NCBI GenBank assembly: GCA_052106055.1
Contig: JBQEBI010000001.1
Location: 8,019-72,018, forward strand
DNA length: 64,000 nt
From: Oceanisphaera sp.
Lineage (GTDB): Bacteria; Pseudomonadota; Gammaproteobacteria; Enterobacterales; Aeromonadaceae
Reading direction: 5' to 3'
In this document: one piece after another, positions 1 through 64,000 of the stretch
How positions within the stretch are numbered: the stretch's first letter is position 1
Layout: each line of letters starts with the position of its first letter
Translations under genes and position numbers: made by a program
Notes under the pieces: generated by a model
Told to the model about the DNA's origin: nothing
Seen by the model: the letters and a program-made list of their open reading frames with translations, nothing else
Databases searched by the model: none

Positions 1-56
1 GTTCTTTATATCTGCCTTCTACTCATTATATTAACAATTTTAATTCTGGTACCAAC

Positions 57-1628
57 GTGGAACTACAGCCTTTTATTCAAAGTTATTGGTCTTTACTGCC
101 TCCTATACTTGCCATTTTATTGGCCATTACTACTCGCCGAGTCTTGTTATCTTTAGGGTTAGGTATCTTACTTGCAGTGTTGTTACTGCAGCAGTTTAAT
201 CCTCTTGCCAGTGCGGCTCACCTTGGTCTCCAAATAGCGGAGCTGTTTTGGGCTGATAACACCATTAATGAATGGAATGTAAATATATTGTTATTTTTGC
301 TGCTGCTGGGCTGCATTATCAGTATGTTAAGCCGAGTAGGAGCCACACTAGCCTTTGCACAGTGGGCACAAAGTAGAATTAAAAATCGGCGCCAAGCCAA
401 AGTGATGACCGGATTGTTGGTTTTTTTGTTTTTTATTGATGATTACTTTCATAGTTTATCGGTGGGCACTATTTGTCGACCGGTTACCGACCGATTTAAT
501 ATCTCGCGCGCTAAGCTTGCTTACTTACTCGATTCCACTGCGGCACCGGTTTGTGTTCTTATGCCCATCTCGTCGTGGGGGGCCTATATTATTGCATTAA
601 TAGGCGGTATTTTGGCCAGTCATAGCTTAACAGGGCAAAGTGCCTTAGGGGCCTTTATGCTGATGGGCAGCATGAACTTTTATGCTATTTTTACCCTGCT
701 AATGGTGTTACTGGTTATTAAAGGAGGCTGGGATTTAGGCGCCATGGATCAGCACGAGCAGCAAGCGCTACAAGGTCAGCTGTTTGATGCCAGCAAGGGT
801 GCCCCTCCTGGTGTAAGCGACAGTGCAGAGCAAGCTTCTGCGGGGCGTATGAGTGAATTATTACTGGCCATAGGCACGCTTACATTAGTTACCGTGCTGG
901 CGTTATTGTTTACCGGCGCACAGGCGCTTAATGATGCCCAAACTCCTTTTAATGTTTTAGCCGCGCTAGAAAATACTAATGTAGGGCGTTCTTTAGTATT
1001 AGGAGGGGTTGCCGGCTTACTAGTGTGCGTGTATGCCATGCTAAAACAAAAGGTAAGCTTAGCTGATTGGGGGCAGACCATACTCATCGGCATTAAAGGC
1101 ATGCTGCCGGCCATTTATATCTTATTGTTTGCTTGGACATTAGCCGGCTTAATTGGCGAGCTAGAAACCGGGCACTACCTTGCCTCTTTAGTGCAGCAAA
1201 GCATCCCTTTATTTATGCTACCGGCTATTTTATTTTTACTCGCCGGTGTTATGGCATTTGCTACCGGCACCAGCTGGGGGACATTTGGTATTATGTTACC
1301 AATAGCTGCCGATATGACCATGGCGATTGATGCTCAGCTGTTATTGCCGGGCATGTCTGCAGTTATGGCCGGGGCAGTATTTGGCGATCATTGCTCGCCT
1401 ATTTCAGACACCACCATATTGTCTTCTACTGGCGCCTCTTGTCATCATATTGATCATGTTGTGACTCAATTACCCTATGCACTATCTATTGCTGTGGTAA
1501 GCATTATTGGTTATTTAGCATTAGGGTATACAGCATCAGTGGGGGTTGGACTGGCTGCGGCAAGCGGTGGCTTTATATTGGTGTTAGCAGTGTGGCGGTT
1601 TATACAAAGACAGAGTCATTGTCAGTAG
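57..1628 (+). CDS. NhaC-family Na+/H+ antiporter-like membrane transporter
   Basis: 523-aa polytopic hydrophobic ORF. The N-terminus (SYWSLLPPILAILLAITTRR) and the C-terminal GDHCSPISDTT motif resemble NhaC-type antiporters. GTG start; the frame stays open to the window edge, so the 5' end is uncertain. Confidence 0.6.
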   Translation: MELQPFIQSYWSLLPPILAILLAITTRRVLLSLGLGILLAVLLLQQFNPLASAAHLGLQIAELFWADNTINEWNVNILLFLLLLGCIISMLSRVGATLAFAQWAQSRIKNRRQAKVMTGLLVFLFFIDDYFHSLSVGTICRPVTDRFNISRAKLAYLLDSTAAPVCVLMPISSWGAYIIALIGGILASHSLTGQSALGAFMLMGSMNFYAIFTLLMVLLVIKGGWDLGAMDQHEQQALQGQLFDASKGAPPGVSDSAEQASAGRMSELLLAIGTLTLVTVLALLFTGAQALNDAQTPFNVLAALENTNVGRSLVLGGVAGLLVCVYAMLKQKVSLADWGQTILIGIKGMLPAIYILLFAWTLAGLIGELETGHYLASLVQQSIPLFMLPAILFLLAGVMAFATGTSWGTFGIMLPIAADMTMAIDAQLLLPGMSAVMAGAVFGDHCSPISDTTILSSTGASCHHIDHVVTQLPYALSIAVVSIIGYLALGYTASVGVGLAAASGGFILVLAVWRFIQRQSHCQ

Positions 1629-1660
1629 CTTAGTTTGTAGGGTTATAACACTTTTGCTAT

Positions 1661-1692
1661 ACGCATGGGTTTTTTGTGAGAACCCCATGCGT
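1661..1692. terminator. hairpin between convergent genes (bidirectional terminator candidate)
   Basis: acgcatgggt / accccatgcgt stem with a T-rich loop, lying between the + strand transporter stop and the - strand EAL-HDOD stop. Confidence 0.5.
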
Positions 1693-1699
1693 CTGCGGT

Positions 1700-2923
1700 T
1701 TAAACATGATGCCTATCGGTGAGTTGTTTACTCCACTGTATGGCTTGTTCATAAAACTGACTACTATCATGTTGGTTTAAGTTAGCAAACGTTAATCGTT
1801 GCTCTAACATTGGCCAGTTCGCCTGTTCTTGATCTTGCATCATGCCCATTAAAAAACCCAGTTGCCCTTTTTGTTCTAGTAGTGCTTGCTGCACCGGCTC
1901 CGTCACTGATAAGTGGGGTAATATATCGGCAATGGGTCTTTCTAATAAGGTATCTAACAAAGAGAATAGCCCACAAATAAATGCATCATCTTGCAAATGA
2001 GGGCATACTTTTTCGGCCAACAGTTCACACCATTTGGCTCGGATCATTGAGATACGATATAACTCAATGTTTTTGTTTTTACTAATATAAGCCGTCATCA
2101 TTAAGGCTGTAAAACGCCTAAGCTGTTGGTGACCTAAAAATACAATCGCATTACGTAAATTATCAATATTTTTTTGCTTGTAACCACTATGTAAGCTATT
2201 TACATGACGCAATAGGTAATAAGACAGTGATAAATCTTGGCTAAATAGCTCGGTTAACTTATCGTAATCAAGCTCAGGCTCATTAACTGCTGATAGTAGC
2301 TCAAAACCGGTCATTTCATCAGTGGTTAAAATACGGCGGCTGATCACCTGTGGTTGTTGAAAGTAATAACCCTGAAATAAGTCAAACCCTGCCGCTTTGG
2401 CATCGGTATATTCTTGCTGGTTTTCTACTTTTTCGGCAATAAATTTAATGTGTGAATGGCGCTGGTAGGTTTTGATAAAGCTTGCGCACTCCGCCATTGA
2501 AAGCTCGCGCAAATCAAGTTTAATAAAGTCAATAAAAGGAAAAAACTTCTCCCATTGCTGACTGGGTATATGGTCGTCCAGTGCGGTTTTAAAACCGGAT
2601 TTTTTGAGTAATTTAACACTCTCTAATAATGCCATATCGGGAGTGGCATTTTCTAAAATTTCTACCACTAACTGCTGCTGTGCAAAACTGTCGCGCATAT
2701 CTTCGCGAATTAATGAATCAGGGAAGTTAACAAAGCACAGCGCTTGCCCTACTAAATCTTCAATTTTTTGGCTCAAAAACTGTTCGGCCATTAAGCGACG
2801 GGTAGCATCCTCTGCTCCCATTTCAGGAAAACGATTTTCGAGGCTGGTACGAAATAACAATTCATAGCCAAAGGGGTTACCTTGACTATCTAAAATAGCT
2901 TGTCTGGCTACAAAGCAGCGCAT
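1700..2923 (-). CDS. EAL-like domain plus HDOD domain signalling protein
   Basis: Starts MRCFVARQAILDSQGNPFGYELLFR, a typical EAL N-terminus. Motifs IKLD, AEKVEN and QGYYFQQP are present, with an HDOD-like C-terminal half. Start moved to ATG 2923 because the longer ORF runs through the fadL terminator. Confidence 0.75.
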   Translation of the reverse strand: MRCFVARQAILDSQGNPFGYELLFRTSLENRFPEMGAEDATRRLMAEQFLSQKIEDLVGQALCFVNFPDSLIREDMRDSFAQQQLVVEILENATPDMALLESVKLLKKSGFKTALDDHIPSQQWEKFFPFIDFIKLDLRELSMAECASFIKTYQRHSHIKFIAEKVENQQEYTDAKAAGFDLFQGYYFQQPQVISRRILTTDEMTGFELLSAVNEPELDYDKLTELFSQDLSLSYYLLRHVNSLHSGYKQKNIDNLRNAIVFLGHQQLRRFTALMMTAYISKNKNIELYRISMIRAKWCELLAEKVCPHLQDDAFICGLFSLLDTLLERPIADILPHLSVTEPVQQALLEQKGQLGFLMGMMQDQEQANWPMLEQRLTFANLNQHDSSQFYEQAIQWSKQLTDRHHV

Positions 2924-2988
2924 AATGATCCCGAACAAAAATAATGACGGAGCAAATATACAGCATTGTGTTTCGATAAACAAAGCGA

Positions 2989-3014
2989 ACAAAAAAGCGC
3001 CCAAGAGGGCGCTT
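2989..3014 (-). terminator. rho-independent terminator of fadL
   Basis: On the minus strand: aagcgccc-tctt-gggcgctt stem followed by a tttttt run, 30 nt after the fadL stop. Confidence 0.8.
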
Positions 3015-3043
3015 AAATAGTGTGATATAAAAAGAGCAAATAC

Positions 3044-4333
3044 TTAAAAAGCGTAGTTCATTTGTAAGCCCATTAAGTAAGCATCACCGCCGGATTCAAA
3101 TTCATATGCCCCTTTTCCTATCACTTTGCTGTCTTCAACTACCGTTACTTTTTCACCGTCTAAAAAGGCAAAGGCGGCATCAAAGCTTAAGTTTTGGTTA
3201 TAAGCATAAGTGGCCCCCAAGGTATACCATGTGCGGTCTACATCAGGAATAGAAATAGAGCGTGCGCTTTCTGGCACCGGTGATTGGTCATAGGCAATAC
3301 CACCGCGCAGCGTCCACTGATCGTTTAATTGATGAGTGGCACCGGCACTAACACGCCAGCTATTGTCAAAACCTTCGTCTTTTTGGAATAGCTCTTTACC
3401 TTGCGGGCTGACTGCTTTTAATTCTTTAAAGCTGCTCCACTCCGTCCACATCACGCCATAATGGAGTGCCCAGTCGGGTTGTATTTGGTGGAAGCCGGAC
3501 ACCTCGGCGATGGCAGGCAATGTCAGGTCTACGCTACCTGGTCTACTTTGACCATTAAGCCCACCAGCGACTACGGGAAGTTGGTCGGAGAACTTACCTT
3601 CTAAGGTTAAATCGACCTCAGAGCGATAGGCTAAGGCCCAGCGGTTATTATCATTGGCTTCTAGTAGTAAGCCAATATTCCAGCCATAACCCCAATCATC
3701 ACCTGTTAAATTTACAACCTCATCACTCGCGTTACCGCCGACACCATTAGGTGGAGTTGCGCTAAGAATACCTTTATGACGAATAATCTCAGCATCGGCA
3801 TAGACGGCGTTAAAGCCGGCGCCAATAGAAATATGCTTATTGGCCTTAAACGCAATGCTGGGATTAAGGTTAATGGTTTCTAATGAGGTGCTACCGGCAG
3901 CTTCTCCTGCAAAGTGATTATCTTGATAAGTGGTGGATAACCCATAATTAGTAAAGGCGCCAAACCCGGCGGTCCATTGCTCATTTAGGGGCTGCACATA
4001 ATAAAAGAAAGGTACTACGGCGCTGTCACCAATATCATCTGATTGGGTCGGCAGGTTTGTCCCTTGGGCGTTAGCCCCTTTACCTTCTACATCAATCTCG
4101 GGGTTAACATGAATCGCACCCAGAGATAGAGCAGGGCGCTTTAATAAGGTCATGGCAGCAGGGTTTCTCCCCAATACAGAGGCATTATCACCAATTGCGC
4201 CTTCACCTGAATAGGCCCGTCCTAGGCCTGTGGCGTTTTGTTCAGCCAGCTGAAACGCTGCCGAGTGAGCTTGCCCTGCAGCCAAGGCAATGGATGCGGC
4301 AACTAAAGATAACTTCAATGTTTTTTGGCTCAT
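3044..4333 (-). CDS. fadL: long-chain fatty acid outer-membrane transporter FadL
   Basis: Signal peptide MSQKTLKLSLVAASIALAAGQAHSAAF, then FQLAEQNATGLGRAYSGEGA..NPAAM, a typical FadL/TodX N-terminus. Beta-barrel-like alternating sequence ending in F. Start chosen at ATG 4333. Confidence 0.85.
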   Translation of the reverse strand: MSQKTLKLSLVAASIALAAGQAHSAAFQLAEQNATGLGRAYSGEGAIGDNASVLGRNPAAMTLLKRPALSLGAIHVNPEIDVEGKGANAQGTNLPTQSDDIGDSAVVPFFYYVQPLNEQWTAGFGAFTNYGLSTTYQDNHFAGEAAGSTSLETINLNPSIAFKANKHISIGAGFNAVYADAEIIRHKGILSATPPNGVGGNASDEVVNLTGDDWGYGWNIGLLLEANDNNRWALAYRSEVDLTLEGKFSDQLPVVAGGLNGQSRPGSVDLTLPAIAEVSGFHQIQPDWALHYGVMWTEWSSFKELKAVSPQGKELFQKDEGFDNSWRVSAGATHQLNDQWTLRGGIAYDQSPVPESARSISIPDVDRTWYTLGATYAYNQNLSFDAAFAFLDGEKVTVVEDSKVIGKGAYEFESGGDAYLMGLQMNYAF

Positions 4334-4436
4334 GAAAGACTCTCTCATCCGTTAGGTGTTGGTGGTGCGCCATACTGCTGCGCATGAATAAATGATGAAA
4401 TCTTACTCACAGGCAGCATATTTAAATGTTACATAA

Positions 4437-4470
4437 AAGTAAAACGCTTGTTTAAATAAACAAGCGTTTT
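4437..4470 (-). terminator. terminator hairpin after putP
   Basis: Near-perfect palindrome aaaacgcttgttta..taaacaagcgtttt, 28 nt downstream of the putP stop. Confidence 0.7.
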
Positions 4471-4497
4471 AACTATTTGTGTGAGCAAGATCAAATA

Positions 4498-5970
4498 TTA
4501 GAGTTCAGACTCCATTCTTCTAAAGCCCAACACCACTTCTTTACTGGGCGGGGTGCCCAGACGGCTGATAACAAGGCAGGCCAAGGCACAAATAACAAAG
4601 CCGGGCACAATTTCATAAAGATCAAAAATACCCAAAGGCCCACCAGAAAGCTGCTTCCAGCCAATAACCGTTAACGCCCCCAGCACAATGCCGCTTAGCG
4701 CACCATTACGGGTAAGGTGAGGCCAAAATAACGCAATAATAATCACAGGACCAAAGGCACCGCCAAAACCGGCCCAAGCATAGCTGACTAGGTCTAAGAC
4801 CGATGACTCAGGGTCTAGCGCAATAATAATAGAGCAGACCGCCACCAGCACGACAGCAAAACGGCCCACCCAAATTAGCTCATTTTCGGGAGCATGGGGG
4901 CGAAACCAACGCTTATAAAAGTCTTCGGTAATGGCCGATGAACACACTAACAGCTGTGAATCTATGGTACTCATAATGGCCGACATAATAGCGGCAATCA
5001 GTAAACCGGCCACCCAAGGGTTAAACACAGCATTAGCTAACGCCAAAAAGACGGTCTCTGAGTTTTCTAGTGGTGCATCAGCAAAATACACAGCCCCTGC
5101 TAAGCCAACACCGACAGAGCCGATGAGTGACAAAATCATCCAGCTCATGGCAATACGACGAGACAGCGCCACCGATTTGGGCGAGTCAATAGCCATAAAG
5201 CGAGCCAAAATATGTGGCTGACCAAAATAGCCTAACCCCCACGCCAGCAAGCTTAAACCGCTGATCAGTGAAAAATCATGAAAGAAATCCAGCTTATTAG
5301 CGTCCATACTTTCTAGCGTTGCCAGAGTTTCATTCATGCCTCCTAGCTCATTCATTACCGCCCAAGGCACCACAATTAATGCTAATAACATTAAAATGCC
5401 CTGAAAAAAATCGGTCCAAGAGACAGCTAAAAAACCACCGGCAAAGGTATAAAGCATGATCACACCGCCGCCAATTAATAAGGCGGTTAAATAAGGTAGG
5501 GCGAACACTTTTTCAAACAAAATGGCACCTGCCACTAAGCCAGAAGCGGTATAGAAGGCAAAGAAAATGAGAATGGTTAATGCAGAAATCACGCGAATTA
5601 ACCCTGATCGATCAGCCAATCTATTTTCTAAAAAGTCGGGCAAGGTAAGCGAGTCATTGGCCTGCTCTGTGTATACGCGCAAGCGTTTAGCCACAAATAG
5701 CCAGTTAAGCCAAGCACCTATCACTAAGCCAATACCAATCCAAGCCTGACTAATACCGTAAAGGTAGACGGCGCCAGGCAGGCCCAGTAGCAGCCAACCA
5801 CTCATGTCTGAGGCGCCCACACTTAAAGCTGCTACCCCAGGGCCTAAGCGGCGGCCTCCTAATATGTAGTCACTTAACGAGCTGGTGGCTCTATAAGCAA
5901 TCACACCAATTAACATAGTAATAATAAGATAACCCACAAAGGTTATTAGTATAGGGAGTTCGATGGTCAT
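4498..5970 (-). CDS. putP: sodium/proline symporter PutP (SSS family)
   Basis: MTIELPILITFVGYLIITMLIGVIAYRATSSLSDYILGGRRLGPGVAALSVGASDMSGWLLLGLPGA closely matches the PutP N-terminus. AGGA RBS 7 nt before ATG 5970. Confidence 0.9.
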   Translation of the reverse strand: MTIELPILITFVGYLIITMLIGVIAYRATSSLSDYILGGRRLGPGVAALSVGASDMSGWLLLGLPGAVYLYGISQAWIGIGLVIGAWLNWLFVAKRLRVYTEQANDSLTLPDFLENRLADRSGLIRVISALTILIFFAFYTASGLVAGAILFEKVFALPYLTALLIGGGVIMLYTFAGGFLAVSWTDFFQGILMLLALIVVPWAVMNELGGMNETLATLESMDANKLDFFHDFSLISGLSLLAWGLGYFGQPHILARFMAIDSPKSVALSRRIAMSWMILSLIGSVGVGLAGAVYFADAPLENSETVFLALANAVFNPWVAGLLIAAIMSAIMSTIDSQLLVCSSAITEDFYKRWFRPHAPENELIWVGRFAVVLVAVCSIIIALDPESSVLDLVSYAWAGFGGAFGPVIIIALFWPHLTRNGALSGIVLGALTVIGWKQLSGGPLGIFDLYEIVPGFVICALACLVISRLGTPPSKEVVLGFRRMESEL

Positions 5971-6392
5971 AGCGTTTCCTGTTGTGTCGAACAGCGCGTT
6001 CGCTTCCATGGAGTTGAAGTAAGATAAGAGCCAATCAGCTCAATAGTAAATTGGGCTGAATCTTACCGCATAAAATCGAATAACTCTCGATAACTCTAAC
6101 CATATGACTTAACTGCATAATAAGCGAACAGCAGCGGGATAATAATGAGCCAATATGGTCATTTATTAGGAGTTTTTAATCATTTATTAGCGCTGGCGCA
6201 CAAAAATATCGGTGCCACCACTCAGGCTTTACCTTGTCATACTGACAAAAGTTAGGACCTCGCTTTAGTCTTTTAGCTAGGCGCTAGCCTTAAGCCTAAA
6301 GCAAGGATGCTTTTTGGAGTGGCCCCGTTTAAGGCTGATCGCTGGCAAAGCGGGTATGTTTGCTCCTTGTTAATTATTTGCTAGGATGTTGC

Positions 6393-6405
6393 GAGGTCAG
6401 ACCTC
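6393..6405. promoter_or_regulatory. candidate FadR-type operator
   Basis: Perfect 13-nt palindrome gaggtcagacctc about 67 nt upstream of the fadI start. The core GGTCAGACC resembles the FadR box core TGGTCnGACC. Confidence 0.35.
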
Positions 6406-6471
6406 TTATGCTGATTGGGCTAGCTAAATGCCCGCTACAGAGTGCGACCCCTACCTTCTAAAGGAGCATAC

Positions 6472-7785
6472 ATGTTGCCAACTAACCCATTAACGACCCA
6501 TAAGGGTGATCGTATTGCCATAGTGTCGGGACTCAGAACCCCCTTTGCTCGCCAATCAAGCGCGTTTCGCGGTATTCCTGCCCTTGAATTAGGAACCATG
6601 GTAGTCAACGAATTACTGGCACGTACCCCCATGGCGGCAAGCGAGGTACAACAGCTGGTATTTGGCCAAGTGGTGCAAATGCCCACAGCCCCCAATATTG
6701 CGCGCGAAATTGTATTAGCCAGTACCTTGCCTGTACATACAGACGCTTACAGTGTGATCCGAGCCTGCGCCACTAGCTTTCAGGCGGTGTCTAGCTTGGC
6801 AGAGTCGATGTTGGCGGGGCAAGTTGAAGTCGGAATTGCCGGCGGCGCCGATTCGTCATCGGTGTTACCAATAGGGGTATCTAAGCGCTTAGCCGAGGCT
6901 CTGCTAGAGTTAAGCAAAGCGAAATCACTGCGCGCTAAGCTTGCAATTATACGCCGCTTACGGGCCAAAGATCTTGCCCCTGTGCCCCCTGCAGTGGCGG
7001 AATATTCAACTGGGCTTTCTATGGGGCAAACGGCCGAACAAATGGCAAAAAGTCATGGTATTAGCCGACAAGCCCAAGACAAGCTGGCGCATCGCTCTCA
7101 TCAACTCGCTACAGAGGCATGGCAGCAAGGGCGATTAACAAACCAAGTCATGGCCACCTATACACCGCCTTTTAAGGCCGCCTTTGAGCAAGACAATAAT
7201 ATTCGTACCGAGTCAAACTTAGCCGATTATACCAAGCTAAAACCTGCGTTTGATAAGCGCCATGGCACAGTGACTGCCGCCACCAGTACCCCGCTAACCG
7301 ATGGGGCGGCGGCGATCTTAATGATGACCGAAAGCCGAGCCAAGGCGCTGGGGCTAGAGCCGTTGGGATATTTGCGCAGTTATGCTTATGCCGCTATTAG
7401 CGTGCAAGAAGACATGCTACTGGGGCCTGCTTATGCCACACCGCTTGCACTTGATAAAGCGGGGTGCACGCTAGCCGATATGGATATGATTGAGATGCAC
7501 GAAGCCTTTAGTGCACAAACCCTGGCCAATATTAAGATGTTTGCCAGTGCCGAGTTTGCTAAGCAAAAACTCAATCGTGAGCAGGCAATAGGTGAAATAG
7601 ATATGGACAAATTTAATGTGTTGGGTGGCTCATTAGCTTATGGCCATCCGTTTGCGGCAACGGGGGCGCGTATGATCACCCAAACGCTTACCGAGCTTAA
7701 TCGTCGTGGTGGCGGTTTAGCTCTTACCACCGCCTGTGCCGCCGGTGGGTTAGGAGTTGCCATGGTATTGGAGGGCGCAAAATAA
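6472..7785 (+). CDS. fadI: 3-ketoacyl-CoA thiolase FadI
   Basis: Thiolase motifs ([10 protein letters not shown] active-site Cys region; C-terminal ACAAGGLG). About 437 aa with an AAGGA RBS. Stop overlaps the fadJ start. Confidence 0.9.
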
Positions 7786-9944
7786 TGAATGATGTCATAC
7801 AAAATTCCCTCGCTGAACAACCTCAGCCGGCCACCTTTACCCTGCGTGAGCAAGATGAAATTGGCATTATTACCATGGATGTGCCGGGCGAGCGAATGAA
7901 CACGCTGCGCGACAGCTTTGTTGATGAAATTAACCATTTACTGACCGACATTAAGACCAAAAAGCACCTTACCGGTCTCGTACTCTGCTCTGGCAAGCCA
8001 GACTCTTTTATTGCCGGTGCCGATGTTAATATGCTTGCCGCTTGTACCAGTGCTAAGCAGGCCGAAGATCTATCAAGTGCGGGGCAAGCTATTTTTAACC
8101 AACTTGGTGAATTGGAATTGCCGTTAATTGCCGCCATACATGGTCCTTGTTTAGGGGGAGGGCTAGAGCTTGCCATGGCATGCCACGCCCGGGTGTGCAG
8201 TGATGATGCCAAAACCCGCTTAGGCTTACCCGAGGTGCAGTTGGGACTAATTCCGGGCTCGGGCGGTACTCAGCGCTTGCCGGCACTGGTGGGGTTAACT
8301 AAGGCTTTGGATATGATGTTAACCGGTAAACAATTACGCGCAAAACAAGCGCTTAAAGCCGGTTTAGTCGATGATATGGTACCCGCCAGTATTTTACTGG
8401 ATACGGCCATCGCCTTGGCACGCAGTGGTAAAACGCAACGCCAGCCCAAGCAAAATATAAAAAATTGGGCGCTAGCTGCAAACCCATTAGGCAGAAAGCT
8501 GGTGTTTGATAAAGCGCTTAGTACTGTGAATGCCAAAACACGCGGTAACTATCCAGCCCCTCAACAATTACTTGAAGTGATAAAAGTGGGCCTTGAGCAG
8601 GGTATCAAGCAAGGGTTGGCTGCTGAAGCTCGTGCTTTTGGTAAGTTAGTGATGACGCCAGAATCAGCCGCGTTACGCCAACTGTTTTTTGCTACCACTG
8701 AGATGAAAAAAGAAACCCACTGGCAAGGCGCTAAGCCAGCAACATTAGCCCATATTGGGGTACTCGGCGGTGGCTTAATGGGAGGAGGGATTGCTTTTGT
8801 TACTGCTACCAAAGCGGGCTTGCCGGTGCGAATAAAAGATATTTCTCACCAAGGTATTAACCATGCCATGGCCAGTGCTCATGGTTTGCTGGCTGCCAAA
8901 GTGCGCAAGCGTCACCTGCGCGCCACCGAAATGCAGCAGCAGTTAGGCCGCATTACTGCCACCTTAGATTACAGCGGTTTTGCGCGCGCAGACATGGTAA
9001 TAGAAGCGGTATTTGAAGATGTTGACGTAAAGCGCAGCATGGTGGCTGATATAGAAGCTCATTGCCCTGCGCACACGCTATTTGCCACTAATACTTCTTC
9101 GTTGCCTATTCACCAAATTGCTAAAGGAGCAGCCCGGCCCGAGCACATATTAGGGCTGCATTACTTTAGCCCAGTTGATAAAATGCCGCTGGCAGAAATT
9201 ATTCCCCATGCAGGAACAGCCCCCGCTGCTGTGGCCAGTGCACTTAAGCTGGCGCGGGCACAGGGCAAAACGCCCATAGTGGTAACCGACAGCGCCGGCT
9301 TTTATGTAAACCGTGTTTTAGCACCATATTTAAATGAAGCTGCTCGACTATTATTAGAAGGGGAGCCGATAGAGGTGATTGACAGCGCCTTGGTTGATTA
9401 CGGTTTTCCGGTGGGGCCCATGACCTTGTTAGATGAAGTGGGCATTGATGTGGCCGCTAAAATTTCACCCATTTTAGCGCAAGAGCTAGGTGAGCGTTTT
9501 AAAGCGCCGGATGTTTTTTCTAAGTTATTGGATGACAATCGTCACGGCAAAAAAAATCAGCGGGGCTTTTATCGCTACAGTGATAAAAACAGCCGTAAAA
9601 AAACCAAGCCCGTAGACGACAGTCTCTACGCATTGCTTAACGTTAAACCGCAAAGTCAACTGCCCGCTCAAGATCTAGCAGAGCGCTGCGTATTGCTAAT
9701 GCTAAATGAGGCGGCCATTGCTCTAGATGAAGGGGTGGTTACTTCTGCGCGAGACGGTGATGTGGGCGCGGTATTTGGCATTGGTTTTCCCCCTTTTGCT
9801 GGTGGCCCTTTCTTTTATATGCATCAGTTAGGCATACCCGCGGTAATCGAAAAAATGCAAACCTATACCCGAAAATACGGTGAGCGTTTTACTCCCTGTG
9901 AGCCCTTGCTGCGTTTAGCCGAACAAGGAAAGAGTTATTACTAA
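7785..9944 (+). CDS. fadJ: fatty acid oxidation complex alpha subunit FadJ (enoyl-CoA hydratase / 3-hydroxyacyl-CoA dehydrogenase)
   Basis: 719 aa. Crotonase fold (GPCLGGGLELAMAC) followed by an NAD-binding GVLGGGLMGGGIA dehydrogenase domain. Coupled to fadI. Confidence 0.9.
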   Translation: MNDVIQNSLAEQPQPATFTLREQDEIGIITMDVPGERMNTLRDSFVDEINHLLTDIKTKKHLTGLVLCSGKPDSFIAGADVNMLAACTSAKQAEDLSSAGQAIFNQLGELELPLIAAIHGPCLGGGLELAMACHARVCSDDAKTRLGLPEVQLGLIPGSGGTQRLPALVGLTKALDMMLTGKQLRAKQALKAGLVDDMVPASILLDTAIALARSGKTQRQPKQNIKNWALAANPLGRKLVFDKALSTVNAKTRGNYPAPQQLLEVIKVGLEQGIKQGLAAEARAFGKLVMTPESAALRQLFFATTEMKKETHWQGAKPATLAHIGVLGGGLMGGGIAFVTATKAGLPVRIKDISHQGINHAMASAHGLLAAKVRKRHLRATEMQQQLGRITATLDYSGFARADMVIEAVFEDVDVKRSMVADIEAHCPAHTLFATNTSSLPIHQIAKGAARPEHILGLHYFSPVDKMPLAEIIPHAGTAPAAVASALKLARAQGKTPIVVTDSAGFYVNRVLAPYLNEAARLLLEGEPIEVIDSALVDYGFPVGPMTLLDEVGIDVAAKISPILAQELGERFKAPDVFSKLLDDNRHGKKNQRGFYRYSDKNSRKKTKPVDDSLYALLNVKPQSQLPAQDLAERCVLLMLNEAAIALDEGVVTSARDGDVGAVFGIGFPPFAGGPFFYMHQLGIPAVIEKMQTYTRKYGERFTPCEPLLRLAEQGKSYY

Positions 9945-9989
9945 CCGCACAGTACTAAGTGCTTAATATCCGCTTAAAAATTAACATTC

Positions 9990-10014
9990 AGCGCCGAGCC
10001 TCAAACTCGGCGCT
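9990..10014 (+). terminator. hairpin after fadJ
   Basis: agcgccgag-cctcaaa-ctcggcgct stem-loop with a weak T tract. Confidence 0.4.
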
Positions 10015-10121
10015 GTCTTAGCACTACCAGCCGCCGGTATCCAAACCTGTATTTTTCTATAATAGAAGGCGTAGCGTGTTTAAGGTACGGCTGTCTTTTG
10101 GCGCTTATCTTTACCTCTCCC

Positions 10122-10149
10122 CTTGAAATATTTATCGCCACCCCCATCT
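10122..10149 (+). promoter_or_regulatory. sigma-32 heat-shock promoter of htpG
   Basis: CTTGAAA, 13 nt spacer, CCCCATCT. This matches the sigma-32 consensus CTTGAAA-N13-15-CCCCATnT and lies about 40 nt upstream of the htpG start. Confidence 0.75.
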
Positions 10150-10186
10150 TTTAGCTAATAGTCAAACTGAATAAAGGAACAGAGTA

Positions 10187-12103
10187 ATGTCAGAAGCTGT
10201 ACATACTGAAACCCACGGTTTTCAAACTGAAGTGAAACAACTGCTGAATTTAATGGCGCACAGCCTATATTCAAACAAAGAAGTGTTCTTGCGTGAATTA
10301 GTGTCTAACGCGGCGGATGCGGCAGACAAGTTGCGCTTTAAAGCACTGTCTAACAGTGAGCTGTATGAAAATGAAGGTGACTTACGAGTTCGTCTTATTT
10401 TAGATGCCGACAAAAAGACCCTGACCATTTCCGATAATGGCATTGGCATGAGCCGAGACGAAGTTATTGAGCACCTGGGGACCATTGCTAAGTCAGGCAC
10501 TAAATCTTTCTTTGGTGAGCTAACTGGTGACCAAGCGAAAGACTCGCAGCTTATTGGTCAATTTGGTGTGGGCTTTTATTCCGCCTTTATTGTGGCTGAC
10601 AAAGTGACTGTATTAAGCCGCGCAGCAGGTCAGCCTGCTGATCAAGGCGTGCAGTGGGAATCTGACGGTGATGGCAGCTTTACTATTGCGGAAATTAATA
10701 AGCCAGGTCGCGGTACCGACATTATTTTGCACCTGCGTGACAGTGAGCAAGAGTTTTTAGATGACTGGCGCTTGCGCAGCATTATCGGAAAATACTCTGA
10801 CCATATTAGTGTGGCCGTAGAAATGTGGAAACAAGGCGAGCCTGAGCAAACCGATGAAGAAGGTAATGTGACGGCCGCCGCTACCGAAGGCGAGTGGGAG
10901 CAAGTGAACAAAGCCACTGCCTTGTGGACCCGTGCCAAGGGTGATATCAGCGATGAAGAGTATCAAGAGTTTTATAAGCATATCTCTCACGACTATCAAG
11001 ACGCATTAACCTGGAGCCACAATAAAGTTGAAGGCAATCAAGAGTACACCAGTCTCTTGTATGTGCCGGCCAAAGCGCCGTTTGATATGTACAACCGCGA
11101 GCAAAGCCATGGTTTGAAGTTGTATGTACAGCGTGTGTTTGTAATGGACGACGCCGAACAGTTTATGCCAACATACCTGCGGTTTGTGAAAGGGGTACTC
11201 GACTCAAACGATCTGCCGCTGAACGTGTCGCGTGAAATTTTACAAGACAACAAAATTACCAGCCAATTGCGTAAAGCTTGCAGCAAGCGTGTGTTGTCTA
11301 TGCTAGAAAAAATGGCAAAAAAAGACGACGAACAATACCTCGGCTTTTGGAACGAGTTTGGTAACGTGCTTAAAGAAGGTCCTGCCGAAGACTATGGCAA
11401 CCGCGAGCAAATTGCCGGCCTGTTACGTTTTGCCAGCACCCATAATGACAGCGATGCACAAACCGTATCGCTAGAAAACTATCTTGAGCGCATGAAAGAA
11501 GGCCAAGATAAAATTTACTACATTACTGCCGACAGCTATGCCGCTGCTAACCACAGCCCACATTTAGAAATCTTCCGCAAAAAGGGCATTGAAGTTTTGC
11601 TGATGTGGGAGCGAGTTGACGAATGGCTAATGAGCCACCTTAATGAGTTTAAAGACAAGCAGTTTGTGTCTGTGACTAAGGGTGAGCTGGATTTAGGTGA
11701 GCTGGACGACGACGAAACCAAAAAAGCCCAAGAAGAAGCCAATGAAGCTCTGGCTCCGTTATTAGAGCGAGTAAAAACGGCATTAAGCGATGACGTAAAA
11801 GAAGTGCGTTTAACGCATCGTTTAACCAATACCCCATCTTGTGTGGTGGCAGACGAGCACGATATGAGCACCCAGATGATCAAACTGATGCGCTCTGCGG
11901 GCCAACCTGTGCCTGAGCAAAAGTATATTTTAGAGCTGAACCCTGAGCATACCTTAGTGAAGAAACTCGATACGTTGGCTGAGGGTGATGACTTTAATGA
12001 ATGGTCTCAGCTGTTGCTAGAGCAGGCGCAATTAGCCGAGCAGGGTGGTTTAAAAGATCCCGCCGCGTTTGTTGCCCGCATGAACCGCTTATTGCTGAAC
12101 TAA
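10187..12103 (+). CDS. htpG: molecular chaperone HtpG (Hsp90)
   Basis: 638 aa with [34 protein letters not shown] and [11 protein letters not shown], the Hsp90 signatures. Confidence 0.97.
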
Positions 12104-12132
12104 TTTATACTAAGCAAAGTGTTAACTAAACT

Positions 12133-12157
12133 AACCCGGCCGAGTGTCGGGTTTTTT
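12133..12157 (+). terminator. terminator after htpG
   Basis: Short aacccg..cgggtt stem followed by tttttt. Confidence 0.5.
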
Positions 12158-12251
12158 GATTTTAGCCATAATAAGTGGAACTTGTTCTTGCTGTTGCTTG
12201 TCCCCATGGCGGTGTCGTGACACAATCAGTCACAAATCATGGATATATTAA

Positions 12252-12917
<666 letters not shown>

Positions 12918-12939
12918 TCGCAGCTAATAAGCCTGTATT

Positions 12940-12968
12940 AACGAGCGTCTTAGGGCGCTCGTTTTTTT
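12940..12968. terminator. bidirectional terminator between adk and ansA
   Basis: aacgagcg..cgctcgtt stem followed by ttttttt. Confidence 0.7.
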
Positions 12969-12972
12969 GTGT

Positions 12973-13992
12973 TTACTTTGGCACTTGTGTTAGCTCGCCT
13001 CGTAAGTTTTTCCCCATTTGTTCGCGCACCTGTTGTGGTGATAGATTTTTGCTAAGCAAATAATGTAGTTTGGTGAGCGCCGCCTCAGGTGTCATATCAA
13101 ATCCTGAAATAACCCCCGTGGCCGCTAGCGCTTGGCCAGGTGCATATCCTTGCATATTAACGCTGCCACGCTGGCATTGTGTTAAGTTAACGATCACGAC
13201 CCCCCTAGCTGATGCGGCCGCTAATACACTAAGCAAGTCGGGTGTTTGTGGCGCATTACCGACACCATAAGATGAGAGTAATAAAGCTTTTATAGGTTGC
13301 TCCAATAAGTGAGCAATAACATTTAAGCTGATCCCTGGATACAAAGTCACCATGCCAATGGGTTGAGGGATAATGGGACTGACTGCTAGCGGCTTACCGC
13401 TGGGGCGGCCGAGCTTTCCTGCATACACCCGAATATGAATACCGGCATTTAATAGTGGTGGAAAGTTCGGTGAGTCAAAAGCCTCAAAGCCATCGGCATG
13501 CTCTTTGCTGGCGCGATTTCCCCGATAAAGACGATGGTTAAAAAATAGCCCTACTTCATTAATAGGGTAATGGGCGGCCACATAAAGTGCATTTAATAAA
13601 TTAGGGCGACCATCTGATCTTAACTCAGTGAGTGGAATTTGTGAGCCGGTAATAATCACCGGCTTATCTAAGTCTTCTAACATAAACGATAAGGCTGACG
13701 CGGTAAACGCCATGGTGTCGGTACCGTGTAACACGACAAAACCGTCGTAATGGGCGTAGTTGGCCTGAATATCGTTAGCAATACGCTGCCAGTCGGCGGG
13801 CGTCATGTTGGCAGAGTCAATTAGGGGATTATATTCATTAAGGTGAAAGTGGGGCATCTCGGAGTCATGAAATTCTGGCATTTCAGCTAAGCGTTGCCCC
13901 ACAAATCCTGCCAAAGGCACATAGCCTTTGGCGGTTTTTTGCATACCAATAGTACCGCCGGTATAGGCGATATAAATATTCTTTTTGGCCAT
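12973..13992 (-). CDS. ansA: cytoplasmic L-asparaginase I
   Basis: MAKKNIYIAYTGGTIGM and HGTDTMA motifs; 339 aa. Adjacent to sppA, as in E. coli. Confidence 0.85.
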   Translation of the reverse strand: MAKKNIYIAYTGGTIGMQKTAKGYVPLAGFVGQRLAEMPEFHDSEMPHFHLNEYNPLIDSANMTPADWQRIANDIQANYAHYDGFVVLHGTDTMAFTASALSFMLEDLDKPVIITGSQIPLTELRSDGRPNLLNALYVAAHYPINEVGLFFNHRLYRGNRASKEHADGFEAFDSPNFPPLLNAGIHIRVYAGKLGRPSGKPLAVSPIIPQPIGMVTLYPGISLNVIAHLLEQPIKALLLSSYGVGNAPQTPDLLSVLAAASARGVVIVNLTQCQRGSVNMQGYAPGQALAATGVISGFDMTPEAALTKLHYLLSKNLSPQQVREQMGKNLRGELTQVPK

Positions 13993-14074
13993 TCACCTTA
14001 CCTCAATATTAAACACGTGTGCCTGTTTTATATTTGGGTGTTGACCGTGTCAGGCTTTCAGTTTTTACTTGTGT

Positions 14075-15913
14075 TTAAAAGCCCTGACAGGGAACACACA
14101 ATACATATCGACCTTGCGCATCATTAAACTGACTCAGCGCGGTGGCCTCTTGTGTTACCTGTTTGGCGGCTGGACGCAATACAGCAGGCAGCGCCGTCAT
14201 AAGACCATGAGAAAGCACATTGGAGTCTCCTATAAACTGAGCCAGTAGTTTTTCTTTAGCTGACCTCGGTAAGGTGATTTCTTTTACACTAAATTCACCT
14301 AAATTAGCTAATTCAGCGGCACCTGCTAGGGCATCATCCAAGTGACCTAACTCATCAACTAAGCCTAGCTCTTCAGCCATTTTACCGGTCCAAACATGAC
14401 CTTGAGCAACCTGCTCTACCTGTTCAGGGCTCATGTTTCGGCCTTGTGCTACCAAGGTGACAAATTGCTGATAAACATGCTCAACGCTCAGTTGGATCAT
14501 TTGTTTAGCATGATCTGGCAAACCTGTGGTAATACCGGCGCCAACAAAGTCGGTGGTGCCTACGCCATCGGTATTGAGCCCAAGCTTTTGCAATGCCTCT
14601 TCAAAGGTTAAAAATAAACCAAATACCCCAATAGAGCCGGTTAAGGTGGTCGGGGCGGCATAAATCTTATCAGCATCGGCGGCTATCCAATAACCACCAG
14701 AGGCTGCAGTGCTGCCCATTGACACGACCCAAGGTTTGCCGCTTTCTTTAAAGCGCAACAAGCTACTGCGAATTTGTTCTGCGGCAAAGGCACTGCCGCC
14801 GGGGCTGTCTATGCGCAGCACTAAAGAGTGGATATCGTCATCGCGTCGAGCTTGTTCTATTAACTGACTAACATGCTCGTCATTAATGCTATTAGGCGTT
14901 GTTGTATCGGCACTCATAATCGCACCGCTTGCAATAATTAATCCCACCTTAGGTGCATCGCTGGGTGGCGTTTGCACATGGCTTAGGTAAGTGGGAATGT
15001 TCACGCTCATATAGTGATTGGATTGATGGTTCCAACCTACTTGCTCTGCGACTGTGCTTTGCATTTGATGACGATTGGCCAGAGTATCAACTAACCCTTG
15101 CTCTAGGGCGTAGCGTGCAGGGTGACCATTAACTGCGGCAAAACGACTAAGCAGCTGCTCTTTGCTAGGGCTAATATGATCGGTGGGAATATTTCTTAAT
15201 GTGGCGACATTATCTTGGTAATGCTGCCAAAGTTGACCTAACCACAGTTGCGTATCTTGGCGGCTCTCGTTAGACATATCATTGCGCAAATAGGGTTCGA
15301 CAAAGGATTTATAGGTGCCCACTCTAAAGACATGAGGCGTAATATTAAAACGCTCAAAGGCGGCTTTATAATGTAGACGATAGACGCCCAACCCCTGCAG
15401 TGTCACGCCACCGGCTGGGTTTAATAATATATGATCTGCGTGTGCAGCTAAGTAATATTGTCCTTGGCTGTAATAATCGCCAAGGGCATAGACGGGCTTG
15501 CCCGAGCGTTTAAACTGCTCAATGGCATTACCTACTTCATCTAACTTAGTGAGGCTCGACTCACTCATATTTTGTAGTTCTAATACCAGAGCATCAATAC
15601 GCGGATCGTTGCGTGCATAGTCTAGCGCCTCTTTTATTTGACTCATGGTCATGGGTGCCGGTGTTTGACTGTCACTGAGCCATTTTTCTAATAATTGTTG
15701 TGGGTTAGCTGTCGCTTCTTGCTCCAGTAGAGGGCCTGCTATGGTGAGGGTGAGGGCTGCCTTTTCGGGGAGTGTCACAGTGTCATCTTTACCACTAAAA
15801 ATAAGCACTGAAAATGCCAAAATAGCTAATAAGAACAGCGCTGTAATCAATAGGCGAATTGCATTGAGTACTTTAGCAATACCACGAAACAAGGCTTTTA
15901 TAACAGACCACAT
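14075..15913 (-). CDS. sppA: signal peptide peptidase SppA (protease IV, 67K type)
   Basis: 612 aa. N-terminal TM segment and duplicated ClpP/crotonase-like S49 domains (SPGGSAFAAE, GSTAASGGYW). Confidence 0.9.
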   Translation of the reverse strand: MWSVIKALFRGIAKVLNAIRLLITALFLLAILAFSVLIFSGKDDTVTLPEKAALTLTIAGPLLEQEATANPQQLLEKWLSDSQTPAPMTMSQIKEALDYARNDPRIDALVLELQNMSESSLTKLDEVGNAIEQFKRSGKPVYALGDYYSQGQYYLAAHADHILLNPAGGVTLQGLGVYRLHYKAAFERFNITPHVFRVGTYKSFVEPYLRNDMSNESRQDTQLWLGQLWQHYQDNVATLRNIPTDHISPSKEQLLSRFAAVNGHPARYALEQGLVDTLANRHQMQSTVAEQVGWNHQSNHYMSVNIPTYLSHVQTPPSDAPKVGLIIASGAIMSADTTTPNSINDEHVSQLIEQARRDDDIHSLVLRIDSPGGSAFAAEQIRSSLLRFKESGKPWVVSMGSTAASGGYWIAADADKIYAAPTTLTGSIGVFGLFLTFEEALQKLGLNTDGVGTTDFVGAGITTGLPDHAKQMIQLSVEHVYQQFVTLVAQGRNMSPEQVEQVAQGHVWTGKMAEELGLVDELGHLDDALAGAAELANLGEFSVKEITLPRSAKEKLLAQFIGDSNVLSHGLMTALPAVLRPAAKQVTQEATALSQFNDAQGRYVLCVPCQGF

Positions 15914-16030
15914 AGATTTGCCTTAAACGAAATAATTATTGAAGTGCTCTATTATGACGACACTATTAGTACAATGCCAAACTAAAACGCATTTAAACGA
16001 TTGTTTGAAATTGCGATAGCGATGAACTAG

Positions 16031-18079
<2,049 letters not shown>

Positions 18080-18230
18080 ACCCTGTAGGCGAAGTTCCCC
18101 ACTGTGTTGGCTGCAAATGGAAAAACAAGCACCGACATTTAGCGTGGCGCTGAGTGCTTATGGCCGCCCGAAGGGCTTGGTGTTATGGTGTTCCCATATT
18201 TAACGTTGCCCAATAGTAAAGGTATAACAC

Positions 18231-18785
18231 ATGGATGCATTAGAACTGTTATTAAATCGTCACTCTAATCCGCGTTTGATTGAGCCGGCACCAAGTGCAG
18301 AACAGCTAGACACAGTTTTTAAAGCGGGGCTGCGTGCGCCAGATCATGGTGCATTAACCCCGTGGGAATTTGTTGTTTTTGAAGGTGAACAACGCCAACA
18401 GCTGGGCGATATTTTTGCCCAAGCAGCTCAAGCCAATGGAAAAGACGCTGAAACCATAGAAAAAGCGCGCAATGCTCCGCTGCGTGCCCCCATGGTGATT
18501 ACAGTGGTAGCTAAGGTGAAAGAGCACAACAATGTGCCGCGCTTAGAGCAAGAAATTTCTGCAGGTTGTGCGTTAATGGCCATGCAAATGGCGTCATTAG
18601 CCTTAGGTTTTAATGGTATTTGGCGTACGGGTTGGTTTTCATTTGATCGCGGTGTGCACCAGGCGCTATCGTTAGCAGAAACGGATCAAATTGTTGGGTT
18701 TTTATACCTAGGCACTGCACAAGTAGAGGTGCGTAAGCTGCCCGAGCGCGATCCTGCTCAGTTTGTACGTTATTTCGGGAAGTAA
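18231..18785 (+). CDS. NAD(P)H nitroreductase, YdjA-like
   Basis: 184-aa nitroreductase fold (LLNRHSNPRL..PDHGALTPWEF). Same neighbourhood as E. coli ydjA-sppA-ansA. Confidence 0.7.
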   Translation: MDALELLLNRHSNPRLIEPAPSAEQLDTVFKAGLRAPDHGALTPWEFVVFEGEQRQQLGDIFAQAAQANGKDAETIEKARNAPLRAPMVITVVAKVKEHNNVPRLEQEISAGCALMAMQMASLALGFNGIWRTGWFSFDRGVHQALSLAETDQIVGFLYLGTAQVEVRKLPERDPAQFVRYFGK

Positions 18786-18908
18786 TTAGCAGGCGCCCAG
18801 CGACATGAATAGACTATGTTTTGTTTCACTGGGCGTTTAGTTCTTTGCAAAGTGGAGGTTTGCCAGCCTGTTGCTTTAGAGTTGCATATAACCAGAACTG
18901 TCATGTAC

Positions 18909-19661
18909 TTATGGTTTAGTGTTATGTAGCTCTCTATCATCCCAATAGATAAATGCCCACGCGCCTAATGTGCCGAAAAATACCCCTAATACACTGCTTG
19001 CCAAAATATCGGCAGGCCAATGTAGGCCTAATAATAACCGTGAATAACACACTGCGACCGCCCACACGCTTACCCCACCAATGAGCCAAGCTGAACGTCG
19101 ACGATAGAGTAATAACAAACAATAAAAGCTGGCGATAGTCATAGCAGCAATAGAGTGACCCGAAGGAAAAGAATAACTCACTTCATCTTGCCAATGATGC
19201 TTTAGCCAATTAGGAACTTGTTGATCTGACATATCTTTAACGCCATTTTCTACCCAGCGTTCTCGTATTAATGGCAGTTGCGCATAAAAATGAGCACTGT
19301 CAGTTAATCGTCCTTTTTCAGCTAACCAAAGCACATAAGGGCGAGGCTCTTTAAAATATTCTTTAGCAATGCTTTTAGTTACAAACGCACTGCCAAGCGC
19401 TCCCATTAAACAAAAGAAAAATACCACCCATTGCCCCGATCGACGACGCCATCGAAGTAAGGCTAATAAACTTAATGATACTAAAGTTAAGGCAATGCCT
19501 AATTTGCTAATCGTTAAAGTAAGGCCATAAGCCAATAAGGCAGGGACTTCATCTAAATCAAGCAGCGGAAACCAATGCCATTGCCACTGGTAGCCTAAAC
19601 TGGCTATGGTGACAGGAAAAACCAGTAACACGAATACAGTAAATAAGAGTCGAAAGGTCAT
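18909..19661 (-). CDS. PAP2-family phosphatase (PgpB-like)
   Basis: Membrane protein carrying the three PAP2 motifs KEPRPY, PSGHS and SRLLLGLHWPAD. Confidence 0.7.
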   Translation of the reverse strand: MTFRLLFTVFVLLVFPVTIASLGYQWQWHWFPLLDLDEVPALLAYGLTLTISKLGIALTLVSLSLLALLRWRRRSGQWVVFFFCLMGALGSAFVTKSIAKEYFKEPRPYVLWLAEKGRLTDSAHFYAQLPLIRERWVENGVKDMSDQQVPNWLKHHWQDEVSYSFPSGHSIAAMTIASFYCLLLLYRRRSAWLIGGVSVWAVAVCYSRLLLGLHWPADILASSVLGVFFGTLGAWAFIYWDDRELHNTKP

Positions 19662-19892
19662 GAGTTGTTAGGCCAAAAAAGAATGTAATTAAGCAAAATA
19701 ATAGAAGCGGGCGCGATTGTAGCAAAGCAGGCGGTGAATGATAGCTGAAGCGTGTCGTTGCAAAGGGTATAGTAATCAACAGACTGATTATTTAATGCAA
19801 AGGCTACCGTCAATTTGCCCTGACACAAAAAAACGGAGTGTGCTTTTATATAGGGTGAACTGTGTATAATAAGGCCTAATTAGGGAGTATTC

Positions 19893-21008
19893 ATGAAGTT
19901 GTTAGCCGATGAAAATATGCCTTATGTGCAAGCGCTATTTGGTGATTGGGCAGAGGTCACCACCTTTGCTGGGAGAAACATAACACCAGAGCAATTGCGA
20001 GAGGTAGAAGTGTTGTTAGTGCGCTCTATTACTCAAGTTAACGCGGCATTACTGGCGCAAGCACCGCATTTGCGTTTTGTTGGTACCGCAACCATTGGCT
20101 GTGATCACATTGATACCGAATTATTAGCAGAGCGCAATATTGCTTTTGCCAGCGCCCCTGGCTGCAATAAAGTTGCGGTAGGTGACTATGTATTAGCCGC
20201 CTTATTGGCCGTTGCAGAGCATAAGCATTGGCAGCTAAAAGGTCGCACTATTGCCGTGGTTGGGGTGGGTAATACCGGCTCACAAGTGGTGGCGCGTGCT
20301 CACGCACTGGGCATGAAAGTGTTATTGTGCGACCCAATTAAAGCGCAACAGAGCCCGAGTGATTTTGTTGAGTTATCACAGGCTTTAACTGCAGATATTA
20401 TTAGTTTTCATGTGCCCATCACTCATGACGGTGCGTACCCAACGTGGCACTTATTAGATGAAAGCGCCATTAATACGCTGCACGGTGATCAGGTTTTGAT
20501 TAATGCCTGTCGTGGTGAAGTATGGGACAACCAAGCTTTATTACACCGTCAACAAACCGAGAATCCGGTTACCTTAGTCATGGACGTGTGGGAGCATGAA
20601 CCTGAGGTGTTATTGCCATTAGTTGCCCATACGCTGTTGGCCACCCCACATATTGCCGGCTATAGCCTAGAGGGTAAGGCGCGGGGGACATTTGCGCTCT
20701 ATCAGGCAGTAAAAGCACACAAGGGCCAAGCTGTGATGAACGATGTGGAGCAGTTGTTACCCATACCGGCGATAACAGGCCTCACCTTAGCTGGCGAGTG
20801 TGACCAAGCTTTACTCACGCGTTTAGTGCGCTTAGTGTACGACATTAAAGCTGACGATTGGGCCTTTCGTGCAAAGCTTGGGCAGCCCGGTTTTTTTGAC
20901 CAGTTACGCAAACAATATCCCCAGCGGCGAGAATTAGGGTCATTAGCAGTGGAAAGCTCTCACATAGACGTGCAAAATACGCTGTATGCGCTGGGCTTTA
21001 AAGTTTAA
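19893..21008 (+). CDS. pdxB: erythronate-4-phosphate dehydrogenase PdxB
   Basis: MKLLADENMPYV start, GVGNTG NAD site, 371 aa. Confidence 0.9.
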   Translation: MKLLADENMPYVQALFGDWAEVTTFAGRNITPEQLREVEVLLVRSITQVNAALLAQAPHLRFVGTATIGCDHIDTELLAERNIAFASAPGCNKVAVGDYVLAALLAVAEHKHWQLKGRTIAVVGVGNTGSQVVARAHALGMKVLLCDPIKAQQSPSDFVELSQALTADIISFHVPITHDGAYPTWHLLDESAINTLHGDQVLINACRGEVWDNQALLHRQQTENPVTLVMDVWEHEPEVLLPLVAHTLLATPHIAGYSLEGKARGTFALYQAVKAHKGQAVMNDVEQLLPIPAITGLTLAGECDQALLTRLVRLVYDIKADDWAFRAKLGQPGFFDQLRKQYPQRRELGSLAVESSHIDVQNTLYALGFKV

Positions 21009-21156
21009 TGCCATATTGTCGATATGGTACTGTTTGCTGCCACATGGCAAGCTAGGTTTCTATTGGCGCTTTTTTACACTACGGCCATTTTATGGCAGGC
21101 ATGAACGTGAGCCGTGCTAATGGGGCGGCACAACGTCAGGAAAAGGATATAAAAAC

Positions 21157-23328
21157 GTGATAAAACGACTCAAACCCTATCTTGGTGTTGGTTTGGCTTT
21201 ATGGCTAGGCTGTGGGGCTATGGTAGCCGCGCAGGATAATTTTTATATTGAGCTGCGCGGCCCTGAATCATCAGACTCAAAACAGCTAGTGCCCCCAGCA
21301 CAAAATACATCCAACGATTCGCCGCTCACAGCCCCCACTGCCACTCAAACACCTCAACCTTCAACGACCAGTGCAGCGCCTCCCCCTGCCATGTCGCCTG
21401 GGCGTTATGGGCCTATTCGTAGTACCGATACTTTGTGGGCCATTGCCGCACGTAACACCACAGCCCCCACGACAGTGCAACAAACCATGGTGGCGTTATA
21501 TCACCTTAATTCGCAGGCGTTTGTGCGTGGCAATATCAACCACCTACAACGAGGTGCTCAATTACGTTTACCCACACAAACGCAAGCGACACAACGCTCT
21601 GCAAGTGAGGCAGAAAGAGAGTTTCGCCAGTTAAGTCGTCAAGGTTCTCGTAATGTGACTCGTGCTGCCCAGACTAATGCGCCAACCACGCCTGCTCCTC
21701 AAGCGACGGCGCCTAAGCCTGAAGTTAAGTCTACAGAAACATCCACCCAGCAAGCTGAGCCATCAACAACCAAGGGCGCAACTCCCCCCAAGGCCCCCCA
21801 AAAAGTCGCTGAGCCCGTGGTACCTTCTGCTCCTGTAGCGGCGGCTCCGCCAAGTACTGATAACGCCACCGGGCTCAGTGAACCTAAAGCAGCTACCCCT
21901 GTTGAAAGTAAGACGGCTGACAGTCCAATAAGTCCTGCGCAATCAGAAGAAACGGCACTTAATCGATTACAGTTACAATTAATGGATGAGCTGCGCGAGC
22001 AGGTGTCGATGTCAAATGAGCAATTAGCTGCGTTGGCCGACAATAATCAAGCGTTACGTCAGCGATTGACGCAGCTAACTGCGGAAGTAGAACAATTAAA
22101 GAACGGGCGCAGTACTTCAGAGCAAGGGGCAGAACCTTTTTCTGCGGATGAAAAGCCAGTCGCAGAAGAAGGCTGGCTGAAAGACTTGTTGAATAACCCC
22201 ATTAATTTAGCGCTTATTTTAATGCTACCTGCGCTCTTGTTGTTGGCATTATTTACCTTGTGGTGGCGTAACCGAGAACGCCGAGACTTAGCTGAACAAG
22301 AGCAAGAGCTCTCTGAGTCTAGCGCTATATTAGAAGAAGAAAATAATGATTTTGAAGACTTGTTTAGTAGCGAGACCGATGAAGAATTAGATCCCATGTT
22401 GGGGGAGATACCCAATGAGCTTGAATTAGCGCCAGAAGACGATCCTGAAGAAGATGTAGACGAAGATGCGTTTGCTCGTTTCTTAGAAGAGCAACAATTG
22501 CAAGAAGAGCAAGAAAATCAGCAAGCGTCAGAAGAGGGTGAACAACAAGCGCCTGACTCAGACCCCTTATTTGAAGATGTAGAAGAAGGTGCGCAAGCTG
22601 CGTCATCTGACTCACAGATTGAGGACGCAGATGAAGTCTTAATCGATGACACAACGTCGTCAGACGCGGACAATGAGCAGCCCATGTCCAATGACGATCT
22701 TGATGATATATTTGCTTCTGCCGAGTCTGCATCAGCTATCGACTCGCCAGAGGCACCGACGGACACTGAGAATGTTGCTGATATTGATCTTGAATCAGTG
22801 GCAGAAAAAGCAGACTCAGTAACAGAGGAACCGTTATCGAGTGATACTGAAACTGCAGTGGAAGACGAGCGTGATAATGACACCGCAGAAACGTTGGCAG
22901 ACAGTCTTTTTGCTGATGGCGCGCCTGCTGCAGCGCTAGATGACAGTGAGTCTTTTGCTCCCCCTGTTACAGAAACCGCTGCAGTTGATGAATTACTGGC
23001 AGATGAGTCGAGTGCTAAAGATGATTATGTCTCAGTAGAGCAGCTTATGGATGAAGCAGAAGCGGCAGACGGCGTGACTGCAGAAAGAGAACGTAAACTT
23101 GACCTTGAGTTAGATGATTACGCCGATGTGATTGGTCAAGGAGAGGGCGTGGACATTGATGCCGATGAAGGTGGCATTGGTGCTCAGCTAGATTTAGCCC
23201 GTGCATATATTGAAATAGACGACATAGACAGTGCCCGAGATTTACTAAATGAAGCGCTTGAACAAGGTAATGAAGCACAGCAGCGTGATGCTAGTAAACT
23301 CTTACAGCGGCTTGATAAACGCGGCTAA
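21157..23328 (+). CDS. fimV: FimV/HubP-family polar scaffold protein (LysM-like domain, TM segment, acidic repeats, FimV C-terminal motif)
   Basis: Signal/TM start, LysM-like RSTDTLWAIAAR..LRLP, central TM segment LALILMLPALLLLALFTLWW, long D/E-rich tail, and terminal LDLARAYIEIDDIDSARDLLNEAL. Located upstream of truA as in other gammaproteobacteria. GTG start. Confidence 0.75.
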   Translation: MIKRLKPYLGVGLALWLGCGAMVAAQDNFYIELRGPESSDSKQLVPPAQNTSNDSPLTAPTATQTPQPSTTSAAPPPAMSPGRYGPIRSTDTLWAIAARNTTAPTTVQQTMVALYHLNSQAFVRGNINHLQRGAQLRLPTQTQATQRSASEAEREFRQLSRQGSRNVTRAAQTNAPTTPAPQATAPKPEVKSTETSTQQAEPSTTKGATPPKAPQKVAEPVVPSAPVAAAPPSTDNATGLSEPKAATPVESKTADSPISPAQSEETALNRLQLQLMDELREQVSMSNEQLAALADNNQALRQRLTQLTAEVEQLKNGRSTSEQGAEPFSADEKPVAEEGWLKDLLNNPINLALILMLPALLLLALFTLWWRNRERRDLAEQEQELSESSAILEEENNDFEDLFSSETDEELDPMLGEIPNELELAPEDDPEEDVDEDAFARFLEEQQLQEEQENQQASEEGEQQAPDSDPLFEDVEEGAQAASSDSQIEDADEVLIDDTTSSDADNEQPMSNDDLDDIFASAESASAIDSPEAPTDTENVADIDLESVAEKADSVTEEPLSSDTETAVEDERDNDTAETLADSLFADGAPAAALDDSESFAPPVTETAAVDELLADESSAKDDYVSVEQLMDEAEAADGVTAERERKLDLELDDYADVIGQGEGVDIDADEGGIGAQLDLARAYIEIDDIDSARDLLNEALEQGNEAQQRDASKLLQRLDKRG

Positions 23329-23370
23329 TATGCGCTAAGTGAACAGTAAATATCAATACATCACCTAAAC

Positions 23371-23398
23371 GCCGGCCTCTTAATGAGGCCGGTTCTTT
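23371..23398 (+). terminator. terminator after fimV
   Basis: ccggcctc-ttaat-gaggccgg stem followed by a T-rich tail. Confidence 0.6.
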
Positions 23399-23455
23399 AA
23401 TTTAGTGCGGTAACGAGTATAATTGCCGTCTTTATTCGCCTCGTGGAATTAATTT

Positions 23456-24268
23456 ATGCGCATTGCTCTTGGCATCGAGTATGACGGCAGTCAGTATTAT
23501 GGCTGGCAACGGCAACGAGAAGTGCCCAGCGTACAAGCTGAGATAGAAAAAGCCGTCTCACATATTGCCAATCAATCAATTACGGTACAGTGTGCTGGGC
23601 GCACCGATGCTGGCGTACACGGCACCGGTCAAGTAGTGCATTTTGACACTGACGCTGTTCGCCAACTCAGTGCGTGGACCTTAGGCATGAATGCCAACTT
23701 ACCTAACGACATCGCCATACGTTGGGCAAAAAATACCCGCGATGACTTTCATGCACGCTTTAGTGCCACAGCACGGCGCTACCGTTATATTATATTTAAT
23801 CATAAAATGCGGCCCGCTATTAATGCCAGTGGTGTCAGTCATTATGTTGGTGAGCTTGACGCAGAAAAAATGCACCAAGCAGGGCAGTGCCTACTAGGGG
23901 ATAATGACTTTACCTCATTTCGTGCGATGCAATGTCAGTCTCATAGCCCCCATCGCCATATTTTACATTTAAATGTTGCGCGTTACGGTCATTATGTGGT
24001 GTTAGATATAAAAGCGAATGCCTTTGTGCATCACATGGTGCGTAACATTGCAGGCAGTTTGATTAAAGTGGGGCTGGGTGAAAAGAGCATAGGCTGGATA
24101 AAAGAGGTACTGGCTGCTCGTGATCGTCGCGTCGCGGGCCCTACGGCTAAAGCCGGCGGACTGTACTTAGTGACTGTCGATTATCCTGAGGTTTTTGCTT
24201 TACCTACCACCATACCGGGCCCTTTGTGGTTGCCAGATAATTTACGCGGCACTCACAGCGAGAGTTAA
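23456..24268 (+). CDS. truA: tRNA pseudouridine(38-40) synthase TruA
   Basis: [20 protein letters not shown] and GRTDAGVHG catalytic motif. Confidence 0.95.
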
Positions 24269-24461
24269 CCCATAATTTTTATCAACGAATAGGCTGAACT
24301 ATGCTTTAATGCTCGTCATATTGTCGAACAAGATGATTGGGGTCTTGCCTAATAAGGCGTCCTTGAATCAGTAGGGCAGTCAGTTTATTTTCGATGCAAT
24401 TATTTTGCGAAACCCGCAGCATATCAGCTGCAACAACGATGCAATTACGCTAAGGATTTCC

Positions 24462-25382
24462 ATGAGCTGGTTAGAGAAAATTCTTCCTAAAAATAAAAAT
24501 ATCGGTGTTCGTCGTCATAGTATTCCAGAAGGCGTATGGAGCAAATGTACGAGTTGTGAGCAGGTGTTATACCGTGCTGAGTTAGACCGTAATTTAGATG
24601 TGTGCCCTAAATGTGATCATCACATGCGAGTGGGCGCGCGACTGCGCTTAGATAAATTTCTTGATAAAGAGGATCGCGTAGAGCTGGGCGCGGCATTAGA
24701 GCCACAAGACATCCTTAAATTTAGAGACTCTAAAAAATACAAGGATCGCTTGAATGCTGCACAAAAATCCAGCAATGAAAAAGACGCCATCGTCTCTATG
24801 ACCGGGACCCTTAAAGGGATACCTGTGGCTGTATGTGCCTTTGAGTTCTCCTTTATGGGCGGTTCTATGGCCTCGGTAGTAGGCGCTCGCTTTATTGAAG
24901 CTGTTAACGCTTGTATTGAAGAAAATCGTGCCTTAATTTGCTTTTCTGCTTCAGGTGGCGCGCGTATGCAAGAGGCCTTGTTCTCGTTAATGCAAATGGC
25001 GAAAACCAGTGCCGCACTTAATCGTTTGTCACAAGCCGGCTTACCCTATATTTCGGTACTAACAGATCCGACCATGGGCGGCGTATCGGCCAGTTTAGCG
25101 ATGCTTGGTGATGTGAACGTGGGTGAACCTAAAGCGTTGATTGGTTTTGCAGGGCCACGTGTTATTGAACAAACAGTACGTGAAAAACTGCCAGAAGGCT
25201 TTCAGCGCAGTGAGTTTTTGCTAGAGCATGGCGCCATCGATATGATTATTGATCGCCGCGAAATGCGCGATAAACTGGCTGGTTTAATTGGTAAGTTGAT
25301 GAATATAGACGCCGTGAGTGACGTTAAACCTGAGGTACAAGCGCCTGAGGATGAGTCTGATGTTGAGTCTAAAGCCGAATAA
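24462..25382 (+). CDS. accD: acetyl-CoA carboxylase carboxyltransferase beta subunit
   Basis: MSWLEKI.. with a Zn-ribbon [16 protein letters not shown]. Start at ATG 24462 (AAGGA RBS). Confidence 0.95.
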
Positions 25383-25384
25383 TA

Positions 25385-26653
25385 ATGAGCCCACTTGACC
25401 CCTTACAACGCACCTTATCCGATTGGTTAATGGTGCTAGAAAACTTGAATATGGCGCATATTGAGCTGGGTTTATCGCGTATAACCATAGTCGCTGAGCG
25501 ACTGGGGTTGTTGAGCTTGCCCAGTTATGTTGTCACTGTTGGGGGAACTAACGGCAAAGGCACCACTTGTGCGTTGCTTGAGTCAATGTTGCGTGCCGGT
25601 GGCCACAGTGTTGGGGTGTATTCATCGCCACACTTGGTGGATTATCGCGAGCGGGTGCGCATTAATGGTGACAGCCCTGTTGCCGCCGATTTTTGTGCCG
25701 CCTTTGCCGCCGTTGAGTCTGCGCGTATGCAGGGCGAGCAACCGAGTGTGGCCCTGACCTACTTTGAGTTTACGACCCTAGCTGCTTTATGGCTGTTTCG
25801 TGACGCCGCCCCCGAGGTGGTGTTGCTTGAAGTCGGCTTAGGAGGGCGCTTAGATGCCACCAATGTGGTGGCGTCAGATCAAAGCATAGTGACCACGGTT
25901 GCGCTGGATCATACCGACTGGTTGGGGGCCGACCGAGACAGTGTTGGCTTTGAGAAAGCCGGTATTTTTCGTCACGCTAAGCCTGCCGTATGTGGTGATC
26001 CTCAGCCGCCAGAGCGCTTGTTAGCGCACGCTAAACAACTAGGCACTCCCTTGTATTGTACGGGGCGTGATTATGTATGGCAGCAAGTTCAGGCGCCTTC
26101 TGCAAGTGTTGAAGAACATTGGTCATTCAGCGGGTTTGGCCTACAGTTGGATCATTTGCCTATCCCCTCGTTACCTGTCATGAATGCCGCCACGGCATTG
26201 GCAACACTTGCGCTGTCACCCTTTATGCTTGATATTAACGCCATTAAAGAGGGGTTATCAGGTGCGCAGCTCACCGGACGTTTGCAGCAATTAACTCCTC
26301 AATTATGGATTGATGTGGCACATAACCCTGAATCTGCGACGTATTTAGCCCAGCGTTTAGCGGTGCTTAAAGGGAAAGGTCGCTGCTTGGCGGTGGTGGG
26401 CATGCTGAAAGACAAAGACATTCCTGCAAGCCTAGCTCCTCTACAAAATGTAATTGATGAGTGGTATTTGGCAAGTTTATCTGGCCCCCGTGGTGCAACT
26501 GCCAATGAGCTTGCACACTGGCAGTCTGGAGTTTGCTTTAGCTCAGTGAGTGAGGCATTAGCTGTGGCGCAAGTTAATGCAAAAGAGCATGATGTAGTGA
26601 TTGCATTCGGCTCATTTTTTACTGTTGCAGAAGTATTGGCTCACGCCGAGTAA
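25385..26653 (+). CDS. folC: bifunctional folylpolyglutamate synthase / dihydrofolate synthase
   Basis: Mur-ligase P-loop VGGTNGKGT; 422 aa; accD-folC-dedD synteny. Confidence 0.9.
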   Translation: MSPLDPLQRTLSDWLMVLENLNMAHIELGLSRITIVAERLGLLSLPSYVVTVGGTNGKGTTCALLESMLRAGGHSVGVYSSPHLVDYRERVRINGDSPVAADFCAAFAAVESARMQGEQPSVALTYFEFTTLAALWLFRDAAPEVVLLEVGLGGRLDATNVVASDQSIVTTVALDHTDWLGADRDSVGFEKAGIFRHAKPAVCGDPQPPERLLAHAKQLGTPLYCTGRDYVWQQVQAPSASVEEHWSFSGFGLQLDHLPIPSLPVMNAATALATLALSPFMLDINAIKEGLSGAQLTGRLQQLTPQLWIDVAHNPESATYLAQRLAVLKGKGRCLAVVGMLKDKDIPASLAPLQNVIDEWYLASLSGPRGATANELAHWQSGVCFSSVSEALAVAQVNAKEHDVVIAFGSFFTVAEVLAHAE

Positions 26654-26735
26654 GCTTAATAACAGTGCGTCGTTTAACGGTGATAACCCCTCTTTTGGGT
26701 AAGTAATATGACAGGCAATAAATAGGGAGAGCACT

Positions 26736-27344
26736 TTGGCGACACAGTTTCAGCATCGGTTAGTAGGTACTGTCATTTTGGTGGCGCTGGGCGTTATCTT
26801 TTTGCCTGATGTGTTAAATGGTAAGCAGCAGCGTCCCCCCGATGAGGCGGTGACTATTCCTCTGCGCCCCGAACTTGAACCGGCGCGCGCACTAGTGGAA
26901 GCACCTGCTGACTCAACGTCTGACAATGCCCCTGTTCAATCAGTAAATGAGTCGCCGACGTGGAACATAGAACAAGCTCAAGAAGCGCCTCCTGTGGCCC
27001 CTTCGGCAGCGAAACCTGAGCCTGTGGTTAAACCGAAACCGGCGCCCAAACCGACGCCTCAGGTAGCAGCCAAAGCTGAGCCTGTCACCTCGGCGGCACC
27101 GGTAGCAACGCAGGAGGCCAGTCATATAGTGCAGCTAGGCGCATTTCGCAATGCTGAAAATGTGAATGCGTTAATTAAAAAACTGCAGGCTGCCGGTTAT
27201 CCCGCACGCACTACTCCCGCAGTACCACAAGAAGGCGAAATTAATCGGGTATGGATTGGGCCGGATAACAAAACTCGATTAGAGCAGCAGTTAAAAGCAT
27301 TAGAGCAATTAACAGGCCTAAAAGGCAGTGTGAGGCCTAAGTAA
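26736..27344 (+). CDS. dedD: SPOR-domain cell division protein DedD
   Basis: MATQFQHRLVGTVILVALGVIFLP parallels the E. coli DedD N-terminus. Pro/Ala-rich linker and C-terminal SPOR domain (IVQLGAFRNAENVNALIKKL). TTG start. Confidence 0.8.
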   Translation: MATQFQHRLVGTVILVALGVIFLPDVLNGKQQRPPDEAVTIPLRPELEPARALVEAPADSTSDNAPVQSVNESPTWNIEQAQEAPPVAPSAAKPEPVVKPKPAPKPTPQVAAKAEPVTSAAPVATQEASHIVQLGAFRNAENVNALIKKLQAAGYPARTTPAVPQEGEINRVWIGPDNKTRLEQQLKALEQLTGLKGSVRPK

Positions 27345-27400
27345 CTGTAGCGCCCAGCGCTTGAAGCTGTACGTCGTTCGCTATACACGGTAAGAAATAA

Positions 27401-27431
27401 AACACCGGATCTCTTGAGCCGGTGTTTTTTT
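27401..27431. terminator. bidirectional terminator (dedD / aguA)
   Basis: aacaccgg..ccggtgtt stem flanked by A and T runs. Confidence 0.75.
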
Positions 27432-27461
27432 ATCTTTAACGTAGAGCTTATAGCGTACCGC

Positions 27462-28538
27462 TTACGGCTGTGTTGCAGGTATTTGCTGAGTAATGCAGTG
27501 AATATTACCGCCCCCTAGCAATACTTCTCGGGTGGCTATGCCCACTACCTCTAACTCTGGGAAAATGCTCTCTAATATTTGCTGGGCTTTACTGTCGGTG
27601 TCCGGGTCAAGTAATGGAAAAATAAGCCGATTATTTGTGATCAAAAAGTTAACGTAAGAAGCAGCCATACGATCTCCTGCTCGGCGGGGAACACCTGAGC
27701 CTGGTTTAATGCCGGCGGCTTCTTGCTGACTAATATACAAGGGGTTAGGTTGGGGTAATTTCCATATTTTAAGCTGGCGACCCTTGGCATCACGAGCTTG
27801 ACTCAACACCTTATAAGCGGCTTGAGAGCGTGCATATTGTGGATCTTTTTTATCGTCAGTCCAATGTAATATCACCTCGCCCGGGCGAGCAAAGCAGGCC
27901 ATGTTGTCAATATGACCATCGGTTTCATCTAAATGCACGCCCAGCGGTAGCCAAATAAAATGGGTTACGCCTAAGTAATCTTTAAGCTGCTGTTCAATGT
28001 CTTGTTGTGTGTAGTCAGGGTTACGATTTTTGTTCAACAAGCACTCGGCTGTGGTTAATAATGTGCCTTCACCGTCCACATGAATAGAGCCTCCCTCTAA
28101 TACAATAGGCGCCTTAAACATAGGTAGGTGGTGATGCTCCAACATAGCGCTAGCCATGGCTTGGTCTTTTTCCCAAGAGTAATACAGGCCTTCTTCGTGT
28201 CCCCCCCACGCATTAAATATCCAGCTTACACCGGCGCGCTCGCCTTTATTATTAATAACAAGAGTAGGCCCTGTATCTCGTGCCCAAGCGTCATCACTGT
28301 CAATGGCAACCAAATTCACTAAGGGGGGCATAATGGCTTTAGCAAGTGCCATGTCTTGCTCGGGCACCGCCATATAAACTGGGGTCGCCACCGCAATAGC
28401 CTCTGCAATACGGGCAAAAGTACGTTGTGCTGGCTGACCGAATTCACGCCAATTATCGCCACGGTGTGGCCATATCATCCATACAGCGGCTTGTGGCGCC
28501 CATTCACCAGGCATATAAAATTCGCAAAGCGCGTCCAT
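27462..28538 (-). CDS. aguA: agmatine deiminase
   Basis: [17 protein letters not shown].. and C-terminal [11 protein letters not shown] catalytic Cys motif. Start overlaps the aguB stop (TAATG). Confidence 0.9.
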
Positions 28539-29434
28539 TAACGGCTGCCCTCGTGCTGACCATCTGAGGTCTTTAATGTGGTGTACATACCTGGGCGGCG
28601 GTCACGGAATAATCCCCAGCTGGCACGATTTTTAGCAATATTAGCTAAATCAAATTGGTGTACTAACACCCCCTCTGTGGTGTTATCAGCTTGTTGTACT
28701 AGCTCGCCAAATTCATCAGTAATAAATGAGCCACCATAAAAGGTCGTTGCTAGGCCATCTATATACTGGCTTTGTTCAACACCAATACGATTAGAAGCAA
28801 TAACCGGCACTAGGTTAGCTGCTGCATGGCCTTGCTGGGTTCGGGTCCAGTGTGGGTGACTGTTAATGCTCGCATCTTGGGGTTCACTGCCTATAGCGGT
28901 AGGGAAAAACATCAACTCGGCCCCCATAAGCGCTAAACTACGTGCAGTTTCAGGAAACCACTGATCCCAACAAATGGCTACCCCAATTTTGGCATAGCGG
29001 GTTTGCCACACTTTAAAACCGGTATCGCCGGGTGTAAAAAATTGTTTTTCTTGATAGCCTGGGCCGTTTGGAATATGGGTTTTACGGTATAAATCCAGTG
29101 CGCTGCCATCGGCATCAATCACAATCAGTGAGTTGTAAAAAGCATTTCCTGACCGCTCAAAAAAGCTCAGGGGTAGCACCACGGCCAATTCTTTGGCTAA
29201 TGCCTGAAAGTGGCGAATAAGTGGGCTGTTATCGGCTTCTTGCGCTAATGCAAAATGCTCTGGGCTTTGGTCGATACAAAAATAGGGCGTTTCAAATAGC
29301 TCTTGGATCAAGATTATCTGCGCACCTTTGGCTGCGGCATCGCGCACCAGCTTTTCGGCTCGTTGAATATTTTCATCTCTATTCCAGCTGCAGGCCATTT
29401 GGGTGGCGGCGACACTAACCATGGTCATGTTCAA
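28538..29434 (-). CDS. aguB: N-carbamoylputrescine amidase (CN-hydrolase)
   Basis: Nitrilase-superfamily motifs ([23 protein letters not shown]). Coupled to aguA. Confidence 0.9.
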
Positions 29435-29829
29435 TTCCTCAACGTAATAAATGATTGCGAGTCGTAAGGACCTTGAAAGGCATGATGATATGGGGCTTTA
29501 GTAGACAACCCATACTGACCCACGACCCAAGCCATTCATATTCTAGCAACTCAAAAAATGCAGAGCGCAGTGTGCCTCTAAGTGTAAAATCACGCAATTA
29601 GATATTATGATTTATTTGCACTATATGATGTGAAAATACAGCGCTGAGCACCGAGGAAAAATACTAACCTTAGATCTGCAACTAAACCTGCTAAAATATA
29701 GAGATCAGATCTAATAGGGCGAGCGCTTCGGGCAGTGATCAGCTTGAAGCTGAGAGCGGGAAGAACCCCATCGAGCCAGTTTGATGCTTGGCTTCTAGCT
29801 TAGTGCTTTCAGTTATATTTAGCTCTTAC

Positions 29830-29866
29830 AAAAAAGCCGCCACCCAAGGTGGGCGGTGGCTTTTTT
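29830..29866. terminator. GC-rich hairpin with flanking A6 and T6 runs (terminator of the 29909-31234 gene; bidirectional form)
   Basis: aaaaaagccgccaccc-aa-ggtgggcggtggctttttt. Confidence 0.7.
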
Positions 29867-29908
29867 ACCAATAGCATACGGCGTAAAGTGTAAGACTCCC
29901 TGAAGGGG

Positions 29909-31234
29909 CTAAAGCACCATGGCCGCTAACCAGCCAAAGCCTATTAGCGGAATATTGTAGTGCACAAAAGTTGGCACTACCGAGTCCCAAATATGATCAT
30001 GCTGGCCGTCCGCATTTAAGCCCGAGGTGGGACCTAAGGTGGAGTCAGATGCTGGTGAACCGGCATCACCCAAGGCGCCTGCTGTGCCAATAATGGCCAG
30101 TGCCGCCAAAGGTGAAAAACCCAGCGCAATACACAAAGGCGCATAAATAGGAGCAATAATAGGAATAGTCGAAAATGACGAGCCAATGCCCATGGTGATT
30201 AACAAGCCTACCACTAACATCATTAATGCGGCCAATGGCTTATTATCACCCATGCTCATTTCTACGGCCTGCACCAAGCTGCCAATGCCGTCTGTAGCTT
30301 TTATCACGGCGGCAAAACCAGCGGCGGCAATCATGATAAAACCAATTAACGACATCATTTTCACCCCTTGAGTGAAGGCGTCTTGGCTTTCTTTAAATTT
30401 AATCACACCACCAAAGGTGAAAATCATAAAGCCGACCATGGCACCTAAAATAATGGAGTTACTATAGAGCTGTAGGCTGAGTGCACATAAAATAGCGGCC
30501 ATGGCTACTAATAAATGCGGCACATGAACGTGTATATGTTCGGGCTCCACAGCTATAATTTTGCTTTCGTCGTAAAGGCGAGGCTTGCGATAAGTAAAAA
30601 ATAGTGCGACCAATAAGCCTAAAAACATACCAAATACTGGAATACCCATGGCAATGGGCAGCATAGCGCGAGTTACCTCAACGCCATTTTCCACCATGTT
30701 TGCTAATAAAACCGTGTGCAAAAAAATCCCGCCAAAGCCCACGGGTAACATCATATAAGTGGCTGTTAAACCAAAGGTTAAGATACAGGCAACGGCTCGG
30801 CGATCGAGTTTAAGCTTTGCCATAACATGTAACAGTGGTGGAATTAAAATAGGAATAAAGGCGATATGTACTGGCACTAAGTTTTGTGACGAGACAGCTA
30901 CCAGTAAAATGGTGACCAAAAGCAAGGCTTTTATCCACACCATGCGGCCAGCACTGGCGTTTTGCCCTAGTGCTTTAATAATTTTAAAGGCCAGTAAATC
31001 GGTAATGCCAGAGCGGGCAATAGCCACGGCAAACGCCCCTAACATGGCATAGCTTAGGGCAATAGTCGCGCCTCCCCCTAAACCGCCGGCAAAGGTATTG
31101 GCCGCTTCAGTCAGTGATAGTCCCCCCACCATGCCACCGACAATTGCGCTGAGGGTGATAGCAATCACGACGTTAATGCGCAGTAAACTGAGTACCAGCA
31201 TTAAGCAGACGGCGATAACAACAGGATTCATCAT
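29909..31234 (-). CDS. Na+/H+ antiporter-family / YuiF-like permease (substrate unknown)
   Basis: 441-aa polytopic membrane protein; N-terminus [34 protein letters not shown] resembles the YuiF-type family. Assigned from memory only. Confidence 0.5.
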
Positions 31235-31523
31235 GTATCCTTACAAATTTGTGATTTTAGAAGAAATAAGGGGAGTATTTTGCGAGTTTAGCGCTGAATG
31301 TCGAGCTTTTTTACTAATATTAGTCAGGTAAAGAGAAGGCAGGTGGCAGTGAACTGTCAATAACGGAGTTTTGTGCTCGTGATTACGTAAATTGCTGGTA
31401 TTTTGTGCAAGTAAGCTAAGTTCGCGCATTGTGCCTCTTGGGTTTCACCTTGCTCGCCCATATACTACAGAATGAGCGTAGGGTTTTTTAAACCTACACA
31501 GTGTAATCACTAAGGAGATAGAC

Positions 31524-32135
31524 ATGAGCGTATTGGTAGGCCGTCAGGCCCCTGACTTTACTGCTGCAGCTGTACTGGGCAATGGCGAAATCGTTGAAAA
31601 CTTCAACCTTAAAGAGTTCACCAAAGGTAAAGCAGCTGTGCTGTTTTTCTACCCATTGGATTTTACCTTTGTATGTCCTTCTGAGTTGATCGCTTTTGAC
31701 GATCGCTTTGCTGACTTCCAAGAGCGCGGCGTAGAAGTGATCGGCGTGTCAATCGACTCTCAGTTTAGCCATAATGCATGGCGTAACACCAGTGTTGATA
31801 ACGGCGGTATTGGCCAAGTTAAATACCCACTGGTTGCTGACGTTAAGCACGAAATCTGTAAAGCATACGACGTTGAGCACCCAGAAGCTGGCGTGGCTTT
31901 CCGTGGTTCTTTCTTGATCGATGGTAATGGCCAAGTTCGCCACCAAGTAGTGAACGATCTGCCATTAGGTCGTAACATCGACGAAATGCTGCGCATGGTA
32001 GACGCACTACAATTCCACGAAGAGCACGGTGAAGTGTGCCCAGCACAGTGGGAAAAAGGTAAAAAAGGCATGGAAGCATCAGCTGAAGGCGTTGCTAAGT
32101 ACCTGACTGAAAACGTAGGCGACGTTAAGCGTTAA
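31524..32135 (+). CDS. typical 2-Cys peroxiredoxin (AhpC/Tsa family)
   Basis: FYPLDFTFVCPSE peroxidatic Cys and GEVCPAQW resolving Cys; 203 aa. Confidence 0.9.
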   Translation: MSVLVGRQAPDFTAAAVLGNGEIVENFNLKEFTKGKAAVLFFYPLDFTFVCPSELIAFDDRFADFQERGVEVIGVSIDSQFSHNAWRNTSVDNGGIGQVKYPLVADVKHEICKAYDVEHPEAGVAFRGSFLIDGNGQVRHQVVNDLPLGRNIDEMLRMVDALQFHEEHGEVCPAQWEKGKKGMEASAEGVAKYLTENVGDVKR

Positions 32136-32150
32136 TTCGCATTCACCTAT

Positions 32151-32193
32151 ATGCAATAAAAATGCCGGCACTTGCCGGCATTTTTTATTGCAT
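32151..32193. terminator. long near-perfect palindromic terminator
   Basis: atgcaataaaaatgccggca-ctt-gccggcattttttattgcat between convergent genes. Confidence 0.8.
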
Positions 32194-32215
32194 ATAAAGC
32201 TAAGATCAGAGGCGA

Positions 32216-32461
32216 TTAAGCTGTTTCAGACTCGCGTAATAATGTTAGCAGAGCTTGCGCATGCTCACTGGCTTCTCGGCCTATATCAGTCAAGTAGCCA
32301 CCATCTTCTAAGGTGATCAGCCCCTTGCTATGTAAAGATTTTGCCGCTGCAACTAGGCTAGCATCAGCATCATGATGTACCTTAATGCCTTGTTGTGTGG
32401 TATCTAAACTAAAATGCTGTAAAAAGTTTAATTCGTTGAGTAAGTCTGGATGATAGCGCAT
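32216..32461 (-). CDS. small conserved hypothetical protein (81 aa)
   Basis: ORF with a GAGGG RBS before ATG 32461. No family recognised. Confidence 0.4.
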   Translation of the reverse strand: MRYHPDLLNELNFLQHFSLDTTQQGIKVHHDADASLVAAAKSLHSKGLITLEDGGYLTDIGREASEHAQALLTLLRESETA

Positions 32462-32629
32462 ATAAGAACCCTCAATTAAAATAACCACTTAACGTTAGCC
32501 TGTTCTTAGCACGATCGTTGCGTGTGAGATCACAATTAACACTTTCATTTGAAATCAACCGTGTAGCTTGCATCAGTAAGCTCAGTTGTTAAAAATATAC
32601 CTTTGCCGATTTAAAAGGATTTTACCGCC

Positions 32630-34111
32630 ATGACAGCCATTTGTATTCAGGACGCTCAGTTTGCCATTAGCGAGCAAAATCACCTAAGCATTCAACAACT
32701 TGAACTTCATGCTGGACAATGTTGGAGCTTTGTGGGAGCGAATGGGAGTGGTAAGACCTCATTGGCACGCGCTTTAGCCAAAGAGCTGACCTCAACGTCG
32801 GGGGCGGTAGAAAATAACTTTCAGCGGATAGAGTGGGTGTCATTTGAGCAATTACAGACATTAGCTGATCGCGAGCGCGAACAAGATGACAGTGACTTAC
32901 AAGACCATGTTGATCACGGGCACACCGCGCGTCAAATAATACAAGAGCAGCCGGTTAATGATACTGAGCTTGTCGCATTAGCCGAGCGCTTTGGTATTAG
33001 TACATTGCTTGGCCGTGGGTTTCGTTACTTGTCTACCGGCGAAACCCGCAAAGTGTTACTGTGTCGTGCCTTATTACAACATCCTGATTTATTAATTTTA
33101 GACGAGCCTTTTGACGGCTTAGATGTTGAAGCCCAAGCCGATTTAACAAGGTTACTGCAAGAGCGAGTAGCGGCGGGGCAAACCTTAGTCCTTATTCTCA
33201 ATCGTTTAGAAGAACTCCCCGATTTTAGTGATCATCTGGGTATTTTAACCGAATGTGCATTAAGCATGGCAGGGGAGCGTAGCAAGATAGCAGCCTCTGC
33301 AGAATTAGCACAACTTAACCACTTGACTGCTATGGAGGCGGCAACCCAGCAATTACCCCCCGCCGACCCCGATGCCACTCGCCGTACATTAGATGCCGAC
33401 ACGCCGCGTATTGTGATGCGTGATATGACAGTGACCTATGGCGATAAGCGCATTCTTGATGGCTTAAACTGGCAAGTCGATCCTGGTCAGCATTGGCAAA
33501 TAGTCGGCCCTAATGGGGCGGGCAAATCCACTTTATTAAGCTTAGTCACAGGTGATCATCCTCAAGGATATAGTAATCATCTGGTGTTATTTGGTCACAG
33601 ACGCGGCAGTGGCGAAAGTATCTGGGATATAAAACAACACATTGGTTATGTAAGCAGCAGCATGCAGCAAGACTACCGAGTGACTTCTACCCCGAAAGCG
33701 GTGATTTTATCCGGCTTTTTTGACTCTATTGGTGTGTATCAGCAACCGGGCAGCACCCAACTTGCCTTGGCTGATCAGTGGTTAAGTTTACTTGGTATGA
33801 GCCATCTCGCAAACGAGCCGTTTCGGCATTTATCTTACGGGCAACAGCGCTTGTTACTTATTGCCCGTGCCATGGTGAAGCATCCTCCTATTTTGATCCT
33901 CGACGAACCTTTGCAAGGGCTAGACAGCTTCAATCGTCATTGGGTTAAACGCTGGATAGATCTATTAGTGGCAGAAGGGGGCACTCAGTTATTGTTTGTT
34001 TCCCACCACGAGCAAGACGCACCAACCTGTATCAGTCATCGTTTAACCTTTGTCTCAGCGGAGCATGGCTATCACTACGAGATAACAGATGCTACATTAG
34101 CAGTTTCTTAA
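32630..34111 (+). CDS. ModF-like double ABC ATPase (no membrane partner nearby)
   Basis: Two ABC cassettes: GANGSGKTS..LSTGE..LILDEP and GPNGAGKST..LSYGQ..LILDEP. 493 aa, similar in size and architecture to E. coli ModF. Confidence 0.7.
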   Translation: MTAICIQDAQFAISEQNHLSIQQLELHAGQCWSFVGANGSGKTSLARALAKELTSTSGAVENNFQRIEWVSFEQLQTLADREREQDDSDLQDHVDHGHTARQIIQEQPVNDTELVALAERFGISTLLGRGFRYLSTGETRKVLLCRALLQHPDLLILDEPFDGLDVEAQADLTRLLQERVAAGQTLVLILNRLEELPDFSDHLGILTECALSMAGERSKIAASAELAQLNHLTAMEAATQQLPPADPDATRRTLDADTPRIVMRDMTVTYGDKRILDGLNWQVDPGQHWQIVGPNGAGKSTLLSLVTGDHPQGYSNHLVLFGHRRGSGESIWDIKQHIGYVSSSMQQDYRVTSTPKAVILSGFFDSIGVYQQPGSTQLALADQWLSLLGMSHLANEPFRHLSYGQQRLLLIARAMVKHPPILILDEPLQGLDSFNRHWVKRWIDLLVAEGGTQLLFVSHHEQDAPTCISHRLTFVSAEHGYHYEITDATLAVS

Positions 34112-34161
34112 TAAACAAAGCAACAGCAGAGCCACTTTTATAATTTGTTGGATCACAGCCC

Positions 34162-34818
34162 ATGTTAAATATGAACCTTAACCAATCTCTGGCCATCCCC
34201 TATCAAGTCGATAGGTGGCAGGCTTCACCTGCCAGTGGCGTGTGGCGCTATCCATTAGAGCGCGAACAAGCCGAAAGTGGCCATGTCACAAGCTTAGTGC
34301 GCTTTGATGCCAACTCCTATTTCCCCGAGCACAGCCATCCACTAGGCGAAGAGTTTTGGGTGCTCGAGGGGACTTTTTCCGATGAAAGTGGCGACTACCC
34401 CGCAGGCAGTTATGTACGTAACCCACCGGGCAGCCGGCATCGCTCTTTTACTCGTGATGGCTGCATGATTTTTGTAAAGTTGAATCAGTTTTCAGCTGAA
34501 GATAAGCAATGGGTTAAAGTGCTACCTGAATCATCCGTATGGCAAGCAGGCCTGCAAGGATACCAGCGTTTGCCACTGCACCATTTTGCCGATGTGCATA
34601 CTTGTGCGCTGTATTTTGCGCAAGGGGGTGTATTACCGGTTGCTGATTATAAAAACGGGCTAGAAATATTGGTATTAGCAGGCAGTGTTATGGATAGTGA
34701 CAAGACGTATACGCGATTAAGCTGGCTGCGTTTTGCCCCTCATAGCCTGCCTCACTTACAGCTAGCGCCCCATACTCAGTTATGGCTAAGAAGCGGTCAC
34801 TTGGCTGACCTCTCCTGA
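34162..34818 (+). CDS. cupin-domain protein (ChrR-like cupin)
   Basis: FPEHSHPLGEEFWVLEGTFSDESGDYPAGSYVRNPPGSRH, a cupin metal motif. Confidence 0.55.
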   Translation: MLNMNLNQSLAIPYQVDRWQASPASGVWRYPLEREQAESGHVTSLVRFDANSYFPEHSHPLGEEFWVLEGTFSDESGDYPAGSYVRNPPGSRHRSFTRDGCMIFVKLNQFSAEDKQWVKVLPESSVWQAGLQGYQRLPLHHFADVHTCALYFAQGGVLPVADYKNGLEILVLAGSVMDSDKTYTRLSWLRFAPHSLPHLQLAPHTQLWLRSGHLADLS

Positions 34819-34822
34819 TACT

Positions 34823-34858
34823 AAAACGGCCCGACATCCTCTGATGTCGGGCCGTTTT
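34823..34858. terminator. bidirectional terminator
   Basis: aaaacggcccgacatc-ctct-gatgtcgggccgtttt perfect 16-bp stem. Confidence 0.85.
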
Positions 34859-34884
34859 ATAGCGGCTAATACCAATTTGGCAAT

Positions 34885-35559
34885 TTAAGCCTGATTGGTT
34901 TCAGCTTGATCAGTTTCAACCGGACCTAGCGGCCAACCGCCCAGTTTCTTCCAACGGTTTACAATCAAACAAAACAGCTCAGTGGTCTTTTGCGTATCAT
35001 ACAAAGCACTGTGCGCTTCTTTACCATCAAATTTCATGCCGGCCGCTTTACAGGCTTTAGCTAGCACCGTCTGCCCCAATGCCAAGCCGGCGAGACTGGC
35101 GGTATCAAAGGTGGCAAAGGGGTGAAAGGGGTTGCGCTTTAGCTCAGCGCGTTCCGCTGCGGCCATGACAAAAGCATGATCAAAGGCGGCATTATGTGCC
35201 ACCATAATCGCCCGCTGGCATTTGTTGGCTTTTAAGCCTTTACGAATGCCTTTAAAGATATGATCCAGCGCTTCGCGCTCACTGACCGCGCCTCGCAGCG
35301 CACTATGAGGATCAATGCCGGTAAAGGCGAGGGCGGCAGGCTCAAGATTCGCCCCCTCAAACGGCTCAACATTAAAATGAAATGTTTGATCAGGCACCAG
35401 CCAGCCATTGCTATCCATTTTTAGCGTAATAGCGGCAATTTCTAGCAACGCATCGGTTTTGGCATTAAAGCCGCCGGTTTCTACGTCGATCACCACCGGA
35501 TAATAGCCCCGAAAGCGTTCGTTAAGCTGAGTTAAAGCTGCTGATTCCGTCATTGTCAT
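34885..35559 (-). CDS. rnt: ribonuclease T
   Basis: DEDDh exonuclease motifs ([30 protein letters not shown]); 224 aa. Confidence 0.9.
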
Positions 35560-35705
35560 CCTAATTTAGCCTAAAAAACTGGGTCGCTATTATGCCAGAG
35601 TCACAGCACATCGTCGCCTATCTTGCCGAAACAGTCGGTTTATAACGGTAAAAACAACAAGATGATGCAATTATGTGCAAACAGTTCGTTTATCAAAAAA
35701 AAACA

Positions 35706-35734
35706 TTGCACCTTTAGCGTTGCTTGCCTACTAT
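35706..35734 (+). promoter_or_regulatory. candidate sigma-70 promoter of tRNA-Ser
   Basis: TTGCAC, 17 nt spacer, TACTAT, followed by a GC-rich discriminator (acgccccgc) and preceded by an A-tract. Confidence 0.45.
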
Positions 35735-35775
35735 ACGCCCCGCTGAACAAGCAACGGCTTGTCAGCATAATATTT

Positions 35776-35863
35776 GGTGAGGTGGCCGAGTGGCTGAAGG
35801 CGCACGCCTGGAAAGCGTGTATACGGAAACGTATCGAGGGTTCGAATCCCTCCCTCACCGCCA
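35776..35863 (+). tRNA. tRNA-Ser (anticodon GGA)
   Basis: GGTGAGG acceptor stem, anticodon loop CTGGAAA, long variable arm, GGTTCGAATCC T-loop and encoded CCA. Near-identical in layout to E. coli serW/serX. Confidence 0.97.
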
Positions 35864-35870
35864 AATTCTT

Positions 35871-35916
35871 AAAGCGGAAAGTTTTGTATAACAAAACTTT
35901 CCGCTTTATTTTTTTC
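35871..35916 (+). terminator. rho-independent terminator of tRNA-Ser
   Basis: aaagcggaaagttttgt-ata-acaaaactttccgcttt followed by a T run. Confidence 0.85.
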
Positions 35917-36353
35917 TCTGCACACTACACACGTATTGCCTTTCCTCTTTATCCGCTAAAAAATATTTCTTGCCGGAATCCGACTCTCAATGCGTTAGCG
36001 CATTGAAATCGTTTGCTGATTTCTGATAGATGCAATCTATAAATACCTCATTTATAACACTGTCATTACGCGTTGATGTGTTTTGATGCTTGTTATCAAC
36101 CAAGATCAAAATTTTTAATTAGATGATTCGTGGTTAAGCAATCTTCCCACAAGGTCATAATCTCAATTATTCGACATCGAAACAGCCAAATGGGTCATTT
36201 ACTTATTATTTGATACCTGTTTACTTATGCGACATGTGTATATAACCAGTATTTACCTGTAGTGAGTGGCGATATATTGTGCCAGTGGTAATAAGTAATC
36301 AACCAAGCCGTTTATGTTGCTCTTTCTATTAAATACATATTAAGTAGGTTTCA

Positions 36354-37631
36354 ATGGCCGCACCTAAAAGTCTCACTTTTCAGTTACATCAACATTGGGA
36401 GGTGGTTGAGCAGTTAACTCGGCTCTCGCGAGAGTTTCCAGTATTTGAGCTGAGAGTACTTGAGCAGGTAATCAATCAGTACAAAAATAAGAATGCGGAA
36501 AGTAATACTGTACTCACCAGTCTTATTAATGCAGACATACTCCAGTCTATTAATCGCAGTAGCGACTATCAGCTAAACACCTTAGTTGTGGACTTTGTCA
36601 GAGGTTTAACCCAAGAGCATGAGTTAGGTCTATCAGCGGTGCTTAAAGCGCGAGTTGATGCGATTAAAGACGCCACTAGCCAAGTATTAGAAGGACTCGA
36701 TGGGTCGTACAATGATTTACTTAGTACTGGTGCGAACAGACTGTCAGAGCTGGTTAGAAAAATAATTCAACAGTTGACACAAGATAAACAAGCCATCTTT
36801 GAAATAGCCGAATTGGCAAAATCGGCGGATACCCGTGTTCCGATTGCACGTCGTTACCGTGAAGTGTTAGAGGTGTACGATCAATACGTTGAGCCGATGA
36901 ACGAAATGATGGATAGTGGTCTTGGCGGCAGTTTCTACCCTTTATTAGAGACGGCGGAAGCCGCACTCGATTCTGCCGTTGATACTCTTTCCATACGCGG
37001 CTCTTTGTATCAACAAAGGTTGGCAATGCGCCAGATAGCGTATCAAGTCAAAGATCTTCGGTACCAAGGGCGAATTATAGCTCAGCAATGTGCCGATACC
37101 TTGTTGCCGTTAAGAGAGGAAGTCAGGCAGCATAACCAGCTTTCAGCGGTGATCAGCAAGCAGCTTAGTTTAGTGCGTAAAAAGGGCTTAGTGCGAGGGC
37201 TGAATGCGAACGGTTTACCAATGTGGAAAAGTAGCCGTGTTACCAAAACTCAATTAGGTAACGAGGTGCGTGAGTTGATGGCAGAATTTATGGACTTTGA
37301 GCCTAGCTCTATTCCATTCCCAGATGAAGAGGGAATGCCAGAAAGTTCAATCATCAACTGGGTTGATGAAGAGCTTTTACGACAGCAACTAATTGACGTA
37401 TTACCAGTAGAGAATCTCATGGCATGGCTCAGGGGAAACTATCAGCACCTACCGGATGCCGAGCTGTTGCGCCTGTATCACGCGCTTGCCCGTGATCCTC
37501 AGTGGCAAAGCACATTAGGGATGCATTCACATACCACAGCACTGAACACAGTCGCCGTAACCTACCACCCTCATGAAATAAAGATGTTGACTAGCTCAAC
37601 AAATGCAAAGGATGTTGATAATGCAAACTAG
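36354..37631 (+). CDS. gene 1 of operon: helical protein, JetA/MksF (kleisin)-like by position only
   Basis: 425-aa ORF, predicted largely helical. The 3' end overlaps the next gene by 11 nt. I could not recognise DUF3375 motifs by eye. Confidence 0.4.
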   Translation: MAAPKSLTFQLHQHWEVVEQLTRLSREFPVFELRVLEQVINQYKNKNAESNTVLTSLINADILQSINRSSDYQLNTLVVDFVRGLTQEHELGLSAVLKARVDAIKDATSQVLEGLDGSYNDLLSTGANRLSELVRKIIQQLTQDKQAIFEIAELAKSADTRVPIARRYREVLEVYDQYVEPMNEMMDSGLGGSFYPLLETAEAALDSAVDTLSIRGSLYQQRLAMRQIAYQVKDLRYQGRIIAQQCADTLLPLREEVRQHNQLSAVISKQLSLVRKKGLVRGLNANGLPMWKSSRVTKTQLGNEVRELMAEFMDFEPSSIPFPDEEGMPESSIINWVDEELLRQQLIDVLPVENLMAWLRGNYQHLPDAELLRLYHALARDPQWQSTLGMHSHTTALNTVAVTYHPHEIKMLTSSTNAKDVDNAN

Positions 37632-38190
37632 CAAAATCAATTTAAATGAGCTGGCTCATTTGAAAGAGTTGTTTAACCTTTTTATTTCTGGGCGACATCT
37701 TAATCGCTCGGCAGATGCGGCTTTATGGCATGAGCTAGAACAACAAGCACAGCAGTATCAGCACCTATTTGCTAGTTTAGGGTTTGACTTGCGTATGGAT
37801 GGGCGTGGTTTTGCTTGGTTCCACGAGGATGATAGTAACTCGAATATCAATAAGCAATCACGCCAGCTAGCGCTGTTGCTGATGGTGATATTTGACCATC
37901 AAGCAGATAACGGCCGTGCTCTTGGCCAGTTCTACCAATGGATTATTGATAATGCCTTATTAAATGAGGTCTACGAAAAGCATCAAGAGCTTTTGGATGC
38001 AGAAGAGCTCGATCAATATGCACTCATAAAGATACTCGACAATGCAGTGCGAAAAGGTTTTGCAGTTCAAGAGAGCAATCACTGGCGTTTATTGTCTTCG
38101 GTATATCGCTACCTTGACCATTTTGAATTTATTACTGAACAGCAATCTAATAGCGATGTGGCAGCTTATGAGGAAGGTGATTCATGTTAA
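37621..38190 (+). CDS. gene 2: small acidic protein, JetB/MksE (DUF4194/MukE-like) candidate
   Basis: 189 aa from ATG 37621 (AAGGA RBS 8 nt upstream; the ORF track start 37603 is less likely). The segment ALWHELEQQAQQYQHLFASLGFDLRMDGRGFAWF fits the remembered DUF4194 pattern (lW..L....v..yf..lGl.L..de..GyAfl). Confidence 0.55.
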   Translation: MQTSKINLNELAHLKELFNLFISGRHLNRSADAALWHELEQQAQQYQHLFASLGFDLRMDGRGFAWFHEDDSNSNINKQSRQLALLLMVIFDHQADNGRALGQFYQWIIDNALLNEVYEKHQELLDAEELDQYALIKILDNAVRKGFAVQESNHWRLLSSVYRYLDHFEFITEQQSNSDVAAYEEGDSC

Positions 38191-40976
38191 ATTACGGCTT
38201 TCAACGTTTAGCGTTAATTGGCAGTGCTGGGTACCAGCGAGCAGAACTTCCTCTTGATGACTCTGTGTCATTAATTGCGCCCAATAACTATGGTAAAACA
38301 AGCTTAATCAATGCGCTTCAATTTCTGCTCATCATTGATCAAAGAAGGATGGATTTCGGTTCTCACACATTAGAAAAGGCTCGTCGTTTTTACTTTCCGA
38401 ACAACAGCGCTTACATCTTGCTAGAAGTCATCTTACCGCAAACTGGCACTGTGGTGTTTGGCTGTGTGGGTAAAGGGGTAGGCTTTGACTACGAGTACTT
38501 TGCTTACAAGGGTGAGTTGAATCTAGATGATTTCCGCTTAGCTGATGGAAACATCGTTTCGCAACCAAAGTTAGTCAACCACTTAGCGACCAAAAAACAT
38601 CGGGTCTATAAGTTCAATGATAAAGAGTTTCGACACTCGATTTATGGCGGTGCAAAAAGCAAGAAAAACAGCGACATCGACTTTACAGTATTCAAACTTG
38701 AACACATAAGCGATGCTCGCTCGTTTCAGCAAGTCCTCACCAAGACGCTAAGGCTTGACAAGCTAAACTCCAGTGATGTTAAAGACTATTTGTTGAAGAT
38801 CTTTAGTCGAGAGCTCCCCAATGCCGCTATAGATTTTAAGCAGGAGTGGGAGAAAGCCTTTCAAGATATCAACCTAGAGCGTGAGCAATACCTGGCAGCA
38901 GCCAATAATTTAGATACGATTCAAGAACTTGAACTAAATTTTGAGGGTACCTTGTCGCTACGAGGAAAAATTGCTGCATGCCAACCTAAAGTGAATGAGT
39001 TGCTGCAAAATTGGCATGGTCACGTTCAAACGATGACTGAAAATCTATCAACGCAAAAGGCGAAGCTTGAGCAAACACAAAGTGAGTTACGAAACCAAGA
39101 CATCATACGCGCAGGAGAACGCACTGAATTAACCAATAAACTTGCAGAGTTAAAACGTACCGAGAAACAGCAACAAGAGTTAGAAGATCGGTTTACTCTG
39201 ATCCCAGACCAACTGTTTCTAGAGAACCAGCTAAATTTAGCCGAGAAAGCGTATGAAGCTCAGGCTGCCTTGTGTGTTCAATCGCAACGTTCATCTTCTG
39301 CCTCGATTAGCAAGCAGTTGCAACAACGAAAAGAGCATTTACAAAGGCTGCAGTCTCAATATGACACTCTCGGCGACAATTTATACCTTCATCTTTCCAA
39401 GTCGCTTAGTGCACATGAGCTAGAGAAGCTGAATAAAGTACTTAGCCAGCAAGTGATGCAATTGCCACAGTCGCAGTATTCGCTTGACCTTAATCAGCTT
39501 CGAAAGTTGCTTAATGATGAATCTGCTGAGCAATTTTCGCTCTCAGGCTTAACGCTGTCTTTTGAGGAGCTTGTACCTCAGCATATTCAAAAGACAGAGC
39601 AGGAGTTGGTGGAGGAAATAGGCGATGTGAGTAAGCAAATAAAAGAGCTTACGGATTTGTTTGAAGCAAGTAGAGAGAGTGAGGCTGCTGAGAGGAAAAA
39701 AATCGAATTAAACCGTGCGCTAAGGCAGTGTGAGCAAGAACTGCAGGATTACCAACATCTTCAAGCATTAATAAAAACTCAGGCGCAGCGACTTGAGCAA
39801 AAGCAAACATTAGCGAGTGAGCGAGAGGCGGTCGAAGCTGCTCTGGATAATACGGGCAAGCAGTACAATGAGCTCACGCTGCAAATTAATACAGTGAGAG
39901 ATAAGCTCAGTAACTTGGCTTCGGATAAACGCAATGTTGAAAAACTAAAAAATCAAAGAATTGATGACCAAGCGCTGTTTGCTGCATTGTCTGACCAACC
40001 CCATACACCTTGGATTGTAATGGATGAGTGGTCTTTGGAGTCTCTACCGGCTCGTCTTGAACAATACATCGAGGATTGCAAAGACCTCGATAAGCTGTCT
40101 AAAGAAGTGCGTCAGATGAAAAATGACTTAGCTCAGAAGGGGCTGACAAAGTTCCAAATGGCGCAAACTCAAGATGAAGAGATAAAAGGTATCATTCAAT
40201 TCAGTCATTGTTTAGATGATGAGAAGAAAGCCTTGGAAAGGCGTGCTCGATCGGCAGTGGTCAACGTTACAGCGAGTTTAAGAGAGCTGCGCGGTGGGCT
40301 CTATGCCCTACAAAGCAAGATGAAAGAGTTCAATCGATTAATCAGTCATAGACAGTTATCGGATCTCAAAATCTTCAAAATTGAACCCGTTGAAGAGAGT
40401 CAGCTTGTAGATTCCATGAATGTACTGATACAGCAAGCAGAGCAAACTGAAAGTGGTCAGAGTTTCGAACTGTTTGATCAAGGCAGTATTCTTGATGATG
40501 CGGAGTTAGAGCGAGCGAAGAGCTTGCTGATAGAAGAAGGTAATGCTCGCCAAGGATTAAGAGTGGCAGATTTGTTCAGACTTGAGTTTGTTGTCGCGAA
40601 ACAAGGGCAGCAGCAAGAATCATTTGAAGATATTGATAGTGCGGCTTCTAACGGAACCGTATTGATGGCCAAGCTTGTGACTGGTCTGGCAATGTTGCAC
40701 CTAATGCAAGATAAGCGTCACCAAATGAAAGCGGTATGTTATTTAGATGAGGCCTTAGCTCTAGATACCAAAAACCAAGTTAACTTGATAGAAATTGCCG
40801 AACAATTCGGTTTTGCCTTGATCTTTGCTTCACCAGCACCGTTAACCACAGCGCGTTATTGTGTGCCAATCCATCAAGCGAATGGCTATAATCACATTAG
40901 CCGTAATAGTTGGCAAATTTTCGAACCGATAGAGAATCAAGAGCTGCCGCAACAACAAGTGGGGTCCTTGCGATGA
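38184..40976 (+). CDS. gene 3: SMC-like coiled-coil ABC ATPase, JetC/MksB-like
   Basis: 930 aa. N-terminal P-loop APNNYGKTS (aa 32-40), about 600 aa of Q/E/K/L-rich coiled-coil-type sequence, and C-terminal Walker B VCYLDEA (D855-E856) preceded by a possible degenerate signature SNGT. Start overlaps the gene 2 stop by 7 nt. Confidence 0.75.
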   Translation: MLNYGFQRLALIGSAGYQRAELPLDDSVSLIAPNNYGKTSLINALQFLLIIDQRRMDFGSHTLEKARRFYFPNNSAYILLEVILPQTGTVVFGCVGKGVGFDYEYFAYKGELNLDDFRLADGNIVSQPKLVNHLATKKHRVYKFNDKEFRHSIYGGAKSKKNSDIDFTVFKLEHISDARSFQQVLTKTLRLDKLNSSDVKDYLLKIFSRELPNAAIDFKQEWEKAFQDINLEREQYLAAANNLDTIQELELNFEGTLSLRGKIAACQPKVNELLQNWHGHVQTMTENLSTQKAKLEQTQSELRNQDIIRAGERTELTNKLAELKRTEKQQQELEDRFTLIPDQLFLENQLNLAEKAYEAQAALCVQSQRSSSASISKQLQQRKEHLQRLQSQYDTLGDNLYLHLSKSLSAHELEKLNKVLSQQVMQLPQSQYSLDLNQLRKLLNDESAEQFSLSGLTLSFEELVPQHIQKTEQELVEEIGDVSKQIKELTDLFEASRESEAAERKKIELNRALRQCEQELQDYQHLQALIKTQAQRLEQKQTLASEREAVEAALDNTGKQYNELTLQINTVRDKLSNLASDKRNVEKLKNQRIDDQALFAALSDQPHTPWIVMDEWSLESLPARLEQYIEDCKDLDKLSKEVRQMKNDLAQKGLTKFQMAQTQDEEIKGIIQFSHCLDDEKKALERRARSAVVNVTASLRELRGGLYALQSKMKEFNRLISHRQLSDLKIFKIEPVEESQLVDSMNVLIQQAEQTESGQSFELFDQGSILDDAELERAKSLLIEEGNARQGLRVADLFRLEFVVAKQGQQQESFEDIDSAASNGTVLMAKLVTGLAMLHLMQDKRHQMKAVCYLDEALALDTKNQVNLIEIAEQFGFALIFASPAPLTTARYCVPIHQANGYNHISRNSWQIFEPIENQELPQQQVGSLR

Positions 40977-41851
40977 GCCAGACATTGGTTAAAGTATTAA
41001 CGCGATTGGTCGAGGCTTACCCAGATCCCATCGCCGGAAGCACCTTGACATCACCTCAGAAGAATCAGCTTGAAGCATTCAGTCGCAATACTCAGTCGGT
41101 ACAAGTTACCCCTAAAGGCCGTGGAGTTGTCTACGGCATTTTAGATATGGATGTTGTTAAAGTCACACTAGAACAGTTGGTACCAAACCAACACTTGTCT
41201 AAAGCTGTGCCACCACGAGCATTAAATATAGGCGCGACACGTAGCAGCAAACAAGGGCGAGCAGGCCACGATGTCACCTACGTGCTGGCTAAAACGGTTG
41301 CGAATCCGTTGTGGGAGGCGTCTGGAGTACTCACTGATCACTTAAATGTAGCAACAGAAGAGTTTGGCGTTTTTTCGCTTGAAATCGGTGGCGAAAGAAA
41401 CAGCAATCTTCACACTCATCATTCCATTTGGTTGGTGGAAAACCAAGCAGTGTTTGATCGGCTAGATTGGCTACACAATAGCGAACCCACAACCGTCATC
41501 TGGTACCGAGGGCAGCTGCACAACAAACTGATTGAGTGGTTATCGGCGCCCGAAAGAGCACCGTCGGTATACTTATTTGCGGATTATGATGGTGTAGGCT
41601 TGAATAATTATCGTCGCTTAAAAGACAAATTAGAAAAAAGAGCAGAGTTTTGGATGATGCCTAACTGGAAAGAACTTTTGAACCGTTATGGGCAAAACCA
41701 ACTTTGGAATGATACTGCACGGGAATTCAAATCTTTTGAGCGAAACAGCCAAAAATTGTTAGCGCAATCCCCTATACTGCGAGAGCTGATAACGGAAATG
41801 AAGAAGTATGGCTTAGCTTTAGAGCAAGAGGCTATCTGGTTGAGTGATTGA
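40973..41851 (+). CDS. gene 4: Toprim-domain protein, JetD/MksG-like putative nuclease
   Basis: 292 aa from ATG 40973 (ATGA overlap with the gene 3 stop). Toprim-like acidic residues WLVENQAVF (E156) and LFADYDGVGLNNYRRL (D204, D206). The terminal LALEQEAIW resembles the end of the DUF2220/JetD C-terminal domain. Confidence 0.7.
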   Translation: MSQTLVKVLTRLVEAYPDPIAGSTLTSPQKNQLEAFSRNTQSVQVTPKGRGVVYGILDMDVVKVTLEQLVPNQHLSKAVPPRALNIGATRSSKQGRAGHDVTYVLAKTVANPLWEASGVLTDHLNVATEEFGVFSLEIGGERNSNLHTHHSIWLVENQAVFDRLDWLHNSEPTTVIWYRGQLHNKLIEWLSAPERAPSVYLFADYDGVGLNNYRRLKDKLEKRAEFWMMPNWKELLNRYGQNQLWNDTAREFKSFERNSQKLLAQSPILRELITEMKKYGLALEQEAIWLSD

Positions 41852-41926
41852 TCGGTGACACTCTCAATGGACCAAGATATTTAGCAGACAAAGCTAAGCC
41901 AGTAGCTGTACTTGTCGTCACTCTAT

Positions 41927-42607
41927 TTATTCAGCCGGGTATAAATACCCGCGCAATAAGCGGATAAACTCGCTGGTCTCTCGGTCTAAAGACGACTCAT
42001 GTATTAATAGATCGTAACCATATAACTCTCTCATATGACACATACGATGACCGAGCATCGCAATGGCGTCTGAGTAACGGTGGCCGTTTGCTGAACAAAA
42101 ATGATCATCCTCTATCAGCCAGTCATGAAACTGATGTCGTTCAATCACACCATAACGCCTTGCTAAGGCTAACAGTGGCCGCTGCTCGGTTAAAATGTGT
42201 ACTGCTAAGCGGGGCGTCATAAACGAAAGAATTTCATCAATATCACGAATTTTAATGCCCACATAAGGCAGATCAACCTGATCTATGCCGCGGGTTAAAT
42301 TGGGCTGTCCAATGCGAAATATATTGCGCCAATGCAGGCTCCAGCCCCCAATTTTGTGATGAAAGTGCAAATGTTCGCGACTGAGCGAGAAACTATAATG
42401 CGGTTCATGTAGTTTAAGCGCACCTAATATCGCCATTATCATGCAGGCTAAAAATAAAAACACCACGACTAGCTGGGCACGACCGTCTAACCAATACCCA
42501 ATGACCAGTATCAGTGGCATTAGTACTAAGCCTGCCAGCATAAGTGCTAAACCGTTATGACGCGACATGGGGGCTATGTGTTGAGTTTCTTGCACAGTGT
42601 CTCCCAT
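41927..42607 (-). CDS. membrane protein of unknown function (possibly DUF2982-like)
   Basis: Two N-terminal TM helices followed by a soluble domain. Family assignment from memory is weak. Confidence 0.4.
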   Translation of the reverse strand: MGDTVQETQHIAPMSRHNGLALMLAGLVLMPLILVIGYWLDGRAQLVVVFLFLACMIMAILGALKLHEPHYSFSLSREHLHFHHKIGGWSLHWRNIFRIGQPNLTRGIDQVDLPYVGIKIRDIDEILSFMTPRLAVHILTEQRPLLALARRYGVIERHQFHDWLIEDDHFCSANGHRYSDAIAMLGHRMCHMRELYGYDLLIHESSLDRETSEFIRLLRGYLYPAE

Positions 42608-42662
42608 TTAATAGTCAGTTCCATTACAGTAATCATACACATAGAAACACTAAGAGGTAATC

Positions 42663-43400
42663 ATGTCCGCCGCTACATCTTCCGCTATTAGCGTAATGCG
42701 CCAACATAGATCCATTCGTAAGTTTACCGAGCAGGCCCTAACGGATGAACAACGCAGTGCGATTTTGGCCTCGGCGCAAGCTGCTCCCAGCTCTAGCTTT
42801 TTACAAGCATCCACAGTGATCCGCATCAGCTCCCCTGAGTTAAGAGAGCAGGTGATGGCCTTGTGTGGCAATCAAGCCTATGTAGGTAATGCTGCTGAGT
42901 TTTGGGTGTTTTGTGCTGATTTTCACCGTCATTTACAATGGGTACCCGAGGCAAAAACCGGTTTTGCTGAGCAATTACTGATTGGCGCCATTGATACCGC
43001 GCTCATGGGACAAAATGCCTTAACCGCAGCCCAGTCGTTAGGCTTGGGTGGGGTGTTTATTGGCGCTGTGCGTAATCAGCCTCATGCCTTGAGTGACTTG
43101 CTACAGCTGCCTAAAGGGGTGATCCCTTTATTTGGGCTTTGTATGGGCCATCCCGCTCAAGATCCTGAGCCTAAGCCGCGCCTGCCTGCCAATTTAATGT
43201 TGTGCGAAAACCAGTATCCTGCCCAGTTTGATGAAGCACAAATGCAAGCATATGACGAGCAAGTCCGTCATTATTATCGCACCCGTACCGGGGGTAAAAA
43301 AGAAATGAGTTGGACCGGTCAAATAGGCGATACCTTAGCCAAAGAAGCCCGTCCTTTTATGCTGGAGTTCTTACAGCAGCAGGGCTTTTGCATCCGCTAA
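42663..43400 (+). CDS. nfsA: oxygen-insensitive NADPH nitroreductase NfsA
   Basis: ISVMRQHRSIRKFTEQALTDEQ..; 245 aa; NfsA/Frp family pattern. Confidence 0.85.
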   Translation: MSAATSSAISVMRQHRSIRKFTEQALTDEQRSAILASAQAAPSSSFLQASTVIRISSPELREQVMALCGNQAYVGNAAEFWVFCADFHRHLQWVPEAKTGFAEQLLIGAIDTALMGQNALTAAQSLGLGGVFIGAVRNQPHALSDLLQLPKGVIPLFGLCMGHPAQDPEPKPRLPANLMLCENQYPAQFDEAQMQAYDEQVRHYYRTRTGGKKEMSWTGQIGDTLAKEARPFMLEFLQQQGFCIR

Positions 43401-43470
43401 CCCTAGTCTGCAGCGGTACGCTTTACGCTGACCGCTGTATGTAAAAACCAGCAGCTACTTCTTCTTTAAC

Positions 43471-43763
43471 TGACAGGCTGATGGCCTGTCACTTAGTCAC
43501 AAGTCCGTAAGCGGTTGAACAAATGCAAAGAGGCAATAGGATTGCCTCTTCTTTGTGTTTGGGTGTCTTCTGTTGGTAGTGACAGACAACTCGGGGCTAA
43601 TGGGAAGGCAGAGGGTGTCTGCTCCGTCGACCCTCCGCGCCATGGAGGGCGCGGCGGAGCCCCCATGGAGGGGTTTACGGCGAGTCGAGCGGAGTAGCGC
43701 GCTCTGCCTGATTTCTACTCAAACATCAACAAAAAGATGTGATGAAATGACAGGCTGACGGCT
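43471..43763. repeat. GC-rich structured intergenic element bounded by two copies of a TGACAGGCTGAYGGC hairpin motif
   Basis: tgacaggctgatggcctgtca at 43471 and tgacaggctgacggc...ctgtca at 43749. Between them are a terminator-like hairpin (aagaggcaa..ttgcctctt) and a GC-rich core with direct ccatggaggg repeats enclosed by ggcagag..ctctgcc. Confidence 0.5.
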
Positions 43764-43788
43764 TAAAGCTGACAGCTGTCATTTAGCC

Positions 43789-44775
43789 TTAAAACCAAGT
43801 GGTGGCCAGTTGGGTAACCAGAAAGCCGGTGCCCATTAAATGTAAAAATAATATCGCACCCAGTGCCATGGGTTTCCACCCCACCGACTTTAACTCACTT
43901 AAATGGGTGCTTAGCCCCAAAGCGGCCATTGCCATAGTAAGCGCCCAGCTATCTAAATACTTAATGGTGTCTACCCATGCCGTTGGCAGGGAAACGACTG
44001 AATTAATCACCACCACCAAAATAAAACCATACGCAAACCAAGGTTGAGGTGCCCGCACGGCTCCAGCGTCACTGCTACGGCTGAGCCAATGACCTAATAA
44101 TACTAAAACTGGGGCTAGCATCATGACCCGCGTTAACTTGGTGATCACCGCCGTTTGTGCCACATCCGATCCCATGGCTTCGCCGGCTGCGACCACTTGT
44201 GCCACTTCATGTATGGTAGCACCGGTATAAATACCCATGGCGGCTTTGGTCATTCCCAATAAGGGGTATAAAAGCGGGTATATAAACATGGCAAGGGTGC
44301 CAAAAATAACCACAGTGCCCACCGCAACTGTAGTTTGCTGTGGCTTTGCCCGCACTACAGGCTCAGTGGCCAGTACTGCGGCGGCACCACAAATAGCAGA
44401 GCCTGCGCCGACTAATAAGCTGGTGGGGGTGTCTAAGCCTAACCAGCGCTTACCCAACACATAGCCTAGCCCTAGCGTAGAAGCGAGCATAATGACATCC
44501 ACCACCAGTGCGCCGGCACCTACGCTTGCAATATGCTGCACTGTAATGTGAATACCATAAAAAGCGACGCCTAACCGCAGTAGCCTTTTCTTACAAAAAT
44601 CCAGACCGGGTTGCCAGCTGCCATGGGCAAGTTTAGGGATCACGTTGCCCACTACTAAGCCGAGCACAATCGCATAGATAAGCGGACTTATACTGGAGTC
44701 CAGCACTTTAGCCAGCATAATACTGGTGGCAGACAAGGCTACAGCCAGCCCCAAGCCTTTTAACAGTTTAAGCAT
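43789..44775 (-). CDS. YeiH/UPF0324-family membrane protein (putative sulfate exporter family)
   Basis: Polytopic membrane protein, 328 aa from ATG 44775 (AAGGA RBS). N-terminus MLKLLKGLGLAVALSATSIMLAK. Confidence 0.6.
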   Translation of the reverse strand: MLKLLKGLGLAVALSATSIMLAKVLDSSISPLIYAIVLGLVVGNVIPKLAHGSWQPGLDFCKKRLLRLGVAFYGIHITVQHIASVGAGALVVDVIMLASTLGLGYVLGKRWLGLDTPTSLLVGAGSAICGAAAVLATEPVVRAKPQQTTVAVGTVVIFGTLAMFIYPLLYPLLGMTKAAMGIYTGATIHEVAQVVAAGEAMGSDVAQTAVITKLTRVMMLAPVLVLLGHWLSRSSDAGAVRAPQPWFAYGFILVVVINSVVSLPTAWVDTIKYLDSWALTMAMAALGLSTHLSELKSVGWKPMALGAILFLHLMGTGFLVTQLATTWF

Positions 44776-44984
44776 AACGATATTCCTTATTGCAATATGC
44801 AGGCAGTGTATGACGTATAACAAATTAATTAAAATTGAACTTTTTGAGTTTGTTTATCAATTTTACTGATGAAGGAGGGGGGAGCCGTTAACAGAGCGTG
44901 GGGCGTTATGGTAATCTGATGGTGTTAACAGGCTACTGCATAGGTTTTTATACCTAGTTATTTCTGTACTTGGTGGTCTATTTT

Positions 44985-45119
44985 ATGAGTATATTAGAAA
45001 CGTTATTGTGGCAGGTGTGGGATTATTCTGCCATGCCATTGCTTTTTTTATTGGGGTTTATAGGCTTATCAGTGGGTGCCTGCTTGCTGTTGAGTTGGTT
45101 AGGCAAGCGACGATGTTAA
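44985..45119 (+). CDS. possible 44-aa hydrophobic small protein
   Basis: ATG preceded by GGTGG. Translation MSILETLLWQVWDYSAMPLLFLLGFIGLSVGACLLLSWLGKRRC (one TM helix and a basic tail). Below the ORF-track size cut-off. Confidence 0.25.
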   Translation: MSILETLLWQVWDYSAMPLLFLLGFIGLSVGACLLLSWLGKRRC

Positions 45120-45482
45120 CGGCACTTTTATTGACTGAGATCAACGCATGGTCTGCTCACTGACGTATGGTGGAAGAGCGTTAGAAGAAGTCAGTCGTCA
45201 CTAACGTTCTGTTACCTGGTATTATTTGCACTTCAGTTATTTATATGTTTTTCACTGGTCTTTATGGCCAGTTTTTTTTGGCCATTATTCAGGTAAAATA
45301 CACAACTCTAAATGGCCCTCAAGCACTGCCATCCGTGATGTGTTGTATGCTTTACGTAAAGCTGAATGTTCTTTGTTGCTAGTGTATTTGACAAAGAGCG
45401 CAGCCTAACCTTGAGCGCGATGCCCAGCAGGGGTATGATGCCCGCCGTTGAAAATGTCAGGTTCGCCTAAAGTGAGGTGGAG

Positions 45483-45962
45483 ATGAATATCTTTATCATG
45501 CGTCATGGGCAAGCGGTGCCTGAAGCATCTACAGATGCGCTACGCCCGCTAACCGACCAAGGTAAGAGTGAAGTGTGCTTAATGGCAGAGTGGCTTTCCG
45601 CTCAAGTGCCAACGTTTGATTGTGTGCTTGTAAGCCCTTATTTGCGCACTAGTCAAACCTGGCAACAGCTCGCAAAGTATATTCCGGGGGCAGTGATAGA
45701 AAACTGTCGTGAGCTAACGCCAGATGCCGATGCCGATATAGCAGCTAGCTTATTATTGGCTTACGCAGATGTTAGTTCAAACAATAATGTTTTAGTTATC
45801 AGTCACATGCCTATGGTAGGTTTGTTAGTAGAAAGTTTATGCCCAGCGATTATGGCGCCTATTTTTGTGACCTCTGGCATTGCTAAAGTGTCTTTTGGTC
45901 AAGGGCATGGTGGAATATTTGAATGGTTAACTGGGCCGCATAATATTCAAAGCCATTATTGA
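45483..45962 (+). CDS. sixA: phosphohistidine phosphatase SixA
   Basis: MNIFIMRHGQA (RHG motif); ~159 aa; GAGG RBS. Confidence 0.85.
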   Translation: MNIFIMRHGQAVPEASTDALRPLTDQGKSEVCLMAEWLSAQVPTFDCVLVSPYLRTSQTWQQLAKYIPGAVIENCRELTPDADADIAASLLLAYADVSSNNNVLVISHMPMVGLLVESLCPAIMAPIFVTSGIAKVSFGQGHGGIFEWLTGPHNIQSHY

Positions 45963-46019
45963 CCTCATCTTCAAGCATTAAAAAACCAGTAACGCTCCTC
46001 AATGAGGCCTGCTAACAAA

Positions 46020-46053
46020 CAGAGAAGCTAACTGAGTTATTAGCTTCTCTGTA
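46020..46053 (-). terminator. hairpin downstream of smrB
   Basis: acagagaagctaa..ttagcttctctgt stem; T-rich on the minus strand. Confidence 0.45.
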
Positions 46054-46095
46054 CAGGCCAAGCAATAGATCTCGTCCATCAGCACGCTTATTTTT

Positions 46096-46620
46096 TTAAG
46101 GCTCAATTCTTAATAAAACCAACAAAGCGGCGTCGCCACCCCAACCTCGAGTAGCTTGATGAAAAGCTAACACTTGCGGGTGCTGCACTAGCCACATTGG
46201 CAGCTTCTTTTTTAAAATATTTTTACCGTGGCCATGCATAATAGATACACATTGTACGTGCTGGCGCTTAGCGGCTAATAATAAAGCCGAAATTTCTTCT
46301 TTAGCCTGTTCTTGCGTTAGGCCGTGTAAGTCTAAAAAGAACTCGGGGGGATAATCACCGCGGCGTAACTTTTTTAGCTCATAAGCAGAAGTATTAGGCT
46401 CACGATAGCGGGTGGGCCCTTCTTGATCTAAATAAGGTTCATAAACATCAGAAAAAGGGTGCGCTTCGGCCCTATCTTTGCGTACCATTTGCAGCCGTGC
46501 TTTCACCTTGACCGGCGAACGGTGCGGGCTTATGGTATCCTGCTTTAATTTGCGGACACCCTGCACCGCTGCTGTAAAGAGCGCGTGATCATCATCTTCT
46601 GAGAAAGAGGTGGGGGTCAT
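46096..46620 (-). CDS. smrB: Smr-domain endonuclease SmrB
   Basis: MTPTSFSEDDDHALFTAAVQGVRKLKQDT.. and LDLHGLTQEQAKEE..MHGHGK align with E. coli SmrB. Start set at ATG 46620; the ORF-track extension overlaps prmB. Confidence 0.85.
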   Translation of the reverse strand: MTPTSFSEDDDHALFTAAVQGVRKLKQDTISPHRSPVKVKARLQMVRKDRAEAHPFSDVYEPYLDQEGPTRYREPNTSAYELKKLRRGDYPPEFFLDLHGLTQEQAKEEISALLLAAKRQHVQCVSIMHGHGKNILKKKLPMWLVQHPQVLAFHQATRGWGGDAALLVLLRIEP

Positions 46621-46680
46621 GAGTGTAATTCCGTAATATCTGATTATCAAAAATAGCCATCTTAACGAGGCGGAGGGGTT

Positions 46681-47601
46681 TTGGACACGCTTTTTAATGA
46701 AGAAGCACTCATAGAGCTGCACACAATAGGCGACTGGCTGCGTTATTCCGTGAGTCACTTTCAACAAGCTGGCCTGTTTTATGGCCACGGCACCGATAAT
46801 GCATGGGACGAAGCCGTGCAATTAATCTTGCCCTTACTGCACCTGCCACAAGGGTGTCCGCCACAAATTCAAAACGCTCGTTTGCTAACCCAGGAGCGGG
46901 CTTTATTATTCGATGCCCTAAAACTGCGCGTTGAGCAGCGTATTCCTACGCCCTATATTACCCATACCGCTTGGTTTGCCGGGTATGAGTTTTATGTAGA
47001 CGAGCGTGTGCTTATTCCCCGCTCCCCTATAGCCGAGTTAATTGACGCGCGCTTTGCCCCTTGGCTAGCACTGGAGCCTAAGCGTATCATGGACTTGTGC
47101 ACAGGTTCAGCCTGTATTGCTATTGCACTCGCGCACAGCTTTCCTGATGCAGAAGTGGATGCGCTCGATATCTCTCGTGATGCGTTAGATGTGGCAGAAA
47201 TCAACATTCATAACCACGGGCTAGAGCACCAAGTCACGCCCATTGAGTCTGATATTTTTTCGGCACTGCTCAGTGGCGATAAATATGATTTAATTGTGGT
47301 CAATCCACCCTATGTGGATGAAGAAGACATGAGTGACCTGCCTGAAGAGTTTCAGCACGAGCCAGAGCTGGCATTAGCATCAGGGTTTGATGGTCTCGAT
47401 TTTACACGCCGGTTACTGGCTCAGGCCTGCGACTTTTTATCAGACGATGGCCTGTTAGTACTTGAAGTGGGCAATAGCCAAGTTCATATGCAAGAGGCTT
47501 ATCCAGACTTGCCCCTAACCTGGATTGATTTTGAGCATGGTGGTCATGGTGTGTGTGTGATCAATCGTCGTGATTTAGCGCCATTTCAGCAACAGTTTTA
47601 A
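46681..47601 (+). CDS. prmB: ribosomal protein L3 glutamine N5-methyltransferase PrmB
   Basis: GHGTDNAWDEAVQL and NPPY motif (VVNPPYV). TTG start preceded by GGAGGGG. Confidence 0.9.
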   Translation: MDTLFNEEALIELHTIGDWLRYSVSHFQQAGLFYGHGTDNAWDEAVQLILPLLHLPQGCPPQIQNARLLTQERALLFDALKLRVEQRIPTPYITHTAWFAGYEFYVDERVLIPRSPIAELIDARFAPWLALEPKRIMDLCTGSACIAIALAHSFPDAEVDALDISRDALDVAEINIHNHGLEHQVTPIESDIFSALLSGDKYDLIVVNPPYVDEEDMSDLPEEFQHEPELALASGFDGLDFTRRLLAQACDFLSDDGLLVLEVGNSQVHMQEAYPDLPLTWIDFEHGGHGVCVINRRDLAPFQQQF

Positions 47602-47622
47602 TTATTTAAAAGGAAATCACTT

Positions 47623-48708
47623 ATGGCAGGGAACAGTATTGGTACCCTTTTTCGAGTTTCAACTTTTGGTGAAAGCCATGGCATTGCCTTAGGTGCCGTG
47701 GTAGATGGCGTGCCGCCGGGCATTGAGCTGTGCGAAGCTGATTTGCAACATGATCTTGACCGGCGCAAGCCCGGCACATCGCGCTTTACTACCCAGCGCC
47801 GAGAAGGGGATGTGGTTAAAATTTTAAGTGGCGTATTTGAAGGTAAAACCACGGGCACCTCTATTGGCTTATTGATTGAAAATACCGATCAACGCTCTAA
47901 AGATTACTCCAATATTAAAGACTTGTTTCGCCCAGGACATGCCGATTATACCTACCATCAAAAATACGGTATTCGTGATTACCGTGGTGGTGGCCGCTCT
48001 TCTGCCCGCGAAACCGCCATGCGCGTTGCCGCAGGAGCGATTGCCAAAAAGGCTTTGGCCAAGTACGGCGTGGCTATTTTTGCCCACCTAACGCAACTGG
48101 GCCCGATTAAAGCTGAAGCGTTTGATAAAAGCCTGATTGAAACCAATCCGTTCTTTTTTGCTGATGCCGATAAGTTAGGCGATCTTGATCAATACATGCG
48201 CGACTTGAAAAAAGAAGGCAACTCCATTGGTGCCAAGATTCAAGTGGTGGCACAAGGTGTGCCGGTTGGGTTAGGTGAGCCAGTCTTTGATCGCCTTGAT
48301 GCCGATATTGCCCATGCGCTGATGGGCATTAATGCGGTAAAAGGTGTTGAAATAGGCGACGGCTTTGATGTTATTGAGCAAAAAGGCTCTGAACACCGTG
48401 ACGAAATGCAACCCGACGGCTTTGCCAGTAACCATGCCGGCGGCATTTTAGGCGGTATTTCAAGTGGCCAAGACATAGTGGCCAGCATAGCGCTTAAACC
48501 GACCTCTAGCATTACCGTACCAGGGCAAACCATTGATACCCAAGGTGATGCAGCTGAGTTGGTGACCCGTGGCCGCCACGACCCTTGTGTGGGCATTCGT
48601 GCGGTGCCCATTGCTGAGGCCATGTTGGCCATTGTGTTGCTAGATCACTTAATGCTAAATCGGGGCCAAAACGCAGACGTGTTCACCCAAACCCCTAAAC
48701 TGCGCTAA
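47623..48708 (+). CDS. aroC: chorismate synthase
   Basis: [20 protein letters not shown]..; 361 aa. Confidence 0.97.
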
Positions 48709-48865
48709 ATAAGGCCAAGTGGGAGCGGGAAGCTAAGCCGTCAGATAAAACTAAATATCTGACTTGAGGAGGCCGTAACCGCCGGTTGTGGCTTCTTCTA
48801 TTAGCTCTCTTACTTCGAGCTTCCAGCTTCCAGCTGCTCTTATTCTTAATATTAAAGGCCGTGTA

Positions 48866-49393
48866 ATGTCATTTTGCTATTCTGATCTGATAGCGGTGTT
48901 TAACCACTGTTTTGCTAACAGTCATAATACGCGCTTGGTGCGCGGTCATGATGAGCCTATTTACTTGCCGGCTGATCAAGACTGTGATTACCATCGCATT
49001 GTGTTTGCCCATGGTTACTTTGCCAGCGCTTTACATGAAATGGCCCATTGGCTGATGGCCGGTGAGGCACGTCGGCTGCAAGAAGATTATGGCTATTGGT
49101 ATTGCCCAGATGGCCGAGATGATGTCCAGCAGCATGAATTTGAAACGGTAGAAATTAAGCCTCAAGCCATTGAGTGGGCATTGTCATTGTGCTGCGGTTT
49201 TCACTTTAATGTGAGTTGTGACAATCTAAATGGCACAGTAGAGCCAGATCGCCACCAGTTTAAAGCTTTGGTACATGCGCAAGCATTAAACTACGTACAT
49301 GGTGGGTTTAATGTGCGAACCCAACAGTTAATGTCTGCGCTACAAGCCCATTATGGCCAAGCTGCGTTAACAGCCGAGCACTTCATTCTCTAG
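48866..49393 (+). CDS. epmC: elongation factor P hydroxylase EpmC (YfcM)
   Basis: NTRLVRGHDEPIYLPAD..IVFAHGYFASALHEMAHW..YWYCPDGRD aligns with E. coli YfcM. Start at ATG 48866. Confidence 0.85.
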   Translation: MSFCYSDLIAVFNHCFANSHNTRLVRGHDEPIYLPADQDCDYHRIVFAHGYFASALHEMAHWLMAGEARRLQEDYGYWYCPDGRDDVQQHEFETVEIKPQAIEWALSLCCGFHFNVSCDNLNGTVEPDRHQFKALVHAQALNYVHGGFNVRTQQLMSALQAHYGQAALTAEHFIL

Positions 49394-49633
49394 CAGGGCT
49401 GGGGGCTAAAAATTTTGTTTGGCAATGAGAACAGTTTCTATCAGCAGATTGATTGTAAATCCTGTAAACTGCACAGCACTAGATAAGTAGCCCAAGCTAC
49501 ATTGTCTAACAGAATGAAAACTTTAAATTTAACCCTAATAAGCCCGAGCGTCACGGCATCGGCCAAGTGGTGCTTGTTACTGGTTTAACAACACAGTTAT
49601 GGGCGGGTGACACCTGGGATATGAGGCGTAATC

Positions 49634-49927
49634 ATGAATATTTTTGAATTTGAACGGCTTTTGCTAACCGATATTGATGACAGCATTGCTACAGCAACGG
49701 AAGATCAACTTTTTGCTGGTGGGTATTTGCGTGGGCACATTACATTATCAGTTGCGCAGTGCGAAATAGACGGTCGTAATCACGTGCGAGATGTAAAAGC
49801 ACGGGTTAACAGCAGCCTAAACCAAGCTATTTTAAACGGCGAACTCAATAGTGCAGATCAAGCTTTGGTCGAATCTTTTTGGGCAGAGTTAATCACCAAA
49901 GTTGAGCAAGCCAGCACAGTCGAATAA
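49634..49927 (+). CDS. yfcL: YfcL-family protein
   Basis: DQLFAGGYLRGHITLSVA..GELNSADQALVESFW parallels E. coli YfcL; synteny with epmC. Confidence 0.75.
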   Translation: MNIFEFERLLLTDIDDSIATATEDQLFAGGYLRGHITLSVAQCEIDGRNHVRDVKARVNSSLNQAILNGELNSADQALVESFWAELITKVEQASTVE

Positions 49928-49997
49928 TTACGGTAGGTAGATAACAGATACGTGACTGTTAGGATACTGCGCCCTAAAAGCGCGATGTTAGCAATAT

Positions 49998-50021
49998 AAA
50001 AGGAGCCTTGCGGCTCCTTTT
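49998..50021. terminator. bidirectional terminator (yfcL / cysNC)
   Basis: aaaaggagcc-ttgc-ggctcctttt. Confidence 0.8.
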
Positions 50022-50045
50022 GCTATATTACCTATATCACACGAC

Positions 50046-51965
50046 TTAGCCGTGAATAATGCCACGCTTGCGTAACTCTGCTATTACTATATCAGCGGCT
50101 TCATCGGCACTGAGCTTAGCGGCATCTAAATGAATTTCAGGTGCTTCTGGGGTTTCATAGGCCGAGTCGATACCGGTAAAGTTTTTCAACTCACCGCGGC
50201 GCGCCTTCTTATATAAGCCCTTTACATCACGCTCTTCGGCAATGGCTAACGGCGTATCAACAAACACCTCAATAAACTCACCTTCAGCTAATTGTTCGCG
50301 GGCCATACGGCGCTCGGCTTTAAACGGCGAAATAAACGCGGTGAGTACAATTAAACCGGCATCAACCATTAACTTAGATACTTCACCCACACGGCGAATG
50401 TTTTCTACGCGGTCGGCATCGGTAAAGCCCAAGTCTTTATTTAAGCCGTGGCGTACGTTATCGCCATCAAGCAGGTAAGTGTGATTACCCAAGGCATGCA
50501 GCTTTTTCTCAACCAAGTTGGCAATGGTTGACTTGCCCGCACCCGATAACCCCGTAAACCATAACACGCTTGGCGTTTGGCCTTTGGTTTGTGCTCGGGC
50601 TTCTTTATTCACATCCACATGTTGATAATGAATGTTTTGGCTGCGGCGCAAGGCAAAGTGCAGCATGCCTGCGGCCACTGTGGTGTTGCTTAATCGGTCA
50701 ATTAAAATAAAGCCGCCGGTATCTTTGTTGGTTTTATAATCATCAAAGGCAATGGCACGGTCTAGGCTTAAATTACACACCCCAATACCGTTAAGCTCAA
50801 GTTGCTTAGCCGCAGTGTGTTCTAGGGTATTAACGTTAACCTGATATTTTATGTCGGTAACACTGGCGGTAACGGTTTGGGTACCCACTTTTAGTAAGTA
50901 AGGGCGACCGGGCAGCAGGGCGGCCTCGTTCATCCACACCAGCGTACTTTCAAACTGATCGGCGGTTTCTGCAGGCGCCTGTGCAATAGAAATCACATCC
51001 CCCCGCGAAATATCAATTTCATCTTTCAGTGTTAAGGTCACTGACTGACCAGCAATGGCCTGTTCTAAATCACCGTCGTAGGTGACAATACGCGCCACTT
51101 CACTTTCTTTGCCCGACGGCTGGACGCGAATGCGATCGCCTGGTTTTACCACGCCGCTAGTAATGGTGCCCGAAAAGCCCCGAAAATCGAGATTTGGGCG
51201 GTTAACCCACTGCACCGGCAATCTAAAAGGCGCACTTTGCATATGGGCGTCATTAATTTCGACGGTTTCTAAAAACTCCATCAAGGTGGTACCTGAGTAC
51301 TTAGGCGCAGAATACCAAGGCGTATTGGCACTTTTAGTGACAATATTGTCGCCTTTAAACGCCGATAGCGGCAAATAGGTAACATTTGTTAAGCCTAGCT
51401 GCTCAGCAAACTGGCCGTACTCTGCCACTATTTCGTCAAAACGTGTTTGTGAATAGTCCACCAAGTCCATTTTGTTAATGGCCACTACAATGTTGCGAAT
51501 ACCCAACAAAGACATTAAATAACTGTGGCGACGAGTTTGAGTCAAAATACCTTTGCGAGCATCGACCATTAAAATGGCCGCATCGGCAGTAGAAGCGCCG
51601 GTGACCATGTTACGAGTATACTGCTCATGGCCTGGGGTATCGGCGACAATAAATTTACGCTTTTCAGTGGCAAAAAAACGATAAGCCACATCAATGGTAA
51701 TACCTTGTTCGCGCTCAGCGGCTAAACCATCGACTAACAAGGCAAAGTCCATATCTTCACCTTGGGTACCCCACTTTTGAGAATCCGCTTCCATAGCGGC
51801 TAGCTGATCTTCAAACAGCATTTTAGATTCAAACAACAAGCGACCAATTAAGGTACTTTTGCCATCATCCACACTGCCACAAGTAATAAAACGCAGTAAA
51901 CTCTTGCGCTCATGCGCCTTCAGGTATTCTTCAATATTCGTTTCAAGTAACGTTGTGTCGTTCAT
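50046..51965 (-). CDS. cysNC: bifunctional sulfate adenylyltransferase subunit 1 / adenylylsulfate kinase (CysN-CysC fusion)
   Basis: N-terminal GTPase [23 protein letters not shown], plus a C-terminal APS kinase P-loop [11 protein letters not shown]. 639 aa. Confidence 0.92.
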
Positions 51966-52018
51966 TTTTTGTCCTTCGCAGCGGTACGCGATACGCCGTA
52001 AGCCGACCGTTAAAACCG

Positions 52019-52378
52019 TTAACTCTCGGCGCTCTGTTCATTGTCTAAACTCGTTATTAACCCATGCAGCATTGCTGAGATGTCACGAGTATCTTGTAAC
52101 CATTGTCGACCTAATAGCTCATCGATATATCCTATATCGATGCCAATATAAATTTGCGTACGTAACTCAGCGCAAGAGCCGCGAGCTATTATCAGAAAAT
52201 GGCGTTTGTCTTTATACGAGAAGCGCGACATACCTTCAGCAATATTACTGGGTATAGAGAGTCCGGAACGTGTTATTTGGCTATGAAAACCAAAGTCCTT
52301 TAACTCTCTTAGTCCCTTGTATAACTCTGCCGATAACCGAGCTGATAGCTTCCATACGCGTAACTTCTCAAAGTTCAT
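52019..52378 (-). CDS. four-helix-bundle protein (23S rRNA intervening-sequence protein family, TIGR02436-like)
   Basis: 119 aa. [48 protein letters not shown] are hallmark segments of this family. Confidence 0.8.
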
Positions 52379-52457
52379 GCTGTCATTCCCAACTTGCTTT
52401 AACGTGTAACGTAAAGCGTAAGACGTACAGCAGGTTATTTCTACGGCGCTTCGCGCC

Positions 52458-53357
52458 TTAGAAATAACCTTCTTGTTTCTTTTTCTCCATAGACGCAGCT
52501 GAGTCGTGATCGATCATGCGGCCTTGGCGTTCAGAGGTTTTAGTGAGCAGCATCTCTTGAATAATCTCTGGCAAGGTGGTGGCTTGTGACTCAACAGCAC
52601 CGGTCAGTGGATAACAGCCTAGAGTTCTAAAGCGCACATTTTTCATCATGGGCACTTCGCCTTCTTCTAGTGGCAAACGCTCGTCATCTACCATAATCAA
52701 GGTGCCATCACGCTCAACCACTGGGCGAGGTGCTGCTAGGTATAACGGGACAATTGGAATGTTTTCTAAGTGGATATACTGCCAAATATCCAGCTCTGTC
52801 CAGTTAGATAATGGAAAGACGCGCATTGACTCGCCTTTGTGCTTGCGGGCGTTATAGAGCTTCCACAGCTCAGGGCGCTGGTTTTTAGGATCCCAACGAT
52901 GCTGTTCGGTACGAAATGAAAAAATACGCTCTTTAGCACGGGATTTTTCTTCATCGCGGCGCGCGCCGCCAAAGGCGGCATCAAAGCCATACTTATCCAG
53001 CGCTTGTTTTAAGCCTTCGGTTTTAGTGACATCGGTATGAATAGCAGAGCCATGGGTGAAGGGGCTAATGTCTTGTTCAATGGCTTCGGGATTCGTGTGC
53101 ACCAGTAACTTAAGGCCCAGCTTTTCCACCATTTGATCGCGAAAGGTATACATTTCGCGAAACTTAAATCGGGTATCCACATGCAGTAGCGGAAACGGCG
53201 GTAGAGAAGGATAAAAGGCTTTCATGGCCAAATGCAGCATAACAGCGCTGTCTTTACCAATAGAGTAGAGCATAACCGGGTTGTCGGCCTCTGCTACTAC
53301 TTCGCGCATGATGTGAATACTTTCGGCCTCAAGCCGTTGCAGATGTGTCAAGTTCAT
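52458..53357 (-). CDS. cysD: sulfate adenylyltransferase subunit 2
   Basis: [22 protein letters not shown]-reductase-like SIGKDS motif, C-terminal KKKQEGYF. Start at ATG 53357. Confidence 0.93.
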
Positions 53358-53478
53358 TAGTGATATCACCCTCAATGATGGATTATGCTAATAACTAAAT
53401 GTTCTAGATGATTTATATATCCAGTTTATTTGATATATGGGTACAATGATAGTCCTGCTAAAGAGCGAGTGGTTATAT

Positions 53479-55206
53479 ATGACAGCATATTGGGTATTAG
53501 CATCCATCGGAGTTTTGTTAGCATTGCTTGTCCAAGGTCGTGTGTCTGCGTCTGTGTTATTCACCAGTTGGGCCGTCGGTTTAGTGCTGTTGGGGGTAAC
53601 AGGACAGCAAGCCTTGTTGAGTAGTTTTTCTAATTCGGCCCTTATTACCTTAATCGTACTTATGCTGGTTTCGTTGGCGCTAGAGCGTTCCCCGTTGCTG
53701 GATAATGTATCGAATGCCTTACTTAAAGGCCGAGAGTCGATGGCCAGCTTACGGTTAATGGGGGTAACGGCGTTTTTATCGGCTTTTTTAAATAACACTG
53801 CTGTGGTGGGCTCTTTATTGGGTGTCATTGCGCGCCAGCGGCACATCCCTGCCTCACGCCTGCTTATTCCGTTATCTTATGCGTCTATTTTAGGCGGTAT
53901 TACCACCTTGGTCGGAACATCGACCAATTTGGTGATCAATTCGTTTGTGATCAATGCCGGATTACCGCCTCTGGGCATGTTTGCATTTACCTTGGTTGGC
54001 TTGCCGGTGGCATTAATTTGCATGGGAGGGCTGCTGTTTAGTACTCGTAGTCTTCCTCGGCATCAAGCACTAGATAAAGATGCCGCGCAATCGTATTTTT
54101 TAGAAGCGCAAGTGATGGCCAACTCCCCCCTTATAGGCCAAAGCATAGAAGATAACCAACTACGGCATTTAAATGGCTTATTCTTACTCGAAGTGGTGCG
54201 CCACGACCGATTACTCAGCCCAGTTTCGCCAGACGAAGTGCTAGAGCAGGGCGATATTTTGGTTTTTACCGGTGAAGTGGAAAAGGTACAAGCGCTGCAG
54301 CGTTTTACTGGTTTGCAATTATTTGGCGATCAGGCCGATCGTTTATTGGCTTCTAACTTGGTGGAAGTGGTGATCAGCCATGAGTCTGAATTGCCCAAAC
54401 GTACACTGCGAGAAGTGGATTTTAGAAGCTTATTTAATGCCGGTGTTGTCGGTATTCGCCGTGGTAAGCGGCGCTTAACCGGACAATTAGGGCAGATCCC
54501 GTTGCGTGTGGGTGATAGCTTATTGCTGGCGGTGGGGCCCGATTTTAAAGAGCAGCCTAATATCGACCGTAATTTTCATGTACTCAGTAGTACTTTGCAG
54601 CGCCCTAAGCTGCAAAGACGGCAAAGTTTGCTGTCTTTTTGTGGCTTTGGCGCCGTCATTGCGTTAGCTGCCGCTAATGTGGTGCCGTTATTAAACGGCT
54701 TACTGGTGTTGCTGGCGCTCTTGTTGGTAACGCGGGTGCTAACACTTAGCGAATTACGCCAGCGTTTTCCCTTTGAATTATGGCTTATTATTGGCTCAGC
54801 TCTTACTATTGCCAAGGCGCTAGATAGCTCGGGTGGGGCGCAAGTGATTGCCGATGTGGTGCGCAGCATCTGCAATGGCTACGGCGTATACGGTGCCTTT
54901 ATTGGGGTCTTTGTACTCACCTTAATGCTAACCGAGTTAGTGACCAATAATGCCGCTGCCGCCTTGGTGTTTCCTATTGGCTTATCAACCGCCAGCGCCT
55001 TTGGCGCCGATCCTATGCCTTTTATTATGGCGGTCGCTTTTGGCGCCAGCGCCTGTTTTATTATTCCATTTGGCTATCAAACCCACTTAATGGTTTACTC
55101 ATCGGGGCGTTATCGCATGACCGATTACCTCAAAGCCGGGCTGCCGGTAAGCTTGTTATATTCCATCAGCGTGATCTTATTAGTGCCGCTGGTGTTTCCG
55201 TTTTAG
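53479..55206 (+). CDS. SLC13/DASS-family anion permease with two TrkA-C domains (probable sulfate transporter given cysD neighbourhood)
   Basis: Polytopic termini flank two TrkA_C-like soluble repeats (GQSIEDNQLRHLNGLFLLEVVR.., ..LREVDFRSLFNAGVVGIRRG). Start ambiguous among 53437, 53446 and 53479. Confidence 0.7.
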   Translation: MTAYWVLASIGVLLALLVQGRVSASVLFTSWAVGLVLLGVTGQQALLSSFSNSALITLIVLMLVSLALERSPLLDNVSNALLKGRESMASLRLMGVTAFLSAFLNNTAVVGSLLGVIARQRHIPASRLLIPLSYASILGGITTLVGTSTNLVINSFVINAGLPPLGMFAFTLVGLPVALICMGGLLFSTRSLPRHQALDKDAAQSYFLEAQVMANSPLIGQSIEDNQLRHLNGLFLLEVVRHDRLLSPVSPDEVLEQGDILVFTGEVEKVQALQRFTGLQLFGDQADRLLASNLVEVVISHESELPKRTLREVDFRSLFNAGVVGIRRGKRRLTGQLGQIPLRVGDSLLLAVGPDFKEQPNIDRNFHVLSSTLQRPKLQRRQSLLSFCGFGAVIALAAANVVPLLNGLLVLLALLLVTRVLTLSELRQRFPFELWLIIGSALTIAKALDSSGGAQVIADVVRSICNGYGVYGAFIGVFVLTLMLTELVTNNAAAALVFPIGLSTASAFGADPMPFIMAVAFGASACFIIPFGYQTHLMVYSSGRYRMTDYLKAGLPVSLLYSISVILLVPLVFPF

Positions 55207-55267
55207 CGACTTAGGTTAATGCTGTAAACAGAGTCGATTAATAAGTGCGCAAACAGTTAACCAGAGA

Positions 55268-55295
55268 TTGCATTCGCTCTTATCTTTGCTACACT
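55268..55295 (+). promoter_or_regulatory. candidate promoter of ffs
   Basis: TTGCAT, 16 nt spacer, TACACT, about 15 nt upstream of the mature 4.5S 5' end. Confidence 0.35.
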
Positions 55296-55309
55296 GGCCT
55301 TTCTTCGAT

Positions 55310-55424
55310 GGTGGCCCCGTTGGTCCTCCCGCATCGGAATCTTGTTTACCAGGTCAGGCCCGGAAGGGAGCAGCCAGAGCAGGAATCTTCGAGTGCCGGG
55401 ATGTGGCTGGCGGTGGCCACCTCC
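55310..55424 (+). ncRNA. ffs: 4.5S RNA / bacterial small SRP RNA
   Basis: ggtggccccgttggtcctcccgc...tgtttaccaggtcaggcccggaagggagcagcc...gtgccgggatgtggctggcggtggccacc is colinear with E. coli 4.5S RNA, including the conserved domain IV GGTCAGG.CCGGAAGG.AGCAGCC. The ends pair into one long helix. Confidence 0.93.
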
Positions 55425-55541
55425 AATATTCAATACCCTCCTTACTTTTTCACTTAATGCAAACAACTTGCATCATCTCTTGTAGACACTATTCACTGTA
55501 TAACCCAGTGTGGTTTTTTCGATCTTAAAGGGGAAAATGCG

Positions 55542-56456
55542 ATGAACACCTATCCCATTGGTACACCCGGCTTGGCTTGGGGGGATGCTGAACGTGCTCA
55601 GTGGCGAGCCCAGCAAATACAGCAACGCAGTTATCATAAAGAAGTGTTAAGCGTTATTGAGCACCTAGCAGCGGATTTTGATGTGCAACAATACGGTGAG
55701 CTGAATGATGAGCCACAGGCGTTGCCGTTAATGGCGCTGTACAGTCGGCCATGGCAAGCCGATTTGCCTGTGGTGTTAATTACCGGCGGTGTACATGGCT
55801 ATGAAACCAGTGGCGTACAAGGCGCGTTACAGTTTTTAGCGCAAGATGCCAAGCGCTATAGGGGGCTGGTGAATGTGTTGGTGGTTCCTTGTGTTAGCCC
55901 TTGGGCATATGAGCGTATTCACCGTTGGAATGCTCATGCCGTTGATCCTAACCGCTCCTTTTTTGAACCCAGCCCTGCTGCAGAATCGGCGGCACTGATG
56001 CGCTTGATCGCGCCAATACGTGAGCAGGTGGTGATGCATATTGATTTACACGAAACGACCGATACCGATGAAAGTGAATATCGTCCGGCATTAGCCGCAC
56101 GGGATGGCAGTCCCTTTGTGCCGGGCAGTATTCCTGATGGCTTTTACTTGGTGGATGATAGTGAACAGCCCCAACCTGAATTTCAGCAAGCCATTATTAG
56201 TGCGGTAGAAAAAGTCACTCACATTGCGCCTGCAGATGAACAGGGCGAGATCATTGGCTCAAAGGTGGTGGCTAAGGGGGTTATCCAATATCCGCTGACC
56301 CAACTTGGGCTCTGTGCCGGTATGACGGCGGCACGCTATAAAACCACCACTGAAGTCTACCCAGACAGCCCCAGTGCCACGCCTGAGCAATGTAATGCCG
56401 CTCAGGTGGCCGCCATAAGTGCCGCCATTGACTTTGTGCTTAAGCAAACGGTATAA
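55542..56456 (+). CDS. M14-like zinc carboxypeptidase family protein
   Basis: HGYETSG (HxxE) and IDLHETT zinc-ligand-like motifs. Assignment from motif recall only. Confidence 0.5.
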   Translation: MNTYPIGTPGLAWGDAERAQWRAQQIQQRSYHKEVLSVIEHLAADFDVQQYGELNDEPQALPLMALYSRPWQADLPVVLITGGVHGYETSGVQGALQFLAQDAKRYRGLVNVLVVPCVSPWAYERIHRWNAHAVDPNRSFFEPSPAAESAALMRLIAPIREQVVMHIDLHETTDTDESEYRPALAARDGSPFVPGSIPDGFYLVDDSEQPQPEFQQAIISAVEKVTHIAPADEQGEIIGSKVVAKGVIQYPLTQLGLCAGMTAARYKTTTEVYPDSPSATPEQCNAAQVAAISAAIDFVLKQTV

Positions 56457-56507
56457 AGATGCGTACTCGGTGGGGTTGTGGGTTTTGTTGCCAAAGAGCT
56501 TGCTCAG

Positions 56508-57041
56508 TTAGCTTTGCTCATGGGTATAAAAACCGACTCGGCGTACACATACGTTTACATCAAACGCTTCGCCAATTGCCACCACGGCGATACTGGTGAT
56601 ATGCGGCACGAATAACGCGGCCTCAGTACGGTGGGGCTGCAATTGCGCAAAAGGAAGATGAAAACGCGTCCACTGTGGGCTAACCGTTAAGGTGTGACGA
56701 AATGATTGCCAAGGTTTCGTGAGCTGCTGTGTTTTAAGGTGCACATTATATTGATGCTGAGTACCACGCAGCTCAATAAACACGCCGCTATAACTGGCGG
56801 CTAACCATTGTGGCTGAATATTCTGCTTTATTTGCACAAAACCGCCATTATTTTCTAAACGAGTGCGACCCACCAAACAATGGCTTGGCAAACCGTTATC
56901 ATCTTGAGTCAGTAAGCGCGCTTCAGACAGGCCTCCCATGACTTGATCGCAAATTAGCTGCCAAGATTGCTGGTGTGGCTCAATATCAATCAGCTGCTCT
57001 GGTTGCAAAGCGGGGCCGTCTATTATTACAGGGTCAGTCAT
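56508..57041 (-). CDS. CIA30-family protein
   Basis: DQVMGGLSEA and LENNGGFVQI motifs typical of the CIA30 domain. Confidence 0.65.
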   Translation of the reverse strand: MTDPVIIDGPALQPEQLIDIEPHQQSWQLICDQVMGGLSEARLLTQDDNGLPSHCLVGRTRLENNGGFVQIKQNIQPQWLAASYSGVFIELRGTQHQYNVHLKTQQLTKPWQSFRHTLTVSPQWTRFHLPFAQLQPHRTEAALFVPHITSIAVVAIGEAFDVNVCVRRVGFYTHEQS

Positions 57042-57052
57042 GGAGTTTCCTT

Positions 57053-57326
57053 ATACCAATCTAAGTAAGTATATGGCCAGTTTATATTAAGTAAAAAACT
57101 AAGGGCTACTTTTGCCACGGAACCCACGGAAGACACGGAAAAAGGCAAGAGCGAAAAGTGACAGCGAATTAAATACTGCTAATGGTAAGGGCTCCCCTAC
57201 AAATAGTTGGGTGTTTGGCTCTTACCCTATAAAGTCTTTTTCAGATCTTATCTCTATTGTTCCGTGTTCTTCTGTGGGTTCCGTGGCGAACAACTTTTAT
57301 CAGTTAGTTTTACAGATTGGTATTAT
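57053..57326. repeat. MITE-like element copy D
   Basis: Terminal inverted repeats ataccaatctaagtaa (57053) and ttacagattggtat (57310). Internal 27-nt imperfect inverted repeat 57114-57140 / 57260-57287 built from three 9-nt-phased CACGGAA units. Confidence 0.7.
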
Positions 57327-58123
57327 TATGGATGGCGTGGCGGCGACCAGCTTAATAGCGCCCAGCGCTGTGGCTCACCGCCTTGTTGAGCATAAGCAGG
57401 ATCATCATGATACCAAGCGATTAAGCGCTGTTGTTCTGGTGTGCTTAATGGGCCAAACCGCTGAGCAACCTTATCAATAAACTCCTCACAACTGCCTGCA
57501 CCGGCAAGGTGACTGGGGGCGCTTATATAATTTAGTGTGGGGTAAATATGCTGCTGATAAAGCAGGTTAATAAGATACATATGATCAGGAAAACTGGTGT
57601 CGGGTCTGTGTAACAGCCGCGCTATTTCTGGGCTACTAAAACGGCCACCCACTAATTGTGTGAGATAAATGCGCTTATGAGTCACTAAATGGAGCTGACG
57701 GATGGCTTGCTCTATATCGGCCACTATGCTGGCGCGCGACACCACAGTAATATCGCAGCGTGGCAGTGCAGACCAGTCATCTTCCCATGAGGCCAAAATA
57801 GGGCTCACATTGGTTAACTGCTGCTCTTTGGCGTTCAGCTCCATAGCGGCTAACATGCCTGGACTATAATCTAGGCAATATACCTGTTTTACCTGTGGCG
57901 CCAAGGCCAACCCTATGGTGCCAGGGCCTGAGCCCACATCTAATAGGGTGTCTTGTGGGCTAGACTGAACATGGCTCACAAATTGTTGGGCATACTCGCT
58001 ATTTAATACTTGAGTACGCATACTCTCAGCCTTGGCATCCCAGCGACTGGGTCGGCTTGGCTTTCTGCCACTGCGAGCCATATGCTTTTGGTAAAGTGCT
58101 GAAAAATCAATGTTGTGCAGCAT
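57326..58123 (-). CDS. class I SAM-dependent methyltransferase
   Basis: LLDVGSGPGTIGLALAP motif I; 265 aa. The stop codon lies inside the repeat end. Confidence 0.7.
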   Translation of the reverse strand: MLHNIDFSALYQKHMARSGRKPSRPSRWDAKAESMRTQVLNSEYAQQFVSHVQSSPQDTLLDVGSGPGTIGLALAPQVKQVYCLDYSPGMLAAMELNAKEQQLTNVSPILASWEDDWSALPRCDITVVSRASIVADIEQAIRQLHLVTHKRIYLTQLVGGRFSSPEIARLLHRPDTSFPDHMYLINLLYQQHIYPTLNYISAPSHLAGAGSCEEFIDKVAQRFGPLSTPEQQRLIAWYHDDPAYAQQGGEPQRWALLSWSPPRHP

Positions 58124-58338
58124 AGTTAGCCTTGTTGATAAAAAAGCGTATTTGAGTCAGGGCGATCAATATCAATGCCATTAGCTAACCAAAGCACGGT
58201 CACGTTTTCAAGAGCGTTGAACATAATATGCGCGGTAACGACTCTTTCAATGTTCAATTTTTACAATAATTTACCTATAATGCCGAGCTAATTAAGCGAA
58301 CAGGCACCATTTTGTGCTGTTGACGCTCATTTTGAATT

Positions 58339-58790
58339 ACACCAATCTGGAAAACTAGCTGATCTATTTAGCTTCACAGTACAGGCCGAACAAAGGGCCT
58401 CCTCCACCGACACGCTGCAAGCACCTCCCTGTGGCGCTCAAACACATGACATCCTTGTCATGTGATGGTCGGTGGAGAAGATCCCTTCATTCGTTCCTAT
58501 GCTACGGAGTCGCCTGTGGGTGCAATCTGCTGACAACTCGGTGCGTAAGGAGAGGCAACAGAGATCGGCTCCCACGACCGTGACAATGCCAGGGATGGCA
58601 TTTCCCGAGCCCCGATGGGCCAGCTTGCTGGCGTGTATCTTTGCTGGGTAATAAAACGAATATCCAGTGAATATTCGCAGTTGTTACACAGCAAAGATGG
58701 CTAGCCCAGTGGCGTGTCGTGGGAGGTGACTCTATTGCCTCGAGTATCCAGCGTTAAATCAGATCACATTTTTACTTAGATAGGTATTAC
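58339..58790. repeat. MITE-like element copy A (longest; contains a ~300-nt structured module)
   Basis: Left end acaccaatctggaaaactagctgatc and right end agatcacatttttacttagataggtattac are shared with copy B. The internal blocks gaacaaaggg..caccgacacgct and gggaggtgactct are shared with copy C. Confidence 0.7.
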
Positions 58791-58839
58791 ATATTCCCCT
58801 ATGCATGGATGCCAATGGCTAAAACATTAGAGAACGCAC

Positions 58840-59502
58840 ATGAGGATGCAAGGTAAAATATTAAACTGGCATGATGATAAAGGTTTTGGCTTTGTTGACC
58901 CTCTTACCGGAGGTCAGCGTGCTTTTGTGCACATTAAGTCATTTATTTCTTGTGCCCGAAGGCCGGTTAACGGTGACGTTATTGATTATGAATTAGTTAA
59001 AGAAAGTCACCATAGGTATAAAGCTGAATGTGTACATTTTGCAGATGATGTACAGCAAATACCTACCTATCGCTCTTTTGTCCATAACAATAATGCGCAT
59101 AACGTGAGCAGCAACCGAACACTTGAAGCTATATTTACAGGATGTTTTTGTGTCTGTATCTTACTGTTTTCGCTAATAGGGCATTTACCACTCATACTTG
59201 TAAGTGCCTTTATTGTGATGAGTACAGTCACCTTTGTGGCCTACGGTATTGATAAGTCTGCAGCGGAAAGTGGCCGTTGGCGCACCAAAGAAAGCACGCT
59301 ACATGTGTTTGCTTTTTTATGCGGCTGGCCTGGGGCGTTTATCGCCCAACGCTTATTACGTCATAAATCGACTAAACAAGAATTTCAGTCTTTTTATAAA
59401 GTAACAGTGGCTGTGAATGTTGCTGGTATTTTGTTTTTATTTACTGAAACCGGCCGCACATTTTTAAATCAGACCCTGCTTCCTTGGCTTGCCGGCGCAT
59501 AG
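58840..59502 (+). CDS. cold-shock-domain protein fused to DUF1294 membrane domain
   Basis: N-terminal GKILNWHDDKGFGFV (CSD RNP1-like). C-terminal TM region with IDKSAAESGRWRTKESTLH..GWPGAFIAQRLLRHKSTK, typical of DUF1294. Confidence 0.75.
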   Translation: MRMQGKILNWHDDKGFGFVDPLTGGQRAFVHIKSFISCARRPVNGDVIDYELVKESHHRYKAECVHFADDVQQIPTYRSFVHNNNAHNVSSNRTLEAIFTGCFCVCILLFSLIGHLPLILVSAFIVMSTVTFVAYGIDKSAAESGRWRTKESTLHVFAFLCGWPGAFIAQRLLRHKSTKQEFQSFYKVTVAVNVAGILFLFTETGRTFLNQTLLPWLAGA

Positions 59503-59591
59503 GTCTAATATAACTGTTAACCTGATAGGTTATGCCAACCTTTTGATAGTGCCTAGTCTAAGTGCTGTTAGTGTGAGCTTAAGGAGAAGTA

Positions 59592-60197
59592 ATGCGATTA
59601 TTAAACGAGAAAGGGATTTTCTGCGTTATTAACAGGATCAAACAACTCAAATGGGCGCTCTTGTCCGTGAGTGCTGTTATGGTACTCAGTGGTTGTGCCA
59701 GTATGACAGAGCAAGAGTGCCTAACTGCAAATTGGTTAGAAAAAGGGGTTAGCGATGGACGCTCAGGTTATGCACTCACGCGACTTAATAATCACCATAA
59801 AGCGTGTGCTAAGGTTGGCGTTATGCCTAATGCTCAGCAATATAAAGAGGGGCGAAACCAAGGCCTTAAACATTATTGCACGCCAGAGAATGGCTTTTTG
59901 CAAGGGCAACAAGGGCAGGCTTATCGCCAAGTGTGCCCCGCCAAACTGGCACCAGATTTTTTACGAGCATTTACCGATGGCAAACAGTTATATAATGCGA
60001 CAAAGCGCATAGAAGAAGTGGCGGATGACATTGATAAAATAGAGCGCACCTTAAGCAAAGAGTCTGATAAAGCACAGCGTAAGTACTTACGGCAAAAGCT
60101 TCGCGCTATGACCAGAGAGCTACAGCGAGTGCGTCACGACAGGCGCTATCTAGAAAGAGGGTTAGAGCGCACTCGCGCTTATCAGCGTCACTACTGA
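59592..60197 (+). CDS. DUF2799-like lipoprotein with basic coiled-coil tail
   Basis: Lipobox VLSGC; Cys-rich repeated W..G..DG..G module; AAGGAG RBS. Confidence 0.6.
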   Translation: MRLLNEKGIFCVINRIKQLKWALLSVSAVMVLSGCASMTEQECLTANWLEKGVSDGRSGYALTRLNNHHKACAKVGVMPNAQQYKEGRNQGLKHYCTPENGFLQGQQGQAYRQVCPAKLAPDFLRAFTDGKQLYNATKRIEEVADDIDKIERTLSKESDKAQRKYLRQKLRAMTRELQRVRHDRRYLERGLERTRAYQRHY

Positions 60198-60413
60198 TAA
60201 GCGGGTGAGGGTTTGCTTTGGCACTGGCTATGCTTGATAATGCTCTGTTTATAACAGCTTCCAACACTGCGTTAATGCGAAAAATAGCAGTGAAATGTTT
60301 AAAAAATAGACAAAGTTAAGCAGTGCTCGCCAAAAAACGTCACTGCAATGCGTATTTAGTGCTTATAAGCACGCCAACCCCACACATTATTACTGGAATA
60401 GGCGAGTTCGAAT

Positions 60414-61556
60414 ATGGGAATTCAAACAAATTGCTCAAGGGAGACACAGAGCAGCATGTGTATAAAAAGCTTGTTCGGTATTTTAAAAAATCCAATGGCC
60501 TATGTAATAAGCGGTGTGTTTTTTATGACCAGCCTGCTTACCTTCCAATATGCCTTTGCGAGTACCTCGCCAAGTGCTGAACCAGAAAGCGAAAATGTTG
60601 TCAGCGAAAGCGCAAACCTTGGGCTGATTAGCAAAGCCGATATTACGGCACTGGTTAAGCGTGTTGAAATGTTAAGCGAAGAAAAATCAGAGCTGGATGA
60701 CGCGTGGCGAATTGAGCGGAATAAACACGACTCAATGAAAATTCGCCTTGAAGACAGCAAAAAAACAGTGCGTACTGAAATGGATGAAGTACTACTGAAT
60801 AGCTTGTCTCGTGAGCGGTTAGATGAGCTGTTAAGTCAGCATGCGGCATTAGCTAAAAGAGAAAAGCAAGTAGCTAAACAGGCCAACAAACTAAAAGAAG
60901 AGCTGGCGGCGCATCAGTTGTTATTGGTACGAGCAAACCGGGATTTAGAGAGGAAGCGTACCCTATATGCTTCTCAGCAGCGTGAACAAGATATTAAGCG
61001 CGTGCAAAAAATAGCGCGGGTACTGGATCGAGAGTTGAATTTTAACGAGCAGTTTAACTTTAAATGCTCTACTAATAAAAGCATTACTGCCTGCTTAAAT
61101 GACTATCCACTTGAGTCTCGCGTGCAGGCTTGGGTTAAAGATCATTATCAAAATGTATTGTCTAATGAGCTTGCAGGCAGAGCCGATCAAGTTAACTTGA
61201 GCCCAGACTGGTATTCAGCAGAAATTAAGCGTGATTTTACTGAGGCCAATATGAATTTAGACGGCACAGTGATGGCTGAAGTTGACGTTAGAGCCAATAT
61301 TACTCCTCGAAAAATGATGGCCTGTGCGCTACTTAAAGCGCCAGCTGATTTGTGCGATGCTCAGTCTTCTTCATTAATTGTGCGCAGTAATAAATATGGC
61401 GATATGGTGTACATAAATGGCAAGCCTTATGGTCCTACTCCTTTGTCTATTATGCTCGACCCTGGGCTCTATAACATTGAAGTAAAATACCAAGGCTTAA
61501 CGCAAAAGCGTAAGTTGACCTTAGAGGAAAACCGCCACCTAAACTTCGTTTTTTAG
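60414..61556 (+). CDS. secreted coiled-coil protein with C-terminal PEGA domain
   Basis: Signal-like FFMTSLLTFQYAFAS, central heptad-rich region, C-terminal VYINGKPYGPTPLSIMLDPGLYNIEV (PEGA). The true start may be an internal Met (60456). Confidence 0.6.
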   Translation: MGIQTNCSRETQSSMCIKSLFGILKNPMAYVISGVFFMTSLLTFQYAFASTSPSAEPESENVVSESANLGLISKADITALVKRVEMLSEEKSELDDAWRIERNKHDSMKIRLEDSKKTVRTEMDEVLLNSLSRERLDELLSQHAALAKREKQVAKQANKLKEELAAHQLLLVRANRDLERKRTLYASQQREQDIKRVQKIARVLDRELNFNEQFNFKCSTNKSITACLNDYPLESRVQAWVKDHYQNVLSNELAGRADQVNLSPDWYSAEIKRDFTEANMNLDGTVMAEVDVRANITPRKMMACALLKAPADLCDAQSSSLIVRSNKYGDMVYINGKPYGPTPLSIMLDPGLYNIEVKYQGLTQKRKLTLEENRHLNFVF

Positions 61557-61581
61557 TCGCCCATCAGTATTAGGCACAGAT

Positions 61582-61617
61582 AAGCCCGCCAATATTAGAT
61601 TGGCGGGCTTATTTTTT
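61582..61617 (+). terminator. rho-independent terminator
   Basis: aagcccgccaat-attag-attggcgggctt followed by attttttg. Confidence 0.85.
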
Positions 61618-61630
61618 GCTACAAGCGTCA

Positions 61631-61706
61631 TGCCAATCAAAAAGATAAAAAATCATCAAGCAAGACACTACCTTAAAAGATCACTTTTTAGTGTGTTTGG
61701 TATAAC
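61631..61706. repeat. mini copy of the MITE-like family
   Basis: The right end agatcactttttagtgtgtttggtataac is homologous to the other copies. The left end tgccaatcaaaaag is only weakly similar, so that boundary is uncertain. Lies 10 nt before copy B. Confidence 0.4.
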
Positions 61707-61715
61707 ATGAGACTC

Positions 61716-61914
61716 ACACCAATCTGGAAAACTAACTGATCAGGTTTTATGGCTTCTGTAGGGTCGATTTCAATCGACTAAAAACCATAACAAGGCCTAA
61801 AGAGATCGAATAAATTCGACCCTACGCTCGGGGTAAATTAGTATAAAAACTGATCTTTGTGCCTCCAGCGCTTAACGTAAAAATAGATCACATATTTACT
61901 TAGATTGGTATCAC
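61716..61914. repeat. MITE-like element copy B
   Basis: acaccaatctggaaaactaactgatc ... ccagcgcttaacgtaaaaatagatcacatatttacttagattggtatcac. Internal hairpin gtagggtcga..tcgaccctac. Confidence 0.7.
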
Positions 61915-61935
61915 TCTCATCTTGGAGGTTTAATT

Positions 61936-62985
61936 ATGCACGGTGAATATAAAGTACCCGGCGGCAAACTGGTGGTGGCAGATCTTGAACTGGCGCAAGA
62001 CTGCTTAAGCCATGTCAGTATATCCGGTGACTTTTTCTTAGAGCCAGATACCGCCCTAAACCAAATTAACCAAGCGTTAGTGGGGCTGGCGCGCACCGCA
62101 AGCCACCAAACAATCACCCATGCTATTTTAGCGGCCTTAGATGACGATGTCGTCATGTTTGGTTTTTCAGCTGCCGCCGTGGCCACCACAGTGCGCCGTG
62201 CATTGGGTATGGCCAGCAGCTGGCAAGACCATCAGTTTAGCGTGATAGCTCCAGTTACTTTGCCCGCCATAGAGCATGCCGCATTAGATGAAGTATTAGC
62301 CGACTCGGTAGCCACCGGTTTACGGGGGCCCACGTTGCGCTTTTGGGACTGGAATGACTCAGTGGTAGTGATTGGCTCTTTTCAATCCGTTAAAAATGAA
62401 GTGGATATGGAAGCCGCCAATCAAGCCCAAGTGAAAGTGGTGCGCCGAGTCACGGGCGGTGGAGCTATGTTTATGGAGCCTGGCAACTGCATTACCTATT
62501 CGCTCACCGTGCCGACCTCGTTAGTGGATGGCATGAGCATAGAGCAGTCTTATCAGTTTTTAGATGCTTGGGTACTAGGGGCTCTTAATGAAGTGGGCAT
62601 TAAAGCACATTATGTGCCACTTAATGACATTGCCTCTGCTCAAGGTAAAATAGGGGGCGCGGCACAAAAGCGCTTTGCTAATGGTGTGTTAGTGCACCAT
62701 GCCACCTTAGCTTTTGATATTGATGCCAGCAAAATGACGCAAATATTACGCACTGGTCGAGAAAAGCTCTCCGATAAAGGCATTACCAGCGCCAATAAAC
62801 GCGTCGATCCTATGCGCAGCCAAACTGGCCTTAGCAGAGCGACCATTATTGAGGCGTTTATCAATCACTTTTCGCAATGCTACTCAAGCCAAAATGGGCA
62901 ATATCTGCCCCAAGAGCTGACTGATGCCAAGGCATTAGTGGCACGCAAATTTACTTCTAGCGAATGGTTATACAAAGTGCCCTAA
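61936..62985 (+). CDS. lipoate-protein ligase family protein (circularly permuted LplA type)
   Basis: The accessory-domain-like segment HGEYKVPGGKLVVADLE..ISGDFFLEPD is at the N-terminus. It is followed by the catalytic BPL/LPL core RRVTGGGAMFMEPGNCITYS and GKIGGAAQKR. Confidence 0.75.
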   Translation: MHGEYKVPGGKLVVADLELAQDCLSHVSISGDFFLEPDTALNQINQALVGLARTASHQTITHAILAALDDDVVMFGFSAAAVATTVRRALGMASSWQDHQFSVIAPVTLPAIEHAALDEVLADSVATGLRGPTLRFWDWNDSVVVIGSFQSVKNEVDMEAANQAQVKVVRRVTGGGAMFMEPGNCITYSLTVPTSLVDGMSIEQSYQFLDAWVLGALNEVGIKAHYVPLNDIASAQGKIGGAAQKRFANGVLVHHATLAFDIDASKMTQILRTGREKLSDKGITSANKRVDPMRSQTGLSRATIIEAFINHFSQCYSSQNGQYLPQELTDAKALVARKFTSSEWLYKVP

Positions 62986-63054
62986 GGTAGTGGTTGTTGA
63001 GCGTAAGGCCGACATTGACTACAATGGCGCACTTTTCATTTACCTTAGGTCATA

Positions 63055-63306
63055 ATGATGAACGATACTAAATCGCTACCCCCATTACCGGATCGCCTGT
63101 CAATTAACCCAAAGAGCCCGTTTCATGTAGCTGAAGTGTTTGAGCACAATATTGGTATTCGCCTCAATGGTAAAGAGCGCTTCGACGTCGATGAATATTG
63201 CATTAGCGAAGGCTGGGTAAAAGTATCTTCGCCAAAAGCGCTAGATCGTCGCGGTCAACCGTTGCTTATTAAAGTAAAAGGCACGGTAGAAGCTTTTTAT
63301 AGCTAA
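63055..63306 (+). CDS. DUF3297-like small protein
   Basis: 83-aa ORF followed by a strong terminator. Family recall is weak. Confidence 0.45.
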   Translation: MMNDTKSLPPLPDRLSINPKSPFHVAEVFEHNIGIRLNGKERFDVDEYCISEGWVKVSSPKALDRRGQPLLIKVKGTVEAFYS

Positions 63307-63335
63307 TTGACCCCATAAATTTACAGCCATAATAC

Positions 63336-63362
63336 GGCCTAGATACATCTAGGCCTTTTTTG
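63336..63362 (+). terminator. rho-independent terminator
   Basis: ggcctaga-taca-tctaggcc followed by tttttt. Confidence 0.85.
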
Positions 63363-63437
63363 TTTCCAATAACCGCGGTTAATAGCTTTACCAAGCTGAA
63401 GTTAACTGAGCAAGTGACCTTTCTAGATCAACCTTTG

Positions 63438-63616
63438 TTACCGATTAATATGCTACGACTATCGCGTCATATTTTGATCTGTAAAAGCTGAACAAAGGGG
63501 GCCACTACACCGACACGCTACGGGCTAATACTATTCATCACGGCGAGGGAGGTGACTCTGTTTCCTCTTTATACTGCATTTAGATAGATCGATTATTTAG
63601 TGTGTTTGGTATTATT
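63438..63616. repeat. MITE-like element copy C (short form of copy A)
   Basis: Shares gatctg..gaacaaaggg..caccgacacgct (63490-63519) and gggaggtgactct (63547-63559) with copy A, and the right end ttagtgtgtttggtattattatgg with copies D and mini. The left end is degenerate. Confidence 0.55.
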
Positions 63617-63656
63617 ATGGGTGGTATGTTTAGATATTGTCTGAGGAGAAGGCTAA

Positions 63657-63986
63657 ATGAACTGGATATTTCTTGGGGTCGCAATTGTTGCAGAAGTGGT
63701 TGCGACCTCTAGCTTAAAAGCAAGTGCGGGCTTTACGAAGTTATGGCCCAGTCTGTTAGTGGTTATGGGGTATACCGCAGCTTTTTACTTTTTATCACTG
63801 ACCCTAAAGGTGATTCCTGTTGGTCTTGCCTATGCAATCTGGGCGGGGGTTGGAATCGTATTAATTTCTTTAGCAGGCTGGCTTATATTTGGTCAGAAGC
63901 TGGATCTAGCAAGTGTGATTGGGATGGCGCTGATCATAACTGGCGTAGTGGTTATCAACGTATTTTCAAGAGTTAGCGTACCTTAG
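63657..63986 (+). CDS. SMR-family small multidrug efflux transporter (EmrE/QacE-like)
   Basis: 109 aa, four TM helices, with the conserved membrane Glu in IVAEVVATSSLK and AYAIWAGVG. Confidence 0.88.
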   Translation: MNWIFLGVAIVAEVVATSSLKASAGFTKLWPSLLVVMGYTAAFYFLSLTLKVIPVGLAYAIWAGVGIVLISLAGWLIFGQKLDLASVIGMALIITGVVVINVFSRVSVP

Positions 63987-64000
63987 CATTTTAAAAGTAA

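Follow-up and report, generated by a model that had tools for sequence, protein, structure and literature searches.

Four short, tightly packed genes in the genome of Oceanisphaera sp. raise the question of whether they encode a defence against foreign DNA or a condensin acting on the host's own chromosome. They lie within a 64,000-nucleotide stretch of contig JBQEBI010000001.1 (assembly GCA_052106055.1), the whole of which was analysed and is referred to below as the window. A first-pass annotation, made from the sequence alone, had proposed a unit of an SMC-like ATPase and a Toprim protein of the Wadjet/MksBEFG kind, and HMM matches together with the gene order support this core call. Judging from homology and genomic context, we consider it probable that the operon, whose SMC complex is of the MksBEF lineage, is a Wadjet-like defence against foreign DNA, and that it most likely destroys incoming plasmids.

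Organization and integrity of the operon

All four genes are located on the forward strand, at positions 36354..37631 (gene 1, 425 aa), 37621..38190 (gene 2, 189 aa), 38184..40976 (gene 3, 930 aa) and 40973..41851 (gene 4, 292 aa). The ORFs of genes 2 and 4 also have longer versions, starting at 37603 and 40910, respectively. Successive genes overlap by 11, 7 and 4 nt, the junction of genes 3 and 4 being ATGA, and ribosome-binding sites of the AGGA/GAGGAAGG type are found at the junctions. The arrangement of overlapping, same-strand genes noticed earlier is thus borne out by the ORFs, by the junction sequences and by public gene calls, which in two loci of identical DNA (L083 and L084) give proteins of 425, 189, 930 and 292 aa with identical overlaps. 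At least two more Oceanisphaera assemblies contain the identical locus, and more than 90 loci have highly significant homologues of all four genes, arranged in the same order.

The dN/dS values calculated against the Vibrio copy are 0.08, 0.13, 0.10 and 0.14 for genes 1 to 4, respectively. All four genes are therefore maintained under purifying selection, while the adjacent brxR gene has decayed (see below).

Genes 1-3 and the MksBEF lineage

Gene 1, in which the first-pass annotation recognised no motif, encodes a kleisin (MksF in the literature, labelled 'MksB' in NCBIfam and Pfam). It is matched over its full length by NCBIfam NF040857 (E = 5.5e-37, 127.5 bits; residues 1-386 against a 412-position model), the identical protein of L083 and L084 is annotated with Pfam PF28010, and the gene comes first in the unit at all loci examined. 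The Pfam search gave no match better than E = 0.02, DUF3375 included, PADLOC gave none at E ≤ 1, and hhalign revealed no similarity between the gene 1 family and E. coli MukF. The AF2 model, built without an alignment, had a pLDDT of 43.6 and was for this reason unusable.

The product of gene 2 is a MukE-like KITE protein, MksE. It matches Pfam PF21980 (MksE; E = 1.1e-35, 123.9 bits, cut-off 27 bits) and the 232-position NCBIfam Mks model (E = 1.5e-23, 83.6 bits); its family profile retrieves MukE chains from the PDB at E = 3.5e-5, and an hhalign comparison with E. coli MukE scores 96% (E = 3e-9). Its central segment had been said to fit the DUF4194/MukE pattern. The assignment to the MukE/MksE-type KITE proteins stands, but DUF4194 itself remains below threshold (E = 0.0018, 18.5 bits, cut-off 32.7 bits), and the match to PADLOC JetB1 (E = 1.9e-4) spans only ~55 residues.

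Gene 3 encodes an SMC-type ATPase (MksB in the literature, 'MksF' in NCBIfam and Pfam) matched by NCBIfam NF040859 (E = 1.1e-105, 354.5 bits; residues 3-905 against a 926-position model), and Pfam PF28007 is recorded on the identical protein of L083 and L084. The SMC/Rad50 layout suggested previously is confirmed by a Walker A motif (A32-PNNYGK38TS-40) and a Walker B motif (V851-CYLD855E856A-857), which are accompanied by a signature-like S822-x-G824-T825 and by D861; K38, D855 and E856 are invariant across 68 superfamily members. The central part of the protein, searched as a family profile against the PDB, gave coiled-coil and Rad50-hook-type matches only. PADLOC JetC1 matched just the N-terminal P-loop segment (residues 17-64, E = 0.002), the DUF3584-type PADLOC JetC models being about 1100-1470 positions long, and none of ten other members of this ~900-aa SMC superfamily had a full-length JetC match among the PADLOC models.

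Single-sequence phmmer searches of the PDB with all four proteins returned nothing at E ≤ 1, and the family profiles of genes 1, 3 and 4 gave coiled-coil noise or nothing, with no JetA, JetC or JetD chain. The PADLOC v2 Wadjet models, compared as individual HMMs, did not place the locus in types I-III, and genes 1-3 fall into Mks families. As the locus lies outside the PADLOC Wadjet types I-III, the earlier idea of a distinct subtype holds. What does not hold is that its proteins are of anomalous size. Type I Wadjet proteins have roughly 480, 240, 1100 and 400 aa, and the four proteins are indeed shorter than this, but they are normal for the MksBEF lineage, whose models have 412, 232 and 926 positions. 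By sequence, genes 1-3 are much closer to chromosome-organising MksBEF than to any characterised Wadjet.

The gene 4 nuclease

Gene 4 encodes a short MksG/JetD-like nuclease composed of a winged helix-turn-helix and a Toprim domain. It is matched above the Pfam cut-offs by DUF7281 (E = 1.5e-10) and JetD_C (E = 3.5e-8, 33.4 bits, cut-off 22 bits), and JetD_C/DUF7281 is the sole nuclease family that it matches. PADLOC JetD1 (E = 8e-9) is aligned at model positions 266-406 of 409, that is, with its C-terminal part only, and the Pfam search gave no DUF3322 match. The Toprim-type acidic motifs and the LEQE end that had been read from the sequence are present as L154-VE156NQAVF, F202-AD204YD206GVG and L283-E284QE286 (numbering of the 292-aa protein), as is every other motif quoted earlier for genes 3 and 4. 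None of the residues E156, D204, D206, E284 and E286 varies among 38 homologues, which go down to 35% identity.

An AF2 model of this protein (pLDDT 87.6) likewise has a winged helix, formed by the N-terminal ~75 residues, followed by Toprim. In Foldseek its best match was the topoisomerase VI A subunit 1d3y_B (E = 6e-5, 208 aligned columns, 19% identity, TM-score 0.43), and later matches included the Toprim domains of gyrase and topo IV and ArsR/SmtB winged helices. No JetD or MksG entry was found among the top 50 matches, therefore a direct structural similarity to JetD is not demonstrated by the model.

Acquisition of the operon and decay of brxR

The operon is part of a 6,098-bp insertion (35868..41965), comprising a brxR stub, a regulatory region and the four genes, which starts directly after the 3' end of a tRNA-Ser(GGA) gene (35776..35863, forward strand; ARAGORN, Rfam tRNA). 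In Oceanisphaera pacifica (L098), where the gene order is RNase T - tRNA-Ser - DUF2982 - NfsA, the same site holds 214 bp and the operon is absent; synteny reaches window position 35867, and blastn places the breakpoints at 35867 and 41966. The GC content is about 0.43 inside the insertion versus 0.46-0.49 in its flanks. Although the host belongs to the Aeromonadaceae, the operon is 82.6% identical at the nucleotide level, over 5.8 kb, to a Vibrio parahaemolyticus island. The comparison indicates that the operon is accessory and was horizontally acquired. When the flanks of the insertion were searched for direct repeats that could be att sites, only short, chance-level repeats emerged, and within the window there is neither an integrase nor any other defence gene near the operon, whose immediate neighbours are housekeeping genes.

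On the reverse strand, at 36072..36206, lies a 135-bp remnant of the 5' part of brxR, which encodes a WYL-family defence-island regulator. It corresponds to residues 1-48 of V. parahaemolyticus BrxR (tblastn; 60% identity, E = 2e-10), has lost its start codon (ATG to ATA) and contains several in-frame stops. Because of this decay, expression of the Oceanisphaera operon is probably constitutive or otherwise rewired. The region between brxR and gene 1 (36207..36353) is the presumed promoter/operator. Its first ~90 nt are conserved in the loci from Shewanella and Vibrio, and contain the motif ACCTGT twice (36215-36220 and 36255-36260); a simple scan found no strong sigma-70 consensus.

Distribution and genomic context of related operons

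The four-gene unit recurs in Vibrionaceae, Shewanella, Citrobacter, Marinobacterium, Methylohalobius, Parabeggiatoa, Polaromonas, Ralstonia and Salinibacter, with the order and the overlapping junctions kept, and is present in V. cholerae, V. vulnificus, V. parahaemolyticus, Aeromonas, Citrobacter and Leclercia. The identities of genes 1-4 to those of the window are 57/52/55/42% in Marinobacterium, 28/31/29/30% on a Neptuniibacter plasmid and 27/29/29/29% in Parabeggiatoa, so that the four genes form a conserved, co-diverging unit across deep lineages. No copy was found in 5,426 complete E. coli genomes (megablast, and distant blastn with the Citrobacter copy).

The relatives are strain-variable and often situated inside defence or integrative islands. 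A divergent BrxR/WYL gene lies upstream of the unit in V. cholerae, V. parahaemolyticus, Shewanella pealeana, Citrobacter koseri and Neptuniibacter, and it is intact in L085-L092. According to the literature, BrxR co-localises with defence systems, Wadjet included, and BrxR/WYL regulators respond to DNA damage or ssDNA. Neighbouring genes encode a type I R-M system with SIR2, a type III-like methylase/helicase and a protein with the Shedu SduA_C domain, as well as DUF262, integrases, AlpA and RadC. In V. cholerae (L085) the unit has the nan-nag cluster on one side and a type I R-M system on the other, a slot that in 7PET strains holds the anti-plasmid DdmDE module (PMC11411939).

Five plasmids carry a gene 4 homologue adjoining an SMC gene; all five are typed as non-mobilizable, and four of them, with sizes from 156 kb to 2.3 Mb, are large. 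An upper size limit of roughly 100 kb is reported for type I Wadjet, with which these four sizes are compatible. A 76-kb Salinibacter plasmid, which also bears the system, does not fit a simple rule that everything below 100 kb is cut.

Proposed function

By analogy with type I JetABCD/MksBEFG, the proteins of genes 1, 2 and 3 would form an ATP-driven DNA-loading or loop-extruding complex, and gene 4 would act as a dimeric, metal-dependent endonuclease of the winged-helix and Toprim type. The SMC motor would scan DNA and, on small closed-circular plasmids, stall or extrude them fully; this state would license the nuclease to cut, and the large chromosome would be spared. That the subunits assemble, extrude loops, act specifically on circular DNA and activate the nuclease is in each case inferred from the type I system. 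In most relatives the operon would be controlled by the divergent BrxR/WYL repressor.

The target might instead be phage. As has been proposed for Lamassu, an SMC-like complex could recognise structures in phage DNA or intermediates of replication; DNA would then be degraded indiscriminately by the Toprim nuclease, in an abortive infection. The relatives do lie among anti-phage systems under BrxR/WYL regulators, Toprim nucleases also work in Gabija, PARIS and OLD, and gene 3 has a weak match to PADLOC LmuB (E = 9e-6, residues 413-721). This match covers coiled-coil segments only, however, and the combination of a kleisin, a KITE protein and a long-armed SMC is a hallmark of loop extruders and no feature of Lamassu. 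Moreover, JetD_C/DUF7281 is the only nuclease family matched, and there is no homologue in 50,697 phage records. We thus regard a primarily anti-phage role as unlikely. Lamassu/DdmABC itself was rejected as an identity because a kleisin and a KITE protein are present; LmuB has about 650 aa in the literature. A plain ABC/AAA_21 toxin-antitoxin ATPase was likewise rejected, its Pfam matches being sub-threshold.

A chromosome-organising condensin like the MksBEF of P. aeruginosa, with gene 4 as an accessory topology or DNA-processing subunit (e.g. one resolving entanglements), would suit the housekeeping neighbours of the operon, the full-length homology of genes 1-3 to the NCBIfam Mks condensin models and to three-gene loci in housekeeping neighbourhoods, and the topoisomerase subunit found as the best structural match of gene 4. 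We give it little credence. The operon is missing from the O. pacifica site and about 83% identical to a Vibrio island, and its relatives are strain-variable, placed in integrative/defence islands with BrxR control and also plasmid-borne. Gene 4 is accompanied by neither an ATPase nor a transducer and shows no evident means of religation, and the clades without it are precisely those that seem to have been inherited vertically.

That the operon is a silent or decaying remnant which ceased to be expressed or functional after losing its regulator and island context is very improbable, as the brxR stub, the lack of an integrase or companion defence genes in the window and the lack of a strong promoter consensus are set against four intact ORFs with every invariant catalytic residue, dN/dS values of 0.08-0.14, a retained promoter/operator segment and the identical locus in the further Oceanisphaera assemblies.

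Relationship to nuclease-less MksBEF loci and evolutionary implications

The window proteins match all 80 MksBEF-family loci that were fetched, and the identity of genes 1-3 to MksBEF is about 28-34%. Their scores (127.5, 83.6 and 354.5 bits) are far under the NCBIfam equivalog cut-offs for NF040857/8/9 (750, 400 and 1900 bits), all three of which are exceeded by a Pseudomonadaceae MAG locus, L004 (846, 433 and 1965 bits). Related loci with three genes only number 79 (Pseudoalteromonas, Rheinheimera and the Pseudomonadaceae MAG) and have conserved housekeeping surroundings, 63 of them sharing two upstream genes. In a neighbour-joining distance tree, midpoint-rooted, without support values and used for grouping only and not for rooting, nuclease-bearing members are found in several deep branches of the family. 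The nuclease-bearing Parabeggiatoa locus L003 groups with L004, a bona fide MksBEF, to which its SMC protein has the highest identity (45%) among the loci compared. The clades apparently inherited vertically coincide with those lacking gene 4, and this opposition of nuclease-less housekeeping loci and mobile nuclease loci is the contrast expected of a domesticated condensin versus a defence module.

A further proposal has, in our judgement, an even chance of being correct: the locus would be a fourth, untyped class of Wadjet ('Mks-type'), the common ancestor of the entire ~900-aa Mks SMC superfamily would already have had its short DUF7281 nuclease of winged helix and Toprim, and the chromosomal MksBEF of Pseudomonadaceae, Pseudoalteromonas and Rheinheimera would be fixed descendants that lost the nuclease. 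If true, this would show directly, from genomes, the route that has been proposed from a defence system to a domesticated condensin, and coupling would be mechanistically different in such a class since gene 4 lacks the arm of type I JetD. As the operon shares its lineage with nuclease-less MksBEF, it bears on the origin of that condensin. An earlier study held MksBEF and MksBEFG to be without sequence similarity and probably without a common ancestor; the present family supplies the missing intermediate, in which subunits of the MksBEF lineage remain coupled to a nuclease of the JetD type. Our literature search found no paper with DUF7281 or a fourth Wadjet type; Petrushenko et al. may already list operons with a short MksG as 'MksBEFG'.

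The domestication hypothesis can now be tested on natural pairs, from which the nuclease is taken away or to which it is supplied, and a smaller SMC-nuclease complex is on offer for structural work. The system has no match to the individual PADLOC v2 Wadjet HMMs, and in Vibrio, Aeromonas, Citrobacter and Leclercia it could limit the uptake of plasmids and resistance genes. These hosts are clinically and ecologically important.

Comparison with known systems

MukBEF is, like the complex described here, a KITE-based bacterial SMC complex, and gene 2 is detectably homologous to MukE. Gene 1 has no detectable similarity to MukF, however, gene 3 matched no MukB chain in the PDB and has 930 aa versus ~1,486 codons of mukB (976326-980786 in K-12), and the locus in the window does not belong to the core genome and includes a nuclease. 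The link to MukBEF therefore appears to be a superfamily relationship only.

With the Topo VI-A/Spo11 fold, gene 4 shares the winged-helix and Toprim layout and the conserved metal-binding residues (E and DxD). Unlike Topo VI, gene 4 has neither a B subunit nor an ATPase as partner, nor a demonstrated catalytic tyrosine, and hydrolytic nuclease activity, as in JetD/MksG, is expected of it.

MksBEF of P. aeruginosa is described as an operon of three genes, none of them for a nuclease, with a stable place on the chromosome. The families, sizes and order of genes 1-3 are the same, with full-length profile matches. The difference is the fourth, nuclease gene of the window locus, which is accessory, transferred and has BrxR-linked relatives, whereas L004 and the Pseudoalteromonas and Rheinheimera loci have no fourth gene and retain conserved housekeeping synteny.

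Wadjet (JetABCD, also MksBEFG or EptABCD) comprises types I-III, known from E. coli GF4-3, P. aeruginosa PA14, Corynebacterium glutamicum, Mycobacterium smegmatis and Neobacillus vireti. No solved Jet chain is reachable from the window proteins by sequence profile. Genes 1 and 3 differ from types I-III in having no match to the JetA (DUF3375) and JetC models, gene 2 is marginal to JetB (DUF4194), and gene 4, unlike JetD, has a small winged helix in place of the DUF3322 arm/aCAP region. Type I JetD docks on JetB through its DUF3322/arm part, so the coupling of SMC complex and nuclease would differ from type I. On the other hand, the order kleisin - KITE - SMC ATPase - Toprim nuclease in a coupled, co-inherited operon is that of Wadjet, the JetD_C-type nuclease has the same acidic catalytic set, relatives of the window locus are found in defence islands and linked to BrxR, and the same action on circular foreign DNA is to be expected.

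Organization of the operon and identity of its products

The operon consists of four + strand genes: gene 1 (36354-37631, 425 aa), gene 2 (37621-38190, 189 aa), gene 3 (38184-40976, 930 aa) and gene 4 (40973-41851, 292 aa). Taken together, our analyses suggest that it is best read as a Wadjet-like system. The overlaps of 11, 7 and 4 nt reported in the first-pass annotation were found again in the junction sequences, which also carry purine-rich ribosome-binding sites, and public gene calls for two other assemblies with identical DNA give the same four products with the same overlaps.

The first-pass annotation had described gene 2 as fitting the DUF4194/MukE pattern. The MukE half of this description holds: gene 2 matched Pfam MksE (PF21980; E 1.1e-35), its family profile matched MukE chains in the PDB at 3.5e-5, and hhalign related it to E. 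coli MukE with 96% probability over 153 columns. For DUF4194 (JetB family) the score of 18.5 bits is below the cut-off of 32.7. Judged by its sequence, gene 2 encodes a KITE subunit.

Genes 1 and 3 gave no significant match in the local Pfam copy. Each was matched end to end by an NCBIfam Mks condensin model, i.e. gene 1 by the kleisin-sized NF040857 (412 positions, 5.5e-37) and gene 3 by the SMC-sized NF040859 (926 positions, 1.1e-105), with scores far under the equivalog cut-offs. Proteins identical to genes 1 and 3 are recorded with the newer Pfam families PF28010 and PF28007. The ATPase motifs of gene 3, namely Walker A K38, a signature-like S822-x-G-T825, Walker B D855-E856 and D861, are invariant in 68/68 superfamily members. 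The motifs quoted earlier for gene 3 (A32-PNNYGK38TS and V851-CYLD855-E856-A) and gene 4 (L154-VE156NQAVF, F202-AD204YD206GVG and L283-E284-Q-E286) are all present, and their residues are invariant in divergent homologues. The first-pass observation is confirmed, far beyond chance.

The names of the NCBIfam (NF040857/NF040859) and Pfam (PF28010/PF28007) families call the kleisin-sized first gene 'MksB' and the SMC ATPase 'MksF'. The naming in the papers is the opposite, with MksF for the kleisin, MksB for the SMC protein and mksFEBG for the operon. In the terms of the literature the window genes are mksF-mksE-mksB-mksG(-like), and the swapped database names are a trap for automated annotation.

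The nuclease

MksG was reportedly first noted, in some Mks operons, by Petrushenko and colleagues in 2011. Gene 4 passes the Pfam models DUF7281 (41.4 bits) and JetD_C (33.4 bits, cut-off 22) in its C-terminal half, and it matches the C-terminal third of the PADLOC JetD models at 8e-9. An AlphaFold2 model, built with a 38-sequence alignment, is confident (pLDDT 87.6) and comprises a winged helix of ~75 residues, a linker and a Toprim domain. Its best PDB match in Foldseek was topoisomerase VI subunit A (1d3y_B, E 6e-5), followed by gyrase/topo IV Toprim domains and ArsR/SmtB winged helices.

The invariant residues include the Toprim glutamate E156, the DxD pair D204/D206 and the C-terminal E284-x-E286. 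Among the most conserved stretches is the inter-domain linker 82-99 (window about 41216-41269), of which residues 82-98 were poorly modelled by AlphaFold (pLDDT <50). This stretch may serve for docking or for contact with DNA, and its invariant R82, N85, K93 and H99 are candidates for the docking contact.

Distribution and co-inheritance of the four genes

Homologues of gene 4, 290-305 aa in length, occur in abundance in Vibrionaceae (V. cholerae, V. vulnificus and V. parahaemolyticus among them), Shewanella, Plesiomonas, Aeromonas, Citrobacter koseri, Leclercia, Methylophaga, Saccharospirillum and others. NCBI names these homologues 'DUF7281 domain-containing' or 'Wadjet JetD domain-containing' protein. 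Those of gene 3 (about 920-930 aa) have the same spread and are nearly all annotated as hypothetical. When 1.84 billion cluster representatives were scanned exhaustively with HMMER, only 521 related clusters were found; among the 150 listed, those of full length measure about 900-950 aa and can be aligned over their entire length, the shorter ones being fragments. Phage records and 5,426 complete genomes of E. coli contained no homologue.

The order of the four genes is identical, and their junctions overlap, in every context of the clade that was inspected (Marinobacterium, Methylohalobius, V. cholerae, V. parahaemolyticus, Shewanella pealeana and C. koseri). The unit, with its order and overlapping junctions kept, is also carried by plasmids of Polaromonas (190 kb) and Neptuniibacter (172 kb), by the Ralstonia solanacearum megaplasmid and by pSR76 of Salinibacter ruber, which belongs to another phylum. 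The unannotated Halioglobus record (156 kb) yielded matches to just the SMC and gene 4, and they are adjacent. The SMC protein of the Neptuniibacter plasmid has just 28% identity to that of the window. On this plasmid (pLMG25378) a fifth gene of 156 aa (locus positions 8674-9144), with no Pfam hit, overlaps the end of the nuclease gene.

Identities of genes 1 to 4 to their window counterparts are 28/31/29/30% in Neptuniibacter and 27/29/29/29% in Candidatus Parabeggiatoa, and in every lineage the divergence of gene 4 parallels that of genes 1-3. The four genes therefore co-diverged as a unit and the nuclease is no recent add-on. That the operon encodes a true condensin with an accessory nuclease is less well supported than its reading as a Wadjet-like system.

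Relation to the nuclease-less MksBEF

MksBEF-like loci were sought in one genome per species, using as the query an alignment of the representatives nearest the NCBIfam equivalog. The scan yielded 80 loci, mostly of Pseudoalteromonas and Rheinheimera, with others of Litoribrevibacter, Gallaecimonas, a Pseudomonadaceae MAG and Candidatus Parabeggiatoa. Homologues of genes 1-3 are present, in order, in all of them (phmmer E-values against the window proteins of about 1e-35 to 1e-44 for gene 1, 1e-14 to 1e-26 for gene 2 and 1e-97 to 1e-128 for gene 3). A DUF7281 gene is located at most 8 kb away in a single locus, that of Parabeggiatoa, directly 3' of the SMC gene (E 2e-41), and is cut by the contig end.

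The locus of the Pseudomonadaceae MAG exceeds all three NCBIfam equivalog cut-offs (846/433/1965 bits) and is a genuine MksBEF such as reviews describe for P. aeruginosa; downstream of it there is a convergent gene with MlaD repeats, followed by more convergent ORFs, and no nuclease. The Parabeggiatoa SMC protein is 45% identical to the one from this MAG, the highest value among the loci compared, and 29% identical to that of the window, and the two loci cluster in a quick NJ tree.

In 63 of the 79 three-gene loci, across genera, the same housekeeping genes lie upstream, encoding an aspartokinase-like protein (AA_kinase+ACT) and a CitMHS transporter (e.g. 3041-6062 in locus L049), which indicates long-term vertical inheritance. 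Thus, the three-gene condensin-like loci appear to be vertically fixed. Nuclease-bearing units are present in several deep branches. According to a published hypothesis, MksBEF arose by nuclease loss from a Wadjet-like system; the published opposing view is that MksBEF and the four-gene Mks systems are unrelated. The distribution is as the nuclease-loss hypothesis predicts and speaks against the two being unrelated. As the tree is unrooted in practice, the direction (nuclease loss versus gain) is one that we infer. The main interest of the locus lies in the concrete genomic support and the experimental handles it offers for the hypothesis of defence-to-condensin domestication.

Genomic context in relatives

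A divergent BrxR/WYL regulator gene is located upstream of the operon in V. cholerae, V. parahaemolyticus, S. pealeana, C. koseri and the Neptuniibacter plasmid, and BrxR-family regulators have been documented to co-localise with defence systems, Wadjet included. Other neighbours in relatives are type I R-M systems with SIR2, methylase/helicase modules, a Shedu-type SduA_C gene, DUF262, integrases, AlpA, RadC and CbeA. In one V. cholerae genome (GCA_031839435.1, locus positions 6166-20793) BrxR and the four-gene unit are flanked by the nan-nag sialic-acid cluster on one side and, on the other, by a type I R-M system in which DUF1016 and SIR2 genes are embedded. In seventh-pandemic (7PET) strains that nan-nag/R-M position in VPI-2 is filled by the anti-plasmid module DdmDE (PMC11411939). 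The context in relatives argues for a role in defence. Within such a role, a phage-triggered abortive system is less well supported than a Wadjet-like one.

Acquisition of the locus in Oceanisphaera

The host is a member of Oceanisphaera (Aeromonadaceae). At 90% the flanking NfsA clusters together with proteins of O. pacifica and of Oceanisphaera MAGs. The locus is identical in two further NCBI assemblies, in which NfsA has the size of the Oceanisphaera MAG members of this cluster. In O. pacifica the flanks are those of the window (ModF-like ABC ATPase, ChrR cupin, RNase T and tRNA-Ser on one side, DUF2982 and NfsA on the other), and the gap from tRNA-Ser to DUF2982 is only 214 bp, versus 6,098 bp in the window (35868-41965). 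Directly 3' of tRNA-Ser(GGA), a perfect 18-bp stem-loop followed by a T-run (35870-35908) looks like the tRNA terminator; its sequence is not that of the O. pacifica terminator at this position, and hence it lies inside the inserted segment.

Positions 36072-41847 are 82.6% identical in DNA to a V. parahaemolyticus island segment (82-91% for the proteins), and GC is about 0.43 within the insertion versus 0.46-0.49 outside. On its left side the homologous segment ends within brxR, which is intact in relatives, where it is divergent upstream of the operon, and is here a pseudogene stub on the - strand (36072-36206) with ~48 codons left, its start changed from ATG to ATA and several in-frame stops. 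The brxR-mks intergenic region (36207-36353) contains a non-coding block conserved with Vibrio and Shewanella loci (36207-36300), with ACCTGT repeated at 36215-36220 and 36255-36260. This block is possibly the operator/promoter for BrxR; a simple scan detected no strong sigma-70 consensus.

All four structural genes are under purifying selection (dN/dS 0.08-0.14 versus the Vibrio copy). No att-like repeats were found around the insertion, and no integrase in the window. The empty site, the identity to the Vibrio island, the low GC, the decay of brxR and the purifying selection together show that the locus is a horizontally acquired accessory module that has been maintained while its regulator was lost. 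A silent remnant is the less well supported reading here, and a Wadjet-like system the better one.

A second synteny break relative to O. pacifica was observed just downstream (window 43417-44150 versus 10328-10543 of the O. pacifica locus). A full-length 344-aa PF03601 membrane protein is encoded at 43789-44823 (-), for which O. pacifica has only a 71-aa fragment call. The window also carries a 4.5S small SRP RNA gene at 55318-55415 (+) (Rfam RF00169, 73.7 bits).

Proposed function and comparison with catalogued Wadjet types

As a Wadjet-like system, the operon would supply an SMC-kleisin-KITE motor that loads onto DNA and, on small circular molecules, licenses a dimeric Toprim nuclease to cut. 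Past protein identity, residue conservation, co-inheritance and context, all that is said of the function of the unit we infer. Among five plasmids with a gene 4 homologue beside an SMC gene, four are at least 156 kb, the exception being the 76-kb Salinibacter plasmid. An upper limit of ~100 kb is reported for type I Wadjet. On pSR76, which is below that limit, the four-gene Mks+DUF7281 unit lies beside a DUF262 gene, and its presence there raises the question of how self-targeting is avoided.

Among the PADLOC models, JetA had no match in the window operon, JetB matched marginally (1.9e-4 over about 55 residues) and the JetC match was confined to the P-loop (0.002); ten further members of the ~900-aa SMC superfamily behaved in the same way. 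Searches of the PDB with single sequences and family profiles reached no solved JetA, JetC or JetD chain, and no JetD entry was among the best 50 Foldseek matches listed for the gene 4 model. The suspicion of a distinct subtype, raised in the first-pass annotation, is thereby borne out, and by these comparisons the operon appears to be none of the catalogued Wadjet types. The 'miniature' protein sizes noted at the same time are just what is usual for the MksBEF lineage.

The lineage is represented in databases by DUF or hypothetical entries only and is unmentioned in the searchable literature, a prior listing being possible, e.g. in Petrushenko et al. 2011. SMC plus Toprim anti-plasmid systems are, as a kind, already known. 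In contrast to JetD, gene 4 is devoid of the DUF3322 part, and since this arm domain is missing the nuclease must dock differently. The combination of MksBEF-type subunits with a short DUF7281 nuclease constitutes a lineage outside the Wadjet models of PADLOC.
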